A stretch of DNA of 64,000 nucleotides from Flavobacteriaceae bacterium (GCA_019634365.1 JAHQVM010000020.1:19207-83206), one strand, 5' to 3'; positions 1 to 64,000 are shown, counted from the stretch's first letter. Translations and numbers: made by a program. Notes: a model not told the origin generated them from the sequence alone.

Positions 1-1302
1 GGTAAAAAAGGGGTAAAATACATTCAGAAAGACAAATTTAATCGTGACATCGGACCGTATAAGCAAAAAAAGTTCGACACCCTCCCCGATCGTGGTAAGG
101 ACATTACCTTAACTATCGACGCGGTTCTTCAGCAATACGGCGAAGAGCTTATGATCAACAAAAGAGGAGGGATTGTTGCCTTGGAACCTTCTACGGGAGA
201 AATACTGGCTTTGGTAGCTGCCCCTAATTTTGACCCTGCCTTGCTAGTAGGACGGGAACGTTCCAAGAACTTCACAAAGCTATACTACGATACCATTGCC
301 AAACCATTATTCGATAGGGTTTTGCAGGGAGAGTATCCACCCGGCTCACCTTTTAAGGCACTTACTTCTTTAATTGGATTGCAGGAAGGAGTCATTGATA
401 CCGAAGAACGAATTTCATGTCGCGGAGGATACAACTATGGGGGTAAAAAACCCTTGGGATGTCATGCGCACAGAAGTCCGTTGGCCATGGTAGATGGTAT
501 TGCGAATTCCTGCAACAGCTATTTTGCTACGGTCTACCGCAGGACAATCGATAAGTATGCTACTCCGCAAGAAGGAATCGACAACTGGAGAAACCATTTG
601 ACTAGCTTTGGTCTCGGTAACTATTTAGGATATGACCTGCCCGTTGGAAAAAAAGGGCTCATACCTACTTCAGATTACTACAATCGGTACTATCAGTACC
701 CTAAATACAAGTGGTACACTCCCGCAACCATTTCCAATTCCATTGGACAAGGAGAAGTACTCATGACACCCATACAAATGGCGAATTTTACGGCAACCAT
801 TGCCAACAGAGGCCATTACTACCGACCCCACATCATTAAAAGGATAGGAGGGGTTGATACCATTCCAAGTGAATACAGAATAAAACACGAAACCACGATT
901 AACAAGGAACATTTCGGGCCTGTGATTGACGGTCTGTTTGGAGTGTATGAAGATCCTCATGGCACGGCGCATAGGGTTCGGGTACCGGGTATTGAAATCT
1001 GTGGAAAAACGGGAACTGCCGAAAATTATACCAAAATTGATGGTGAACGTGTTCAACTTACAGACCACTCGGTATTTGTGGCTTTTGCTCCAAGAGATAA
1101 CCCTAAAATTGCCATCACCGTTTTTGTTGAAAACGGATACTGGGGAAGTCGTTGGGCGGCACCGATTGCTAGTTTAATGATCGAAAAATATATAAAGGGA
1201 ACCATCTCCCGAACCGATTTGGAAACCAAAGTTCTTAACGGGAGCTTGGAAGAAGAATATGCCAAACCTCATAGCGGGGAGCCCTTTACCATAAATCAGT
1301 AA
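1..1302 (+). CDS. mrdA: Penicillin-binding protein 2 transpeptidase (5' truncated by window)
   Basis: Frame is open from base 1 (GKKGVKYIQKDKF...). SxxK (GSPFK), SCN and KTGT motifs are present. Lies immediately upstream of rodA. Confidence 0.93.
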   Translation, partial: GKKGVKYIQKDKFNRDIGPYKQKKFDTLPDRGKDITLTIDAVLQQYGEELMINKRGGIVALEPSTGEILALVAAPNFDPALLVGRERSKNFTKLYYDTIAKPLFDRVLQGEYPPGSPFKALTSLIGLQEGVIDTEERISCRGGYNYGGKKPLGCHAHRSPLAMVDGIANSCNSYFATVYRRTIDKYATPQEGIDNWRNHLTSFGLGNYLGYDLPVGKKGLIPTSDYYNRYYQYPKYKWYTPATISNSIGQGEVLMTPIQMANFTATIANRGHYYRPHIIKRIGGVDTIPSEYRIKHETTINKEHFGPVIDGLFGVYEDPHGTAHRVRVPGIEICGKTGTAENYTKIDGERVQLTDHSVFVAFAPRDNPKIAITVFVENGYWGSRWAAPIASLMIEKYIKGTISRTDLETKVLNGSLEEEYAKPHSGEPFTINQ

Positions 1303-2562
1303 ATGAATACCTACACACGATACGTAAAATTCGACTGGATAACCATACTCCTTTATGTTTTGTTGGTAGGATTTGGGTGGGTTAATATTTATTCGGCTTC
1401 ACTGGATAACACAGCTACCAGCTTTTTCGATTTCACCCAAGTTTATGCAAAGCAGCTTTTATGGATTGGACTTAGTATTGCTCTCGTTGTCTTTATTTTA
1501 GCCATAGATTCTAAATTCTATGAGCGCTTCTCGAGTATTATCTATTTAGTGTCGCTATTGGCCCTGGTTGGCCTTTTTGTATTTGGGAAAAATATTAACG
1601 GGGCGACCTCATGGTATGCCATTGGTAGTGCTACGCTTCAACCTAGTGAATTTGCGAAAGCCGCTACGGCACTGGCATTGGGAAAGTACATTAGCGATAT
1701 TCAAACCAATATGAAGGAGTTTGGGCATCAGCTACGTGCTTTTTTAATCATTGCGATCCCTGCCTTAATCATAATTCCACAACCGGATCCTGGAAGTGCC
1801 TTGGTGTATGCCGCATTTATTTTCCCTATGTATCGGGAAGGATTGCATTTTGTATTCTTACTTCTTGGATTCTTTGCTGCTGCCCTATTTGTGGGTACGT
1901 TATTATTAGGGGTGCCGGGAATGGCCATCGCCATTGTTTTAACAGCCTTGTTGATCTATTTCTTCAAAAGAAGAAAACGAAAGACCCGTTGGGCTCCCTA
2001 TGCCATAGCGATTGCCACCTGTATTGGCTTTACCCTATCGGTAAATTACGTTTTCAACAATGTATTTGAACAACGCCATAGGGATCGGTTCAATATTGTT
2101 TTGGGGATCGAGGATGATAGCAAAGGTATTGGTTATAACACCAATCAAAGTGAGATTGCCATTGGCAGTGGTGGATGGACCGGAAAGGGATGGACACAGG
2201 GTACCCAAACCAAGGGGAATTTTGTCCCTGCACAACAAACCGATTACATCTTTACCACCGTTGGGGAAGAATGGGGCTTTGTGGGCGCTATGGTGGTGGT
2301 TATTTTATTTGTATTCCTCATTATACGACTTCTTTTTCTAGCCGAACGGCAGAAATCACAATTCAGCCGAGTCTATGGCTATAGTGTAGCTGCCATACTT
2401 TTTATTCATTTTGCAGTGAATATTGGTATGGTAACAGGACTATTACCTACCGTGGGAATTCCCCTGCCTTTCTTTAGCTATGGTGGATCTGGACTTTGGG
2501 GATTTACGATTCTGCTATTTATTTTCGTTAGGCTGGATGGCTCCAACTACTATTATACTTAG
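1303..2562 (+). CDS. rodA: Rod shape-determining SEDS glycosyltransferase RodA
   Basis: Multi-TM protein with QPSEFAK, QPDPGS, TDYIF..GEEWG and LPFFSYGGS SEDS motifs; abuts mrdA. Confidence 0.95.
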   Translation: MNTYTRYVKFDWITILLYVLLVGFGWVNIYSASLDNTATSFFDFTQVYAKQLLWIGLSIALVVFILAIDSKFYERFSSIIYLVSLLALVGLFVFGKNINGATSWYAIGSATLQPSEFAKAATALALGKYISDIQTNMKEFGHQLRAFLIIAIPALIIIPQPDPGSALVYAAFIFPMYREGLHFVFLLLGFFAAALFVGTLLLGVPGMAIAIVLTALLIYFFKRRKRKTRWAPYAIAIATCIGFTLSVNYVFNNVFEQRHRDRFNIVLGIEDDSKGIGYNTNQSEIAIGSGGWTGKGWTQGTQTKGNFVPAQQTDYIFTTVGEEWGFVGAMVVVILFVFLIIRLLFLAERQKSQFSRVYGYSVAAILFIHFAVNIGMVTGLLPTVGIPLPFFSYGGSGLWGFTILLFIFVRLDGSNYYYT

Positions 2563-2571
2563 GCCACAGGT

Positions 2572-3381
2572 TTACTTCCAATAGTCCAACGAAAGGGTGC
2601 TCTCGAGAGATTGTTCTAAGGGATCTGGTAAGTCTTTTAAAAAATCAATCCCTGTTTTAGTTTCAATTATATCGACCGTAGTGACAAAATCGAAATACGA
2701 TTGGCTGGTATCCCGATTGGGAATTAGAAAAGCAATGACTTTAGGATCCTTTTCTGAATGATCGACCACAATTTTATAGAACTCTTGAGGAATGGAAACC
2801 TTTTCATCTCCGATGGTTTTTAAACCACCGTGCAAGACACCTCCTGTGATCACGTAAACCCCATCATGTTCCTTTGCCCATCGCCGCACTTTCTGTTCCA
2901 ATCGGTTCCAAATACCCGAATTGAATTCGTGATTCTGTGGGCTTATATTACTAGTAAGAAAGGTTTCATTATATGCTTGGTAGGAAAATCGGCGGGCGCC
3001 TGCAGGACATAAATGCCCACGATCATATCCCGATCGTTTGTAATTTCGCCAATGAGCGGAACCGCTTTTTACCTTGTTATCCATTTCAAAATAGGGCCGA
3101 TCGAAATCATTATCCGATAGATGGGTTTTGGCTACTTCATAAGCCACCCATTCCGCTTGCTCATGCTCTTCCGAATACGAAAGGGTATAATAATTATGTT
3201 TAATTACCGCCCCTGTTGTAGAATTGGGCATATAATCCATGCCAAATTCTTCCGATTGAGAGGTATTTTCAACCACAGTATTCGAGGAATGGGATGGGAC
3301 GCGATCTACGTATTTTTCCAGAAAGAAAAGTCCTGTCGTAACTAATAGAACCAAGAGAATGTAGGTGTATTTTCGATTCAT
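2572..3381 (-). CDS. DNA/RNA non-specific endonuclease (NucA/EndoG family), N-terminally anchored or secreted
   Basis: YDRGH active-site motif and NISPQ..FNSGIWNRLE. Start placed at MNRKYTY, downstream of a TACCTTTG promoter box at about 3400-3407. Confidence 0.9.
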   Translation of the reverse strand: MNRKYTYILLVLLVTTGLFFLEKYVDRVPSHSSNTVVENTSQSEEFGMDYMPNSTTGAVIKHNYYTLSYSEEHEQAEWVAYEVAKTHLSDNDFDRPYFEMDNKVKSGSAHWRNYKRSGYDRGHLCPAGARRFSYQAYNETFLTSNISPQNHEFNSGIWNRLEQKVRRWAKEHDGVYVITGGVLHGGLKTIGDEKVSIPQEFYKIVVDHSEKDPKVIAFLIPNRDTSQSYFDFVTTVDIIETKTGIDFLKDLPDPLEQSLESTLSLDYWK

Positions 3382-3542
3382 CGGGTAAATTTCAAGTTCA
3401 AAGGTACACATTCAAGAATCTTGGTCAAAAAAAGTAGCATGCCCTTATCAATGAAGAAATATCAAGGCCTGACGTATGGTCGGAATTTATGAATCCCAAG
3501 AAACCTCCATATTAAAGAATCAAGAGTATGTTAAAGTTTTGT

Positions 3543-3550
3543 TACATTTG
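3543..3550 (+). promoter_or_regulatory. Bacteroidota -7 promoter box for the sensor kinase (possibly leaderless)
   Basis: TACATTTG matches TAnnTTTG and ends 4 nt before the ATG at 3555. Confidence 0.55.
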
Positions 3551-3554
3551 AATA

Positions 3555-5420
3555 ATGCGAAGATTATCCCCCTTTTTCTTATGTGCTCTTCTTTGTTTTG
3601 CCAGTTGTCAACAAAAAGAGAATAAGCTTTTAACTGTAGATGAGATACATTCTGTTCACCAAAGAATTGATTCTATATCTGAGGACTCCGTATTCTTAGT
3701 ATTGAAACAGTTGGAGGATGACCTGATCAACAAACCATCTTTGCCGGATTCCTTGCGTGCAGAAAATAATTATTTGCTCGGGAAGCATTATGAGCGTCTT
3801 ACCAAAATTGATAGTGCAGGATTGTTTTATTACAATGCTACAGAATACATAAAGGACTCTATTACAAAAGAGCGGGAAGGCTACTACTTTGCGTCTGCAT
3901 GGAGCGCATATTACAGACTTGGTTTATACGCCGATTGCCTCACGCTCTGCAAAAAATTCAAATCCCTGTTAGACCCCAAAACCCAGACAAAATCATTCTC
4001 CTGGGCACATTATTGGGAGCAGGTCACGTATCAGCAACTGGGAGATATGGTAAATGCTGAGAAGGCCATTGCCGAACAAGTGGCAGTGGCTCGCAAATAC
4101 GACACCATTAACTTGTATTCCGCTTTGATTTCTCAGTCAGAATTCAAATACTATCGCTTAGGAAACAAAAAAGAGGCTTATGGTATCCTAGAAAATTTAA
4201 TAGCCAACGAACACAAAGTCCCGAAAAGATACTTATCCTCCATCTACACAAATTATGGCGTTTACGAATATTATGCAGGAGATTATCGAAGTGCTCTCTC
4301 GAATTACCTGAAAGCGCAGAAAGCAGCGAAGGCATATGCTTTCGAAGACCCTGCAGAGCAACTCAATAATCTGGCCAATGGCTATAGCAATATCGCCGAA
4401 GTTTATATGGATCTCAATGATCATGGAAGCGCAAGAAAATATCTGGATTCTGTTCGCTCATTGGGGATCGAAAATTTTGATCGGGGAAAACAAAAGAATA
4501 TTCTGAATTATGAGTTGAGATATGCCATGGAGACTTCGAAGGATAGTAAGAATGTCACCTCAATTATCGAAGAGATCAATGCCCATCAGGATGAACTCTA
4601 TCAACAGAAAACCGAAAAGGAGTTATTAGCACTTACCAAGGCCAATGAAAAGGAAAAAGTATTGCTTATTCAACAGCAAAACGCACAGATTGAAAACTTG
4701 AAGCTTCAAAACAGATCCACCATTCTATTGGTTTCGATTGCATTATTGGGAATTATTGGGTTTTTGTTTTATCAGAGACGAAAGTTGAAATTCGAAAAGC
4801 AAAATCTTCAGAATCAGCAACGGTTGCTGCGTTCACAAATGAATCCGCACTTTACCTTCAACACGCTGTATGCCATTCAGAACCAAATAAAAAAGGAACC
4901 TGAAGCCGCCACCAATTACCTGCTTAAATTTTCCCGCTTGCTACGGTTGTTTTTAGAGAATTCTTTAGGAGATTATGTTGCATTGGAGAAGGAAGTGGAG
5001 TCCTTAAAAAAATATATGGACCTACAGTTGCTGCGTGTTCAGAAGCCATTTCAATATGAATTCAGCTACGAAAATATGGAAGAAGACGAACTACTATTTA
5101 TCCCGCCCATGTTACTGCAGCCATTCGTTGAAAATTCGATAGAACACGGATTTTCTGATATTGAACACACGGGTAAAATCACCATTACCCTCGCTCTACA
5201 AAATAAATTCATTGCTTGCACAATAGAAGACAACGGAAAAGGGTTATCCCATAAAGCAAACGACCAAAAACATTCTGTCTCCACACAACTTATTGCTAAG
5301 TTTATTAAAAAAAGCACCAAAAAAGACCTCGAAATTATTGATAAAGGAACATTGGATTCTGAAGGAAGTGGATTATTGATTCGATTCCTCATTCCATTTA
5401 AACTCACAGAACATGATTAA
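3555..5420 (+). CDS. TPR-containing LytS-family sensor histidine kinase
   Basis: Lipobox-like signal (FASC), TPR-like helical repeats, one TM helix, H-box SQMNPHF, PPMLLQPFVENSIEHG and IEDNGKG. Confidence 0.9.
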   Translation: MRRLSPFFLCALLCFASCQQKENKLLTVDEIHSVHQRIDSISEDSVFLVLKQLEDDLINKPSLPDSLRAENNYLLGKHYERLTKIDSAGLFYYNATEYIKDSITKEREGYYFASAWSAYYRLGLYADCLTLCKKFKSLLDPKTQTKSFSWAHYWEQVTYQQLGDMVNAEKAIAEQVAVARKYDTINLYSALISQSEFKYYRLGNKKEAYGILENLIANEHKVPKRYLSSIYTNYGVYEYYAGDYRSALSNYLKAQKAAKAYAFEDPAEQLNNLANGYSNIAEVYMDLNDHGSARKYLDSVRSLGIENFDRGKQKNILNYELRYAMETSKDSKNVTSIIEEINAHQDELYQQKTEKELLALTKANEKEKVLLIQQQNAQIENLKLQNRSTILLVSIALLGIIGFLFYQRRKLKFEKQNLQNQQRLLRSQMNPHFTFNTLYAIQNQIKKEPEAATNYLLKFSRLLRLFLENSLGDYVALEKEVESLKKYMDLQLLRVQKPFQYEFSYENMEEDELLFIPPMLLQPFVENSIEHGFSDIEHTGKITITLALQNKFIACTIEDNGKGLSHKANDQKHSVSTQLIAKFIKKSTKKDLEIIDKGTLDSEGSGLLIRFLIPFKLTEHD

Positions 5421-6153
5421 GGCCATATTAATTGACGACGAGTCTTTCGTGCGGGATGAAATCCGTGAAAAAATACAGCGAAATTTCGATAAGGAAATCT
5501 TGGTAGTTTCTGAAGCCGGTGGTGTTGAAGAAGGTATTACAGCTATTCAAAACAACGACCCCGACCTATTGTTTTTAGACATTAATATGGGCGATGGTAC
5601 AGGCTTCGATCTGTTAAAAAAGTGTGTGACCAAAAACTTCGATATCATATTCGTAACCGGCTTCGATCAACACGCCATTAAAGCCATAAAAGTGGGTGCC
5701 TTGGATTACATCTTAAAACCTATCGATGACGATGAGTTTAAAATTGCCGTTCAAAAAGCTATTGATAATTATCAAAACGAGAACAATCTTGAGAAACTCA
5801 TAGAAATTTCAAGCGATTACTTTCGGGGAGTGGAAAAAAAGCGCGTCATTCTTAAAACGGCCGACACGGTTTATGCCATTTACGAAGACGACATTATTTA
5901 TTGCCGTTCTGATGGGAATTACACTACGTTCTATACCCAGCAAATGGAAAAAATCGTGGTTTCCAAACCTTTGAAACAGGTAGAGGAGATTTTGTCCGAA
6001 GAAGTTTTTATTCGATGCCACCAATCGTATATCGTAAATAAGAAGCATGTGCTAAAGTATAGCAAACAAGGAGTGTTGGTAGTCCACCTAGATTTTAAAG
6101 TTCCCGTCTCCAGCCGCCGTAAGGATTATGCCCTAAAAAGGATCTTCAACTAA
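5413..6153 (+). CDS. LytTR-family response regulator
   Basis: Receiver domain (IDDE, LFLDI, DYILKP) plus LytTR domain (SDGNYT, FIRCHQSYIVN, VPVS). Overlaps the kinase stop by 8 bp. Confidence 0.93.
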   Translation: MIKAILIDDESFVRDEIREKIQRNFDKEILVVSEAGGVEEGITAIQNNDPDLLFLDINMGDGTGFDLLKKCVTKNFDIIFVTGFDQHAIKAIKVGALDYILKPIDDDEFKIAVQKAIDNYQNENNLEKLIEISSDYFRGVEKKRVILKTADTVYAIYEDDIIYCRSDGNYTTFYTQQMEKIVVSKPLKQVEEILSEEVFIRCHQSYIVNKKHVLKYSKQGVLVVHLDFKVPVSSRRKDYALKRIFN

Positions 6154-6246
6154 AAACGAATATGAAAAAAGCGAATACGAATTTGCAAGACGCGTGTACC
6201 AATACAAAAATACCGTTTAAAAATTCAAGAATATCGACTACTATTG
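6150..6246 (+). promoter_or_regulatory. 21-bp-phased direct repeats (putative LytTR boxes) plus -7 box
   Basis: Units at 6150 CTAAAAACGAAT, 6171 GCGAATACGAAT, 6192 GCGTGTACCAAT and 6213 CCGTTTAAAAAT are exactly 21 bp apart. TACTATTG follows at 6239-6246. Confidence 0.6.
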
Positions 6247-6275
6247 CTCCAGTATTAATCTAAAAATTGCGAATT

Positions 6276-7094
6276 ATGAAAAAAGCACTTTCCCTAGTAT
6301 GTATTGTCATATGCATGCTGTCCTTAGTTTCATGCGAGCAGGAACCAGACGAATTGTTTGTATCTGAAACTTCAGATTTAACTACCACAAGTAGTACATC
6401 GAAAATTCCTACTACAAATGCTTGTATAGGTAACACCGACCTATTCGAAGCACAGTTACAGTGGGTTTCAACTATCGCCGTGGCGGTTATTCAAGACCAT
6501 GCTCTTGCTGAAGCAGAGTTTTACAATGAGTACAATAGTAATGGCAATGTAATTGCTGTCGATCGACTCATTGGACCTAACGCCGTCTACCCAAATTTTA
6601 GTTTTGATTTCGAACAGAAATTATATTCTATTATTCAAGGTAATTACAACCCAAATAATTCTACCCCTCCACCTATTCCTCCACATATTGGCGGCCTTGT
6701 TTCCAATGATAATCCAACGTCATTCTTGAGCGGGCCAGCCACACACTTTGGAGGAGAAGATGAGACCATGGAATTGGTCAACGGTTTTTACAACACTGTA
6801 TTGACCGAAAACTGCATCGAATTATTCCTACCCATGGGATTGTCAGATCACGATACATTCGTGTATAGCTCTCACCCGCTGGACACTTCCGATTGCAATG
6901 AGGCCATACAGTCTGTAAAAGACTCTAATGGAACTTGGTGGGGCACCTCGACTTCGCCTACTGTTTTAAAAGAGCGCAATGGTATACCTCAAAACACCAT
7001 TATTGCCAGACCTGTTAGGAGCGGAACTACTCCAGAAGACCCATGCATGTACAATCAGTACAGCGGTATCGATTTCACTCAATTTTTAAACTAA
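6276..7094 (+). CDS. Hypothetical lipoprotein, paralog 1
   Basis: ATG at 6276 gives MKKALSL...LVSC lipobox followed by acidic EQEPDE. Collinear with the next gene. Confidence 0.85.
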   Translation: MKKALSLVCIVICMLSLVSCEQEPDELFVSETSDLTTTSSTSKIPTTNACIGNTDLFEAQLQWVSTIAVAVIQDHALAEAEFYNEYNSNGNVIAVDRLIGPNAVYPNFSFDFEQKLYSIIQGNYNPNNSTPPPIPPHIGGLVSNDNPTSFLSGPATHFGGEDETMELVNGFYNTVLTENCIELFLPMGLSDHDTFVYSSHPLDTSDCNEAIQSVKDSNGTWWGTSTSPTVLKERNGIPQNTIIARPVRSGTTPEDPCMYNQYSGIDFTQFLN

Positions 7095-7107
7095 AAACAA
7101 TTATATC

Positions 7108-7965
7108 ATGAATAAGACACTTTCCCTAACGTATTTATTAGCGTGTGTACTACTTCTCGTTTCATGCGAGCGAGAAACAGATGAAGTTTTCGAATCTGAA
7201 ACTTCCAATATCTCCAGTACCATTTCAAACGAAAAGAACCCAGACAATGACGCTAATGCCCTAACAGGTTTTAGTTGTTCGGGTACCACAGATATTTTCG
7301 AATCCCAATTGCAATGGGTATCTTCAATAACTGTAGCTGTATTACAAGACAATGCCCTTGCAAAAACCGAATTTTACAATGAATTCAATAGTAGTCCCGA
7401 CGGCACCATTGATATTGATAGGCTCATTGGTCCTGATGCTGTAAACATGCAATTTAGCGCTGACTTCGAGGCAAAGTTACTATGGCATATTAAGAATCCT
7501 TTTGGGCACCCAAGTACCACCAATCCTCCTCCGATTCCACCCCATATTGGAGGATTTACAAGTGATGACGACAACCCAACATCCTTTAACACAGAGGAGG
7601 CGAATGCTGGATTCACCTTTGAAGTTGGTGATCCCTACCAAGCAAAGCTCGAAGGCTTTTATGATACTATGTTGAATCAGAATTGTGTTGAGTTATTTAT
7701 TCCCAACGGATTGAATCATAGTGGTGAATTCTATTCCACTTCGCATCCCTTAACGACAGCAACTTGCAATGAAGCCATTAAGTCTGTAAAAGATATGTGG
7801 GGATGGTGGGGAGCTCAAACTTATCCATCTTCAGTCAATCAATGGGGGATTTTCAACAACCTTATCATCGCAAGACCCGAGAGAATAGGATTGGTATCAG
7901 ATCCTAGTAACCCTTGTGCTTATACTCAGTATCCAGGGATTGATTTTACTTTGTTCTTGAACTAA
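7108..7965 (+). CDS. Hypothetical lipoprotein, paralog 2
   Basis: LVSC lipobox and acidic ERETDE. Shares QLQWVS, DRLIGP, PPPIPPHIGG, NC.ELF.P.GL, SHPL, CNEAI, IIARP and GIDFT.FLN with the previous gene. Confidence 0.88.
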   Translation: MNKTLSLTYLLACVLLLVSCERETDEVFESETSNISSTISNEKNPDNDANALTGFSCSGTTDIFESQLQWVSSITVAVLQDNALAKTEFYNEFNSSPDGTIDIDRLIGPDAVNMQFSADFEAKLLWHIKNPFGHPSTTNPPPIPPHIGGFTSDDDNPTSFNTEEANAGFTFEVGDPYQAKLEGFYDTMLNQNCVELFIPNGLNHSGEFYSTSHPLTTATCNEAIKSVKDMWGWWGAQTYPSSVNQWGIFNNLIIARPERIGLVSDPSNPCAYTQYPGIDFTLFLN

Positions 7966-7995
7966 GAACAAAAGGATTATGAATTGCTATGAAAC

Positions 7996-8025
7996 AAAAA
8001 GGCCGTTCTCTAGAGCGGCCTTTTT
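7996..8025. terminator. Bidirectional intrinsic terminator
   Basis: AAAAAGGCCGTTC-TCTA-GAGCGGCCTTTTT between convergent genes. Confidence 0.85.
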
Positions 8026-9127
8026 AATTTTTTACATCCAAGACATCCCTTAGGGCATTCCCCATTAGCATAAAGGCTGTTACCAAACTCATAATGGCCA
8101 GTCCCGGAATAATGGCCAGATACGGCTTTCCTAAAATAATATAGGCATAATGATCTTTTATAATCCCTCCCCAACTGGGCATGGGCGGTTGTGCTCCAAT
8201 TCCTAAAAAACTCAATCCACTTTCAATAAGGATGGCACCGGCAAAATTGGCGGCAGAGATAATGATTACAGGCGCCAAACTATTCGGTAAAATATGTTTT
8301 GTAATGATCCTCCAATCGTTGTATCCCAGCGCCCTGGCCGCTGTTACATATTGTCGTTCCTTAACACTCAAAACTTGCCCCCTTACTACTCGGGCCACTT
8401 CTACCCACATCGTTAATCCTACTGCGATAAATACTTGCCAAAATCCCTTACCCAAAGCCAAGGTTATCGCAATTACCAATAAAAGTGTTGGAATGGACCA
8501 GGTAACGTTTATCAACCACATGATGGCAGCATCTACCTTCCCTCCAAAATATCCCGCCAAGGAACCAAAAAAGATTCCGATCACCAAGGAAATGAACACG
8601 GCGACGAATCCGATAGCCAAGGATACTCGAATTCCAATTAACATGCGGCTCAGCAAATCCCGGCCATACTTATCTGTACCCAAAATAAATTTCTTCTCAG
8701 TAATGTATTGGGTCTTGATATCTTGAGGACGCTGTACATTTCGAAATTGTGAAATGGGATATACTTTTGAAAGACCTGCGGTACCGTCGGGGGTATATGC
8801 TACAATTTCAACTCCATCTTCCACCAATTGATAACTCGAAATTGGGATTTCAGTAGTAGTGGTTTTCTTCCCTAAGAAAAACACAGCAATTCGATTCTGT
8901 TTTTCCTCCTCCGAGGGTATGGTAAGCATATCTACCGTGAAACCTGGTGCCTTGGAGTGAATGGATAAATGCATTTGATTGGCATTTTGGGAATTATCCG
9001 GAGCCAAAGCATAAGCAAAAATGGCAATTAGGGTGCATAGAACCAGGAATATAAAACTAAAAACGCCCCAAAAGTTTCTCTTAAACTTTTGGAGCGCTAG
9101 TTTACTTAATGAGGTCGATGCTTTCAC
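8024..9127 (-). CDS. Peptide ABC transporter permease (DppC/OppC-like)
   Basis: LGTDKYGRDLLSR, EAA-type loop (YVTAARALG) and KHILPN motifs; GTG start. Confidence 0.9.
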   Translation of the reverse strand: MKASTSLSKLALQKFKRNFWGVFSFIFLVLCTLIAIFAYALAPDNSQNANQMHLSIHSKAPGFTVDMLTIPSEEEKQNRIAVFFLGKKTTTTEIPISSYQLVEDGVEIVAYTPDGTAGLSKVYPISQFRNVQRPQDIKTQYITEKKFILGTDKYGRDLLSRMLIGIRVSLAIGFVAVFISLVIGIFFGSLAGYFGGKVDAAIMWLINVTWSIPTLLLVIAITLALGKGFWQVFIAVGLTMWVEVARVVRGQVLSVKERQYVTAARALGYNDWRIITKHILPNSLAPVIIISAANFAGAILIESGLSFLGIGAQPPMPSWGGIIKDHYAYIILGKPYLAIIPGLAIMSLVTAFMLMGNALRDVLDVKN

Positions 9128-9145
9128 ATCGTAAATGTAGCTAAA

Positions 9146-11323
9146 TTAGTTTTTAATCTCGGCTACTTTACCACTTCTAATATTGTTCATTTTTAAATCC
9201 TGCAATACATTTACGGCTTCCTCTACATAGATATCACCTGCCAGATTCTTATGCCATCTTTTTCGCTTCTCCCGGAGGGTAGTATCCTGCTTCATTAGGG
9301 CCACCTCGCTAGGAAGGGATTTATAACTTAGCTTGTTGTCGTAATCATCGATAGCGTCGAATTTCTTGGTTTCTTCCTTTCTTCTATCTATGTCTGCCAA
9401 ATATTTATCGAAATTAAGATGCACCACATTTTCCTCCCGACTGTTTTTAATCCAAAGAGCATTCTCTTCGATCAATTGCAATTGCGCACTCTGAGCCATT
9501 CGCTCTGAACTGCGACGAATCGTTCCTTCATAATCAATGTAACCATCCCACTGCTCATAATCTGCAGGAGAAATTTTGTCATAGGGCAACGGATTGTCAT
9601 AATCGCGCTCTCCAATGTCTATATAACTGTATCGGTCTGGCATCACAACATCACTTTTAACACCCTCTAATTGGGTAGAACCTCCATTAACACGATAAAA
9701 CTTCTGGGTGGTCAACTTCAAGGCACCCATATCTCCCATATCGTTCTTGCGCAGCCACTGGTTAAGATCTATCATATTTTGTACCGTACCTTTTCCGTAA
9801 GATTGCTTACTCCCAATAATGATCCCTCTTTTGTAGTCTTGCATAGCTGCTGCCAAAATCTCGGATGCCGAAGCAGAGAGTTCATTTACTAGAATTACTA
9901 AGGGACCATCCCAAGTAACATCGTCATTTTTGTCTTCCAAAACTTCCTTGCGCTTCCCTCCAGAGGCCACCTGCACCACAGGACCTTCCTTGATAAACAA
10001 TCCGGCAATATCCACCGCCGTTTTCAAGGATCCTCCTCCATTTCCTCGAAGATCCAATACCAGACCTTCCATTCCTTCTTTCTTCAGGTTTTCAATCTCC
10101 TTCTTCACATCGCTTGCTGCATTGCGCTCACCATAATCCTTCATATCGAAATAGAAAGCGGGAAGATTTACCAAACCATATTTCTTTTCGTCTTTTTCGA
10201 TCATCGTAGACTTGGCATAGGTTTCTTCCAATTCAACCACATCACGTGTGATGGTTTCCTCATCAATACTTCCATCTACGCGCTTTACCGTTAGGGTAAC
10301 TTTGGTTCCCTTTTTTCCTTTGATAAGCTTTACGGCATCATCGACACGCATACCAACCAAACTTACAGCCTCTTCTTCATCCTCTTGTTGTACCTTCATT
10401 AAAAGGTCCCCTACTTCGAGGTGTTCTCCTCTCCAAACAGGACCTCCACTTATAACTTCCACTACTTTAATGTAGTCATTCTTCTTTTGTAAACGAGCGC
10501 CAATTCCTTCTAACTTTCCGCTCATGCGAAGATCGAAACGATCCCGATCCGGCGGAGCAAAATAATTGGTGTGCGGATCAAACTCCTCTACTACAACGTT
10601 CAAAAATTGGGCGAAGTAATCTTTACGCTCTAGGTCTTCAACGAATTCATAATACTCATCTAAAGAAGTCATCGCCGTGGTACGTGCTTTTTCTTCCATT
10701 TCAGTAGTGGAAAGATTGGCATTGTCGCTTTCAATAAATTCTTCTCCTTTTTCTTGAGCTTCCTTCTTGTTCTTTTCTGAATTCTTCTTTTCCTCTACCA
10801 AATCGTAGTAATTGGAAATGGCTGAAAATTTCAATTGTTTTCTCCAGCGCTCCTTCAATTCCTTTTTATTCTTGGCATATTCCAGTGCTTCATAATCCAC
10901 GTTGATGGTCTCATCCTTTGCATAGTCGAAGGGAGAACCCAAAATACTCTTGTAGTATTTTTGTGATTCAGTCAAACGTTCGATGTACCGATCGTACACC
11001 AAATTGAAAAAAGTCAACTCCTTATTGCGAATCTGATCATCGATCTCTGTCTCATAGATACTGAAATCCCTGAGGTCCGAGGCCAGAAAATATCTTTTCA
11101 ACGGATCCATGGTATTGATAAAGTCCTTGTACACCCCTGCGGAGAATACATTGTCCATTTCCTTGGGGTCGTAATGACCTTTATCCAAAACATAGGTAAT
11201 GAGGTCTATGAGTAATTTATCTTTATCGGGATCATTGAATTCTTTGGTAGTGAAACTGCAAGAAGCTGCAGCTACAAAAACAGCGAGTAGCAATACTCGG
11301 AGATTCTTTTTCATTAATCGCAT
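9146..11323 (-). CDS. prc: Carboxy-terminal processing (tail-specific) protease, S41
   Basis: DPHT, PDZ domain (GIGA), DLRGNGGG, SASASEI and GKGTVQ motifs. Confidence 0.93.
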   Translation of the reverse strand: MRLMKKNLRVLLLAVFVAAASCSFTTKEFNDPDKDKLLIDLITYVLDKGHYDPKEMDNVFSAGVYKDFINTMDPLKRYFLASDLRDFSIYETEIDDQIRNKELTFFNLVYDRYIERLTESQKYYKSILGSPFDYAKDETINVDYEALEYAKNKKELKERWRKQLKFSAISNYYDLVEEKKNSEKNKKEAQEKGEEFIESDNANLSTTEMEEKARTTAMTSLDEYYEFVEDLERKDYFAQFLNVVVEEFDPHTNYFAPPDRDRFDLRMSGKLEGIGARLQKKNDYIKVVEVISGGPVWRGEHLEVGDLLMKVQQEDEEEAVSLVGMRVDDAVKLIKGKKGTKVTLTVKRVDGSIDEETITRDVVELEETYAKSTMIEKDEKKYGLVNLPAFYFDMKDYGERNAASDVKKEIENLKKEGMEGLVLDLRGNGGGSLKTAVDIAGLFIKEGPVVQVASGGKRKEVLEDKNDDVTWDGPLVILVNELSASASEILAAAMQDYKRGIIIGSKQSYGKGTVQNMIDLNQWLRKNDMGDMGALKLTTQKFYRVNGGSTQLEGVKSDVVMPDRYSYIDIGERDYDNPLPYDKISPADYEQWDGYIDYEGTIRRSSERMAQSAQLQLIEENALWIKNSREENVVHLNFDKYLADIDRRKEETKKFDAIDDYDNKLSYKSLPSEVALMKQDTTLREKRKRWHKNLAGDIYVEEAVNVLQDLKMNNIRSGKVAEIKN

Positions 11324-11485
11324 ATCGTCATTTTTTATGAACTTCTAAAATATATAAAAAACCGTGCCAAATGGGCATAATGATACTAATTTTTTGTTAA
11401 ACAGCTCAACGCCAAAATCAAGCTAAAATAGGCCTAAAATCATAATGAAATAACTGTATTTTTGTTACAACTAAATTTCGGTCCT

Positions 11486-12265
11486 ATGTCTAACGAGAAA
11501 CCCCTCATACTTATTACCAACGACGATGGAATTACGGCTCCGGGCATTCGTGCTCTTATCGATGTAATGAAAGAGCTGGGAGATATTTGTGTGGTCGCCC
11601 CAGACTCGCCTCAAAGCGGTATGGGACACGCCATAACGGTAAACGACACCCTTTATGTTGATGAGGTGATCATGGAAAAGGGCGGTCCCCAGAAAGAATA
11701 CAGTTGTAGTGGCACTCCGGCAGATTGTGTGAAATTGGCCGTGAACGAAATACTGAAGCGCAAACCCGATCTTTGTGTAAGTGGGATCAACCATGGAAGT
11801 AATTCCTCCATAAACGTTATTTACAGTGGCACCATGAGCGCCGCAGTAGAAGCAGGTACACAAGGTATCCCTTCCATTGGATTTTCATTACTGGACTACT
11901 CCCTTACCGCAGACTTTGAACCGGTAAAGGAATACGTAAAAATATTGGCACAACAGGCCCTTATTCACGGCATGCCGGAAGGTGTGGTCCTTAATGTAAA
12001 TTTCCCTAAATTGAAAAAGGAGGAAATTAAAGGAATGAAGGTGTGTCGTCAAGCGAACGCCCATTGGGTGGAAAAATTCGACAAGCGAACCAATCCGTTG
12101 GGAAGGGAATACTATTGGTTGGCTGGGGAATTTGTGAATGAAGACAAGGGTGAAGATACCGATGAATGGGCCCTGAGACAAGGCTATGTATCTGTGGTGC
12201 CGGTACAGTTCGATCTTACAGCGCACCATGCGATTAAAGACATTAACAATTGGGATATTCAATGA
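11486..12265 (+). CDS. surE: 5'/3'-nucleotidase SurE
   Basis: ITNDDG, GTPADCV, SGINHG and YSGT motifs; start at MSNEK. Confidence 0.95.
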   Translation: MSNEKPLILITNDDGITAPGIRALIDVMKELGDICVVAPDSPQSGMGHAITVNDTLYVDEVIMEKGGPQKEYSCSGTPADCVKLAVNEILKRKPDLCVSGINHGSNSSINVIYSGTMSAAVEAGTQGIPSIGFSLLDYSLTADFEPVKEYVKILAQQALIHGMPEGVVLNVNFPKLKKEEIKGMKVCRQANAHWVEKFDKRTNPLGREYYWLAGEFVNEDKGEDTDEWALRQGYVSVVPVQFDLTAHHAIKDINNWDIQ

Positions 12266-12549
12266 AAAAGGAAATCGGAATTGGATTTTTAGTAGGGATT
12301 ATCTGTACGACCATTGGGGTCATGATTTGCACCTATATCATTGCCCAAGTGAAAGATCTTGGCTTCGAACAAACATTCAAGCTTTACAGTGAATCTGGGA
12401 ACCTTTGGATGTTGTTGTCGCTCGGGGCATTGCCCAATTTGGCCGCCTTTTTTGGGTTTTTGAGAATGAATAGGGATTATAGGGCAAGAGGTGTTTTGTT
12501 GGCCACATTTTTGGCCGCGATCACGGCTTACCTGATCTATTTCGTATAA
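12262..12549 (+). CDS. Small 3-TM membrane protein of unknown function
   Basis: ATGA overlap with the surE stop; hydrophobic helices; ends 1 nt before lpxB. Confidence 0.8.
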   Translation: MKKEIGIGFLVGIICTTIGVMICTYIIAQVKDLGFEQTFKLYSESGNLWMLLSLGALPNLAAFFGFLRMNRDYRARGVLLATFLAAITAYLIYFV

Positions 12550-12550
12550 T

Positions 12551-13681
12551 ATGAAGTACTATATCATCGCTGGGGAAGCTTCGGGGGATTTGCATGGATC
12601 AAATCTCATCGCAGCGCTTAAGAAAAAAGATACCCAAGCCGACTTTCGGTTTTGGGGCGGTGATTTGATGGCTCAAGAAGCAGGGACACCTGTAAAGCAT
12701 TATAAGGAACTTGCCTTCATGGGATTTGTGGAAGTCGCAAAGAATCTCAGGACAATTTTACGCAATATTTCCTTTTGCAAAAAGGATATTGAAGCCTACC
12801 AACCCGATGCGATTATCTTTATTGATTATCCCGGATTTAACCTTCGCATCGCCAAATGGGCCAAAAAGAAAGGGATCAAAACCCTTTATTATATTTCACC
12901 CCAAATATGGGCCTGGAAGGAAGGGCGCATTAAAGCCATAAAAAGGGATGTGGATGAAATGTATGTGATCCTTCCTTTTGAAAAGGATTTTTATGAAAAA
13001 AAGCATCAATATCCTGTGCATTTTGTGGGGCATCCGCTAATTGATGCCATTTCAAAGAGGGAACAGGTAAATCCTGAAGAGTTTCGGAAAGAGCATAAGT
13101 TGGACGATCGACCCATAGTAGCATTGCTGCCAGGTAGTAGGAAACAGGAAATCTCAAAAATGCTTAAGGTCATGCTTTCGGTTTCACCGGATTTTCCGGA
13201 GTACCAATTTGTTATCGCCGGAGCTCCGAGTCAGGAGAAATCCTTCTACAAACAGTTTACCGAAGATTCCAATGCAACCTTCATTCAGAATAAAACCTAT
13301 GATTTATTAAGCCTGTCTACTGCTGCTTTGGTTACCTCTGGGACTGCAACTTTGGAAACGGGACTGTATAAGGTTCCGCAGGTAGTTTGCTATAAAGGAA
13401 ACCGTATTTCCTATGAAATCGCCAAGCGAATTATTAAGTTGAAGTACATTTCGCTGGTCAACCTCATCTTGGACAAACCCGCTGTGAAAGAATTGATTCA
13501 GCATGAATTCAATACCAAACAATTGAAAGAAGAGCTAACAAAAATTCTAGATGAATACCATAGAGCTGTGCTCTTTTTGGACTATTATGATCTGGAAAAC
13601 AACCTTGGCGGAAAAGGGGCCAGTGAAAAGACGGCTGAATTGATTTTACGAACAACCCATGCATCCACAGTAGTAATCTAA
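12551..13681 (+). CDS. lpxB: Lipid-A-disaccharide synthase
   Basis: AGEASGDLHG, IDYPGFN, PQIWAW, FVGHPL, LLPGSR and SGTATLE motifs. Confidence 0.96.
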   Translation: MKYYIIAGEASGDLHGSNLIAALKKKDTQADFRFWGGDLMAQEAGTPVKHYKELAFMGFVEVAKNLRTILRNISFCKKDIEAYQPDAIIFIDYPGFNLRIAKWAKKKGIKTLYYISPQIWAWKEGRIKAIKRDVDEMYVILPFEKDFYEKKHQYPVHFVGHPLIDAISKREQVNPEEFRKEHKLDDRPIVALLPGSRKQEISKMLKVMLSVSPDFPEYQFVIAGAPSQEKSFYKQFTEDSNATFIQNKTYDLLSLSTAALVTSGTATLETGLYKVPQVVCYKGNRISYEIAKRIIKLKYISLVNLILDKPAVKELIQHEFNTKQLKEELTKILDEYHRAVLFLDYYDLENNLGGKGASEKTAELILRTTHASTVVI

Positions 13682-14021
13682 TGGATCTCGAACAAAGGGT
13701 TCAATAGTTTCCCAGAGGGGCATAAAAATAAATATAACCGATAAGCCAAATAAGACAAAGCGGGTGAAAAATGTTATTTTCTTATTGGCTGTACTTATTA
13801 CTCCACTTTCCCTTTCTGAAATTAAAAATGGAGACACTATTCTATTCTCACCCTTGAAGTTCAATGGGTCTGAGTTGGTAAGCAACTTTATAGATTTAAA
13901 TGCCCTGAATACAAGAAAAAAAAAAGATTGCTATAAGGGCAAAGAGAAGAAAATAAATTACCTCCACAACTATAGGATCTTCCAAAAAAGGAATGGGTTC
14001 ATATCTCTCTTGCAATAGCAT
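13646..14021 (-). pseudogene. Small 2-TM membrane protein gene frameshifted at a T10 homopolymer (A10 at 13916-13925)
   Basis: ATG at 14021 reads MLLQERYEPIPFLEDPIVVEVIYFLLFALIAIFFF and then stops. With T9 it continues LVFRAFKSIKL into the track ORF 13646..13885, giving 124 aa. TAGATTTG -7 box at 14039-14046 and an A-rich leader. Confidence 0.6.
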
Positions 14022-14079
14022 TCTTTTATTATTTACTTCAAATCTATTAAATTTAGCAAACCAAATCTATTTTTCATTG

Positions 14080-14577
14080 ATGAAAAAATTACTGCTTCTC
14101 TGCTTACTATCTTTATTACTTGCCTCTTGTGGCTCTTCGCGAAGAACAACCGACACCACCGTAATAGGAAAAGGAACTACCACAGCCTCGACCAAACGGA
14201 TTTCGAAAGTGGTAAAGCACGCACGCACTTTCGAAGGAACACGCTACAAGTTTGGGGGTACAGACAAACGCGGAATGGATTGTTCCGGATTGGTCTACAC
14301 TTCATACAAAAGCGAGAATATCGAACTGCCCAGGGTATCCAGGGATATGGCAACCAAAGGCATTCGTATTAAATTAAAGGAAGTGCAAAAAGGAGATCTC
14401 GTCTTCTTCAAAACCAACAAAAACCGCAATGTGATTAATCATGTAGGTTTGGTGGTCGAAAGTAAAAAAGGAGATATAATGTTTATTCATTCCACATCTT
14501 CAAAAGGAGTCATTGTATCCTCACTGGGCGAAAAATATTGGAAAAACTCCTTTGTGGAGGTACGCAGGGTCATTTAG
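14080..14577 (+). CDS. NlpC/P60 (C40) peptidoglycan endopeptidase lipoprotein
   Basis: LASC lipobox; YKFGG, DCSG, GDLVFF, HVG and FIHS motifs. Confidence 0.92.
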   Translation: MKKLLLLCLLSLLLASCGSSRRTTDTTVIGKGTTTASTKRISKVVKHARTFEGTRYKFGGTDKRGMDCSGLVYTSYKSENIELPRVSRDMATKGIRIKLKEVQKGDLVFFKTNKNRNVINHVGLVVESKKGDIMFIHSTSSKGVIVSSLGEKYWKNSFVEVRRVI

Positions 14578-14633
14578 TTTTACTACCTTTAAAATACTCC
14601 CCTCTAATGTAATTACACCTCGGGTGCTTACGT

Positions 14634-16655
14634 ATGAGGTTTATTAATTTTCTAGTCCTAAAGTTAGCGGCTTGTCTAACCTTAGGAACCCTATTGGGAT
14701 TTTACTTCCCAACGACACCTTCCATTGGTTTATCAATGCTCATAGTGCTTCTAATCCTATTGTTATTGGCATGGATTATAGAAGGCAAAAAACTCAGGCT
14801 TGGCCCTTGGTTTGGCGTTTTCACCTTTCTCATTTTCATCGCTATTGGATATCTTAATCTACAACGCAATCAATCCCATTTTCAGCAGAACCATTACGCT
14901 CATCATATTGAATTCGATGAACCCTATCCAATTCAAATTAAAATAACGGCCATCTTAAAAGCAGATAATTACCATCACAAATACTTTGGGGAGATATTTA
15001 GGCTTCGGGATAAGGTGGTTGAAGGTAATCTCCTGGTTTCCATTCGCAATGATGCCGAATACCCCCTTTTGGAGGTCGATGACAAATTGCTCATAAAATC
15101 AAATATTCAATCGATCCGAGGGCCTCTAAATCCCGATCAATTCAGTTACAAAGATTACTTACATAAGCAGGGAGTCTATCATCAACTCACCCTATCGAAA
15201 GGTGACATTTGGAAGGTAGGTAAAGGCGAGCCTACCTTAAAAGGTATTTCCGAACGCATAAGAACCAAGGTTTCCGAGAGCATACAGCATATCGAAATTC
15301 ACCCGGATGCCGCCTCCATTACCAGGGCTTTGGTTTTAGGGGAACGAAGGGCCATAGGAAAGGAATTGTATGGGAACTATGCCGCTGCAGGCGCCATACA
15401 CATGCTGGCGGTTTCGGGACTGCATGTGGGCATATTGTATTTACTTTTTTCGTGGTTACTAAAGCCTTTGGAATTTATTCGTTTGGGCAAACCCATTAAA
15501 GTGGCACTCATTATACTCTTGCTTTGGGGATTCGCTTTCATAGCTGGATTATCACCGTCGGTAGTGCGTGCAGTTACCATGTTTTCCTGCTTCGCCTTCG
15601 CTGGGTTGATGAGCCGGACCTCCAATGGATTCAATACACTAGCCTTATCCTTTTTCATTTTAATCCTCATAAAACCCAATTGGTTATTCCACGTAGGGTT
15701 TCAATTAAGTTACTTAGCGGTATTCTTCATCCTTTGGTTGCAGCCTAAACTTTTTTCTTTATACCGCCCAAGATTCGTTGTCGATAGGCACCTCTGGGGG
15801 CTCATCACGGTAACGCTTTCCGCACAAATTGGAGTAGCGCCTTTAAGCCTGTATTATTTTCATCAATTTCCCGGGCTTTTTCTGCTTACCAATCTTATTG
15901 TGCTCCCATTTTTAGGATTCCTACTTGCTTTCGGAATACTCATCGCCGTTTGGTCGATGCTTGGGAAGATCCCCCATACCCTATTGGAACTGTATGACTT
16001 GACCATTGGATTACTGAATGATTTTGTAGCATGGGTGGCAGCGCAGGAATTTTTCCTGTTCCAAAATGTACCGCTTTCTTTTTTCAAAATGCTAATTATT
16101 TATCTTCTCACCTTTTCCATATTCTTACTTTGGAAAACCAAAAGAAAAGCATCGCTTTTCGGGCTACTAACATCCCTTATATTACTATTGGGAGTTATAC
16201 TATGGGAACGATTAGGACATTCCTCGGACCAATTCGTTGTATTTCAGAAATCACGTACGTCGCTAATGACGTACAAAAGCGGCACACATCTTACTGTATT
16301 CTCCCATGACACCCTAAACGATGTTTCCCAATATCCATTGAAAGGATACAGCATTGGGCAATCCATTCATACCTATACCCGCAAACCGCTCCCCAATGTG
16401 TTCGAGTTTCATGGAAAAAGAGTCCTTCGGCTCGATAGTCTAGGGCTTTATTCCAGCTCAAAGTTCGATATTGTGTTATTATCGGAAAGTCCCAAGGTAC
16501 ACTTGGAACGTCTTATAGACAGCGTACAACCCAACCTTATCATAGCCGATGGCAGCAATTACCGCAGTTATGTAGAACGATGGAAAAAGACCTGTATAAA
16601 AAGAGAACTCCCATTTCATTACACTGCTGAAATGGGAGCCTATATTTTTGATTAA
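14634..16655 (+). CDS. comEC: ComEC/Rec2 competence-family membrane protein
   Basis: AGAIHMLAVSGLHVG, PSVVRA and GFQLSY motifs; N-terminal OB-type region (NPDQFSY). Confidence 0.9.
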   Translation: MRFINFLVLKLAACLTLGTLLGFYFPTTPSIGLSMLIVLLILLLLAWIIEGKKLRLGPWFGVFTFLIFIAIGYLNLQRNQSHFQQNHYAHHIEFDEPYPIQIKITAILKADNYHHKYFGEIFRLRDKVVEGNLLVSIRNDAEYPLLEVDDKLLIKSNIQSIRGPLNPDQFSYKDYLHKQGVYHQLTLSKGDIWKVGKGEPTLKGISERIRTKVSESIQHIEIHPDAASITRALVLGERRAIGKELYGNYAAAGAIHMLAVSGLHVGILYLLFSWLLKPLEFIRLGKPIKVALIILLLWGFAFIAGLSPSVVRAVTMFSCFAFAGLMSRTSNGFNTLALSFFILILIKPNWLFHVGFQLSYLAVFFILWLQPKLFSLYRPRFVVDRHLWGLITVTLSAQIGVAPLSLYYFHQFPGLFLLTNLIVLPFLGFLLAFGILIAVWSMLGKIPHTLLELYDLTIGLLNDFVAWVAAQEFFLFQNVPLSFFKMLIIYLLTFSIFLLWKTKRKASLFGLLTSLILLLGVILWERLGHSSDQFVVFQKSRTSLMTYKSGTHLTVFSHDTLNDVSQYPLKGYSIGQSIHTYTRKPLPNVFEFHGKRVLRLDSLGLYSSSKFDIVLLSESPKVHLERLIDSVQPNLIIADGSNYRSYVERWKKTCIKRELPFHYTAEMGAYIFD

Positions 16656-16664
16656 TATTTTGGT

Positions 16665-17201
16665 CTATTCGAAGGTATGGTTAAAATTGTCCCGGTAATT
16701 TTCCCAAGCTTCTACCGTAGTTAGAGCCTTATAATCCCCATTAGCAATCATTTTTAAATAGATTTCCAATTGCTGTGGGGTTTTAAATCCCGGTACTGCC
16801 TGAATTAGGGTTCCATCCTTCTCAAAAAACACGAGACTCGGATATCCCTGAAGTTTTAGCGCATCGGCAAAGAAATGCGTAGCATTTCGACCCTTGCGTT
16901 CGGGTTGATAATTCGGGTTTGTATAGGTGAAATCCTGATAGGTAATTTCTTCGGTTCCTTCGGCATTGAATTTCACAGGATAATAATTCTCATTTACAAA
17001 TGCGATGACATTTTTATCGGCAAACGTTCGCCTATCCAAAAGCTTACAAGGGCCGCACCAGGTAGTATACACATCCATAAAGATGTGTTTGGGCTCTTCC
17101 TTTTGGGCTTCAAGGGCTTCGTTCATGGTCATCCATTTTATTTCCTGTGCACTGAGGACTCCAGTAAATAATATGGCAAAGACAAGGGCAATTATTTTCA
17201 T
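16665..17201 (-). CDS. Exported thioredoxin-fold protein (WCGPC), paralog B
   Basis: Signal peptide; DVYTTWCGPCK, VKFNAE and YP cis-Pro loop. Confidence 0.88.
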   Translation of the reverse strand: MKIIALVFAILFTGVLSAQEIKWMTMNEALEAQKEEPKHIFMDVYTTWCGPCKLLDRRTFADKNVIAFVNENYYPVKFNAEGTEEITYQDFTYTNPNYQPERKGRNATHFFADALKLQGYPSLVFFEKDGTLIQAVPGFKTPQQLEIYLKMIANGDYKALTTVEAWENYRDNFNHTFE

Positions 17202-17213
17202 AGCAATGTAGGG

Positions 17214-17759
17214 TTATACCTTAAATTCAGGCTTAAAGTTTTTAAAATATTCGTCGAATTGTTCTTGGGTGGTTATTTCCTTCCAAAGGTCGGTTCCGAA
17301 CAATTTTAGATACAGTTCCATTTGTTGGGGCCGCTTATAGCTCTTCACTTTATTAATGAGATTTCCTTTTTCGTCCAAGAACAAAACCGTAGGATAGGCA
17401 CGCACACCCATATAACGGGCAAATTGATGCTGACTATTCCTTCTTCTTGCCTTGGCAGGATCATATCCCGGATTGGAATAGGCTCTGCTTTGATAGGTTA
17501 CAGATTCATTGCCTTCGGCATTGAACTTTACTGCATAGAAATTCTTATTGATATAATTTACCACATCTTGATTGCTGAAGGTATCACGATCCAGCATTTT
17601 ACAGGGACCACACCAATTGGTGTACATATCGACAAAAATCTTCTTCGGGTTTTTGGCTTGTGCAGCAAGGGCATCATCCATCGACATCCAGTTTATTTTG
17701 CTTTGGGCACTGACAGCAGTAGCCAACAAAACGGACAGTAGGAGTAGTGATCTTTTCAT
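17214..17759 (-). CDS. Exported thioredoxin-fold protein (WCGPC), paralog A
   Basis: Signal peptide; DMYTNWCGPCK, VKFNAE and YPT. Confidence 0.88.
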   Translation of the reverse strand: MKRSLLLLSVLLATAVSAQSKINWMSMDDALAAQAKNPKKIFVDMYTNWCGPCKMLDRDTFSNQDVVNYINKNFYAVKFNAEGNESVTYQSRAYSNPGYDPAKARRRNSQHQFARYMGVRAYPTVLFLDEKGNLINKVKSYKRPQQMELYLKLFGTDLWKEITTQEQFDEYFKNFKPEFKV

Positions 17760-17788
17760 GGGAACTCAATATAATAGGTTGTAATATA

Positions 17789-17821
17789 GCAAAAAACGTT
17801 CCACAATGGGAACGTTTTTGC
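17789..17821 (-). terminator. Intrinsic terminator after the POT transporter
   Basis: Inverted repeat AAAAACGTTCC...GGAACGTTTTT. Confidence 0.75.
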
Positions 17822-17839
17822 AATGATTTAAGTATTTCG

Positions 17840-19429
17840 TTATCGTATTCCGTGCATCTTTTTGAGCAGGGTCTTATTCAGTAATAGCATAATAATTCCT
17901 GCCCCTACTGGAATTGCAGTAAATATCAAGAAGAAGGTAGACAACCCATAGCTTTCTGAAATGGTGTCGATATAACTTCCGGTTAAACCTCCCAATAAAT
18001 TAGCGACGAAATTCGAAATAAACCAGATTCCGAACATAAGTCCAACCAATTTTAACGGTGCCAATTTACTCACATAAGACAATCCTACCGGAGAAATACA
18101 TAGTTCTCCAAGAGTGTGGAATAAGTAAGCCAAAATTAGGAATATCATACTCACAGAAGCTGTTTTAGCCCCATCTGGGATCGCGGCAGCTCCAAAAGAA
18201 AGAACAGCGAAACCAATACCTAATAATACCAAACCGATGGCAAACTTAACCGGCCCGGAAGGATTCAGCTTACTTTCCCAAATCTTCGAAAAGACCGGAG
18301 CAAAAAGAATGATAAATAGGGAGTTTAAGACGGAGAACCACGAAGCAGGTACCTCTGTAGCGTCGGACTGGAACTCACGGTTTAACATCCAAATAACAAT
18401 CCCCCAAATGATTACAAAACTTAATCCGAGCCATACATTGGACATAGAATAGGCTCCAAAGGTTTGTTTAAATAGCATTATTAACACCCAGGTTATGACG
18501 AGCATCGGTACTATCGTAATTATACTATTCACGATTTTAAATGTAAGCGCAGAACTCCCTTCCAATGCTCTATCGGTATAATCCGCAGCAAAAATCGTCA
18601 TGGAACCACCGGCTTGTTCAAAAGCCCACCAGAAGAATATCGTAAATAGGGCGAAAACGGCAATTACAGTGATACGATCCCTTACTACTTTAGAGTTCTC
18701 TGCCTCTTCTTTAACATCTTCAATATTATCACCTATTTCCTCAATAGTGTCTTCAATGGTATCGTCTAAATCTTCCGTTTGTCCGGGCTTTAGGCCAATC
18801 TTACCAAAAATCTTTTGGGCAAAGTAGAATTGAAGCATTCCCAAGAACATAAAAATACCAGCTAGTCCGAATCCCCAATGCCAACCTACTTTTTCTCCAA
18901 TATATCCACACAAAAGAATTCCTAAGAACGCTCCTGCGTTAATACCCATATAAAAAATGGTATATCCGGCATCTTTTTCTTTCCCTTGGGTTTTATATAA
19001 TTGACCAACAATGGAGGAAATATTCGGTTTAAAGAGTCCATTTCCAATAATTAAGCAAAGTAAACCAAGGTAAAAGAATGCATCAGCAAATACCTCAAGC
19101 GCCATAGAAGCATGCCCCAGGGTCATTATAAAGGCACCTAAAACTATAGCTCGTCGGTATCCCATTAACTTATCGGCAATGAAACCACCAATAATTGGGG
19201 TCAAGTAAACCAATCCTGTGTACCATCCGTAAAGCACTAATGCATCTGCTCTTTCCCATCCCCAGCCTTCATCAAGAAGTGTTGCTGTCAAGAAGAGCAC
19301 CAATAGGGCTCGCATACCGTAGTACGAAAAGCGTTCCCACATTTCTGTAAAGAACAATACGAATAATCCCGAAGGATGTCCAAGTACGGTTCTTTGATTT
19401 ACTTCAGAACCTCCAAATTTAAATTCCAT
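17840..19429 (-). CDS. Proton-dependent oligopeptide (POT/PTR) MFS transporter
   Basis: EMWERFSYYGMRA, GLFKPN, FYMGINAG and ELCISPVGLS motifs. Confidence 0.94.
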   Translation of the reverse strand: MEFKFGGSEVNQRTVLGHPSGLFVLFFTEMWERFSYYGMRALLVLFLTATLLDEGWGWERADALVLYGWYTGLVYLTPIIGGFIADKLMGYRRAIVLGAFIMTLGHASMALEVFADAFFYLGLLCLIIGNGLFKPNISSIVGQLYKTQGKEKDAGYTIFYMGINAGAFLGILLCGYIGEKVGWHWGFGLAGIFMFLGMLQFYFAQKIFGKIGLKPGQTEDLDDTIEDTIEEIGDNIEDVKEEAENSKVVRDRITVIAVFALFTIFFWWAFEQAGGSMTIFAADYTDRALEGSSALTFKIVNSIITIVPMLVITWVLIMLFKQTFGAYSMSNVWLGLSFVIIWGIVIWMLNREFQSDATEVPASWFSVLNSLFIILFAPVFSKIWESKLNPSGPVKFAIGLVLLGIGFAVLSFGAAAIPDGAKTASVSMIFLILAYLFHTLGELCISPVGLSYVSKLAPLKLVGLMFGIWFISNFVANLLGGLTGSYIDTISESYGLSTFFLIFTAIPVGAGIIMLLLNKTLLKKMHGIR

Positions 19430-19460
19430 AAATATTGAGTATTAGTTAGTATTTGATTGG

Positions 19461-21674
19461 TTAGTCCCTAATTTCTAAAAGTCCTGCTTTGGGTTTCCCC
19501 AAAGATTCCCTGATAAATTGGGTCATTTTGTTATACAAATGAAGTCGCGTGTAACCACCGTAGATCCCATGGTTCTTATCCGGATACATCAACCAGTCGA
19601 AGTCTTTGTTGGCCTGCACCAACGCTTCCACCAAACGCATAGAATTCTGAACGTGTACATTATCATCGGCCGTACCATGCACCAAAAGGAAATCCCCTTT
19701 TAGTTTATCCACATGGGTAATAGGTGAATTGTTATCATAACCGCTCGGATTCTCCTGAGGCGTCTGCATATAGCGTTCTGTATAAATGGTATCGTAAAAA
19801 CGCCAGCTACCTACGGGTGCCACGGCAATGGCCATAGCGAAGGTATCTGCCCCTTGAAATAAACAATTACTGGACATAAATCCGCCGTAACTCCATCCCC
19901 AGATTCCAATTCTATCTGCATCTATATAGGGGCGCTTCCCTAATTCCTGAGCCACGGCTATTTGATCTTCCACTTCATATTTCCCTAACTCCTTTTGGGT
20001 CATCTTTTTAAAATCACGGCCTTTTAAGCCCGTTCCCCTACCATCTACACAGGCAATGATGTAACCTTCCTGGGCCAGCATCTGGTGCCAATAGTCATTG
20101 GAACCGCCCCAACGATTGGAAACACTCTGCGAACCAGGCCCTGAGTATTGATACATGAACAAAGGATACTTTTTGTTGGGATCGAAATCCTTTGGCTTGA
20201 TCATATACATATTGAGATCTTCACCATTGATGTTGATCGTGGAAAATTCTTTTTTCGAAGTTTTATATCCGCTTACTTTAGCCTTAAGGGCGGCGTTGTT
20301 CTTAATCTCACGAACTTCATCACCAGAAAGTGCTTCGCGCAATGAGAACACATAGGGAGTTTCAGTATCTGAAAAAGTGTTGATGAAGTAGGTATAATCG
20401 GCACTAAAAGCAGCACTATTATTTCCTGTTTGTTCGGTAAGGCGTACTTTATTTTTCCCTGTACTCGTTATGGAATATACATCCCTATTGATGCTTCCGT
20501 TTTCGGTACTCTGATAGTATATACGCCCTGTTTTGGGATCGAATCCATAGTAACGGGTAACTTCCCAATCCCCTTTGGTAATCTGATTGATTAATTTACC
20601 CTTCTTGCTGTAATGATAAATGTGGTTCCAACCATCCTTTTCGCTTGTCCAGATAAAGCTATTGTCATTGAGGAAGGTAAGGTCATCGGTTACATCTACA
20701 TAAGCATCGTCTTTCTCTTGATGAATAAGCTCGGCCTTACCCGACTGCGCATCCACGAACACCAAATCCAAAATATTCTGATGGCGATTGGTTAACTGCA
20801 CGCTCAAAACATCATTGTCGTTGGTCCATTTAATCCGCGGAATGTAATAGCTGTTAAATGAAGACACATCTACTTTGGACGATTTCCCAGCATTCACATC
20901 GTATAGGTGAAGCGAAACGTCTGCATTCACCTCTCCTGCCTTGGGGTATTTGAATACCGTCTGGGTTTGATAAAGATCATCTCCATAAACATCCATAGAG
21001 AACTCGGGCACCTTGGTTTCATCAAACCGAATATAAGCGATATGGGTTCCATCCTTACTCCAATCGAATGCCCTAACAAAAGCAAATTCCTCTTCATACA
21101 CCCAATCGGTAATCCCATTGATAATTTTGTTCTTTACTCCATCTGTGGTGACTTGCGTCACTTTACCGCTGGCCAAATCCTTGATATAGATATTGTTATT
21201 GAAACCGTAGGCCACTTTGGTACCATCCCCATTAAATGTGGGTTCCTGAACCTTGTCGTCTGACAGCAGGGTAACCGATTTCGATTTCACATCGTACACG
21301 TAGTAGGTCCCCAATGCCGACCTACGAAACACTTGTTTCAATTGTGTGGCCAGAAGGATTTTCGACTCATCACTACTGAATTCGTACGAAATGAAGCGAC
21401 TGATATCCTTTAAATCTTCACTGTTCAGTAATGTTTTTACTTTTTGCCCGCTTTTGTAATCGTATACATCGATAGCTGATGTTCCCTTAGTCCGGTTAAA
21501 ATTCAATACTGAATATTCTTTTCCGTTATTCAACGAACGCAATACATCCATACGTTCTGTACGAAATTCACCGCCCCATATCTCTTCAAGTGTAATATTC
21601 TTTTCTTGTGCTGTAAGAGTAGAAGTAAGTGTTGCTAGAAATGCAACTACAGCAAGTGAAAGTACCTTTTTCAA
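19461..21674 (-). CDS. Dipeptidyl peptidase IV (S9B)
   Basis: DWVYEEE, YPKAG, GWSYGG nucleophile, HGTADDNVH and His motif (KNHG); TTG start plus signal peptide. Confidence 0.94.
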   Translation of the reverse strand: MKKVLSLAVVAFLATLTSTLTAQEKNITLEEIWGGEFRTERMDVLRSLNNGKEYSVLNFNRTKGTSAIDVYDYKSGQKVKTLLNSEDLKDISRFISYEFSSDESKILLATQLKQVFRRSALGTYYVYDVKSKSVTLLSDDKVQEPTFNGDGTKVAYGFNNNIYIKDLASGKVTQVTTDGVKNKIINGITDWVYEEEFAFVRAFDWSKDGTHIAYIRFDETKVPEFSMDVYGDDLYQTQTVFKYPKAGEVNADVSLHLYDVNAGKSSKVDVSSFNSYYIPRIKWTNDNDVLSVQLTNRHQNILDLVFVDAQSGKAELIHQEKDDAYVDVTDDLTFLNDNSFIWTSEKDGWNHIYHYSKKGKLINQITKGDWEVTRYYGFDPKTGRIYYQSTENGSINRDVYSITSTGKNKVRLTEQTGNNSAAFSADYTYFINTFSDTETPYVFSLREALSGDEVREIKNNAALKAKVSGYKTSKKEFSTININGEDLNMYMIKPKDFDPNKKYPLFMYQYSGPGSQSVSNRWGGSNDYWHQMLAQEGYIIACVDGRGTGLKGRDFKKMTQKELGKYEVEDQIAVAQELGKRPYIDADRIGIWGWSYGGFMSSNCLFQGADTFAMAIAVAPVGSWRFYDTIYTERYMQTPQENPSGYDNNSPITHVDKLKGDFLLVHGTADDNVHVQNSMRLVEALVQANKDFDWLMYPDKNHGIYGGYTRLHLYNKMTQFIRESLGKPKAGLLEIRD

Positions 21675-21837
21675 ATTGTTAAAATTTTGTTACGCCAATT
21701 TTACTAAAATTTCCTGAAAATTCCCTTGTTTTTTGTGTTAAATACAGCTTGATTCACTTCAAAAAAGGCCTAAAACACGAACATTTCAACAGGTCTGATA
21801 TCCTAGGCGTTCCATTCTGAAGTGAAGATTTTAACAC

Positions 21838-21845
21838 TATCTTTG
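21838..21845 (+). promoter_or_regulatory. -7 promoter box for mvaA
   Basis: TATCTTTG about 20 nt upstream of the ATG. Confidence 0.55.
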
Positions 21846-21864
21846 CCATCAAAATAAAAACGCA

Positions 21865-23184
21865 ATGGCCAACCCGGTTTCAGGATTTTCAAAAAAAACC
21901 AAAGAAGAAAAAATTGCATGGCTTGCCTCCCATTATCTGTACGATGATCCCGAGGCCGTTTCCGTATTAAAAAACTATTGGAATGCAGATCCCCAACTCC
22001 AAAGGCTGCATGATGACTTTATTGAAAACACCTTAACCAATTATTACCTGCCATTTGGCATTGCTCCTAACTTTTTAATTAATGAAAGGCTTTATGCCCT
22101 GCCCATGGTGATCGAAGAAAGTTCTGTGGTTGCTGCGGCAAGTAATGCGGCCAAGTTTTGGTTGGACAAAGGCGGATTTAAAACCGAAATCCTGGGAACA
22201 CAAAAAAATGGACAGGTATACGTAAACTACTTTGGAAAAAAGGCAAACCTGTTGGCGTATTTTGAAGAGGTCCTACCTTCATTGAAGGCGAGCATTGGTG
22301 ATATTGAGAAAAATATGAAGAAGCGGGGTGGCGGACTTGTGGATATTGTCCTTAAAGACAGTACCCATTCTTTAGATGGCTTCTACCAACTGCACTGTAC
22401 CTTTGAAACCTTGGATGCTATGGGTGCTAATTTTATAAACAGTTGCCTCGAAACCATAGCAAAGACCTTTGAAGATGGAACCGTGAGATCGCAGCACTTT
22501 AAAGAGGCTGAAGAGTACCCCGAAGTGGTCATGAGCATTCTCTCCAATTACGTTCCAGAATGTACCGTTCGGGCCGAAGTGAGTTGTGCAGTCATGGACT
22601 TGAATCCCGACCCGGAAAAAGCAGGGGAATTTGCCCAACGCTTCGTTCGTGCCGTTCAAATTGCGCAGAATGAAACCCGAAGGGCCGTAACACACAATAA
22701 AGGAATTATGAATGGCATAGATGCCGTAATTCTTGCAACGGGTAATGACTTTAGGGCCGTTGAAGCAGGAATTCATGCCTATGCCGCAAAAGATGGACAC
22801 TACCGCAGTCTTACCTACGCTTCGGCAGACAACAATATCTTTCGATTTGGTATTGAGATTCCTCTGGCCTTAGGAACTGTAGGTGGACTCACATCCTTGC
22901 ATCCAATGGTGAAATTGGCGTTTCAAATCCTTCAGAAACCCAATGCCAAGGAATTGATGCAAATCGTGGCTGTGGCAGGATTGGCACAGAATTTTGCAGC
23001 TTTGCGATCCTTAGTAACCACAGGGATACAGAAAGGACATATGAAAATGCACCTAATGAATATCCTCAACCAATTGGAGGCCAATTCACAGGAAAAAGAG
23101 AAAACCGCAGATCACTTTAAAGAACGTACCGTTACCCATACGGCTGTAGTCGAATTCATTGAAACCCTACGCTCTCAATCGTGA
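21865..23184 (+). CDS. mvaA: Class II HMG-CoA reductase
   Basis: EESSVVAA, DAMGAN, THNKGIMNG, TGNDFRA, GLAQN and GHMKMH motifs. Confidence 0.93.
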   Translation: MANPVSGFSKKTKEEKIAWLASHYLYDDPEAVSVLKNYWNADPQLQRLHDDFIENTLTNYYLPFGIAPNFLINERLYALPMVIEESSVVAAASNAAKFWLDKGGFKTEILGTQKNGQVYVNYFGKKANLLAYFEEVLPSLKASIGDIEKNMKKRGGGLVDIVLKDSTHSLDGFYQLHCTFETLDAMGANFINSCLETIAKTFEDGTVRSQHFKEAEEYPEVVMSILSNYVPECTVRAEVSCAVMDLNPDPEKAGEFAQRFVRAVQIAQNETRRAVTHNKGIMNGIDAVILATGNDFRAVEAGIHAYAAKDGHYRSLTYASADNNIFRFGIEIPLALGTVGGLTSLHPMVKLAFQILQKPNAKELMQIVAVAGLAQNFAALRSLVTTGIQKGHMKMHLMNILNQLEANSQEKEKTADHFKERTVTHTAVVEFIETLRSQS

Positions 23185-24089
23185 TCCAGTCCTTCCATAG
23201 TCCAGGCAAATTACTCCTCACCGGCGAATATGTTGTGTTAGATGGTGCCAAGGCACTAGCCATTCCAACGCGCTACGGACAATCCATGGAAGTTGTTCCT
23301 ACATCGGATAAAAACATTATTTGGAATAGTATAGATCATCTAGGGAATACTTGGTTTGAAGAAGTATTTTCCAAGGATGATTTGATTTATAAAAGCAACG
23401 CCAACACCTTTTCCGATACCCTTGGTGACATCCTAAAAACAGCCAAGGATCTTAACCCTAAATTTTTGAAAACAGCAACAGGGTTTGAAGTGACGACACG
23501 ATTGGATTTCCCAAGGGATTGGGGATTGGGGACCTCTTCCACGTTAATCCACAATATCGCACAATGGGCTCAAGTAGATGCACACACCCTTTTACAGCAA
23601 AGCTTTGGAGGTAGCGGTTATGATGTGGCCATCGCCAAAGCCAATGCACCTATTCTTTACCAATTGGAAAGTGAAGTACCTGTGGTTACCGTGTTGGATA
23701 TTCCATGGAATTTCACATCATCTTTGTTCTTTATCCACCTGAACCAAAAACAGGATAGCAAGGAAGGGATTCGCCAGTACAGGAAGTCCATGGAAAAGGA
23801 TAAAACGGCCATTGAGAAAATTTCAGAAATTACCCGGAAGGTTTCGCAATGCACCTCCCTTTCGGAATTTTCGGAATTACTGGAACTTCACGAAAGACTT
23901 ATTTCGGAAATAGTAGGACTTCCCACCATCAAAAACGCTCTTTTCAAGGATTTTAAGGGCACTATTAAGAGCCTAGGTGCTTGGGGTGGGGATTTTATCC
24001 TTGTGGTGGCAGAAGAAGTAAACGACCTTGATTATTTTAAGGAAAAAGGATACACTACTATTATTCCCTTCGACAACATGATCGCATAA
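23181..24089 (+). CDS. GHMP kinase (GYDIA-type), probable mevalonate-pathway kinase
   Basis: PGKLLLTGEY, WGLGTSS, GSGYDVA and KSLGAWGGDF motifs; GTGA overlap with mvaA. Confidence 0.85.
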   Translation: MIQSFHSPGKLLLTGEYVVLDGAKALAIPTRYGQSMEVVPTSDKNIIWNSIDHLGNTWFEEVFSKDDLIYKSNANTFSDTLGDILKTAKDLNPKFLKTATGFEVTTRLDFPRDWGLGTSSTLIHNIAQWAQVDAHTLLQQSFGGSGYDVAIAKANAPILYQLESEVPVVTVLDIPWNFTSSLFFIHLNQKQDSKEGIRQYRKSMEKDKTAIEKISEITRKVSQCTSLSEFSELLELHERLISEIVGLPTIKNALFKDFKGTIKSLGAWGGDFILVVAEEVNDLDYFKEKGYTTIIPFDNMIA

Positions 24090-24120
24090 AAAAACCCTTG
24101 ATTAATTTCAAGGGTTTTTT
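24088..24120. terminator. Bidirectional intrinsic terminator
   Basis: AAAAAACCCTTGA-TTAATT-TCAAGGGTTTTTT between convergent genes. Confidence 0.85.
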
Positions 24121-24138
24121 ATTAGCCATTCGTAATTC

Positions 24139-26223
24139 TTAATAGAATTTAGCTCTATTGTCTTCTATATCGGCTGCACTTTTAAGTGCTTCGAATATTC
24201 TATTGTTTATAGCACCAGATGCCCTTGCATTCAACTGATTGGCAAAAGAGGCATAATTTTCAAGATCCGGAGCCTTGTTCAATGCCAACACACGAACCAT
24301 GTATACACCGTATTCCCCGTCGATAAGACCCGTTGTCTCTCCAGCAGCCTTACCAAATGCGGCTCCTACGACAGCAGGCTCAGTTCCCGCACCAGCAATA
24401 GTTGGATTAGAACGTGTTAAGGCATTCGCAGTTTTTACAGATTCACCTTGACTGGAAGCTACTTCTTGAACGGTGCTTCCGGTAATACCTTGACGAATTT
24501 GCTGTGCTTTCTTCTGGTTTCTAAGAATGGGGGTTACTTCGGCCGAAGCTTCAGCAACACTTTTCAATGCTTTCTCGGTACTCTTTCTGGTTAATTGTAC
24601 CACAACATAAGAATTGTTGATTTCGAAACGGCTCACATCACCTACTTCGCTCTCTTCGCCGAAAGCCCAGTTTATGATCCCTCTGTTATCTCCTATTCCA
24701 GGAATATTGGCATCTAATTCTCCAATTTTATTTACTGGATTGGCCGTCACCTCATTCTCCTCTGCCACAGCATTGAAATCTCCATTTCTTGCTGCATCCT
24801 CAAAGCGGGCTGCTTGGGAGAAGATATCACTCAAAGTTCTTTCACTTGGCTCAATAGCTTGAGTAACGGTCGCTACTTTTACTGCAGGTTGGAAGTTTTT
24901 CTGCCCAAGAATTTCGATTACATGGTATCCGAAACGAGTTTCTACTACTCCGATATCCCCTACTTTTCCTTCGAAAGAAAAATCACGGAAGGGAGCTACC
25001 ATTCGGCTAAATGGGAACCATTCGTATTTCCCACCATTTTCAATACTTCCAGCATCACCGGAAAACTGGGTTACCATATCCTCAAACTTCGACTTGTTCC
25101 CTTTAACCACAGTTAAAAGGCTGTCGGCTAGGATTCTGGCCTGATCCTGTGTTCTGGTTACACTATCGGTTCTGCTTAGTCCTATAGGCACCAAAATGTG
25201 TCTTGCCTCTACAGAGTCTGGCATTTGTCTTGTAGCAATAACTTTGGATAAGTTAAACGTGTTATCTACTTGATAAGGCCCGTAAATTTTTCCTTCTGGT
25301 ATGGAAAGAATGGTATCCTTAATCGCAGCAGGCAAATTGCTTTGCAATACCCAGTTATCGTTGAACCCGATCTCTGAATTTTCATTCACATAAGCCGTTA
25401 CATCTTCTGCTCCATCGAAAGCAGCAATCCTTGCAGTAATATCTGTTCTGCTTGCTTCGATATCCTCACTAGAAGGCTCTTCATCAAATTTAACGTACTG
25501 AATATCCACCAATGGATCTACTTCGAATTGCTTCGCATTGTCTCTGATGTATTTTTCAATTTCGGCATTTGAGATGATGATGTCATCATCTGCTACTTTA
25601 GTATAAGGAATGTAAGCATACTCGATGTTCACCTTATCATTTTCGAAACGGTATTGTTGCTCCCCTTCAGATATTGTGGATGCCAATCCGCCGCGAACCA
25701 TGTTCATATAATTGTTCTGAAGGATTCCATCACGTGTGCTTTCAATAAAATCGTTCCAAGCTTGAAGCTGTTGTCTTGATGCAGCATCATTTCCTTGAAT
25801 ACTGGCAACATACTCGATCATTCTCGCTTCACTATACAATCCATTTTCGTCTTGAAAGGTAGGATTGTTGGCCAGCACCAATGCCAATTGTTGGTTGATC
25901 TCTTCTTGACTCACTGTCATTCCCAACGCTTCTGTTTGTTGCTCCATCAAAACGCTTCGCAACTCACGATCCCATACCATTTGTACGGCACGAGCCGTAT
26001 TGGAACTTGGCCCCAACTGTCTTTGTTGGTTTTCTACTTTGCCCATGAAGTCCTCTCTGGAAAGCTCTTTACCATTGATCACCGCCACTGTATTTTCGAA
26101 TTCACCGCCACCGCCACTGGTCTTACTATTGATGACTCCATCCAATACAAAGGCAAACAATGCCAATGCAATGATTATGATAAGGAATACACCTCTTTTT
26201 CGTATGCTGTTTAATATTGCCAT
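24139..26223 (-). CDS. PpiD/SurA-like membrane-anchored parvulin peptidyl-prolyl isomerase/chaperone
   Basis: N-terminal TM, SurA-N-like region, parvulin motifs ARHIL and ETRFGYHVIE. Confidence 0.88.
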   Translation of the reverse strand: MAILNSIRKRGVFLIIIIALALFAFVLDGVINSKTSGGGGEFENTVAVINGKELSREDFMGKVENQQRQLGPSSNTARAVQMVWDRELRSVLMEQQTEALGMTVSQEEINQQLALVLANNPTFQDENGLYSEARMIEYVASIQGNDAASRQQLQAWNDFIESTRDGILQNNYMNMVRGGLASTISEGEQQYRFENDKVNIEYAYIPYTKVADDDIIISNAEIEKYIRDNAKQFEVDPLVDIQYVKFDEEPSSEDIEASRTDITARIAAFDGAEDVTAYVNENSEIGFNDNWVLQSNLPAAIKDTILSIPEGKIYGPYQVDNTFNLSKVIATRQMPDSVEARHILVPIGLSRTDSVTRTQDQARILADSLLTVVKGNKSKFEDMVTQFSGDAGSIENGGKYEWFPFSRMVAPFRDFSFEGKVGDIGVVETRFGYHVIEILGQKNFQPAVKVATVTQAIEPSERTLSDIFSQAARFEDAARNGDFNAVAEENEVTANPVNKIGELDANIPGIGDNRGIINWAFGEESEVGDVSRFEINNSYVVVQLTRKSTEKALKSVAEASAEVTPILRNQKKAQQIRQGITGSTVQEVASSQGESVKTANALTRSNPTIAGAGTEPAVVGAAFGKAAGETTGLIDGEYGVYMVRVLALNKAPDLENYASFANQLNARASGAINNRIFEALKSAADIEDNRAKFY

Positions 26224-26313
26224 TACTGTAGAAATTTAATAGTGGGCGAAAATACCATTTTCCCTTGATTTATAAAAAACTTAGCCTTAAAAAAACAGTG
26301 GATTTTACGAAAT

Positions 26314-27603
26314 TTATTCCTCGCTTTTCTTTCGCACTTCGACCAATTCTATTTTGGTACTGGAAACTTCCACAATCTGAATTGTAAAATCTTCAATTTC
26401 AAGGGTTTCATCCTGTTGCGGAATTTCCTCTGTGTAACTAACGATCATACCTCCTAACGTTTCGTAGGCATCGTCTTCGGGAAGATCTAATTTATAGGTT
26501 TCGTTGAGATAGTCGACTTCCAGTCGTGCCGAAAATTTGTAGTGGTTCTCGGCCAATTCGGTTTCAATAAGTGCCACAGAATCGTGCTCGTCTTCAATTT
26601 CCCCGAACAACTCCTCTATGATATCCTCTACAGTGATTATTCCAGAAGTTCCTCCATACTCATCGATTACCACGGCAATACTTTTCCGCTTTTTACTGAG
26701 AATATTAAGCACATCCTTGGCCAGCATGGTTTCTGGAACAAAAACCACGGGCATGAGTATTTTTTTGATTACCGATGGCTTCTTGAACAACTCGAAGGAA
26801 TGGACATACCCTAAAATGTCATCGATACTTTCATTATAGACCAGGATTTTGGAAAATCCTGTATCGGTAAACAATTTCTGAAGTTCTTTGGTAGTCGTGT
26901 GGATTTCAACAGCGATCACCTCTGTCCTCGGAATCATGACTTCCCGGGCCTTAACTTCGGAAAACTCCAATGCATTCTGAAAAATTTGGATTTCACTGTC
27001 AATCTCATCCTTTTGTTCAAGCGTTTCTATCTGTTCACTGATATAATTCCCCAATTCAACTTTACTGAAACTGAGCTGCACAGCATCGCCTTCAGTCTTA
27101 AAAAATACCTTCAACACCAAATCCGAGATCCAAATCACGAATTCCGAAATAATGGAAAAAAGCAAATAGAAGATATAGGCAGGAAAGGCAAAAACCTTCA
27201 CCAATGTATTGGCGTATATCTGAAAGAATACCTTAGGAAGGAATTCGGCCGTGAGTAAAATAATCAGGGTAGACACCACGGTTTGGGTTAAAAGGCTTAA
27301 TTCCCCCAGTGCATAATTCACCACCGAATATTCTGAGGGTAGATACGATTGAAACCAATCTACCAACAAATCTCCCATAAAAAGGCCATAGACCACCAGA
27401 GCAATGTTGTTCCCTACCAACATAGTAGCAATAAACTTGGAAGGCCTACGCGTAATTCGTTGTAGTATTAGGGCTAAAAAGTTGCGCTGCTTTTTTTCAA
27501 TCTCAATATGAATCTTATTGGCAGAAACATAGGCGATCTCCATACCAGAAAAAAAGGCAGAAAGTATAAGGGATAGGACAATAATCAGAATCTGAAATTC
27601 CAT
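26314..27603 (-). CDS. Hemolysin-family CNNM/CBS/CorC domain protein
   Basis: SAFFSGMEIA, AEFLPK, VMIPR, VIDEYGGTSG, EDIIEELFGEIEDE and YETLGG motifs. Confidence 0.9.
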   Translation of the reverse strand: MEFQILIIVLSLILSAFFSGMEIAYVSANKIHIEIEKKQRNFLALILQRITRRPSKFIATMLVGNNIALVVYGLFMGDLLVDWFQSYLPSEYSVVNYALGELSLLTQTVVSTLIILLTAEFLPKVFFQIYANTLVKVFAFPAYIFYLLFSIISEFVIWISDLVLKVFFKTEGDAVQLSFSKVELGNYISEQIETLEQKDEIDSEIQIFQNALEFSEVKAREVMIPRTEVIAVEIHTTTKELQKLFTDTGFSKILVYNESIDDILGYVHSFELFKKPSVIKKILMPVVFVPETMLAKDVLNILSKKRKSIAVVIDEYGGTSGIITVEDIIEELFGEIEDEHDSVALIETELAENHYKFSARLEVDYLNETYKLDLPEDDAYETLGGMIVSYTEEIPQQDETLEIEDFTIQIVEVSSTKIELVEVRKKSEE

Positions 27604-27804
27604 TTATTGGTCTTGGTTTCGCTTCTCCAATCGCTTTCGAAACCAACGCTTGAACAGGAACATGAATATAGCCACAATACCAAAAAAGCCAAACAAATAG
27701 GCCCGGCCCCGATCCGTCTCCCAATGGGTAATAACAATATAGGCTGCTGCTGCGGCCATTAGAATATATGCGTACTCGAAGAAGCGGTAAATGGATTTAC
27801 TCAT
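27604..27804 (-). CDS. Small 2-TM protein
   Basis: Two hydrophobic helices and a basic tail; coupled to lptC (8-bp overlap) and abuts the next gene. Confidence 0.75.
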   Translation of the reverse strand: MSKSIYRFFEYAYILMAAAAAYIVITHWETDRGRAYLFGFFGIVAIFMFLFKRWFRKRLEKRNQDQ

Positions 27805-28348
27805 TGGATTCTTGATTTTGGTCGATCATTTGGATGCCGTCGTTTTTACGGGATAAAAATATGGTAAAATCTTCATTTGCATCGAAACGGGCTCCATCGT
27901 TATAGGAACCATCTTCGAAGGTAATCCTGTAGGGTTTATCTGTAAATACCCACTTGTTGTTTTGATCCCAATACAACTGTTCTGCATTCAAAACGTTCCC
28001 ATCGGCCGTGACCAACACCACATTTTTGCGTAGATCTACAATTCCAGTAACAGGATAGCGTACGGCATACTCCGAGGTTACGATACTCTTTTCTCCGTTC
28101 TCAAAAAAGTTCACCTCCACACCATCGGGAAATTCCTGATAGCCAAAATCGAGATTATCGTAATTGAGCATTCTGGGTGTGTTCAAAGTAGAAACCACCT
28201 TACCAGAATCTGTGTATACCATTTTTATGCCTACGCCGTCGCCTGTGGGCAAATCGTCCTGCTGACTTAATTTCTGGACGTTCTTATAGTTTCCCTCACA
28301 AGAAAAAAACGTGATGGTTGCTAACACAACCACCACGTTTTTCATCAT
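27797..28348 (-). CDS. lptC: LPS export periplasmic protein LptC (Bacteroidota type)
   Basis: Lipobox FFSC; YTDSGKV, EFPDG and AEQLYWDQ beta-jellyroll pattern. Exact start uncertain (28366/28348/28345). Confidence 0.8.
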   Translation of the reverse strand: MMKNVVVVLATITFFSCEGNYKNVQKLSQQDDLPTGDGVGIKMVYTDSGKVVSTLNTPRMLNYDNLDFGYQEFPDGVEVNFFENGEKSIVTSEYAVRYPVTGIVDLRKNVVLVTADGNVLNAEQLYWDQNNKWVFTDKPYRITFEDGSYNDGARFDANEDFTIFLSRKNDGIQMIDQNQESNE

Positions 28349-28368
28349 ATATTTTATGGATAACATCC

Positions 28369-29727
28369 TTATAGACTAGGAACCCTAACGCTTCCTCCTA
28401 CCCAACAGCTAAAGCTAACTGTTTTTCCGGCCATTCCTTCGCTAAAGATATCACTCTTACTAGGAGCTCTTTGTCTATAACTGCTAGCAGCACTTCTAGC
28501 CGACCCAGCAATAGACGGATCTACTCGGGCAGCTTTATCTGCCATTTGAGCGGCTAACCAGTTAATGGCTCTCTTTTCGAACACACTGTTACCACAGTTG
28601 TTGGCACTCTTGGCGTACATACTTGCTATCTTTAAGTAAGCAGAACCAGCATTTGGTTTAATCTCCAACATGTTTCTGTAATATTTTCTAGCCTGTCCGT
28701 AGCTTCCTTTCTTTCTGTAGTTCTCTGCCAAGCTATAGTAGTACTTCACCTTTTGGTTAGGATCGGTCTCTAAATCGATAGCCTGCTCGTAGTAACTTTT
28801 GGCTTCTGAAGCTTTTCCATCTTTCTCAGCCAATCTACCCAAGTAGAATGCTGAAGAAGCAGAAGGCTGCAACGTATGCAGTTGCTGTACCATCTGGAAG
28901 AACATGGGAGTATCACAATCCCTGGAATTTAATTTACCAGCAGCACTTTTCAACCAGCTCACGTCATTTTTCTTTTCTTCCCAAAGTTTTTCATACAAGG
29001 GAACCAAGTTGCTACAATCGGCAATACTACCTAATTTGGTATCGATACTTCCTTTGATCTTACCGTAGCTTCCCAGATTAGTTTCATAACCCTTAACCCT
29101 TTTCGCCTCTTTCGAAGTTAAAGCCGTACCAGCCTCTTCTTTTTCGATCAAGGTTGACAACTTCCCAGCATATTTAACCTCTTCCTTACCAATCTTTTCC
29201 TGAACTACATCATATAGGTCAAACACCTCCTGAATATCTTTGCTACCATCTTCGTAAAGATCTTTAGCTAAAGAGAAATAGGTATACAAACTCTTAGGAC
29301 TTGTAAAGGTTTTCTCGTCTGTCTTATATGCCTTATCGAAAGCATTGAACAACTCCATCTTTTCACCAATACCATTATCGTATTTAATTTGGGCAATCTT
29401 AGCCATCTCCTTACCTACTTTGGTCTTAGCAGGATAATTCGTTTTCATAAGATTGTAGTTACTTTCATAATTGGCAATCTTGGATTTATCCCCTTTTTTG
29501 ATAAAGTGCTCAAACATTTTGGCACCGTACTGGTATGTCGCCAAACTGTAAGTTGGACATTCTTTAACCACTTTGTCATAATGCGGTAGGGCTGCATCGT
29601 AATTCTTGGCCTTGGCAGGCTCAATGAACAAGGAAGCAGTCACTACACATTCGTCCATTTGTGCCAGCATGTTACTGCTAAAAGTAAGCGTTAGAGCTGT
29701 TACTAATAAAATAACTTTCGTTTTCAT
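28369..29727 (-). CDS. Exported TPR-repeat protein
   Basis: Signal peptide from MKTKVIL; TPR-like helices (YYSLAENYRKKGSYGQARKYY); several Cys residues. Confidence 0.85.
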   Translation of the reverse strand: MKTKVILLVTALTLTFSSNMLAQMDECVVTASLFIEPAKAKNYDAALPHYDKVVKECPTYSLATYQYGAKMFEHFIKKGDKSKIANYESNYNLMKTNYPAKTKVGKEMAKIAQIKYDNGIGEKMELFNAFDKAYKTDEKTFTSPKSLYTYFSLAKDLYEDGSKDIQEVFDLYDVVQEKIGKEEVKYAGKLSTLIEKEEAGTALTSKEAKRVKGYETNLGSYGKIKGSIDTKLGSIADCSNLVPLYEKLWEEKKNDVSWLKSAAGKLNSRDCDTPMFFQMVQQLHTLQPSASSAFYLGRLAEKDGKASEAKSYYEQAIDLETDPNQKVKYYYSLAENYRKKGSYGQARKYYRNMLEIKPNAGSAYLKIASMYAKSANNCGNSVFEKRAINWLAAQMADKAARVDPSIAGSARSAASSYRQRAPSKSDIFSEGMAGKTVSFSCWVGGSVRVPSL

Positions 29728-29746
29728 TGTGTCAGTATTTTTGTAA

Positions 29747-30988
29747 TTAATCAAAATATCTTTTTTCAAACCATTTGTCGTTAAGCGACAAACTTATGAA
29801 GGTTGTAAAGAAGGTCTCTTGCACCAAACCTGCATTTCTTGTTCCACGTTGTCCGAACTCAAAACCGAGGTTTAAATTGGAGAATCTTCCTCCTATGGGT
29901 AAGCCCATACCAAAAGATATGCCAAATTCATTTATGGATTCATTATTAACATTTATCCCAGTCTCCTCAAAACGCACCCCAGCCCTGTAAACCACTCGTT
30001 TAAAGTAGTTTCCAAAAGCATTGTAATTGGGGATATAGAAACCACCAATATTGAATTGAGATGCATCTTGAAACTCAACATTGGGAAGATCGAAAGACCG
30101 ATTCGTAAAGTTACTGGTTTTTTGCGAAGTATACTTACCTCCTACGAACCATTTTTTAGGCTTTCCAATACCGGTTCCCAAAGAAAACTGTGAGGGGAAC
30201 GTTAAATCGGTATCTTCTACCGCGATTTCCCTGATATCCAATGGCCTTATAGCCCCAGAGGGTAGTTCCTGAATACTCGCCACCACACGTTCATTTTCTG
30301 AAGTAAGATCGGTTTCCGGCACATAATTGAAACTTGCCTGGAGTTCCAGATTATCGGTCACCATGGTTCGGTAGAGTGCTCCGAAATTAAAATTGAACCC
30401 CAATAATGTGGAACGATTAATTTCCTGACTCCCCAATTCTACATCTTCCTGCGTATTGGTCGCTATGTTTTCAATATTCCCGAAATTATAATTGGCATCG
30501 ATCCCAACACTGAAATTCGGGGTAATTTGATATCCAATGGCCAAAAAGGCTTTGTTTAGCCCTCCCGATCCTTCAAATTGTGTAATACTATTACCCACTT
30601 CATTCTGCAACTTATATCCGGTAGAAGTTAAGGGTACCAAACCAAAGTTTGCCCCGAACTTACCCATGGGAATCCCTATGGCTATGTAATCTAAGGTAGT
30701 TGTAGTTGCGTTTTGCGAATCCTGCTCCGTAGAAAGGCGATCGAACACGTGGCTTCCCGCAACAGAGTAATTTACCAAACGTAGCCCCGCAACACTAGCA
30801 GGGTTTTGAAGATTGAGGTGTATACTATCGGTATAGACGCCTAAACCACCCATGGACCTATTCTCTACCGTTCCTTTGAACTTCAAGGAACCTACTCCAA
30901 AAAATGAGTACGGTGAGGTGGTTCCTTCTTGAGCAATTGCCAAACTACTGACAAGCAATAGTATACTAATAAAAAGTCGTTTCAGCAT
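29747..30988 (-). CDS. FadL-like outer-membrane beta-barrel (probable BamG-type BAM accessory subunit)
   Basis: Signal peptide; SPYSFFGVG / SMGG / NPA plug motifs; alternating amphipathic strands; position between coaX and TPR-lptC. Confidence 0.7.
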   Translation of the reverse strand: MLKRLFISILLLVSSLAIAQEGTTSPYSFFGVGSLKFKGTVENRSMGGLGVYTDSIHLNLQNPASVAGLRLVNYSVAGSHVFDRLSTEQDSQNATTTTLDYIAIGIPMGKFGANFGLVPLTSTGYKLQNEVGNSITQFEGSGGLNKAFLAIGYQITPNFSVGIDANYNFGNIENIATNTQEDVELGSQEINRSTLLGFNFNFGALYRTMVTDNLELQASFNYVPETDLTSENERVVASIQELPSGAIRPLDIREIAVEDTDLTFPSQFSLGTGIGKPKKWFVGGKYTSQKTSNFTNRSFDLPNVEFQDASQFNIGGFYIPNYNAFGNYFKRVVYRAGVRFEETGINVNNESINEFGISFGMGLPIGGRFSNLNLGFEFGQRGTRNAGLVQETFFTTFISLSLNDKWFEKRYFD

Positions 30989-31716
30989 GTATCCTTGTTA
31001 AATTCCAATATGCGGTTTAAACCTTCCAACAAAAAATTTGAGTTGGCAAAGATGTCATTTTTTATGCGATCTCGCAAAAATTGAGCATCTCCACCTGTTA
31101 AAATCACCCTTAAATCATAAAATTCATTCTTATATCCATCGATAAACCCATCAATTTCATTGGCGAGACCTTTCACTACACCAATATGCATGGATTCATG
31201 CGTTGAATTCCCAATCCAATTTTCGGGAGTTTCCGTTTCCAATAACGGCAAGTTGGCGGTAAAAGTGTGAAGCGCTTTGTAGCGCATTTGAAGCCCAGGA
31301 GAGATGGCCCCTCCCAGATATTCATTTTTATGATTCAGAAAATCGTAGGTCACGCAACTTCCGGCATCGATCACCAAAATGTTCTCATCTGGATATTGAC
31401 TGGCGGCAGCACTTACTAATGCAATTCGATCCACCCCTAAAGTTTTGGGTGTCCCATAATTATTCTGAAACGGAACAGAAGTTTCATGATTCAAAATGAA
31501 TAGATTGAACTTTTCGTCCAACACATCCAGCTCCTGTCTCCCAAATCCACCTACAGAGGACACCATACAATCTGAAAGGTCTGGATACTGCTTTTCAAGC
31601 TGCTGCAGATCTCGACCGAAGGATTCTGATTGGGAAACCATTCTTTCCAAAAGCTGATTATTGGCATAAACTGCCAGCTTGATCGAAGTGTTTCCTACAT
31701 CTATGATTAGGTTCAT
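30982..31716 (-). CDS. coaX: Type III pantothenate kinase
   Basis: IDVGNT, LGVDR, VIDAGS, GGAISPG and LTGGD motifs. Confidence 0.94.
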   Translation of the reverse strand: MNLIIDVGNTSIKLAVYANNQLLERMVSQSESFGRDLQQLEKQYPDLSDCMVSSVGGFGRQELDVLDEKFNLFILNHETSVPFQNNYGTPKTLGVDRIALVSAAASQYPDENILVIDAGSCVTYDFLNHKNEYLGGAISPGLQMRYKALHTFTANLPLLETETPENWIGNSTHESMHIGVVKGLANEIDGFIDGYKNEFYDLRVILTGGDAQFLRDRIKNDIFANSNFLLEGLNRILEFNKDTC

Positions 31717-31818
31717 GTTGTGAAGTAAGGCGCTAAAAATACAATATCGCCCTCATTGTGTTTGTTAAGACACTATTAAAGTAAGATAAAAAGGATCGTA
31801 TTTTTTTCCGATTAATAT

Positions 31819-31848
31819 TTTGGAAAAGCCAAAATAGGATTATATTTG
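31819..31848 (+). promoter_or_regulatory. Bacteroidota primary-sigma promoter of tRNA-Phe
   Basis: TTTG (31819-31822), 18-nt spacer, TATATTTG (31841-31848). Confidence 0.75.
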
Positions 31849-31863
31849 CACCCGCATTAGCGA

Positions 31864-31922
<59 letters not shown>

Positions 31923-31936
<14 letters not shown>

Positions 31937-32114
31937 CATTATGTGGAAACCCTAAGCGCAAGCTTGGGGTTTTCTTTTTTTGGCAATAATCGAATCGAAA
32001 GATTTGTAAAATAGCTAAAAAAAGAAAAACCGACTGCCGAAGGCAGATAGGGTTTCCATTTACAGGAGTTGTACCAAAGGAACATTACTAGGTAATGAAT
32101 CCTGGAGGCACCAC
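31923..32114 (+). repeat. tRNA-linked repeat: 15-bp duplication of the tRNA-Phe 3' end bracketing a structured 177-bp unit
   Basis: TCCTGGAGGCACCAC at 31923-31937 and again at 32100-32114 (17/18 identity when extended to GA.TCC). Confidence 0.85.
31946..31981 (+). terminator. Intrinsic terminator after tRNA-Phe
   Basis: GAAACCCTAAGC-GCAA-GCTTGGGGTTTTC followed by a T run. Confidence 0.75.
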
Positions 32115-32123
32115 TTTAAGCGC

Positions 32124-32154
32124 AAAACCCGAAACGAGAGTTTCGGGTTTTTTT
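32124..32154 (+). terminator. Second intrinsic terminator, after the duplicated tRNA end
   Basis: AAAACCCGAAAC-GAGA-GTTTCGGGTTTTTTT. Confidence 0.8.
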
Positions 32155-32282
32155 ATTCAAGGCATGGAGGGAAAGCCCGCTTTCACGGTGTGGGGAAGAA
32201 TGTAAAGTTCGACAATGTAAGTGCAGCACCCCATTCATTTTCAATTATTACCTATCTTTAATCCCCTTCTCAACCACCACCT

Positions 32283-34304
32283 ATGAAATCGATTGTATTA
32301 TCGTTCCTATTACTTCTCTCCATCCTCTGCACTTCACAAGAAAAAGACTACTGGACCATTAATCCCGATCAAAGCATTTCATGGAATCTTCTGGAAGAAG
32401 ACCGCCTTCCCCATGAAGAAAATATCGAAATGTCGGGAAAGAAGGTATCAGCCATCATTTACTATGCTATAAATAAGGACAAGGAAGTCAGTATTAAAAG
32501 AGATGTCATCTTTCCGCAACTCAGGATTTACAACAAATTCTGGGAGCCCGACTGGAAAAAATACCGCGCCTATTTCCGAAGAACCATTACAGACGAACAA
32601 GCGCCAAGCATCCATCTTGACCATAAAATACTGAAACCAACCAAAGTCGATTCCATTTCCATACATGGGCAGCTTCAATTTTACCATACCCCCATGAACG
32701 GATTACAGGTAATACGAACCTTATACCCCTCTATGGAGGATCGATTTATGGTGGAGGAATGGACCCTAACCAACGTTGGAAACAGCACCCTATCTCTTGA
32801 AATCGCAAATGTAACCTCATCTCAAAATGAAAGGGGCTACCAAGGTATGTACACGGCAGAAGTGTATAGTGCATCAGAGAATCGTGTTTCCTTGTCTCCA
32901 AAACAATCATATACATTTCCTGTCTATTATGGAGCCACCCTAAATGAAGAAAAAAAGGAAGTTTTCGATTATAAAAAAGCGAAAAGCGAACGACAGGACT
33001 TCTTGAACAAAATGGCCGACCGGCTTGTTCTTAGAACGCCCGATCCGGTCATTAATCAACTATTTTATTTTTCAAAGATCCGCGCCTCTGAAAGCATCTT
33101 CGAATCCTCTAAAATGGGACTGGTTCACTCTCCTGGAGGAGGCAATTACTATTTGGGCATTTGGGCCAATGACCAGGTGGAATACAGTGGCCCCTTTTTT
33201 CCATATCTGGGTTATGAAAATGGTACCGAAGCCGCATACAATACCTATAAATGGTTTTTAAAAAATATTCCGGAAGAGGACACTCATATTCCTTATGCTT
33301 TTGAGGTGGACGGAAACTTCCCCATGACGCATCTGGATCGTGGCGATGCATCCATGATAGCCTATGGAACTTCGCATTACGCATTGGCTTCTGGCAACAA
33401 AGAAATTGCGGAAGAATTATGGCCCTTGATTTCTTGGAGTCTCAATTATTGCCACCAGCATAGAAACACAGCCGGTGCCGTTATTTCGGAAAGCGACGAA
33501 ATGGAAGGTCGTATAGAAACGGGAACAGCCAATCTTTCGACCTCATCTTTATACTATGGCGGACTCAAGTATGCAGCACTCTTGGCGTTAAGCCTGGGCA
33601 AGAACCAAGATGCTACCCTCTATACTGAACGTAGTCATGAAATGAAAAAGGTAATCAACACCTATTTTGCCTCTAACATAGAAGGTGTTGATACCTATAA
33701 GTATTTTGAAGAAAACAAACACCTACGTCATTGGATCTGTCTTCCGCTGTGCATGGACATCACCGAACGGAAAGAAGGAACCCTCGACGCCCTTTTCGAC
33801 AAACTATGGACCGAAAATGGTGTTTTGGTTGAACTGCGCCCGAAAGAAAAAGAGGAAGTACAAATGTTCTGGGATCGTGCTACCCTTTATGCCCTGCGAG
33901 GTGCCTTTAAGGTAGGTGCTACCGATCGCAGCTTTCAAAAGCTTAAGGTTTATTCGAAAAAGCGATTGTTGGGGGATCATGTTCCTTATGTGGTAGAGGC
34001 CTATCCCGAAAACAACATGAAACACCTATCGGCCGAAAGCGCCTTGTATTGTAGAATTTTTACTGAAGGTATGTTGGGCATGGAACCCGTCGATTTCAAT
34101 CGATTGAAACTGAAACCTTCCTTACCCACTCACTGGGATTATCTTGAATTGAAGGACATTCAGCTTTTTGGAAAGAACACGGATATTTCCGTAGAACGGG
34201 ATGGAAGTCAATTACTATTGCAGGTAGTATCCAATGGCAAAAAAGTCTATAAAGGAAATTTAAATAATAACGAAGCCGTTTTTGTAGACTTAGGAGCCCA
34301 TTAG
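32283..34304 (+). CDS. Exported six-hairpin (alpha/alpha)6 glycosidase-like protein, family unassigned
   Basis: Signal peptide; beta-rich N-terminus; YYLGIWANDQVEY, SDEMEGR and VVEAYPE acidic motifs; GH65/GH78-like C-terminal pattern (LKPSLP..W). Confidence 0.65.
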   Translation: MKSIVLSFLLLLSILCTSQEKDYWTINPDQSISWNLLEEDRLPHEENIEMSGKKVSAIIYYAINKDKEVSIKRDVIFPQLRIYNKFWEPDWKKYRAYFRRTITDEQAPSIHLDHKILKPTKVDSISIHGQLQFYHTPMNGLQVIRTLYPSMEDRFMVEEWTLTNVGNSTLSLEIANVTSSQNERGYQGMYTAEVYSASENRVSLSPKQSYTFPVYYGATLNEEKKEVFDYKKAKSERQDFLNKMADRLVLRTPDPVINQLFYFSKIRASESIFESSKMGLVHSPGGGNYYLGIWANDQVEYSGPFFPYLGYENGTEAAYNTYKWFLKNIPEEDTHIPYAFEVDGNFPMTHLDRGDASMIAYGTSHYALASGNKEIAEELWPLISWSLNYCHQHRNTAGAVISESDEMEGRIETGTANLSTSSLYYGGLKYAALLALSLGKNQDATLYTERSHEMKKVINTYFASNIEGVDTYKYFEENKHLRHWICLPLCMDITERKEGTLDALFDKLWTENGVLVELRPKEKEEVQMFWDRATLYALRGAFKVGATDRSFQKLKVYSKKRLLGDHVPYVVEAYPENNMKHLSAESALYCRIFTEGMLGMEPVDFNRLKLKPSLPTHWDYLELKDIQLFGKNTDISVERDGSQLLLQVVSNGKKVYKGNLNNNEAVFVDLGAH

Positions 34305-35180
34305 AGCAGCCACTTCCTCCTCCAGCACTATGCAATTAGCACCGCTCTTAGAAGCTACCAAGGCTCCCATGGCACAGGCCTTTTCCAATGCTTTTTTAGG
34401 TCCACTTTTCTGAATCAATAATTCCTGAATTAACGTGGCTAGAAAACTATCCCCGGCTCCCACAGTATCCACAACATCTACTTTAAATCCTGAATGACTG
34501 AACAACGTATCTTCATATAGCAAGGTGGCTCCTTCCGATCCCTGGGTAACACAAATGGTCTTCGTTTGGGTCACCCCAGCAAGCCATTTAATTTGCGCTT
34601 CCCATTCCACACTTTCACATCCAAGACCCTCACAGATCTCCGAAAGTTCGTCATCATTCAGTTTTATCGCATCAGCAAGTTGCATCAATTCATGAACCAT
34701 GGCAAGATCATAATGCGGTGCTCTGAGATTGACATCAAAAATCTTGCAATTGGACTTTGGCAATATGGCTTTCATTGTATTTTGATTGAAAGCATTGCGC
34801 AAGGCTAAACTCCCAAAAACAAAATACGATGCTTTGGCAACAGCATCTATGATAACAGGCGCTGGCGGAATGGCATCCCAAGCCACAGGATCACTTATTT
34901 CATAACTGGCGCTTCCTTTTTCATCCAAGGTAACCAGCACCTCCCCGGTATTGAGCTCATTATGAGTAGCGATAAAATCGGTGATCACCCCTTGTTCATT
35001 TACATACCTAGCGGCCACATCTCCATGCTCATCTTTCCCCACACAACTCACTATGGCTACCTTACTTCCAAAGGAAGCCAGACGCAAGGCAACATTTAGT
35101 GGAGCACCGCCAATGACTTTGCGATCGGGAAACACATCCCAAAGTATTTCACCAAAACAAATGATATCAGGATTCGTCAT
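34290..35180 (-). CDS. PfkB-family carbohydrate kinase, probable fructokinase
   Basis: FGEILWD, GGAPLNVA, FDVNLR and DTVGAGDSF motifs; in an operon with GH32. Confidence 0.9.
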   Translation of the reverse strand: MTNPDIICFGEILWDVFPDRKVIGGAPLNVALRLASFGSKVAIVSCVGKDEHGDVAARYVNEQGVITDFIATHNELNTGEVLVTLDEKGSASYEISDPVAWDAIPPAPVIIDAVAKASYFVFGSLALRNAFNQNTMKAILPKSNCKIFDVNLRAPHYDLAMVHELMQLADAIKLNDDELSEICEGLGCESVEWEAQIKWLAGVTQTKTICVTQGSEGATLLYEDTLFSHSGFKVDVVDTVGAGDSFLATLIQELLIQKSGPKKALEKACAMGALVASKSGANCIVLEEEVAALMGS

Positions 35181-36522
35181 CGCCTCCTGTTAGTCGTTTT
35201 TCCAATTCCTCCAAGGACACTCCCTTGGTTTCCGGCATTTTGAAGAGTGCCCATAACAATTGCAGCACCATCATTCCGGCAAAGAAGTAATAGATATACC
35301 AAACCGTATCCACCAATAATCCTTCCTGGTCATCCAAAAAGATAGGTGTTACCAAAGTGATTATTGCTGCAAACACCCAGTGGGTGCTGGTTCCCCAGCT
35401 TTGACCGAAGGATCGCACGCGATTCGGGAAAATTTCAGAAATAAACACCCAGATCACAGCACCTTGCCCAATGGCATGGGAGGCCACAAAGGCACAAATA
35501 AAGACGAGCTTGTAAACCGGGGGCATGTTAAACTGGAAAGCCACCCCAACCATAATGAGACTGGCGATATACCCTATGGAACCAATGATAATTAATTGGC
35601 GACGGCCGAACCGGTCGATCAAGCGCATTCCGATCAAGGTGAAAATAAGGTTGACTACACCAATGGCTATGGCATTCAAAAGTGATTCCCCACCTCCAAG
35701 GCCTGCCTGCTCTAATATCCTAGGCGCATAGTACAGTACAAAATTGATTCCTGATAGCTGGTTGAAAAACGCAATTAAGAATCCCAACCACAGTACACGG
35801 TTGTATTTTTTCTGAAAGAGGTTTTCGCTGCTTTTCGGCAAATTAAGATCCAGTTTAATTTCAGAAAGCTTTTGTTTCGCCACATCCACGCTGGAGTAGA
35901 TAATTTCTAAAATGGAAAGTGCTTTTTCTTCATCGTTTCGTCTCAGCAACAACCATCTAGGACTTTTAGGCACCCGCAGCACCATCAATGTATAGGCCAA
36001 TGCTGGAATGGCCTCTACGCCCAACATCCAACGCCAATCGTTTTCGCCACCAACTCCCTTTAACGCCCAATTGGAAATGAAAGCAATCATAATTCCAAAC
36101 ACCAAACAGAATTGATAGAGCGCTACCAATCGGCCCCTTTTTTCGGAAGAGGTAATTTCAGATATATATATAGGTGCAGCTACAGAGGATGCCCCGACCC
36201 CAATTCCGCCAATGAATCTAAAAGCGGAGAACGAAAAAGGATCCTGAGCCAAGGCACTACCAATAGCGGAAATGAAAAACAAAATGCCAATCCAGAACAA
36301 GGTTTTCTTCCGTCCCCAGATCTTCGTGGGGAACCCTCCTAACAGCGAACCCAATACGGTTCCCCATAGGGCCATGCTCATGATAAAGGTGCCATGCATG
36401 GCCGGGGAAAGGTTCCATAATTTTTGAATGGGTTGATCCGCCCCGCTAATTACGATGGTATCGAAACCAAATAGAAATCCTGCCAAAGCAACGGTGACAG
36501 ACCAGGTAAACATTTTATTCAT
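35167..36522 (-). CDS. Sugar porter MFS transporter
   Basis: GFLFGFDT, PIYISE, QLSGIN, SEIFP and PETKG motifs. Confidence 0.93.
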   Translation of the reverse strand: MNKMFTWSVTVALAGFLFGFDTIVISGADQPIQKLWNLSPAMHGTFIMSMALWGTVLGSLLGGFPTKIWGRKKTLFWIGILFFISAIGSALAQDPFSFSAFRFIGGIGVGASSVAAPIYISEITSSEKRGRLVALYQFCLVFGIMIAFISNWALKGVGGENDWRWMLGVEAIPALAYTLMVLRVPKSPRWLLLRRNDEEKALSILEIIYSSVDVAKQKLSEIKLDLNLPKSSENLFQKKYNRVLWLGFLIAFFNQLSGINFVLYYAPRILEQAGLGGGESLLNAIAIGVVNLIFTLIGMRLIDRFGRRQLIIIGSIGYIASLIMVGVAFQFNMPPVYKLVFICAFVASHAIGQGAVIWVFISEIFPNRVRSFGQSWGTSTHWVFAAIITLVTPIFLDDQEGLLVDTVWYIYYFFAGMMVLQLLWALFKMPETKGVSLEELEKRLTGGDDES

Positions 36523-36523
36523 A

Positions 36524-38074
36524 TCATTTCCAGATTGAAGTTATCGTATGGTAGGTAAAATTCTGTACGGCATTGTCAGACTCCCAATCTATTTCCAGTT
36601 GGGTGTAAACGTCTTTGGGAAACAACTGATTGGTAAAAACGTATTTCCCTTCATCCACAAAAACCTCCAAAGAAGAGGCATCCATTATCAATCGGATTTC
36701 CACTTCCCTTTCTTCGGGGACAAAAGGCTGTTTTTGAACCTCTTTTCCGAAGCTCTCCTCAAAATCAATGATGCCCGATTGGGTTCGATCCAAAAGCAGC
36801 ATTCCTTCTTCAGGACGAATTAAAAAAGAAACCTTTTCTCCATTTTCATTCGAGTACACAACTTCCAATGGCTCCGATAATTTTGCAGTGAACGAAATAT
36901 CTGTATTATTAAGCGACAATTCTGTTTCCAGTGTAAAAGGGCTTTTTAACGGAACCGAAGAGAATTCTCCCATGGTATTTTGCAGGGATGAAAATTGCTC
37001 CAAAGGAATATTTTTTATGAAATACTCCCCTTCCTTTTTATGCAACGATATTTTCCGCGGCAATGTCATGGAACTTCTCCATACTTCGGTTGGGGTATTT
37101 CGGGCATAGTTCCAGTTACTCATCCACCCTATAAAAATACGATCGCCAGTAGGTACATTATTATAGGTAACCCCGGCATAATTATCCATGCCATAATCGA
37201 TCCACTTAGCATCTTCCTGTGAAGTAGTGAATGAAATCCCATCAAATTCACCCACAAAATACTGAGTTCCCGAACCCTTGTTGGGTGCACCGGGATTCAT
37301 ACTTACGAGCATCACCCATTGCTCCTCATCGAACCCTTGAACAGGCAACTTAAACAGATCGGGGCATTCCCAAACACCTCCGTGCGCTCCTTTATCCTTT
37401 CCAAAATCGCTCTTGTGCTGCCATTCCTTTAAATTATCGGAAACATAAAACTTAACATGATCACCGGCTACCAGCAACATAATCCATTTTTCAGAATCTT
37501 CATGCCAGAACACCTTGGGATCCCTAAAGTCTTTTATCCCGTCATTACCAATCACAGGATTCCCTTCATATTTTGTCCAGGTTTTACCATTGTCCAAACT
37601 GTATGCGATTCCCTGTGTTTGAAAATCCTTGCGGCCTGCCTTTTCCCCTTCCATTAAATGATAGGTGAATATCGCTACCAAGGGAATCTTTCCATTCTCT
37701 CCGAACCCACTGGTGTTTTTTTCATCGACCACCGCACTCCCTGAAAATATGAGTCCGTGTTCATCGGGGTACAAAGCAATCGGTTTATGCTCCCAGCGAA
37801 TCATATCCTGGCTTACTGCATGCCCCCAATGCATGGGCCCCCAGACAATGTCGTCTGGATAGTATTGATAAAACAAATGGTAAACCCCATCGTGATATAC
37901 CAATCCGTTGGGATCATTCATCCACTTTTCTTGAGGTGAGAAGTGAAACTGTGGACGAAACTTTTCAGAATACGGTGAAGCAGGGTATTCTTTTTCCACT
38001 GCAATTTCTGAGTTACTTTTCTCTTTGCATGCAAATAGACAAACAGCAATGAGAAGCAACCATAATCTAGCCAT
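36524..38074 (-). CDS. GH32 beta-fructofuranosidase/exo-fructanase lipoprotein
   Basis: WMNDPNG, WGHA, FSGS, FRDP and WECPD motifs; lipobox LFAC. Confidence 0.94.
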   Translation of the reverse strand: MARLWLLLIAVCLFACKEKSNSEIAVEKEYPASPYSEKFRPQFHFSPQEKWMNDPNGLVYHDGVYHLFYQYYPDDIVWGPMHWGHAVSQDMIRWEHKPIALYPDEHGLIFSGSAVVDEKNTSGFGENGKIPLVAIFTYHLMEGEKAGRKDFQTQGIAYSLDNGKTWTKYEGNPVIGNDGIKDFRDPKVFWHEDSEKWIMLLVAGDHVKFYVSDNLKEWQHKSDFGKDKGAHGGVWECPDLFKLPVQGFDEEQWVMLVSMNPGAPNKGSGTQYFVGEFDGISFTTSQEDAKWIDYGMDNYAGVTYNNVPTGDRIFIGWMSNWNYARNTPTEVWRSSMTLPRKISLHKKEGEYFIKNIPLEQFSSLQNTMGEFSSVPLKSPFTLETELSLNNTDISFTAKLSEPLEVVYSNENGEKVSFLIRPEEGMLLLDRTQSGIIDFEESFGKEVQKQPFVPEEREVEIRLIMDASSLEVFVDEGKYVFTNQLFPKDVYTQLEIDWESDNAVQNFTYHTITSIWK

Positions 38075-38160
38075 AACCACCAATTTAGAGAAGGTTAAAT
38101 ATAGAAAGAAAAATTCTTAGGGAATACCCAACCACCTACCATTAAATGATATGTGCGAAC

Positions 38161-39180
38161 TTATTTGGTAGAATTCCTTTTAATGACAAAGGTATCCAAG
38201 GTCTTGATCTTGGGAGGAAGTGGCGCCCCTTCCTTTTTGGCTTTCATTTCCTTGTATAGTTGTTTAAAAGTTCGCTTCCCCATTTCATACCCTGGCTGAT
38301 CAATAGTACTCAAAGAAGGTGTGATAGCTTGGGACACAAACCAGTTACTAAAGCCCATGATAGAAATATCATCTGGCACCTTAACGCCACGTTCATTGAA
38401 AACGGCAATGGCTCCTACGGCAACCAAATCGGTAATGGTAAAAATCCCATCCACATCGTTATGTTCCTTGAGCAATCGTTCTGCCGCTTCCCTTCCTTCT
38501 TCGTAATTCACATTTTCACATATATATACTAAGGAAGGATCGTAGGTAAGGCCATGATCTTCCAACGCCTTTTTATATCCTAGGAATCGGTCGATGGAAT
38601 TTTGGGGTAACAATGCACCTCTAAAATGGGCAATGCGTTTGCAACCACTATCGATAAGGTGCTTGGTAGCATCATAGGCAGCTTTGCGATCATCGATTAC
38701 AATTTTGGAACATGGGATAAGCTTGGATATCTTGTCGAACATCACTAAAGGAATGTCCAAACTCTGTACTTCCTGCAAATGCGAAATATCCACGGTTGTA
38801 CTCGCCAATGAAATCATAATTCCATCCACGCGCTTACTGATAAGCAGATCGATTTGCTTTTTTTCTAATTTGTACGATTCGTTGGATTGCAGAATGATCA
38901 CCAAATAACCTTTCTTTTCAGCTTGCTCAATGATTCCATTAATAACACTGGAAAAAAAGTGGTGCACTACCTCAGGAATGATAAGCCCCACCGTTTTACT
39001 TTGCTTGGTTCGTAGGTTTACTGCAAAGACGTTGGGCTTGTACTGTAACTTTTTGGCTTCCTCTTTAACAAGCGCCTTGGTCTTCTTACTTACATCGGGA
39101 TAATTCTTCAAAGCCTTCGAAACGGTCGTAATCGAAATCCCGAGGTTTTCAGCAATTTGTTTCAAAGTCACTTGTTTCAT
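38161..39180 (-). CDS. LacI-family transcriptional regulator
   Basis: HTH TLKQIA..LGISITTVSKAL, YKPN hinge, and PSLSTI sugar-binding domain. Confidence 0.95.
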   Translation of the reverse strand: MKQVTLKQIAENLGISITTVSKALKNYPDVSKKTKALVKEEAKKLQYKPNVFAVNLRTKQSKTVGLIIPEVVHHFFSSVINGIIEQAEKKGYLVIILQSNESYKLEKKQIDLLISKRVDGIMISLASTTVDISHLQEVQSLDIPLVMFDKISKLIPCSKIVIDDRKAAYDATKHLIDSGCKRIAHFRGALLPQNSIDRFLGYKKALEDHGLTYDPSLVYICENVNYEEGREAAERLLKEHNDVDGIFTITDLVAVGAIAVFNERGVKVPDDISIMGFSNWFVSQAITPSLSTIDQPGYEMGKRTFKQLYKEMKAKKEGAPLPPKIKTLDTFVIKRNSTK

Positions 39181-39218
39181 AAAAGGAAAACTTAACAGTA
39201 CGGTAATGCGATATTAAG

Positions 39219-39226
39219 CAAAAATA
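39219..39226 (-). promoter_or_regulatory. -7 promoter box for lacI-family gene
   Basis: TATTTTTG on the minus strand, about 40 nt upstream of the ATG. Confidence 0.45.
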
Positions 39227-39268
39227 TAGGAAACTTAAAAATTATGGGCAATTTTCGAAAACGAAAAT

Positions 39269-39282
39269 CGAAAACGTTTTCG
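39269..39282. promoter_or_regulatory. Putative LacI operator
   Basis: Perfect 14-bp palindrome CGAAAACGTTTTCG with the central CG typical of LacI/GalR operators; overlapping half-sites at 39252-39270. Confidence 0.7.
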
Positions 39283-39941
39283 GTTAAGAATTTAGTGTTT
39301 TTGGATAGGTTTTTTTATAAAATTGAAAAAATTAATTGAAATTAGTACCTAACAACTTTTGTTACAACAATAGCAAAATTAGTTTCATAATTAATTAAGT
39401 GTTTGATATTCTTAGAATTACCAACCTTGGAAATTAACTATTTGGTTCTTATTTGGTCATTGCTGATGATTGTGCTTTTGATGCCCACTTTTTCAAAAGT
39501 TAACAATTTATTTACGCATTTCAGATCGTTTTTACAGTATCCTATGGTGTCTCCTCTCTGGAAAAGTAATTCGGGAATTAAGGTAAATCAATCCCCTAGA
39601 ATGATACTAAGTGCCATACGAAAAGGAATCACATTGGGCATCCTGAACAGTTCGGTAAAGGGTCAAGGAATTAGCCATAATGGAACGGGGATTGATTTTC
39701 TTAGCAAAAGAGATCAAAAATTGAAATTAAATAGTATTTACGTAGGCAAATAGCCCTAAATCATTATGGTTAGGGTGAAATTCTTATGTGAATAAAATAT
39801 TGTATATTCCCACTTAATAGGTAGACTAGTAATCCCTTGAGAATATACAGAATAGGACCAAAGAAATCGACACATAATAACTGAATTATTAACTACAAAC
39901 AATTAGCAATTATTGAAATTTAACTTTAAACCGAAAACTAT

Positions 39942-42900
39942 ATGAAAAACAAATTACTAACTAAACTTTTGTTGCTCCCCATTCTCTTATTGATGGGTAG
40001 TTCGGCTTACGCTCAGCTTACCGTAAGTGGAACGGTTTCAGATGCAACTGGACCGGTCCCTGGGGTAAATATTATCGTAAAAGGAACATCCAACGGAGCA
40101 CAATCAGACTTTGATGGTAATTATACACTTAATGACGTAGCCAATGACGCGGTACTGGTATTCAGTTACTTGGGTTATGCGACACAAGAGGTAAGTGTAG
40201 GCGGTCAAAGTACGATAAACGTTACCCTTCAAGAAGATATTGAAGCGCTTGGTGAAGTGGTAGTAATTGGATACGGTACTACTACCGTAAAAGATGCTAC
40301 GGGTGCTGTAAGTGCAGTAACTTCTGAAGACTTCAACCAAGGGGTAATTTCTTCCCCAGAACAGTTAATTCAGGGTAAAACCGCAGGGGTACAGATTACG
40401 CAAACCACAGGGGAACCTGGTGCAGGTGTTGCCTTCCGTATTCGTGGTTCTAACTCCATTCGTTCGAACAACAACCCGTTATTCGTAATCGACGGAGTGC
40501 CATTAGCTGGAGACGGTACCGCTGCTGCACCTGGTGACATTGCTTTTGGAGCAGGTCAAGCCAGAAACCCACTTAACTTCTTGAATCCTAACGACATTGA
40601 GAGTATCAACATTTTGAAAGATGCTTCTGCAACTGCCATTTATGGTTCTCGTGGTGCAAACGGGGTAGTAATCATTAAAACGAAAAGTGGAAGAGGTAAC
40701 CGTGGAGGACTTTTCGAAGTTTCTACCAATTTAAGTATCTCTAAAGCCCGTGAAGACTATGACTTATTAGATGGACCTGCATACTTAGATGCCATCACAC
40801 TTTTTGGTGGTGATGCCAATGCATTGAACTTCCGTAGTAACACAAACTGGCAAGACGTTATCTTACGTACGTCTACTTCTGTAAACACCAACGTAAGCTA
40901 TTCTCAAAGTTATGCTACCGGTAATGTACGTGCTACTTTCGGATATGGAAAACAATTTGGTGTTGTTGAAAACTCCGACCAAGAGCGTATTACGGGACGA
41001 ATCAACATGCAACAGAGATTCTTAAAGGATAAATTAACGATTGGACTTCAAGGGACTGTTTCCCGAGTAAACGACCAAGCTCCGCCATTGAGTGCTACTG
41101 CAGGATTTAATGGAGATTTAATTGGTGCTGCTTACTTGGCGAACCCAACTTGGCCAAACCGTCCTGGTTTCGATCCAGGAGGAGGGGCATTGAACCCAGC
41201 CAACCTTTTAGAAAACTATAGAAGTTTTACCAATACCAACAGATATTTGGTAAACCTATCTGCCGACTACCAGTTCATTCCAGAATTGAGTGCTAAGGTG
41301 AGTGTAGGTTATGACAGATCTGAGGGTGAGACATTGGCATTGTTCAATGGAGGTGTTAACGGTATTAACCGAGTACAGGACAATGGTCAAGGTGCTTTCA
41401 ATACCTTGGATGCCGAAAACCAACTATTGGAATTTACCGTAAACTACAAGAAAGATTTCGGAAACGTAAATCTTGACTTAATCGCAGGTTACTCTTACCA
41501 AGAGTTCGCCAGAGAAGGTTTCAATTCTCAAGGATGGGGATTCGGAAACGATCTTCTTAGTGAGCAAGAAGCATCATTGAAAGATACGTTCGATGCAGTT
41601 GTTGCTACCCTAGGTGGGGCACAACAAGGTGGATTCGACCAAAATGGATCCTTTATTAATACGCTGCTACCAGAAATTGATGATACAGCAGAATTACCAT
41701 TTGGTACTTTTAGAGGAGTTAACTCTTTTTGGGTAGATTCTTTCGACAATGCCGATGAACTACAATCATTCTTTGGTCGTGCCGTATTAAATATCTCTGA
41801 CAAGTACTTATTTACAGCTACTATGAGAGCTGATGGTTCTTCAAGATTTAGTCCGGACAATCAGTATGGTTACTTCCCTTCTGCTTCTTTCGCATGGAAA
41901 ATGGCTGAAGAAGGTTTCTTCGGTGACGGAGTTTCATCCTTCAAACTAAGAGTGGGTGCTGGTATTGTAGGTAACCAAGATGGATTGGGATATGCAAACT
42001 TTGTTTTGAGACAGCGTTTTGCAGCTCCAACTATTGATAACGACGGATCTATTAACCGTCCAGGTACCATCTTCGTTTCTAACGACAACCCAGATCTTAA
42101 GTGGGAGCAAACGTTAGACTTGAACCTTGGTCTTGACTTTGGTTTCGCCGACGATCGTTTTAGCGGTAGTTTAGATGTATATCGTAAAGAGACAAGCGAC
42201 TTATTGTTCTTCTCTCAGCAAGCAGCTCCTGCAGTACCACCGTTCTTCGTATTCCAGAACCTAGAAGATGGAATCGTTGTTAACCAAGGTATTGAATTAG
42301 GGTTGAGCTACGATTTCGTAGACAATGATGACTTAACAATTGGTGCCTCCTTCAATATTTCTTATAACGACAATATTGTTGAAGATACCGATCGTATTGC
42401 AGATATTGGTATTGTACGTGGTGCTGGTCTTACCAACGCTTTCGCACAACGTTTAGCTGCAGACCAACCTTTATTCTCTTTCTACATGGCCGAATTTACC
42501 GGATTGGATGCCGATGGTCTTCCAACCTATGCTGACGTAGATGGAGATGGTGTAGGAGATCCTGCATTAGATAAAAAATTCGTAGGTAAAGATGCATTGC
42601 CTGACATTAACTCCGGTTTGTCATTAGATGTACGTTACAAAAACTTAGATTTCAACGCTAGCTTCGCTGGACAGTTTGGATTCCACGTTTACAATGCGAC
42701 AGCTAACGCATTCTTTACTTCTGGATCCATAACAACTTCTCGTAACGTAATAACGGATGTTGTTACTAGTGGTGAAGCACCTGGAACATCGGCTGAAGTT
42801 TCTACCAGATACCTGGAAGAAGGAGACTTCATCAGATTGCAGTCTGCCTCTATTGGTTACAACTTTCCGTTAAAAGACGACTCCTTATTCAAGTCATTCA

Positions 42901-43073
42901 GATTAAGCGTGTCGGGACAGAACCTATTCCTACTTACAGACTACAGTGGACTTGATCCTGAAGTAACTGTAAACACAGGAGACTTTGGAGATGGTATTCC
43001 ATCTGCAGGGATCGATTATGCATCTTTCCCACGACCACGCACATTTAGCTTTGGAGTTAATGCAACATTTTAA
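39942..43073 (+). CDS. susC: SusC/RagA TonB-dependent transporter
   Basis: CarboxypepD-like N-terminus; EVVVIGYG; NPNDIESINILKDASATAIYGSRGANGVVII; RADGSSRF; NPDLKWE; C-terminal F. Confidence 0.96.
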   Translation: MKNKLLTKLLLLPILLLMGSSAYAQLTVSGTVSDATGPVPGVNIIVKGTSNGAQSDFDGNYTLNDVANDAVLVFSYLGYATQEVSVGGQSTINVTLQEDIEALGEVVVIGYGTTTVKDATGAVSAVTSEDFNQGVISSPEQLIQGKTAGVQITQTTGEPGAGVAFRIRGSNSIRSNNNPLFVIDGVPLAGDGTAAAPGDIAFGAGQARNPLNFLNPNDIESINILKDASATAIYGSRGANGVVIIKTKSGRGNRGGLFEVSTNLSISKAREDYDLLDGPAYLDAITLFGGDANALNFRSNTNWQDVILRTSTSVNTNVSYSQSYATGNVRATFGYGKQFGVVENSDQERITGRINMQQRFLKDKLTIGLQGTVSRVNDQAPPLSATAGFNGDLIGAAYLANPTWPNRPGFDPGGGALNPANLLENYRSFTNTNRYLVNLSADYQFIPELSAKVSVGYDRSEGETLALFNGGVNGINRVQDNGQGAFNTLDAENQLLEFTVNYKKDFGNVNLDLIAGYSYQEFAREGFNSQGWGFGNDLLSEQEASLKDTFDAVVATLGGAQQGGFDQNGSFINTLLPEIDDTAELPFGTFRGVNSFWVDSFDNADELQSFFGRAVLNISDKYLFTATMRADGSSRFSPDNQYGYFPSASFAWKMAEEGFFGDGVSSFKLRVGAGIVGNQDGLGYANFVLRQRFAAPTIDNDGSINRPGTIFVSNDNPDLKWEQTLDLNLGLDFGFADDRFSGSLDVYRKETSDLLFFSQQAAPAVPPFFVFQNLEDGIVVNQGIELGLSYDFVDNDDLTIGASFNISYNDNIVEDTDRIADIGIVRGAGLTNAFAQRLAADQPLFSFYMAEFTGLDADGLPTYADVDGDGVGDPALDKKFVGKDALPDINSGLSLDVRYKNLDFNASFAGQFGFHVYNATANAFFTSGSITTSRNVITDVVTSGEAPGTSAEVSTRYLEEGDFIRLQSASIGYNFPLKDDSLFKSFRLSVSGQNLFLLTDYSGLDPEVTVNTGDFGDGIPSAGIDYASFPRPRTFSFGVNATF

Positions 43074-43084
43074 TAAAAATTACT

Positions 43085-44692
43085 ATGAGAAAACAAACAA
43101 TGTTTAAAAGAGAGCTCAAATTTGTACTTGCGCTGCTTGCTTTTGGAAGCTTCTTCGCCTGTACCGATTTGGAAATTGAAGAGACCGACTCGGAAATCAC
43201 AGAAGGATTTACTGGAGTTGAAGATACAGAGTCCTTCTTATCGGGTGCTTATAACAACCTGAATGGACGTATCGGTGACCAGGCTAACCTATTCGCTTTG
43301 AGTGAGGTTACTACAGACGCTGCCTTAATTCCAACACGTGGAACCGACTGGGGTGATAATGGAATCTGGAGACAATTGCACCAGCACAACTGGACGCCAA
43401 GTCACCAGTTTATCCTCAACGTTTGGAACCAATGGAATGATACCCAATTAGCGGGATCACAGTTATTGGACTCGCGAAGTAATGCTTCTACTGCAGAACA
43501 AGGACATGCAGCATTCCTAAGAGCACTGGGGATGTACATTATCTTGGATAACTTTGGACAAGTTCCTTTCCGTGATACTACGGCTCCTTCCTTAGAGGCG
43601 CCTTCAGTATTGTCTGGACAGGCAGCTGTAGATTTTATCCTCGCAGATTTGGCAACGGCCATTTCAAACCTTCCTTCCGAAGGACCTGGAACTGGTAACG
43701 ACCGAGCTTCAAAAGCAGCTGCAAGATACTTAAGAGCTAAAGTACTTCTTAACAAGCATATCTATATAGGAGGATCTCCTAACAGTGCAGATATGTCTGA
43801 AGTAGTTTCTTTGGTAGATCAAATTGCTGGTGAAGGATACGGATTGGTTTCTGGTTATTTCGACATCTTTAGAAATGACCTTGACAATGAAACTATCTGG
43901 TATATCCCAACTGCAGTGGGTAACCGTATCTGGAATGGACTTCACTACAACCAAGCTCCTGAAATTACAGGAGGTGGATGGAATGGATTCTCTACCTTGG
44001 CAGAATACTACGATCTTTTTGAAGGAGATCCTAACAACAATGAGTTAGGAAGCGGACAAGAAGAGCGTCGTGGATATGTTCCAACCGAAGGTGAAGCCTT
44101 TACTGGAGAAGCTGGAACTGAAGAGTCTGATGACTTCCCAGGATTTGTAAAAGGATCCAATATTGGTTTCGGATTCTTAGTAGGACAGCAGTATGAAATC
44201 AACGGAACTGCACTTACTGATAGAGCAGGTGCTCCTTTAGTATTTACGCGTGAGTTCCTTGACAACAACGGTCAGCCAAGTTTGATTAACAACAACGAAC
44301 GTACTGGAATTCGTATGATGAAGTACAACCCACGTTATGGTGGATTTACAGAGCACGAGATCTTCTTCAGATATTCTGATGCACACCTTATGAAAGCTGA
44401 AGCCATGATGAGAAATGGTGGAGACGCTACTGGAATGGTGAACGATCTTCGTGTATTACGTGGTGCTTCACCACTTGGCTCTGTTTCTGAAGCTGATCTA
44501 TTAGACGAAAGAGGACGTGAGCTATATGCAGAGTTCTGGAGACGTAACGATATGATTCGTTTCGGTCAGTACACTAGAGACTGGGAATTCAAAGATCCAG
44601 CAGCTGTGGGAGATGCAAACAGAAATCTTTTCCCAATTCCAGCAAGCCAGTTGATTCTTAACCCTAATTTGGTTCAGAATCCAGGATACTAG
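43085..44692 (+). CDS. susD: SusD/RagB surface lipoprotein
   Basis: Lipobox FFAC; FRYSDAHLMKAEA, ERGRELYAE.WRRNDMIRFG and NPNLVQNPGY motifs. Confidence 0.95.
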   Translation: MRKQTMFKRELKFVLALLAFGSFFACTDLEIEETDSEITEGFTGVEDTESFLSGAYNNLNGRIGDQANLFALSEVTTDAALIPTRGTDWGDNGIWRQLHQHNWTPSHQFILNVWNQWNDTQLAGSQLLDSRSNASTAEQGHAAFLRALGMYIILDNFGQVPFRDTTAPSLEAPSVLSGQAAVDFILADLATAISNLPSEGPGTGNDRASKAAARYLRAKVLLNKHIYIGGSPNSADMSEVVSLVDQIAGEGYGLVSGYFDIFRNDLDNETIWYIPTAVGNRIWNGLHYNQAPEITGGGWNGFSTLAEYYDLFEGDPNNNELGSGQEERRGYVPTEGEAFTGEAGTEESDDFPGFVKGSNIGFGFLVGQQYEINGTALTDRAGAPLVFTREFLDNNGQPSLINNNERTGIRMMKYNPRYGGFTEHEIFFRYSDAHLMKAEAMMRNGGDATGMVNDLRVLRGASPLGSVSEADLLDERGRELYAEFWRRNDMIRFGQYTRDWEFKDPAAVGDANRNLFPIPASQLILNPNLVQNPGY

Positions 44693-44716
44693 GATTTTAT
44701 AAACATCATAAATTAA

Positions 44717-44749
44717 ATAAAAGAGGATTAGTTTCTAATCCTCTTTTAT
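44717..44749 (+). terminator. Stem-loop/terminator after susD
   Basis: Perfect 15-bp stem ATAAAAGAGGATTAG-TTT-CTAATCCTCTTTTAT. Confidence 0.75.
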
Positions 44750-44783
44750 ATTTATCTTACCACAAGACAAACGCATTTTTCCT

Positions 44784-47700
44784 TTGGCCAGAACTATTAT
44801 CCCCATAGTAGTACTATTATTCCTATCCATTTCTTGTACTGAGAAATCCGGGGAAAAGCGTTTTATATTACGCACGGATACTGGCATAAATTTTACTAAT
44901 ACCCTAACCAGCACAGCCCAACTCAACATCCTTAACTATTTATACTTCTACAACGGGGCGGGAACTGCCTTGGGTGATTTTAACGGGGACGGATTGCTAG
45001 ATATTTATTTCACCTCCAATCAAGAGGCAGATAAGCTCTATCTCAACAAAGGCAATTTTACTTTTCAGGATATCACACAAGAAGTCCATATTCACAATAC
45101 CGAAGGATGGACTTTTGGTGTAACCACCGTAGATATTAATCATGACGGATTATTAGATATATACATTTCCAAAGTGAGCGGCCATTTAAACCTTACCGGT
45201 GAAAACTTGTTATACGTTAATCAAGGGAATAAAAATGGCATCCCTTATTTTGAAGAGCAAGCCCAACAGTATGGATTGAATACTTCTGGCCTAGCCACAC
45301 AAACTGCATTTTTCGACTATGACCGGGATGGCGATTTGGATGCCTACCAAATGAACCACACCTTAAATCCGAATAACAATTTTGGAAGAGGCTCCCTTCG
45401 GTATCAAAGAGACAGCGTCATTGGAGATCGATTGCTGGAAAATAGAGATGGTATTTTTGTAGATGTATCTCAAGAAGCGCAAATTTTTCAGAACAAAATC
45501 AGTTTTGGACTGGGACTGGCCATTAGCGATCTTAATAAAGACGGGTATCCAGACATGTATGTGGGCAATGATTTTTTCGAAAATGACTACTATTATCTAA
45601 ATCAAAAGGACGGTACCTTTAAAGAATGGAATGCCACCGCATCTCTATTGGGACACACCACCCACTTCTCCATGGGTAATGATATTGCCGATTTGGACAA
45701 CAACGGCTGGCCCGATGTGGTTTCTGTAGACATGCTTCCAGAAGATTTGGAAACCCTGAAATCTGCAGGTACCGAATACAATTACCCCATCTATCAAAAT
45801 CAATTGCGTTTTGGCTACCAACCGCAATTCATGCAAAACACACTGCACCTGAATTTTGGAGGCAACAAATTTTCGGAATCCGCATTTCTATATGGTATGG
45901 CAGCTTCAGAATGGTCCTGGGCTCCACTCCTAGCCGATTTCGACAATGACGGCAAAAAGGATATGTATATCACCAATGGAATTCTGGGAGCTACCAACGA
46001 TATGGACTTCGTCAATTTTATTGCCAACGACAACATCCAAAAACGACTTGGGGCCGGTATGACGGATGAAGAACTGAAGTTCATTGAAATACTTCCTCAA
46101 AAAAAGACCGCCAACTACTTCTTCAGAAATGATGGAACCCAATTTCAAAATACTACAGAGGAATGGTCCGAAAAAATGCCCTCTTTTAGCCATGGTGCAG
46201 CCTATGGCGATCTGGATAACGATGGTGATTTAGATTTAATCGTGAACAACGTAAATGAACCTGCCTATATTCTTGAAAATACAACCCAAAAGAACGATGG
46301 CACTACTAATTATATCACCGTTAGATTTAAGGGTGTTGAAAAGAACCGTTACGGATTGGGTGCTAAAGTGAAAATCTTCACTCAAGGAGAAATGCAATAT
46401 TTCGAAAACCAGCCCACTCGTGGTTATCTATCAGCTGTCGCCCCTGAGGTTTTTGTAGGTTTGGGAGCGTACGACCAAATTGATTCCCTTCAGGTAATTT
46501 GGTCTAGCGGTGCTTTTGAGACGATAACCCATCCAGCCATCAACCAAATACTAACGGTTAATGAGAATGATGCATCCCTGGACAATTTTCAAATGTCACC
46601 CTTACCCAAGGGTTTCCTTACCAATGTTGATAGCCTCATTCCATTCAGAAACACGGACAATGTTTCCATAGAATTTAGTCGGGATCCCCTTATTCCTTTT
46701 GCCAGCACCAATGAAACAGGAGGAATTCTGGTGGGAGATCTAAACAATGATGGTCTTGAGGATTTGGTAACTTTGGGTGGGAAACATCAGTCTACAGAAA
46801 TATGGTATCAAAATCCAGATGGTATTTTGCAAAACACCCTCCTCCCAAGTGCTGAAGCAACCGACATCAACGAAGATACCTTTGGGGTGATTTTCGATGC
46901 CAATGGCGACAGTAAAAATGATCTTTTATTGGTAAGTGGTGGTAATGAATTTAAAACCGGCACTGCCATACAACCTCGTTTGTATCTTCAAAAAGACGCA
47001 ACGTTAGTTGCTGACACCCTTCAATTCAAAAACATCGAAATCCAGGCATCTAAAGCACGTGCAATCGATATAGACAATGATGGAGACTTGGATGTTTGCA
47101 TAACTTCCCATGTCAAAGGACACCAATTTGGTGCTACTCCAAAACAGTATATTTTCAGGAATGATGGTACTGGAATCTTTAATGACCAAACCGGAGTAAT
47201 TTCTGAAGACTTCCAACATATTGGTAATGTAAAAGACATACAATGGATCGATCTCGACGGCAATGGATTTAAAGATGCCATTGTATGCGGCTATTGGATG
47301 CCCATTTCCATTTTCATGAACGATGGAAAAACACTCGCCCAATCCACTACCCTGGACAACACCAAGGGTTGGTGGAATACCGTTAAGATGGCAGATTTTG
47401 ACCAAGATGGTGATGTGGATATCATAGCTGGCAATTGGGGTCTCAACTCACGCTTAACAGCATCGGTAGAAGAACCGATAACATTGTATCTGGAAGATTT
47501 CGACACCAATGGTAAAATTGACCCAATTCTAACCTATTTCTATCAGGGAAAAGAAACCACCTTGGCCACCAAGGATGAACTGGCCAAGCAACTGCCTTCC
47601 ATCAACAAAAAATACCTATCCTACCAAGAATTTGCTGCAGCTGATATAAACGATGTATTACCTTTGAAATCGACCCCTCAAGACCGAGTAAAAAAAGTAG

Positions 47701-48065
47701 TTCAATTAGGGTCAACTTATTTTGAAAACCAAGGTGATAATACTTATATTTCGCATCAACTTCCGCTAGAGGCCCAAGTTTCTACCGTGAATGATATAAT
47801 GATAGATGATATGAATGATGACGGGTATCTAGATGCGCTCTTGGTTGGAAATAATTTTGAAATCAGCACCCAAATTGGAAGATTAGATGCCTCTCATGGC
47901 GTGCTCTTGTTAAATGACAAAAAAGGATTTTTCTCCCCCGTGAATAATCAAGGTTTTTCTGCCAACGGAGCTTGTAGAAGCATCCAAAAAATAACCCTGG
48001 GTAACGAACAATTATATGTGGTTGGAAGAAATAACAACACACCCGTTTTTCTAAAAAAAGAATGA
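44784..48065 (+). CDS. FG-GAP/VCBS plus ASPIC-UnbV (CRTAC1-like) lipoprotein 1
   Basis: Lipobox SISC; many DxD/NxDGxxD blades; central UnbV-type segment (G.GAKV...TRGYLS...VGLG...IDSLQVIWS); second propeller; TTG start. Confidence 0.88.
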   Translation: MARTIIPIVVLLFLSISCTEKSGEKRFILRTDTGINFTNTLTSTAQLNILNYLYFYNGAGTALGDFNGDGLLDIYFTSNQEADKLYLNKGNFTFQDITQEVHIHNTEGWTFGVTTVDINHDGLLDIYISKVSGHLNLTGENLLYVNQGNKNGIPYFEEQAQQYGLNTSGLATQTAFFDYDRDGDLDAYQMNHTLNPNNNFGRGSLRYQRDSVIGDRLLENRDGIFVDVSQEAQIFQNKISFGLGLAISDLNKDGYPDMYVGNDFFENDYYYLNQKDGTFKEWNATASLLGHTTHFSMGNDIADLDNNGWPDVVSVDMLPEDLETLKSAGTEYNYPIYQNQLRFGYQPQFMQNTLHLNFGGNKFSESAFLYGMAASEWSWAPLLADFDNDGKKDMYITNGILGATNDMDFVNFIANDNIQKRLGAGMTDEELKFIEILPQKKTANYFFRNDGTQFQNTTEEWSEKMPSFSHGAAYGDLDNDGDLDLIVNNVNEPAYILENTTQKNDGTTNYITVRFKGVEKNRYGLGAKVKIFTQGEMQYFENQPTRGYLSAVAPEVFVGLGAYDQIDSLQVIWSSGAFETITHPAINQILTVNENDASLDNFQMSPLPKGFLTNVDSLIPFRNTDNVSIEFSRDPLIPFASTNETGGILVGDLNNDGLEDLVTLGGKHQSTEIWYQNPDGILQNTLLPSAEATDINEDTFGVIFDANGDSKNDLLLVSGGNEFKTGTAIQPRLYLQKDATLVADTLQFKNIEIQASKARAIDIDNDGDLDVCITSHVKGHQFGATPKQYIFRNDGTGIFNDQTGVISEDFQHIGNVKDIQWIDLDGNGFKDAIVCGYWMPISIFMNDGKTLAQSTTLDNTKGWWNTVKMADFDQDGDVDIIAGNWGLNSRLTASVEEPITLYLEDFDTNGKIDPILTYFYQGKETTLATKDELAKQLPSINKKYLSYQEFAAADINDVLPLKSTPQDRVKKVVQLGSTYFENQGDNTYISHQLPLEAQVSTVNDIMIDDMNDDGYLDALLVGNNFEISTQIGRLDASHGVLLLNDKKGFFSPVNNQGFSANGACRSIQKITLGNEQLYVVGRNNNTPVFLKKE

Positions 48066-48071
48066 TCATTT

Positions 48072-51000
48072 ATGTACTCTTATAAAATCCCCCATAAAAA
48101 GTTTTTCTTCATAGCAATCGCCATGCTTCTTTTAGCGGCCTGTGGCGAAACGGAAACTGGAACAGATGCGTCCACCGCGGATGGTGAACAGACACTTTTT
48201 TCCTTATTACCCGGCGAAGAAACCGGTGTCGATTTTCTGAATTATGTAGAAAACCAGAAAAACTTCAACATTTTCAAATACCGGAACTTTTATAATGGAG
48301 GCGGTGTTGCAGTTGGCGACATTAACAACGATGGGTTATCCGACATCTATTTTACAGCCAATATGGGGCCTAACAAATTGTACCTGAATAAAGGTGATTG
48401 GAAATTTGAAGATATTTCAGAGAGCGCCGGAGTGGTCGGAAACAAACCATGGTCTACCGGAGTGGTCATGGCCGATGTAAATGCCGATGGCCTCCTCGAC
48501 ATCTATGTGAGTAATGCCGGAAATATGGAAGGCAACAACCATGATAACGATCTTTACATTAACAACGGAGATTTAACTTTTACCGAAAAGGCCAAAGAAT
48601 TCAATTTAGCGGAAACCGGGTTCTCTACCCATGCTTCCTTTTTCGATTACGACAAAGATGGCGATCTGGACGCCTACATCCTCAACAACAGTAATATTCC
48701 CGTGAGTAGTTTGGGCTATGCCGAGCAACGGGATAAACGGGCACAAGATTGGGAAAACGTTCCCGATATTTTTAGGGGTGTTGGAGATCTGCTCATGCGA
48801 AATGATGGTGGCACCTTTACAGATGTTAGCGAAGAGGCAGGCATCTACGGAAGTCTCATCGGATTTGGACTAGGTGTGATGGTTACCGATATTAACCATG
48901 ACTTGTATCCAGATATCTATGTGTCTAACGATTTTTACGAAAGGGATTATCTCTATATCAACAATCAAGATGGCACCTTTACCGAAGATATCAAGAATTG
49001 GACCTCTCGTTTGTGCTTGTCTGCCATGGGTGTGGACATTTCAGATATCAATAATGACGGACTCCAGGATATTTTCATCACCGACATGTTGCCCGAGGAA
49101 GAAGAACGCGTAAAATCGGTCATGGAATTTGATGGTTACAACGTATTCAAACTGAAACAGAGCAAGGATTTTTACCAACAGTATATTCAGAATACATTGC
49201 AAATCAATAACGGGAATGGCTCCTTTTCTGAAGTTGCCTACCATAGTGGTGTTGAAGCAACCGACTGGAGTTGGGCAGGACTTATGTTCGATATGGATAA
49301 TGACGGATATCGGGATATATACGTAACCAACGGGATTAACCACGACCTAACCGATCTCGACTTTGTAGACTTCTTTGCGAACGAGATTATTCAGAATATG
49401 GCACTTACAGGTAAAAAACAGGCGATCGATTCCATTATCGATAAGATGCCTGTGAAACCCCTGCCCAATTATGCATTCCACAACAACAAGGACATCACCT
49501 TTACCGACTTGGCCTCTGATTGGGGATTGGGAACCCCAAGTATGTCCAATGGAGCGGCCTATGGAGATTTGGACAATGACGGCGATCTGGATTTGGTCGT
49601 GAACAATGTGAATATGGAAGCTTTCATTTATCGCAATAACTCCAACGAAACCCAAAACAACAACTACCTAAAGCTATCTTTTGAAGGCAGCGAATTGAAT
49701 CCCTTCGCTGTAGGAACCAAAGTTGTATTGCATTACGATAACGAAATCGTAACCCAGGAATTGGTTCCTTCCCGTGGATTCCAATCGTCTATGGAATACG
49801 ATATGACCCTTGGTTTGGGAAAAACTGCCTCTATCGATTCATTACGTGTCATCTGGCCCAATGACAAAACGCAAAAGATGGAAAACATTCAAGCCAATCA
49901 GACACTCACATTAAAGCAAAGTGATGCTGTCGAAGTGTTTGCCCCAGAAAAGACACGATACCAACCATTGTTAAAGGAAATAAGCTCGTCATTGGCAGCT
50001 CATAAAGAGAATGCCTACAATGATTTCGACTACGAAGGATTAATTGCACACAAGCTTTCAGAGGAAGGCCCTGCTTTGGCCATTGGCGATGTGAATGGCG
50101 ACGGTAATGATGATGTGTTTCTAGGAGGTGCCCAAGGACAAGCAGCCGCCCTCTACACGCACAACGGAAAAGGCAATCTAAGAGCCGCCTCACAATCGGT
50201 TTTCGATACCGATGCCTCCTTCGAGGACGTTGTGGCGGCATTTTTCGACGCTGATGGGGACAATGATTTGGACTTAATCGTTGGAACAGGAGGAAATCAG
50301 GTAGGTTCAGAAAACAAATACATTCCAAGACTATATATCAACGATAGTAGGGGGAATTTCACTCGATCGGATGCAACCCTTCCTTCTACATTTCAGAACA
50401 CCTCAACCATTGCCCCTCATGACTTTGATGGAGATGGGGATGTTGATTTATTTATAGGTTCGAGAAGTGTGGTTGGCATTTATGGAGCTGCTCCACGCCA
50501 CCTGTTTTTGGAGAACAATGGCGACGGAACCTTTACAGACGGAACCCAACGCTTGGCATATGCCTCCAAAGATTTAGGTATGGTGACTGCTGCGGAGTGG
50601 GTGGATATTGATGGTGACGGAAAAAAAGACCTGATTGCCACAACCGACTGGGATGGAATAAAAATCTTAAAGAATTCGGGAAGACGACTCAGTCCAAAAG
50701 CTACTACATTGGATAGCCTTACCGGTTGGTGGAAGACCGTAGCAGCTTCCGATTTGGATGGCGATGGCGATATGGATTTAATTTTGGGTAACGAAGGAAA
50801 CAACATCCATTATGTGCCCTCGGAGGAAAATCCTATGAAAATGTTTATCAATGATTTCGATAACAACGGAACCATAGAACAGATAACTACCCTCCAAAAA
50901 GACGGAAAGGATTATCCCATACATCAGAAAAAAGAACTCACTGCGCAAATGGTCTCTTTAAAAAAGCAGAACCTAAAAGCGCGGGAGTATTCCAAAAAGG

Positions 51001-51434
51001 CCATCGACGAATTATTTCCGAAAGAAGTCATTGATAGATCCATTGTCAAAGAAGTTCGCAATCCAGAATCGATAATCGCTATCAATGATGGAAACGGAAA
51101 CTTCAGTATTAAAAAATTACCCAAGCGCGTTCAATTGTCCTGTGTTTGTGGTATTGCTTGTGCCGATGTAAACAATGATGGACTTACCGATCTCATCATG
51201 GGAGGAAACAACTTCGAATTCAAACCCCAATATTCCCAGTTGGATGCCAGCTACGGAAATGTTCTGATTAACAAGGGAGATTTGGAATTTGAATGGCAGG
51301 ATTACAATGCAAGTGGTTTCTTCGTGAAAGGTGAAATGAAGTACTTGGCAGAATTTAAGGACAAAAATGGAACGAGTTACTTCATTACTGCGATAAACAA
51401 CGGAACCCCAAAAATCTTTACCCATAATGAATAG
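48072..51434 (+). CDS. FG-GAP/VCBS plus ASPIC-UnbV (CRTAC1-like) lipoprotein 2
   Basis: Lipobox LAAC; YNGGGVAVGD, TDWSW and RGFQSS...GLG...IDSLRVIWP motifs. Confidence 0.9.
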   Translation: MYSYKIPHKKFFFIAIAMLLLAACGETETGTDASTADGEQTLFSLLPGEETGVDFLNYVENQKNFNIFKYRNFYNGGGVAVGDINNDGLSDIYFTANMGPNKLYLNKGDWKFEDISESAGVVGNKPWSTGVVMADVNADGLLDIYVSNAGNMEGNNHDNDLYINNGDLTFTEKAKEFNLAETGFSTHASFFDYDKDGDLDAYILNNSNIPVSSLGYAEQRDKRAQDWENVPDIFRGVGDLLMRNDGGTFTDVSEEAGIYGSLIGFGLGVMVTDINHDLYPDIYVSNDFYERDYLYINNQDGTFTEDIKNWTSRLCLSAMGVDISDINNDGLQDIFITDMLPEEEERVKSVMEFDGYNVFKLKQSKDFYQQYIQNTLQINNGNGSFSEVAYHSGVEATDWSWAGLMFDMDNDGYRDIYVTNGINHDLTDLDFVDFFANEIIQNMALTGKKQAIDSIIDKMPVKPLPNYAFHNNKDITFTDLASDWGLGTPSMSNGAAYGDLDNDGDLDLVVNNVNMEAFIYRNNSNETQNNNYLKLSFEGSELNPFAVGTKVVLHYDNEIVTQELVPSRGFQSSMEYDMTLGLGKTASIDSLRVIWPNDKTQKMENIQANQTLTLKQSDAVEVFAPEKTRYQPLLKEISSSLAAHKENAYNDFDYEGLIAHKLSEEGPALAIGDVNGDGNDDVFLGGAQGQAAALYTHNGKGNLRAASQSVFDTDASFEDVVAAFFDADGDNDLDLIVGTGGNQVGSENKYIPRLYINDSRGNFTRSDATLPSTFQNTSTIAPHDFDGDGDVDLFIGSRSVVGIYGAAPRHLFLENNGDGTFTDGTQRLAYASKDLGMVTAAEWVDIDGDGKKDLIATTDWDGIKILKNSGRRLSPKATTLDSLTGWWKTVAASDLDGDGDMDLILGNEGNNIHYVPSEENPMKMFINDFDNNGTIEQITTLQKDGKDYPIHQKKELTAQMVSLKKQNLKAREYSKKAIDELFPKEVIDRSIVKEVRNPESIIAINDGNGNFSIKKLPKRVQLSCVCGIACADVNNDGLTDLIMGGNNFEFKPQYSQLDASYGNVLINKGDLEFEWQDYNASGFFVKGEMKYLAEFKDKNGTSYFITAINNGTPKIFTHNE

Positions 51435-54400
51435 AGGGCTCGTTCTTCTTTTGAGTTTTTTATTGCTTGCCAGCTGCAAAGAAAAGGGTATACTTTTCGA
51501 TTCTTTGGAAGCTGATGAAACAGGGCTTGCGTTCGAAAATACCATCACCGAAACCGACGATCTCAACATCATCGACTACCTCTACTTTTATAATGGGGGC
51601 GGGGTCGCCGTAGGCGACATCAACAACGACGACCTGCCAGATGTTTTCCTTTCCGGAAATCAAGTTTCGAACAAACTGTACCTGAATAAGGGAAATTTTC
51701 AGTTCAAAGACATCACCGATCAGGCCGGTGTTTCTGGAAGCAGCACTTGGAATACAGGGGCCGTCATGGGCGATGTTAATGGAGATGGCCTTTTAGATAT
51801 TTATGTTTGCGCCGTGGTAGGAATCTTGGGATTCGATGGTCACAACGAACTGTTCATCAATAATGGCGATGGCACTTTTACAGAGCGTTCTGCGGAATAT
51901 GGTTTGGATCATGATTCCTACAGCTCGAATGCCGCTTTTTTGGACTACGATCTCGATGGGGATTTGGACATCTATTTACTAAATCATGCCGTACATACAC
52001 AGGAATCCTTTGGCAAGGCCGAATTGCGTTTTAAAAGAAACTACGAAACCGGGGATAAGCTTCTGCGAAATGACGGCGACCACTTTACCGATGTAAGCGA
52101 AGAGGCTGGAATTTTTGGAGGGGTAAACAGTTACGGTTTGGGATTGGCCGTATCAGATTTTAACCAGGATGGATGGCCCGATCTTTATGTGGGGAACGAT
52201 TTTCACGAAGATGATTATTACTACCTCAATAACCAAGACGGAACTTTTTCTGAACAAATGCGCGATTATTTTGGGCACACCTCCCGATTTTCCATGGGGA
52301 ACGATGTAGCCGATATTAATCACGACGGATGGCCCGACCTTATTTCATTGGACATGCTTCCAGAAGATGAAAAAGTATTAAAGGCTTCTGAAGGGGACGA
52401 TAATTTCCAGATTCTTAAGCTTAGAACCGAACAATACGGGTACCACTTTCAATATACCCGCAATATGCTTTTTCTGAATCAGCCGGGTTATGATTATGCC
52501 GAAACGGCTCCCTTGAGTGGAGTTGCAGCTACCGATTGGAGTTGGAGTGCCCTTTTTGCCGATTTTGATCAGGATACGGAACAGGACCTTTTTATCTCTA
52601 ACGGAATAGCCAAGCGTCCCAATGATTTGGATTATATCAAATTCGTATCCAATGAACAGATTCAGAAGAAAATGGAATCGACCCGGCTCATGGACAAGGA
52701 AGCCTTGGAATTGATGCCTTCCGGAAAAGTTCCGAATTATATCTTTAAGGGAATGGGCGATATCACCTTTTCGGACGAATCGGAACGATGGATGAAACAG
52801 GACTCATTGATTTCCGGTGCTTCTGCCCTAGCCGATTTTGATGGCGATGGGGATATGGATATTATCACCCAAAATTTAAACAGTACTCCGATTATCTATA
52901 AAAACAAGACCAACGAAAAGGCTAACTACCTGCAACTGGCATTTACATACACCGACAAAAACAGATTCGGAATCGGAACCAAAGTATTTTTGTATCACAA
53001 TGGGAAACAGCAATACAAAGAACTGTACACCGTTCGGGGATTTCAGGCTTCGTCTGAACCCGTCCTTCATTTTGGATTGGGAACGGCACCTAAAGTAGAT
53101 TCCTTGAAGATTATCTGGCCCAATGGAACTTATCAGACGCTTTCCAATGTTGATGCCAATCAGAAACTCATCGTTGAGATGCAAAAAACCCAACCCTTTG
53201 ATTACGCATCTTTGCTTCCTCCAAACAACAACCTGTTCGAAAAAGTAGAGAACAATTTATACCTCGACTTTGTACACAAAGAAGATTCTTACATCGATTT
53301 TCACCGTGAAAAGTTGATGCCATACCTAGTCTCGGATCGAGGCCCCGCCACAGTCATGGGAGATTTTAATGGTGATGGTAAAAAAGACATTTTCTTTGGA
53401 GGATCCAAATTCGAGCAGGCCCAATTGTACTTGCAATCCGATACATCATTTGTAGCGAGTCCCGTTGCCAGCTTCGAGAACAACAAAATCACAGAGGATG
53501 TGGTGGCTGCTATGGGCGATTTCAATAATGACGCTAAAGATGATATTTTCGTAGGAACAGGAGGAGGCGACTTTTCCAATCAAGCTCCTGCCTTGTTGGA
53601 CCTGTTGTATACACAAACCGATTCCACACTCACAAAAACAGTATTGCCTGAAATATTCGAAAATACGTCCGTAATCGCTCCCTACGATTATGACAGTGAT
53701 GGCGATTTAGATGTATTTGTAGGCAACCAATCTGTCACAGGTAATTTCGGCGCCGTTCCGGAATCTTACTTCCTGAAAAATGAAGCAGGCACATTTCAAA
53801 TCGACCCTGTAAACCCCGCCACAACATTAGGAATGGTCACCGATGCAATTTGGGTAGACCTAAATGGGGATCAGAGCAAGGATCTGGTGGTGATTGGAGA
53901 ATGGATGGCTCCTATTTTTTTTCTGAATGAAAACGGAACCTTGACCCAAAAGAAAATGACTTTTGGAGATCTCCATGGATTGTGGCAAGCCATTACGGCA
54001 TTCGATATGGATGGCGACGGCGATAACGATTTACTCCTTGGAAATTGGGGTGACAACTCGAAATTTAGTGCATCCGATAAGGCACCCATGCGAATGTATG
54101 TGAATGACTTCGATAAAAATGGCCAGACCGAGCCCATTGTATGTACCCAGAAAAATGGGGCGTACTATCCCTTGGAAGATTTTGACGAATTGGCCTCGCA
54201 GATGGTCTTTCTAAAGAAGAAATTTCCCGATCATAAATCCTTTGCAGGGAAATCCATTGAAAAAATATTTGAAAAGGCGGTGTTGGAAGAAAGCCAATTA
54301 CTGGAAGTGCACAACCTTCGATCTGGCTATTTAAGAAATGATGGTGAAAGTTTCGAATTTGTCCCTTTCAACAACACCTTGCAAGTGGCACCTATTCTCT

Positions 54401-54678
54401 CTTTTTGTACTTTTGATTTTGACAACGACGGACAGGAAGAAGTAGTAGCAGCTGGTAATTATTTTGGAGTTAAGCCTTATCACGGAAGATTGGATTCATT
54501 TTCGGGAACGCTAATCAAAAACGAATCGAATATGATTCCAGGGCATTTACTAGGACTGGACCTAGGACAAAAATCGGTTCGTCACATGAATGTCTTTGAA
54601 CACCAAGGTGCAACCTACCTACTGGTGACCTTTAACAATGAAAAAGTACAAGTATACCTAATCAAAAAACCACAATAA
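51427..54678 (+). CDS. FG-GAP/VCBS plus ASPIC-UnbV (CRTAC1-like) lipoprotein 3
   Basis: Lipobox LASC; YNGGGVAVGD, TDWSW and RGFQAS...HFGLG...VDSLKIIWPNG motifs; 8-bp overlap with the previous gene. Confidence 0.9.
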   Translation: MNRGLVLLLSFLLLASCKEKGILFDSLEADETGLAFENTITETDDLNIIDYLYFYNGGGVAVGDINNDDLPDVFLSGNQVSNKLYLNKGNFQFKDITDQAGVSGSSTWNTGAVMGDVNGDGLLDIYVCAVVGILGFDGHNELFINNGDGTFTERSAEYGLDHDSYSSNAAFLDYDLDGDLDIYLLNHAVHTQESFGKAELRFKRNYETGDKLLRNDGDHFTDVSEEAGIFGGVNSYGLGLAVSDFNQDGWPDLYVGNDFHEDDYYYLNNQDGTFSEQMRDYFGHTSRFSMGNDVADINHDGWPDLISLDMLPEDEKVLKASEGDDNFQILKLRTEQYGYHFQYTRNMLFLNQPGYDYAETAPLSGVAATDWSWSALFADFDQDTEQDLFISNGIAKRPNDLDYIKFVSNEQIQKKMESTRLMDKEALELMPSGKVPNYIFKGMGDITFSDESERWMKQDSLISGASALADFDGDGDMDIITQNLNSTPIIYKNKTNEKANYLQLAFTYTDKNRFGIGTKVFLYHNGKQQYKELYTVRGFQASSEPVLHFGLGTAPKVDSLKIIWPNGTYQTLSNVDANQKLIVEMQKTQPFDYASLLPPNNNLFEKVENNLYLDFVHKEDSYIDFHREKLMPYLVSDRGPATVMGDFNGDGKKDIFFGGSKFEQAQLYLQSDTSFVASPVASFENNKITEDVVAAMGDFNNDAKDDIFVGTGGGDFSNQAPALLDLLYTQTDSTLTKTVLPEIFENTSVIAPYDYDSDGDLDVFVGNQSVTGNFGAVPESYFLKNEAGTFQIDPVNPATTLGMVTDAIWVDLNGDQSKDLVVIGEWMAPIFFLNENGTLTQKKMTFGDLHGLWQAITAFDMDGDGDNDLLLGNWGDNSKFSASDKAPMRMYVNDFDKNGQTEPIVCTQKNGAYYPLEDFDELASQMVFLKKKFPDHKSFAGKSIEKIFEKAVLEESQLLEVHNLRSGYLRNDGESFEFVPFNNTLQVAPILSFCTFDFDNDGQEEVVAAGNYFGVKPYHGRLDSFSGTLIKNESNMIPGHLLGLDLGQKSVRHMNVFEHQGATYLLVTFNNEKVQVYLIKKPQ

Positions 54679-54679
54679 C

Positions 54680-56020
54680 ATGCGAAAGATGATGATGCGT
54701 TTCGGAAGTTTTACAGCACTGTGTTTGGCAGTACTTTCCTCTTGTAGTGAACCTCCCCAACCAATTTCGATAAGTCCAGACGATTTTCATAATTCGGTAG
54801 ATCAAGTTACCGAAGTGATGATACACGATATTTTTTCGCCTCCGGTGGCGAGTAGAATTTATGCCTATCCCAACGTAGCGGCTTACGAAATCCTCGCGAG
54901 CCAATCGGAAGAATTCAATTCCTTGGCCGGACAAGTAAGAGATTTTAAAGGCATTCCAACAACATCGGATCTTCAGGTGAATCATGAGTTGGCCGCACTT
55001 ATCGCTCATATGGATGTAAGCAAACGCCTTATCTTTTCAGAAGATAGGATCGAATCCTATCAGGACAGTCTGTATGGTGTTTGGAGCAAAGCCAATGAAG
55101 CCGAGTTCGAAGCTTCCAAAAAATATGGATTGGAAGTCGCCGAACATATCGCTGCTTGGTTGGATGGGGATAATTATAAACAGACCCGTACCATGCCGAA
55201 ATTTACGGTACAGACCGATGATCCATCCCGTTGGCAACCCACACCACCTGCCTATATGGATGGTATCGAACCCCATTGGAACAAGATCCGCCCTTTCCTT
55301 TTAGATTCGGCATCCCAATTTAAACCCTTGCCACCTCCACCCTACTCCATGGATAAAGGCAGCGACTTTTATAAAGAACTGGAAGAGGTATATGCTGTGA
55401 GCCAGGAAATCACCAAAAATGGAGATGATAGCGAAGAGATTCAAATAGCACAATTTTGGGATTGTAATCCCTATGTATCGGTAACCCGTGGCCACTTAAT
55501 GTTCGCTACTAAAAAGATCACCCCAGGAGCCCACTGGATCGGTATTTCCAAAATAGCTTCGCGCAAGGCGGACTACGATGTTATGAATACCGTATACACC
55601 TATACCCATACCTCCATGGCCATAGCTGATGCTTTTATTAGTTGCTGGGACGAAAAATACCGTAGCAATTTAGTACGCCCAGAAACATTGATCAACGAAC
55701 ATATGGATGATAGCTGGCAACCCATTCTACAAACTCCACCATTTCCCGAATATGTAAGCGGTCATTCTGTGGTATCCGGGGCAGCCTCAGAAGTATTAAC
55801 AGGAATCTTTGGCGACAATTTCTCCTTTAACGATAATACTGAGGTGCCCTACGGACTTCCCATTCGGAATTTCAAATCCTTTAGACTTGCCGCAGAAGAA
55901 GCTGCTGTAAGCCGTTTGTATGGCGGTATCCATTACCGTGCTGCCATCGACAATGGCTTGGATCAGGGAAAGGCTTTGGGACAACATTTTCTGAACACCC
56001 TAGAAATGCGAAATAACTAA
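54680..56020 (+). CDS. Vanadium-dependent haloperoxidase (iodoperoxidase-type) lipoprotein
   Basis: Lipobox LSSC; three PAP2/VHPO motifs CWDEK(x6)RP, PPFPEYVSGH and SRLYGGIH; also FWDCNPY. Confidence 0.88.
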   Translation: MRKMMMRFGSFTALCLAVLSSCSEPPQPISISPDDFHNSVDQVTEVMIHDIFSPPVASRIYAYPNVAAYEILASQSEEFNSLAGQVRDFKGIPTTSDLQVNHELAALIAHMDVSKRLIFSEDRIESYQDSLYGVWSKANEAEFEASKKYGLEVAEHIAAWLDGDNYKQTRTMPKFTVQTDDPSRWQPTPPAYMDGIEPHWNKIRPFLLDSASQFKPLPPPPYSMDKGSDFYKELEEVYAVSQEITKNGDDSEEIQIAQFWDCNPYVSVTRGHLMFATKKITPGAHWIGISKIASRKADYDVMNTVYTYTHTSMAIADAFISCWDEKYRSNLVRPETLINEHMDDSWQPILQTPPFPEYVSGHSVVSGAASEVLTGIFGDNFSFNDNTEVPYGLPIRNFKSFRLAAEEAAVSRLYGGIHYRAAIDNGLDQGKALGQHFLNTLEMRNN

Positions 56021-56037
56021 ATCCTGGCGCAGCAATT

Positions 56038-56931
56038 ATGAAGAAAAAGATATTGCTTGCTTTACTCAGTACTGCCGTATTGGTAGTTGGCTGGTACTTA
56101 TTTGTTCGAACCTACGATTATCAGGTGAACTTCACTGCAGAAACCTCTGTGGGAACCGTGAACCAATCCATCAAATCATGGAATTCTTCATTTGATGATC
56201 CGCAACCTATTGTTCAGAATAGATTAGGAGAATTGATCCAGACGATTAAAAATGGTGATACGGTGCGCACCTATGTTTGGAATGTTGAAAACGTGGGGGA
56301 CTCACAGGTAAAAGTAAGTGCTGGTATCATTGATGAAGAAAACAGCCTGAAACATCGCTTGGCCATACCGTTTTCCGATACCGCCTTTGAGCAGGAATCC
56401 AAAGCCAAAGTGCAGGAGTTTTTTCAATTATTGAACAATCACCTCAAAAAAATCAAAGTTACCGTAGAAGGGGAAAGTGAAACCCAAGCCAGTTTTTGTG
56501 CCTACATCCCTATGAAAGGGCTTCAAATAGAAAAAGCTATGGGCATGATGAATACCTACAATGTCTTGACTAACTTCATGATTACCGGGAATATTGAACC
56601 CCGCGGAACTCCGTTTGTTGAAGTCACCCATTGGAATCAGGAAAACGATAGCATTTCCTATAACTTTTGTTTTCCCATTTTTAAGAATGAACAATTGCCT
56701 AATCATCCCGAGATTAAGTATAAAAAGTTCTTCCCTAAAAAGGCATTGAAAGCCGTATACAACGGCAATTACATTACTTCAGATCGCGCTTGGTACGCCT
56801 TACAGGAGTATGCAAATGCCAATAATATCGAGGTAGAACTAACGCCCTTGGAAATATTTTATAACAATCCGAATATGGGCGGGGACGAATTGAATTGGAA
56901 AGCTGAAATCTTCATGCCAATCAAAGAATAA
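56038..56931 (+). CDS. Membrane-anchored GyrI-like small-molecule-binding protein
   Basis: N-terminal TM; C-terminal GyrI-type pattern (KAVYNGNY, AWYAL, LEIFYNNP, WKAEIFMPI). Confidence 0.75.
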   Translation: MKKKILLALLSTAVLVVGWYLFVRTYDYQVNFTAETSVGTVNQSIKSWNSSFDDPQPIVQNRLGELIQTIKNGDTVRTYVWNVENVGDSQVKVSAGIIDEENSLKHRLAIPFSDTAFEQESKAKVQEFFQLLNNHLKKIKVTVEGESETQASFCAYIPMKGLQIEKAMGMMNTYNVLTNFMITGNIEPRGTPFVEVTHWNQENDSISYNFCFPIFKNEQLPNHPEIKYKKFFPKKALKAVYNGNYITSDRAWYALQEYANANNIEVELTPLEIFYNNPNMGGDELNWKAEIFMPIKE

Positions 56932-57001
56932 GACTCCCATTACCCCATAGGCAAACCGTATAATTTTAGTATCTTTCAGTAGAGAAACTTATACATCAAT
57001 T

Positions 57002-59137
57002 ATGACTGCGAAACGTTTAGCCACCCTATTGTTGGCAGCAATGGGGATACTGTTCTTTTCATGCCAATCCGAAACTATAAAAACCCAAGTTACCTCACCC
57101 GATGGCACCCTTACGGCCAGCATAGGGCTTTCCGATACAGGACAACCCTATTATTGGGTAGCTCATAAAGGGACCACTATTATCGATACGTCCTATATGA
57201 GTTTGGAGGTAAAGGATCTTTCTGCTTTTAAAAATGGATTTACCATTACCGCTTCAGAAACATCTACCATGAACGAAGATTGGGAAATGCCTTGGGGAGA
57301 GCAGCGAACGGTAAACAATCACTACAACGAGCTCAAGGTATCCTTGGAAGAAAACACCGTAACACCTAAAAAAATGAACCTCATTTTCAGGGTATATGAT
57401 GATGGATTGGGCTTTCGATATGAATTCCCCGAGCAAGAAGGCATGACAGAAATGCTGATCACAGACGAGAACACTGAATTCAATTTAACAGCTGATCACA
57501 AGGTATGGTGGCAGCCTGGCGATTGGGACATATACGAACACCTGTACAACGAAACATCTTTTTCTAATATAGACGCACTATCCAAGGCCAATCACCCCAA
57601 CCTCATTGCCACCTATATTCCTGAAAATGCAGTCAACACGCCGGTGACCATGAAAACCAATGACGGATTGTATCTCAGTTTTCATGAAGCGGACCTTACC
57701 AATTACGCAGGGATGACCTTGAAAGTGGATCCGGCAAGTCTCAAAATGACCAGTGAATTGGTTGGATCTGAAATATTGGGCGGAAAAGCCAAAGTCTCCT
57801 TACCCTTCGAAACACCGTGGCGTACCATTCAAATTGGTGAAAAGGCCGGGGATCTTATCGAATCGAATCTACTGGTCAACCTAAATGAACCCAACACCAT
57901 TGGGGATGTGAGTTATTTTACACCCATGAAATACATTGGGATTTGGTGGGAAATGCACATTGGCAAATCTACCTGGGATATGGAAGGTAGTCAGGACATG
58001 AACACTTACATTGAAGGTTCCAAAAACTCTGCAAGGCATGGAGCAACTACCGAAAATGCCAAAAAATACATCGATTTTGCCGCCGCCAATGGTATTAAAG
58101 GACTCTTGGTTGAAGGTTGGAATACCGGATGGGATCAATGGATCAATACCGAAGATCGTGAAGGTGTTTTCGATTTTATGACCCCGTACCCAGATTATGA
58201 TTTTGATGAAGTCATGGCTTATGCCAAGGAGAAAGGCGTGGAGGTCATCATGCACCACGAAACATCGGGAGCTCCTCGAACCTACGAAAAACAAATGGAG
58301 GTTGCCTATAATTTTATGAAGGAAAACGGCATGAATTCTGTAAAAACGGGATATGTTGGAAAGATCATCCCTAAAGGCGAATACCACCATGGACAATGGA
58401 TGGTAAATCATTATGAAAAGGTGCTCAAAGATGCCGCTGCCAAGAAGATTGCTATCAATGCGCATGAACCTATTAAAGCCACTGGAAAGCGTCGCACCTA
58501 TCCCAATGCGATAGCGCGGGAAGGACTCCGCGGACAGGAATTCAACGCTTGGGCCACCGATGGCGGAAACCCACCCAATCATCTCCCTACCATAGCTTTT
58601 ACACGTATGTTGGGAGGCCCGATCGACTTTACACCCGGTGTTTTCAACATTAAATTCAACGAATACAAAGAAGAAAACCAGATCAATACAACCTTGGCCC
58701 ATCAATTGGCCTTGTATGTGGTTATATATAGCCCACTGCAAATGGCCTGCGATTTACCAGAACACTATACTTTGGATGGACAAACCCATCCCGCATTTCA
58801 ATTTATAGCCGATGTGGGCGTAGATTGGGAGCAATCGATGGTATTGGATGGTGAAATAGGTGATTTTGTGGTCATGGCACGCGAAGAAAAAGCATCCGGA
58901 AACTGGTTTGTTGGAGGAATCACTAACGAAGAGGCGAGAACACAATCCTTGGATTTCAGTTTCTTGCCCCAAGGAAAAACATTCAAAGCGACCCTGTACA
59001 AAGATGCTCCCGATGCCCACTGGGACAACAATCCAGAGGCTTATGAAATTAGCACTATGGAAGTAGATTCCACAACCAACATGACTATCGAAATGGCTGC
59101 TGGTGGCGGATTTGCAATGAGTATAATGGCACCATAA
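57002..59137 (+). CDS. GH97 alpha-glucosidase, SusB-like inverting subgroup, lipoprotein
   Basis: GFRYEF, EGWN, MHHET, KTGYVG (Gly, not the Asp of retaining enzymes), AHE, RGQE and GPIDFTPG motifs. Confidence 0.92.
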   Translation: MTAKRLATLLLAAMGILFFSCQSETIKTQVTSPDGTLTASIGLSDTGQPYYWVAHKGTTIIDTSYMSLEVKDLSAFKNGFTITASETSTMNEDWEMPWGEQRTVNNHYNELKVSLEENTVTPKKMNLIFRVYDDGLGFRYEFPEQEGMTEMLITDENTEFNLTADHKVWWQPGDWDIYEHLYNETSFSNIDALSKANHPNLIATYIPENAVNTPVTMKTNDGLYLSFHEADLTNYAGMTLKVDPASLKMTSELVGSEILGGKAKVSLPFETPWRTIQIGEKAGDLIESNLLVNLNEPNTIGDVSYFTPMKYIGIWWEMHIGKSTWDMEGSQDMNTYIEGSKNSARHGATTENAKKYIDFAAANGIKGLLVEGWNTGWDQWINTEDREGVFDFMTPYPDYDFDEVMAYAKEKGVEVIMHHETSGAPRTYEKQMEVAYNFMKENGMNSVKTGYVGKIIPKGEYHHGQWMVNHYEKVLKDAAAKKIAINAHEPIKATGKRRTYPNAIAREGLRGQEFNAWATDGGNPPNHLPTIAFTRMLGGPIDFTPGVFNIKFNEYKEENQINTTLAHQLALYVVIYSPLQMACDLPEHYTLDGQTHPAFQFIADVGVDWEQSMVLDGEIGDFVVMAREEKASGNWFVGGITNEEARTQSLDFSFLPQGKTFKATLYKDAPDAHWDNNPEAYEISTMEVDSTTNMTIEMAAGGGFAMSIMAP

Positions 59138-59138
59138 T

Positions 59139-60323
59139 ATGGCAAAAGGGTTCCCTGCATTATACGAGAATGCTGTTGCTCTGCTCGAGAATTTATGCAC
59201 TTCAGAGGGCATACTGGCCAGTACCATAGAAGCAGACAATTACAAACGCGTTTGGGCCAGGGACAGTATTGTTTGTGGCATGGCAGGATTGCAAATTGGC
59301 AATCCCATTTTAATAGAAGGCTTAAAGAACTCCTTGCTCACCCTTGCCAATCATCAGAATGAGTTGGGCATGATCCCTTCCAACGTGCTTCCCAGTGCAA
59401 ATGATGTCTCCTTCGGAAGTTTGGTAGGGCGTATCGATGCCAATACGTGGTTTGTTTTGGGGAGTTGCGCCTACTTTATGAAGACCAACGATTTGACTAC
59501 ATGGGAACTCTTAAAACCCAAAGTGGAAAAATGCCGAACCTATCTCAAAGCAGCCGAATTCAATAACAAAGGATGGTTGTACACACCCCTAAGTGGAAAT
59601 TGGGCCGATGAATATCCCATCCATGGGTATACTCTTTACGATAATATGATTCGAATTTGGGGGGAAGATTACTGGAATCGATTGGAAGGAAATCAGTCAT
59701 TCAACCATGAAAAAACCTTTCAGAATTTTTGGCCTCATGATCATAACGATCCGTCTATGATCTATCAGAAAAGTGCTTTTCAAAAATTGAATTTTGAGGA
59801 GATTAATCACTACATCGCCTTTATACTTCCCGGGAAATATGACTTGCGCTTCGACGCTGCGGGAAATGCCTTAGCACTGCTTCAAAAATCTTTAAATGAG
59901 CAACAGAAAGAAAAGCTCAGGGCATTTTTGAAGGGGCTCACTCAGGAAATCGGAAAACCATTGATTCCCGCTTTCTGGCCCATTATTTCAGAAGAAAGTG
60001 AAGACTGGAACCTTTTGGAAGGCAATTATTCCTTCGATTTCAAAAATTATTCGGGGGCCTTTCACAACGGAGGAATTTGGCCGGTATGGATGGGATTATT
60101 TTGTTGGGGATTGGCCGAAAATGGGATGCACATGGAAGCATCGCAAATCATTAATGCTTTTACTGAATTAGTGGATGCGAATCCGGATTGGGATTTTCAG
60201 GAATTCATACACGGAAAAACTTTGGAGTTGGGCGGTAAGACAAAAATGGGATATACGGCTTCCGGAATTGTGTTTATGCATTTGGCATTAAGAATGCGAC
60301 AAAGTTTTGGCAATAGAATGTAA
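59139..60323 (+). CDS. GH100-like (alkaline/neutral invertase-related) cytoplasmic glycosidase
   Basis: NYKRVWARD, GRIDANTWF, FHNGGIWP and FQEF resemble the GH100 motifs NYxxVFxRD, xxDSGLWW, YHNGGSWP and WPEY; no signal peptide. Confidence 0.7.
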   Translation: MAKGFPALYENAVALLENLCTSEGILASTIEADNYKRVWARDSIVCGMAGLQIGNPILIEGLKNSLLTLANHQNELGMIPSNVLPSANDVSFGSLVGRIDANTWFVLGSCAYFMKTNDLTTWELLKPKVEKCRTYLKAAEFNNKGWLYTPLSGNWADEYPIHGYTLYDNMIRIWGEDYWNRLEGNQSFNHEKTFQNFWPHDHNDPSMIYQKSAFQKLNFEEINHYIAFILPGKYDLRFDAAGNALALLQKSLNEQQKEKLRAFLKGLTQEIGKPLIPAFWPIISEESEDWNLLEGNYSFDFKNYSGAFHNGGIWPVWMGLFCWGLAENGMHMEASQIINAFTELVDANPDWDFQEFIHGKTLELGGKTKMGYTASGIVFMHLALRMRQSFGNRM

Positions 60324-60347
60324 GAATTATTGAAAATTATCCAAAAT

Positions 60348-60361
60348 CGATAACGATTTCG
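60348..60361. promoter_or_regulatory. Second putative LacI operator
   Basis: CGATAACGATTTCG, 12/14 identical to the 39269 palindrome with the same AAAAT 5' flank; upstream of the MFS-MFS-trehalase genes. Confidence 0.55.
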
Positions 60362-60512
60362 TTACGAAATTCGCTGATTATTTATACATCCCGTGATATT
60401 TTCTCAAAAAATACAGATATTAGAATAATAGTGGGGCGTTCCGTGGCTTTTTGAGTTTTTATCGGAAACCAGGAAATCGACTTCAGCTACTAACCGTTCA
60501 AGACCAAAAATT

Positions 60513-61823
60513 ATGATTAAGAAACCGAGTTTATCCTTTTGGCAAATTCTTAATATGAATGTTGGATTTTTAGGAATCCAATATAGTTTCGGATTGCAGC
60601 AAACCGCTATAAATCCTATCTTTCTTTACTTAGGCGCTCCCGAAGACATGCTTCCCATCTTAAATATAGCTGGGCCGGTTACCGGACTTATCGTACAACC
60701 TATTATTGGTGCGATGTCAGACAAAACATGGTCCAATCGTTGGGGAAGACGTAAACCTTATTTCCTTATTGGAGCACTTTTGGGAAGTCTCTGTTTATTT
60801 ATTTTCCCACATAGCCCGGTCCTTTGGTTCGCCGTTGGACTATTATGGATTCTCGATGTGGGTAATAACATGGCCATGGAACCTTATCGTGCCTTTGTGG
60901 GTGATAAGCTTCCCGAAAAGCAACTGAGCTTGGGATACCAAATGCAAAGTTTGTTTGTTGGAGCTGGAATTTTATTGGCCAACGGATCCATTGTTTTATT
61001 TCAATATTTGTTTGGCGGTGAATCCGTTGAAGAGGCAGGTAAGATTCCTCAGTGGATTTACTACTCTTTCTACATAGGTGCATTTTTGTCATTGACCACC
61101 ATCTTATGGTCTGTTTTCAAAACCCCAGAAATCCCTCCATCTGATGAAGAATTGGAAGAAATAAAAGAAATCAATAGCCTTCCTTTTGGTCAGCGAATCA
61201 TGAAACCTTTTAAAGAAATTGCAGATGCCATCAAGGATATGCCCAAGTTTATGTGGAAAATTGGCGCGGTCTATTTATTTCAATGGTATGCCTTGTTTAT
61301 ATACTGGCAATTTACAACACCATTGTTCAAGCTAACCATGGATTACACTACTTCCGAAGCGGCATCACAGGCAGCCAAAATGAGCTTTACATACAATACC
61401 GTAACCATGTTCGTAGCCCTTGCACTTGTTCCTTTAACCCTAAAATTTGGAGGCAAAAAAATCTATGCAGTTAGCCTTTTGGGTACTGCCGCAGCGCTAT
61501 TCATAATACCCTATATCTCCGATCCCAATTTAGTTTTAGTTCCCATGATATTGTTCGGTGTAGGCTGGGCCGCCATGATGGGGATTCCTTACACCATGGT
61601 TTCTAAAGTAGTACCCCAGGAACGAAGAGGTGTATATATGGGAATCCTGAATATGATGATCGTCATCCCAATGTTTATCCAGACTTTAAGTTTTGGACCC
61701 ATTTATAAATATCTGTTAGGGGATAATGCAGTTAATGCCATGTTGTTTGCTGGGGTCTTCTTTGCGATTGCCGCATTCCTGGCCATGCGACTCAATGTTC
61801 CAAAAACTCAAGTAACCGAATAG
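60513..61823 (+). CDS. MFS disaccharide transporter (MalT/SLC45 sucrose-maltose type)
   Basis: FWQILNMNVGFLGIQ, GPVTGLIVQPIIG.MSD, GRRKPY, MEPYRA and GVYMGI motifs. Confidence 0.88.
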   Translation: MIKKPSLSFWQILNMNVGFLGIQYSFGLQQTAINPIFLYLGAPEDMLPILNIAGPVTGLIVQPIIGAMSDKTWSNRWGRRKPYFLIGALLGSLCLFIFPHSPVLWFAVGLLWILDVGNNMAMEPYRAFVGDKLPEKQLSLGYQMQSLFVGAGILLANGSIVLFQYLFGGESVEEAGKIPQWIYYSFYIGAFLSLTTILWSVFKTPEIPPSDEELEEIKEINSLPFGQRIMKPFKEIADAIKDMPKFMWKIGAVYLFQWYALFIYWQFTTPLFKLTMDYTTSEAASQAAKMSFTYNTVTMFVALALVPLTLKFGGKKIYAVSLLGTAAALFIIPYISDPNLVLVPMILFGVGWAAMMGIPYTMVSKVVPQERRGVYMGILNMMIVIPMFIQTLSFGPIYKYLLGDNAVNAMLFAGVFFAIAAFLAMRLNVPKTQVTE

Positions 61824-61826
61824 GGC

Positions 61827-63044
61827 ATGAAAAACCTCGGAATCAAAATATCGCTCTTTTTAAATTATTTTGTTTTTGCATTCTTATTAAATAGTGTAGG
61901 AACGGTGATCCTACAGGTACAACGAAGCATGGATGTTTCGAAGGCCGATGCTAGTGTTTTGGAAGGATTTAAAGACATTCCTATTGCCATCGCCTCTTTC
62001 ATTTTAGCATCATTTCTTCCAAAAATTGGACTGAAAAAATCCATGTTAATTGGACTGGCTTTAGTCTCTGTGTTTTGCTTCATAACTCCTTTTACCAATG
62101 ATTTCTGGTATTTCAAGATCCTCTTTATGGCCATTGGGATTTCATTTGCATTGATTAAAGTATCTGTATTCGCTACTATTGGACTCATTACAAATGGTCA
62201 AAAAGAACATGGAAGTTTCATGGGAATACTGGAAGCTATTTTTATGGCAGGTATTTTAGTCGGAAACTTGGTTTTTAGTCTTTTCATAGATGATGTAAAT
62301 CCCAAATCGGATACGTGGCTAAATATCTATTGGTTCATGGGCGGTATTACCGTTTTGGCCTTTTTTGTATTGTTCGTCTCCAAACTAGATGAGTCTGAAG
62401 CCAAAATTGAACAGAGAAATTTTTCAGAAGATTTCAAAGAAATGCTGTTGCTCATCGCAAAATCCCTCACCATTGTTTTCATCGTTAGTGTTTTCTTATA
62501 TGTCCTCATCGAACAAAGTTTCCAAACCTGGTTTCCAACCTTTTATGAAGACATCCTTAAAACCCCTGCAAGTATGGCGATACAAGCCGGAGCAGTGCTG
62601 GGAGGAGCCTTTATGATAGGAAGATTCTTGGGGGGAATTCTACTCAAAAAAATAAAATGGGTTTACCTCATTAGCTTTTGTTTAGTAGCAGCAGCCATCA
62701 TTGTAATTATTGTACTACCACTTGCGGAGAATCAATCATTGAGTTCAGAAATTAGTTGGACCAATGCTCCTCTAGTGGTTTATCTTATGCCACTCATGGG
62801 ATTGTTTCTTGCTCCCGTTTATCCAACTTTGAATTCGACGATCCTTTCAGCTTTGCCCAAGCATATGCATAGCTCAATGTCAGGTCTAATTGTCGTTTTT
62901 TCAGCTCTTGGAGGCACTACGGGATCCATCATCACTGGAAATGTCTTCGAAATGTATAGTGGTACCACTGCATTCTATTTTTCGCTCATACCCATTACGG
63001 CAATTTTAATTGCCATTTGGATTTTATTTAGACTCACAAAATAA
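61827..63044 (+). CDS. MFS transporter (FucP/glucose-galactose-like)
   Basis: 12-TM pattern; LYVLIEQ, MIGRFLG and P.YPT motifs. Confidence 0.8.
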   Translation: MKNLGIKISLFLNYFVFAFLLNSVGTVILQVQRSMDVSKADASVLEGFKDIPIAIASFILASFLPKIGLKKSMLIGLALVSVFCFITPFTNDFWYFKILFMAIGISFALIKVSVFATIGLITNGQKEHGSFMGILEAIFMAGILVGNLVFSLFIDDVNPKSDTWLNIYWFMGGITVLAFFVLFVSKLDESEAKIEQRNFSEDFKEMLLLIAKSLTIVFIVSVFLYVLIEQSFQTWFPTFYEDILKTPASMAIQAGAVLGGAFMIGRFLGGILLKKIKWVYLISFCLVAAAIIVIIVLPLAENQSLSSEISWTNAPLVVYLMPLMGLFLAPVYPTLNSTILSALPKHMHSSMSGLIVVFSALGGTTGSIITGNVFEMYSGTTAFYFSLIPITAILIAIWILFRLTK

Positions 63045-63060
63045 ACCCTTGAGCCACTAA

Positions 63061-64000
63061 ATGAAATTGACAGTCTCTATACAAGATACACTCGCCAGGC
63101 TCCTAGCCCAAGAAGACACCGATGGCGACAAAAAAATTACCATTGAAGATCAAGGACCGAAGGAATTCACCCTTCAATCCGGTGCCGACTCCTACACCGT
63201 ACGCAGCACCTATCACCTTTCCAATTTGCTTCAGGAATTGGTGATTGCCAAAAACGAAGGGAAAACGGAATGGGAAATCGATCCCTCCAAAATCGAAGAA
63301 TTACCCGTACAGCGAATTTCGAGAATGATTCGCGATTATTACTGGAAGGGCCTCACCCGAACCATGGACATTCATGGGATCGAAGCACTCCTTGCCGACA
63401 CCAAAAATGAAACCATCGAGAACCAAACCCTAACGGTTTTCGTTCCGTATGGCGACGCATTGGCGCTTAAATACTACACCGAACTACAACGGCAATTACC
63501 CTTGAACATCGTTCGGTTACCTGAAAAAATAACTCCCAAATACGTTAAGACTCTTAACAACAATAGCGGTATCCTTGCCTTGAAACTTTCAGAAAAGAAC
63601 GCAGGAATCCGAGGCGAACCCTTTGTGGTTCCCGGCGGAAGATTCAACGAAATGTATGGCTGGGACAGTTATTTCGAAGCGGTTGGATTATTGCTGGATT
63701 CAAAAATTGAACTTGCCTTGGGCATGGCCAATAACTTTCAGTATGAAATCAAACACTACGGAAAGATTCTAAATGCCAATCGGTCGTATTACCTAACGCG
63801 TACCCAACCCCCGTTTTACAGCAGTATGATCTCCGAAATTTTCGAGCATACCAAGGACAAAAAATGGTTGAAAAGTCATTTGGAAACGGCCATTCAGGAA
63901 TATGAAACCGTCTGGATGGTCAAAGGAAAAAGACTTACTCCCAATGGATTAAATCGCTACCTGGCAGAAGGAATTGGAATGCCACCAGAGGCCGAAGAGG
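63061..64000 (+). CDS. GH37 neutral trehalase with N-terminal Ca-binding motif (3' truncated; absent from ORF track)
   Basis: Manual translation gives MKLTVSIQ...EDTDGDKKITIED...LSNLLQEL...FVVPGGRFNEMYGWDSYF...YGKILNANRSYYLTRTQPPF. Confidence 0.92.
   Translation, partial: MKLTVSIQDTLARLLAQEDTDGDKKITIEDQGPKEFTLQSGADSYTVRSTYHLSNLLQELVIAKNEGKTEWEIDPSKIEELPVQRISRMIRDYYWKGLTRTMDIHGIEALLADTKNETIENQTLTVFVPYGDALALKYYTELQRQLPLNIVRLPEKITPKYVKTLNNNSGILALKLSEKNAGIRGEPFVVPGGRFNEMYGWDSYFEAVGLLLDSKIELALGMANNFQYEIKHYGKILNANRSYYLTRTQPPFYSSMISEIFEHTKDKKWLKSHLETAIQEYETVWMVKGKRLTPNGLNRYLAEGIGMPPEAEE

Follow-up and report, generated by a model that had tools for sequence, protein, structure and literature searches.

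A double-propeller ASPIC/UnbV lipoprotein and a vanadium haloperoxidase-type enzyme form, as judged from genome comparisons, the conserved unit of a five-gene cassette in a marine Flavobacteriaceae bacterium (GCA_019634365.1; genome completeness 88.55%). The best explanation for this pairing, held tentatively, is a periplasmic, calcium-binding propeller-iodoperoxidase peroxide sink tied to oxidative sugar catabolism, which possibly underlies the glucose- and calcium-dependent iodine uptake of flavobacteria. This reading draws on the genes themselves, their folds and active-site residues, the co-occurrence and fusion of the two proteins, an operator-like site and a recurrent linkage to GMC flavoproteins; the activity is predicted.

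Three questions meet at this locus: the cellular job of the only structurally known bacterial iodoperoxidase, the function of bacterial CRTAC1/UnbV proteins, and the genes with which flavobacteria take up iodine in a glucose-, oxygen- and calcium-dependent way. The module is widespread, being present in 68 of the 401 Bacteroidota genomes sampled, and cultured strains with published transcriptomes carry it, so all three are testable. If the peroxide sink exists, iodide oxidation is driven by the everyday sugar diet of abundant marine bacteria; otherwise a large PUL gene family still awaits a function. Both gene order and enzyme have been published before, while the sharing of an operator and the GMC linkage are new here.

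Layout of the locus

The window, the whole 64,000-nucleotide stretch that was analysed, shows the features of a Sus-type PUL: a tandem susC-susD pair, co-located glycosidases, and a LacI regulator with its putative operator (Table 1). ORF calls and gap measurements agree with the five ORFs, coordinates and tight spacing of the first-pass annotation, the intergenic distances being 6, -8, 1 and 17 nt. The coupled operon proposed there is also borne out by related loci, where gaps of 30 nt or less are kept at the U1-U2 (42/42), U2-U3 (83/83), U3-VHPO (75/80) and VHPO-GyrI (70/72) junctions. The description as a "non-CAZyme cassette" holds for the five genes, which lack CAZyme domains, but not for a locus with GH97, GH100-like, trehalase and GH32 genes.

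Table 1. Features of the window, with positions counted from its first nucleotide.
Feature	Position	Strand	Evidence or remark
GH32 fructosidase, sugar-porter MFS and PfkB kinase (sucrose/fructose arm), downstream of lacI	34290..38083	-	Pfam and NCBIfam
LacI-family regulator, divergent from susC	38161..39180	-	
LacI-type operator, perfect 14-bp palindrome, between lacI and susC	39269..39282	none	predicted binding
SusC TonB-dependent transporter	39942..43073	+	TIGR04056, 689 bits against a cut-off of 368
SusD lipoprotein, acidic surface-export-type N-terminus	43085..44692	+	
Hairpin, perfect 15 bp with T-rich tails, in the susD/cassette gap	44717..44749	none	terminator-like, predicted function
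U1, double-propeller ASPIC/UnbV lipoprotein, 1093 aa	44784..48065	+	TTG start; dispensable paralogue
U2, double-propeller ASPIC/UnbV lipoprotein, 1120 aa	48072..51434	+	
U3, double-propeller ASPIC/UnbV lipoprotein, 1083 aa	51427..54678	+	CRTAC1-like N-half plus second propeller
Vanadium haloperoxidase-type PAP2 lipoprotein, 446 aa	54680..56020	+	orthologue of Zg-VIPO1 (PDB 4CIT)
GyrI-like small-molecule-binding protein, N-terminally anchored, 297 aa	56038..56931	+	
GH97 lipoprotein and GH100-like six-hairpin glycosidase	57002..60323	+	GH97 starts 70 nt 3' of the cassette
Second operator-like site, before the MFS-trehalase operon	60348..60361	none	2 mismatches
Two MFS transporters and trehalase, running beyond the window end	60513..63999	+	

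On the same contig (C7), trehalase is followed by a PfkB kinase and a sodium/solute symporter-like gene. In most relatives a 283-aa gene lies 3' of GyrI; here it is found on another contig. A sigma-70 promoter scan returned 34 matches against 44.4 expected, which is below chance, and four intergenic gaps searched on the + strand contain no Bacteroidetes -7 motif. DNA reads from one run, possibly the source sample and hence not independent support, span all 30 bins of the locus; no RNA run was listed for it.

The propeller lipoproteins and their pairing with the enzyme

U1, U2 and U3 are three paralogous lipoproteins, as first annotated, sharing 36-41% identity and each carrying FG-GAP repeats, one UnbV_ASPIC domain and a lipoprotein-type signal peptide. 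An AlphaFold2 model of U3 (pLDDT 92.2, pTM 0.92) predicts a propeller with an Ig-like UnbV domain, followed by a second propeller. A Foldseek search with the whole model returns CRTAC1 first and then generic multi-propeller matches, and modelled residues 21-587 superpose on CRTAC1 (9etn) with a Z of 39.7 and an rmsd of 2.4 over 458 residues. Between one and three propeller copies occur per locus, and no more than 36 of 68 close loci have a U1 orthologue.

The functional link between propeller and haloperoxidase that had been suggested for the window is upheld across the phylum. All 68 sampled genomes with the enzyme clade also encode a double propeller, and the enzyme tree shows natural fusions of the two at three or more points; P0005-P0008 and P0011 have lost the enzyme's signal peptide. 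The P0009 fusion retains it and is probably an artefact, and an apparent fusion in G343 consists of separate ORFs. Close enzyme orthologues adjoin differing propeller clades or stand away from any propeller, and family f38 has propeller and enzyme together with no SusC within the fetched stretch. Two observations count against the peroxide sink: enzyme, propeller and SusC show only a weak correlation of their pairwise identities (0.25-0.33, 40 loci), and a protein assigned to Puia sp., a soil genus in whose habitat iodide and vanadate should be scarce, carries the module as well. Structure prediction for U3 residues 20-592 with the enzyme scored 0.02 against a mark of 0.32 with controls not folded, which speaks neither for nor against a complex. 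The single-propeller fusion P0021, folded from a 15-row alignment, reached a pLDDT of 63.9, with its enzyme half not resolved.

The propellers might instead be the functional core in many PULs, as sugar binders or unrecognised glycoside or keto-sugar enzymes, with haloperoxidase and GyrI as passengers in a separate protective role. In keeping with this, the enzyme clade is missing from 38 of the 106 genomes with a propeller, and 17 of 20 propeller-centred loci have SusC or SusD, often with 3-keto-disaccharide hydrolases and Gfo dehydrogenases. ASPIC genes also follow SusD in xylan, galactan and beta-glucoside PULs (PMC6298971 supplement). An alignment of relatives reveals invariant Trp and polar residues in the first propeller, but none of the alignment columns that are invariant, or almost so, is a His. 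The fold of the second propeller is similar to aldos-2-ulose dehydratase (Z 28.1, 11% identity), but no closer to it than to the non-enzymatic LGI1 propeller (Z 29.7). A propeller core would leave both the 68/68 pattern and the fusions unexplained, and is considered unlikely.

The haloperoxidase

The 446-aa lipoprotein annotated as a haloperoxidase matches PDB 4CIT over residues 15-444 (706.9 bits, E 1.6e-211) and retains the vanadate-site residues K326, R333, S360-G361-H362, R412 and H418. Among 127 relatives, K326, R333, H362, R412 and H418 are conserved in 127/127, S360 in 115 and G361 in 120. This makes it orthologous to the Zobellia iodoperoxidase of known crystal structure, and it is predicted to oxidise iodide. 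Fournier and colleagues are said to have characterised Zg-VIPO1 alone, in vitro, in 2014. It is tabulated as monomeric and iodide-only (review table, PMC8407142).

The enzyme could instead act in the cell on sugar phosphates, as a PAP2 phosphatase of the periplasm, iodide oxidation being a side activity that follows vanadate loading in vitro. It has a Pfam PAP2 match with signature motifs C1 (K-x6-RP) and C2 (SGH) intact, and its neighbourhood combines sugar uptake with kinases and phosphorylases. Apo-haloperoxidases, moreover, show phosphatase activity. Against this, the final residue of motif C3, four after the His, is A422 rather than D or Q, and among the 127 relatives it is A, S or G in 120 and D in 4; bacterial acid phosphatases have D at this position, and G6PC1 has Q. 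The nearest solved relative is, furthermore, deposited as a vanadium haloperoxidase. A phosphatase role is judged fairly improbable.

The GyrI-like protein

The last cassette product is, as annotated, a membrane-anchored GyrI-like protein, hydrophobic over a stretch at the N-terminus and with its GyrI-like domain at the C-terminus. Its homologue listing indicates no function, and weak matches to iodotyrosine deiodinase are at chance level (E 0.7). The gene is an add-on found mainly in close relatives, and occurs in 10 of 88 strong phylum-wide loci.

This scarcity speaks against a selective iodination machine, in which the propeller would channel enzyme-made I+ to a GyrI-bound small molecule, in parallel to the UnbV of enediyne clusters. 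The fusions and the poorly accessible active site of the Zobellia enzyme (PMC11871015) would suit such a device, as would RnfD-like genes flanking single-propeller UnbV genes in L196, L197 and L201. A published enediyne diiodotetrayne would fit as well, UnbV reportedly being one of the proteins involved. However, no biosynthetic gene is present in the cassette locus or recurs in related loci, and the scanned window ORFs include no polyketide synthase or UnbL/UnbU partner, which are marks of an enediyne UnbV cassette. Selective iodination appears highly improbable.

Relation to SusCD and expression in Zobellia

The first-pass annotation proposed a stoichiometric envelope complex at the transporter that performs halogen or peroxide chemistry, for example to withstand an oxidative or iodine burst from algae; it is weighed here as a surface complex on SusCD. 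In its favour, SusC is present in 50 of 88 strong loci. The hairpin after susD has counterparts elsewhere, with stems of at least 9 bp in 23 of 32 related junctions. An acidic lipoprotein N-terminus marks surface export by the rule given in PMC5080379; the mean charge of the N-terminal export signal is -2.75 for SusD, +0.73 for U1, -0.02 for U3 and -0.11 for the enzyme, and an acidic signal like that of SusD is missing from most cassette lipoproteins. Of 57 U2 orthologues, 31 have an acidic N-terminus, and U2 may be surface-exposed.

In Zobellia, ZGAL_1259-1261 (ASPIC) are followed by 1262 (haloperoxidase) and 1263 (membrane protein), and a second propeller-enzyme pair lies at ZGAL_2086-2088. 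Across 21 arrays ZGAL_1260-1263 co-vary (neighbour Spearman 0.70, 0.81 and 0.80), ZGAL_1260 and 1261 being highest on glucose, whereas the correlation of the cassette orthologues with nearby SusCD is negative (-0.22 to -0.78). Expression changes of about threefold or less, mostly not significant, and an enzyme gene equally high on kappa-carrageenan and glucose both count against the peroxide sink. Co-regulation with disaccharide uptake stands in part: the disaccharide/glucose context and shared operator favour it, but the Zobellia genes are uncoupled from SusCD. The expected synteny with trehalase fails, as only 7 of 65 relatives have the gene close by; its independent assortment, together with the lack of co-induction with susCD, is part of what the annotation had itself named as grounds for abandoning its model.

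Despite the tight coupling within the cassette and a rise of ZGAL_1259 on Ascophyllum (log2 1.65 versus maltose, P 0.010), the fixed complex on the importer is weakened by the hairpin, the variable propeller number, the mostly neutral export signals and the Zobellia anti-correlation, and, with ZGAL_1259 flat on Laminaria and ZGAL_1260-1263, the enzyme gene included, absent from the genes raised on fresh Laminaria, Fucus and Ascophyllum, the model as a whole can be given hardly any weight.

A shared operator-like site and the link to a glucoside 3-dehydrogenase-like flavoprotein

LacI-type sites are strongly enriched in the genome, with 4 exact matches against 0.014 expected and 9 one-mismatch matches against 0.6 expected; a tblastn search with the LacI of the cassette locus finds no further lacI in the 88.55%-complete assembly. 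Operator-like sites precede the cassette locus, pfkA-gapA-pgi, betaPGM-GH65-GH13 and a cluster on contig C59 that encodes a GMC flavoprotein, a TAT-type subunit and a 3-keto-hydrolase. An identical site precedes SusC in related loci (L051, L090, L093-L096, L226 and L227), and the second operator-like site is kept before MFS1 in L009, L022, L063, L094 and L095. These sites suggest a single LacI-type operator, with predicted binding, that the cassette locus has in common with genes of glycolysis and with a glucoside 3-dehydrogenase/3-ketoglycoside cluster.

The C59 GMC flavoprotein (PF00732/PF05199), whose closest solved relatives are fructose and glucose dehydrogenases, accompanies a small TAT-type subunit (PF13618). 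The nine ORFs scanned in the cluster include an azurin-like gene, and no cytochrome c ORF of at least 120 aa was recognised among them. In 15 of 69 genomes a GMC gene is no more than 25 kb away from a propeller or enzyme gene, where chance would give about 2.2; this expectation is too low, since genes for sugar use tend to group in any case and related genomes are not independent. The GMC gene adjoins the module or shares one run with it in L212, L215, L218, L222 and L225. Counting against the peroxide sink, no GMC match was obtained for 15 of the 68 genomes with the enzyme, among them the whole of family f38, and 26 of 105 GMC genomes lack the propeller.

A proposed periplasmic peroxide sink

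In the calcium-dependent peroxide sink as proposed, SusCD, controlled by LacI, would import trehalose-, sucrose- or maltose-type glucosides, which a LacAB-like flavoprotein would oxidise in the periplasm, leaking H2O2. LacABC-type enzymes are described as cytochrome-c dependent, so H2O2 release by the GMC protein is an assumption. Loaded with vanadate and either bound to a propeller protein or next to one, the enzyme would use up the H2O2 with iodide, and iodine would accumulate as a by-product. The propellers would be general PUL accessories that bind Ca2+ and probably a sugar or partner protein, with the enzyme as an add-on, and the GyrI-like protein may bind a small hydrophobic or iodinated product. 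Because of the hairpin after susD, the operon would be expressed below, and partly apart from, susCD.

A broader version is doubtful as a whole: that double-propeller UnbV lipoproteins are an unrecognised periplasmic PUL class docking redox partners, and that they make up, together with iodoperoxidase and glucoside 3-dehydrogenase, a circuit in which sugar fuels the oxidation of iodide. This would supply the missing genetic basis of glucose- and calcium-dependent iodine accumulation in marine Flavobacteriaceae and a first function for bacterial CRTAC1-like proteins.

Comparison with known systems

A literature search, with most subscription journals outside its coverage, found no role for the neighbour genes of Zg-VIPO1, nothing joining ASPIC/UnbV with polysaccharide utilization or SusD and, judged from listings, none on the module's function. 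The gene order itself, which the first-pass annotation suspected had been noted, is in print as a drawing of a "trehalose PUL" (PMC6298971 supplement). The order lacI-SusC-SusD-ASPIC x3-PAP2...MFS-GH37 is common to both, but trehalose PULs 103 and 116 carry a small hypothetical gene and GH13 where this locus has GyrI, GH97, GH100-like and GH32 genes. The small gene, between the ASPIC genes and GH13, is absent from the window locus and found in L090 and L106-type loci. The substrate of that PUL was predicted from CAZymes, and UnbV and peroxidase go unmentioned in the main text (PMC6298971). Gramella PUL 156 places two FG-GAP genes, a haloperoxidase and an effector-domain protein beside a glucoside 3-dehydrogenase (PMC6298971).

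Zg-VIPO1 of Zobellia galactanivorans (PDB 4CIT/4USZ) is likewise a lipoprotein with the same vanadate-site residues and the same order of three ASPIC genes, enzyme and membrane protein, but five genes separate susD from the cassette there. With the CRTAC1/ASPIC-UnbV family (PDB 9ETN), U1-U3 share the FG-GAP propeller and Ig-like UnbV domain, to which they add a second propeller, helical inserts, a lipid anchor and an arrangement in paralogue arrays within PULs. Similar to LacABC and 3-ketoglycoside catabolism, the genome has a GMC flavoprotein, a gluconate-2-dehydrogenase-subunit-3-like protein, a Gfo dehydrogenase, TIM barrels and a DUF1080 hydrolase behind the same operator-like site; in contrast, propeller and haloperoxidase are not named in the accessible part of that source (PMC8121099), and the C59 cluster has no recognised cytochrome c ORF of at least 120 aa.

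Iodine uptake by Arenibacter sp. C-21, whose genome has five VIPO homologues, requires glucose, oxygen and calcium and is bypassed by an H2O2 source (PMC5064120). That study assigns no gene, but its proposed membrane glucose oxidase and haloperoxidase match the GMC flavoprotein and the enzyme described here, and its calcium requirement matches the FG-GAP repeats of the propellers.

Anatomy and sugar context of the cassette

ORF calling on the window recovered the five genes of the cassette as the first-pass annotation had described them, with the same lengths and gaps of 6, -8, 1, and 17 nt. In Pfam, the three large proteins (U1, U2, and U3) consist of FG-GAP repeats and UnbV_ASPIC, the 446-aa protein is PAP2, and the last is GyrI-like; a profile search of NCBIfam gave no name for any of the five. 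On the 5' side lie GH32, a sugar porter, PfkB, and LacI, followed by SusC/SusD. GH97, a GH100-like enzyme, two MFS carriers, and trehalase lie on the 3' side, and a PfkB-like kinase and a symporter-like gene are found past the window end. These surroundings constitute a full sugar locus, which is a PUL judged on gene content. The nearest named relative, Aureisphaera galaxeae, has an identical gene order and an enzyme that is 89% identical.

Coordinates of the cassette and of other features discussed
Feature	Location	Orientation	Remark
U1, double-propeller ASPIC/UnbV lipoprotein	window 44784-48065	+	
U2, double-propeller ASPIC/UnbV lipoprotein	window 48072-51434	+	
U3, double-propeller ASPIC/UnbV lipoprotein	window 51427-54678	+	
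Enzyme, vanadium haloperoxidase-type PAP2 lipoprotein	window 54680-56020	+	446 aa
GyrI-like protein	window 56038-56931	+	297 aa
Putative LacI-type operator	window 39269-39282		14-bp palindrome
Six-hairpin glycosidase-like protein	window 32283-34304	convergent with pfkB	673 aa, secreted
Sensor kinase, LytTR-type regulator, two lipoproteins	window 3555-7965		lipoproteins of 275 and 285 aa
Differing letters in sequencing run X1	window 47159-47225		dense cluster inside U1
3-ketoglycoside-type cluster, complete (L208)	same genome, C59:6559-15879	divergent	perfect operator-like site at 11876
Distant second haloperoxidase-like match	same genome, C30:11828-12571		26%
Fourth double-propeller gene	same genome, C13:11138-14506		no haloperoxidase or SusC beside it

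The six-hairpin glycosidase-like protein has a weak GH78 match below cut-off and may be a member of the same sugar locus. The two lipoproteins behind the sensor kinase and regulator, read by eye, are paralogous and of no recognised family. The differing letters within U1 suggest strain variation or an assembly difference.

A semi-independent operon

The locus is variable around the cassette. Of 68 close loci whose upstream flank is complete, 36 carry the U1 orthologue; of 65 whose downstream flank is complete, 7 carry trehalase and 5 carry GH97. In Maribacter-like genomes (L023, L031, L041, L050, L055, L075, L076), xylose isomerase, FGGY kinase, and a sodium symporter interrupt the cassette or precede it. 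Distant enzyme copies accompany GH65, GH29, GH125, GH5/30/35, GH9, and PNGase genes. Pairwise identities for the enzyme, the propeller, and SusC show correlations of only 0.25-0.33 across 40 loci. A perfect 15-bp hairpin separates susD from U1, and a stem of at least 9 bp is present in 23 of 32 related junctions (raw count).

The gene order has been published in part. The accessible sections of Kappelmann et al. (PMC6298971) draw it as trehalose PULs 103/116 and list the cassette order in Gramella PUL 156, with a glucoside 3-dehydrogenase beside it. In Zobellia galactanivorans, LacI-SusC-SusD corresponds to ZGAL_1251-1253 and the cassette to ZGAL_1259-1263 (PMC5613140, in excerpt). In one surveyed genome (G354), the order is that of Zobellia, and SusC and SusD share 56% and 49% identity, respectively, with those of the window; the Zobellia LacI-SusC-SusD genes are therefore treated as orthologous. 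In the array data available from that source, the cassette is expressed on seven of seven carbon sources with changes of about threefold or less; ZGAL_1260, 1261, 1262, and 1263 co-vary at 0.70-0.81, ZGAL_1259 at only 0.23-0.48, and the cassette varies inversely to SusCD (-0.22 to -0.78) on substrates that include neither trehalose nor sucrose (PMC5613140). On fresh algae, the available part of PMC9296495 reports ZGAL_1259 alone of the cassette as raised, on Ascophyllum, and its list of raised genes does not include ZGAL_1260-1263; the haloperoxidase raised there is a different one, vIPO3, tabulated as ZGAL_2250.

The proposal in the first-pass annotation of a stoichiometric envelope complex at the transporter is weakened by the hairpin after susD, the variability of U1 and trehalase, and the Zobellia expression opposed to SusCD. 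The cassette behaves as a semi-independent operon and not as a constant component of the transporter. The propeller-haloperoxidase arrangement itself is real and conserved, and is already catalogued in part.

Nested conservation

Among 401 genomes (that of the window and 400 sampled from throughout the phylum, kin not being independent), 105 contain an enzyme match at E 0.001 or better. The enzyme clade comprises 68 genomes at E 1e-80 or better, a cut chosen after a gap was seen in the list, and all 68 have a U2 match at 1e-80. U2 occurs without the enzyme clade in 38 further genomes, 295 have neither, and it is absent from all 10 genomes with intermediate enzyme matches. From 149 non-self enzyme matches listed, beyond which lie 59 more, 100 loci were fetched; seven near contig starts and all matches weaker than 2e-49 were excluded. 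Of the 88 strong loci scored among the matches listed, whose stretches extend only 2.5 kb downstream, 54 have an adjacent propeller and 65 have one within 10 kb; 50 carry SusC and 10 carry GyrI. L101, a locus skipped by the ORF filter, reads SusC-SusD-propeller-enzyme on hand inspection. The 80 closest named loci, the best of 582 confirmed, give 68, 74, and 68 for adjacent propeller, propeller within 10 kb, and GyrI, with the enzyme away from any propeller in six. About 20 database proteins are propeller-enzyme fusions, in double- and single-propeller forms and in at least three places in the enzyme tree, and SusC or SusD accompanies 17 of 20 propeller-centred loci. It follows from these counts that the unit is nested: the propellers serve as accessories to PULs in general, the enzyme is dependent on the propellers, and GyrI is an addition of narrower range.

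Other arrangements were encountered. In family f38 (L169-L176), a propeller-enzyme pair stands in a housekeeping context. The fetched stretch lacks SusC, and a match to GMC, a glucoside 3-dehydrogenase-like flavoprotein, is absent; the next gene resembles a small lipoprotein without a library match. Another enzyme subclade (L129, L130, L136, L138, L141-L144, L148, L152, L153, L157) neighbours a ~184-aa membrane protein and predicted outer-membrane barrels without library matches, sometimes with a second distant haloperoxidase. In a second locus clade (L090, L097, L106, L115, L118-L120, L040, L083), a conserved ~190-aa lipoprotein with no Pfam or NCBIfam match lies between propeller genes. Six loci (L196, L197, L198, L201, L222, L225) carry a ~600-aa single-propeller UnbV gene beside a gene of 280-290 aa with a weak RnfD/NqrB match, adjoining double propellers and SusC or GMC; the pair is reminiscent of the UnbV-UnbU pair of enediyne clusters.

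Propellers, enzyme, and predicted location

The N-terminal half of the U3 model, which was predicted with confidence (pLDDT 92.2, pTM 0.92; 108-row alignment), resembles CRTAC1 (Z 39.7). The second propeller is about as similar to LGI1 (29.7) as to aldos-2-ulose dehydratase (28.1), so that the fold favours neither scaffold nor enzyme. A sugar function centred on the propellers, in line with their SusC and SusD neighbours, is doubtful.

The enzyme scores 706.9 bits against PDB 4CIT, which is Zg-VIPO1, monomeric and iodide-only according to the review table in the available part of PMC8407142. All 127 aligned relatives retain K326, R333, H362, R412, and H418. The fourth residue after H418 is Ala, with A/S/G at this position in 120 of 127 relatives and D in 4; here the enzyme differs from the PAP2 signature as quoted in an excerpt of PMC12264158. 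A phosphatase is unlikely, and selective iodination is quite improbable. Sequence and synteny place the enzyme in the Zg-VIPO1 clade. One database protein (P0001; 945 aa, 4 members) fuses this clade to a trehalase-like domain and may be either genuine or an artefact.

In Bacteroidetes, surface lipoproteins depend on an acidic signal that follows the lipidated Cys (PMC5080379, in excerpt). A net charge of -1 or lower was found at the export signal in 28 of 32 SusD, 5 of 33 U1, 31 of 57 U2, 25 of 66 U3, and 27 of 73 enzyme orthologues, by a crude lipobox finder some of whose assignments are visibly wrong. The cassette would thus mostly face the periplasm. The complex at the transporter proposed in the first-pass annotation, taken as a surface complex, is very improbable.

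A proposed link to oxidative glucoside catabolism

The genome contains four exact and nine one-mismatch copies of the LacI-type palindrome, where base composition would predict 0.014 and 0.6. Operator-like sites precede lacI/susC, the divergent C59 cluster, pfkA-gapA-pgi, and betaPGM-GH65-GH13, as well as glgE, pyruvate kinase, pckA, pdhA, and gdhA (genes read by eye); four precede genes without an obvious sugar link. A site is kept ahead of a SusC or MFS gene in relatives. The same palindrome is seen ahead of central carbon genes on contigs C5, C25, C68, C98, C106, and C114, which suggests that one LacI may act as a global glucose regulator in this genome.

The C59 cluster encodes GMC, a gluconate-2-dehydrogenase-subunit-3-like protein, three TIM barrels, a Gfo dehydrogenase, a 3-keto-disaccharide hydrolase, and an azurin-like lipoprotein, whose gene stands in the likely position of a cytochrome c partner. 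Such clusters break down disaccharides via 3-keto intermediates in the periplasm (PMC8121099, in excerpt). Of the 68 enzyme genomes, 53 have a GMC match, as do 79 of the 106 propeller genomes. Among the matches listed (with a subset of propeller rows), 69 genomes have both, and in 15 of these GMC is no more than 25 kb from a propeller or enzyme gene, against about 2.2 for uniform placement. Fourteen stretches were inspected: five show a direct link (L212, L215, L218, L222, L225), and five a link within one sugar cluster; about a dozen other genes intervene in three, all of one genus, and one stretch continues another.

The reading tentatively favoured is that a periplasmic propeller-iodoperoxidase unit removes H2O2. 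The gene anatomy, the orthology, the co-occurrence and fusion of propeller and enzyme, the operator sites, and the linkage are observed. The peroxide would arise during oxidative glucoside catabolism, the unit would consume it in the periplasm, and iodine would be captured as a by-product. Periplasmic location, vanadium loading, H2O2 release, binding among the cassette proteins, and a GyrI ligand are all presumed. Counting against an H2O2 sink, the GMC match is missing in 15 of 68 enzyme genomes, propeller and enzyme occur in family f38 with neither GMC nor, within the stretch fetched, SusC, and the module is present in lineages where iodide should be scarce. Iodine uptake by Arenibacter C-21 requires glucose, oxygen, and calcium, and an H2O2 source bypasses the need (PMC5064120), a physiology consistent with the propeller-iodoperoxidase unit as an H2O2 sink.
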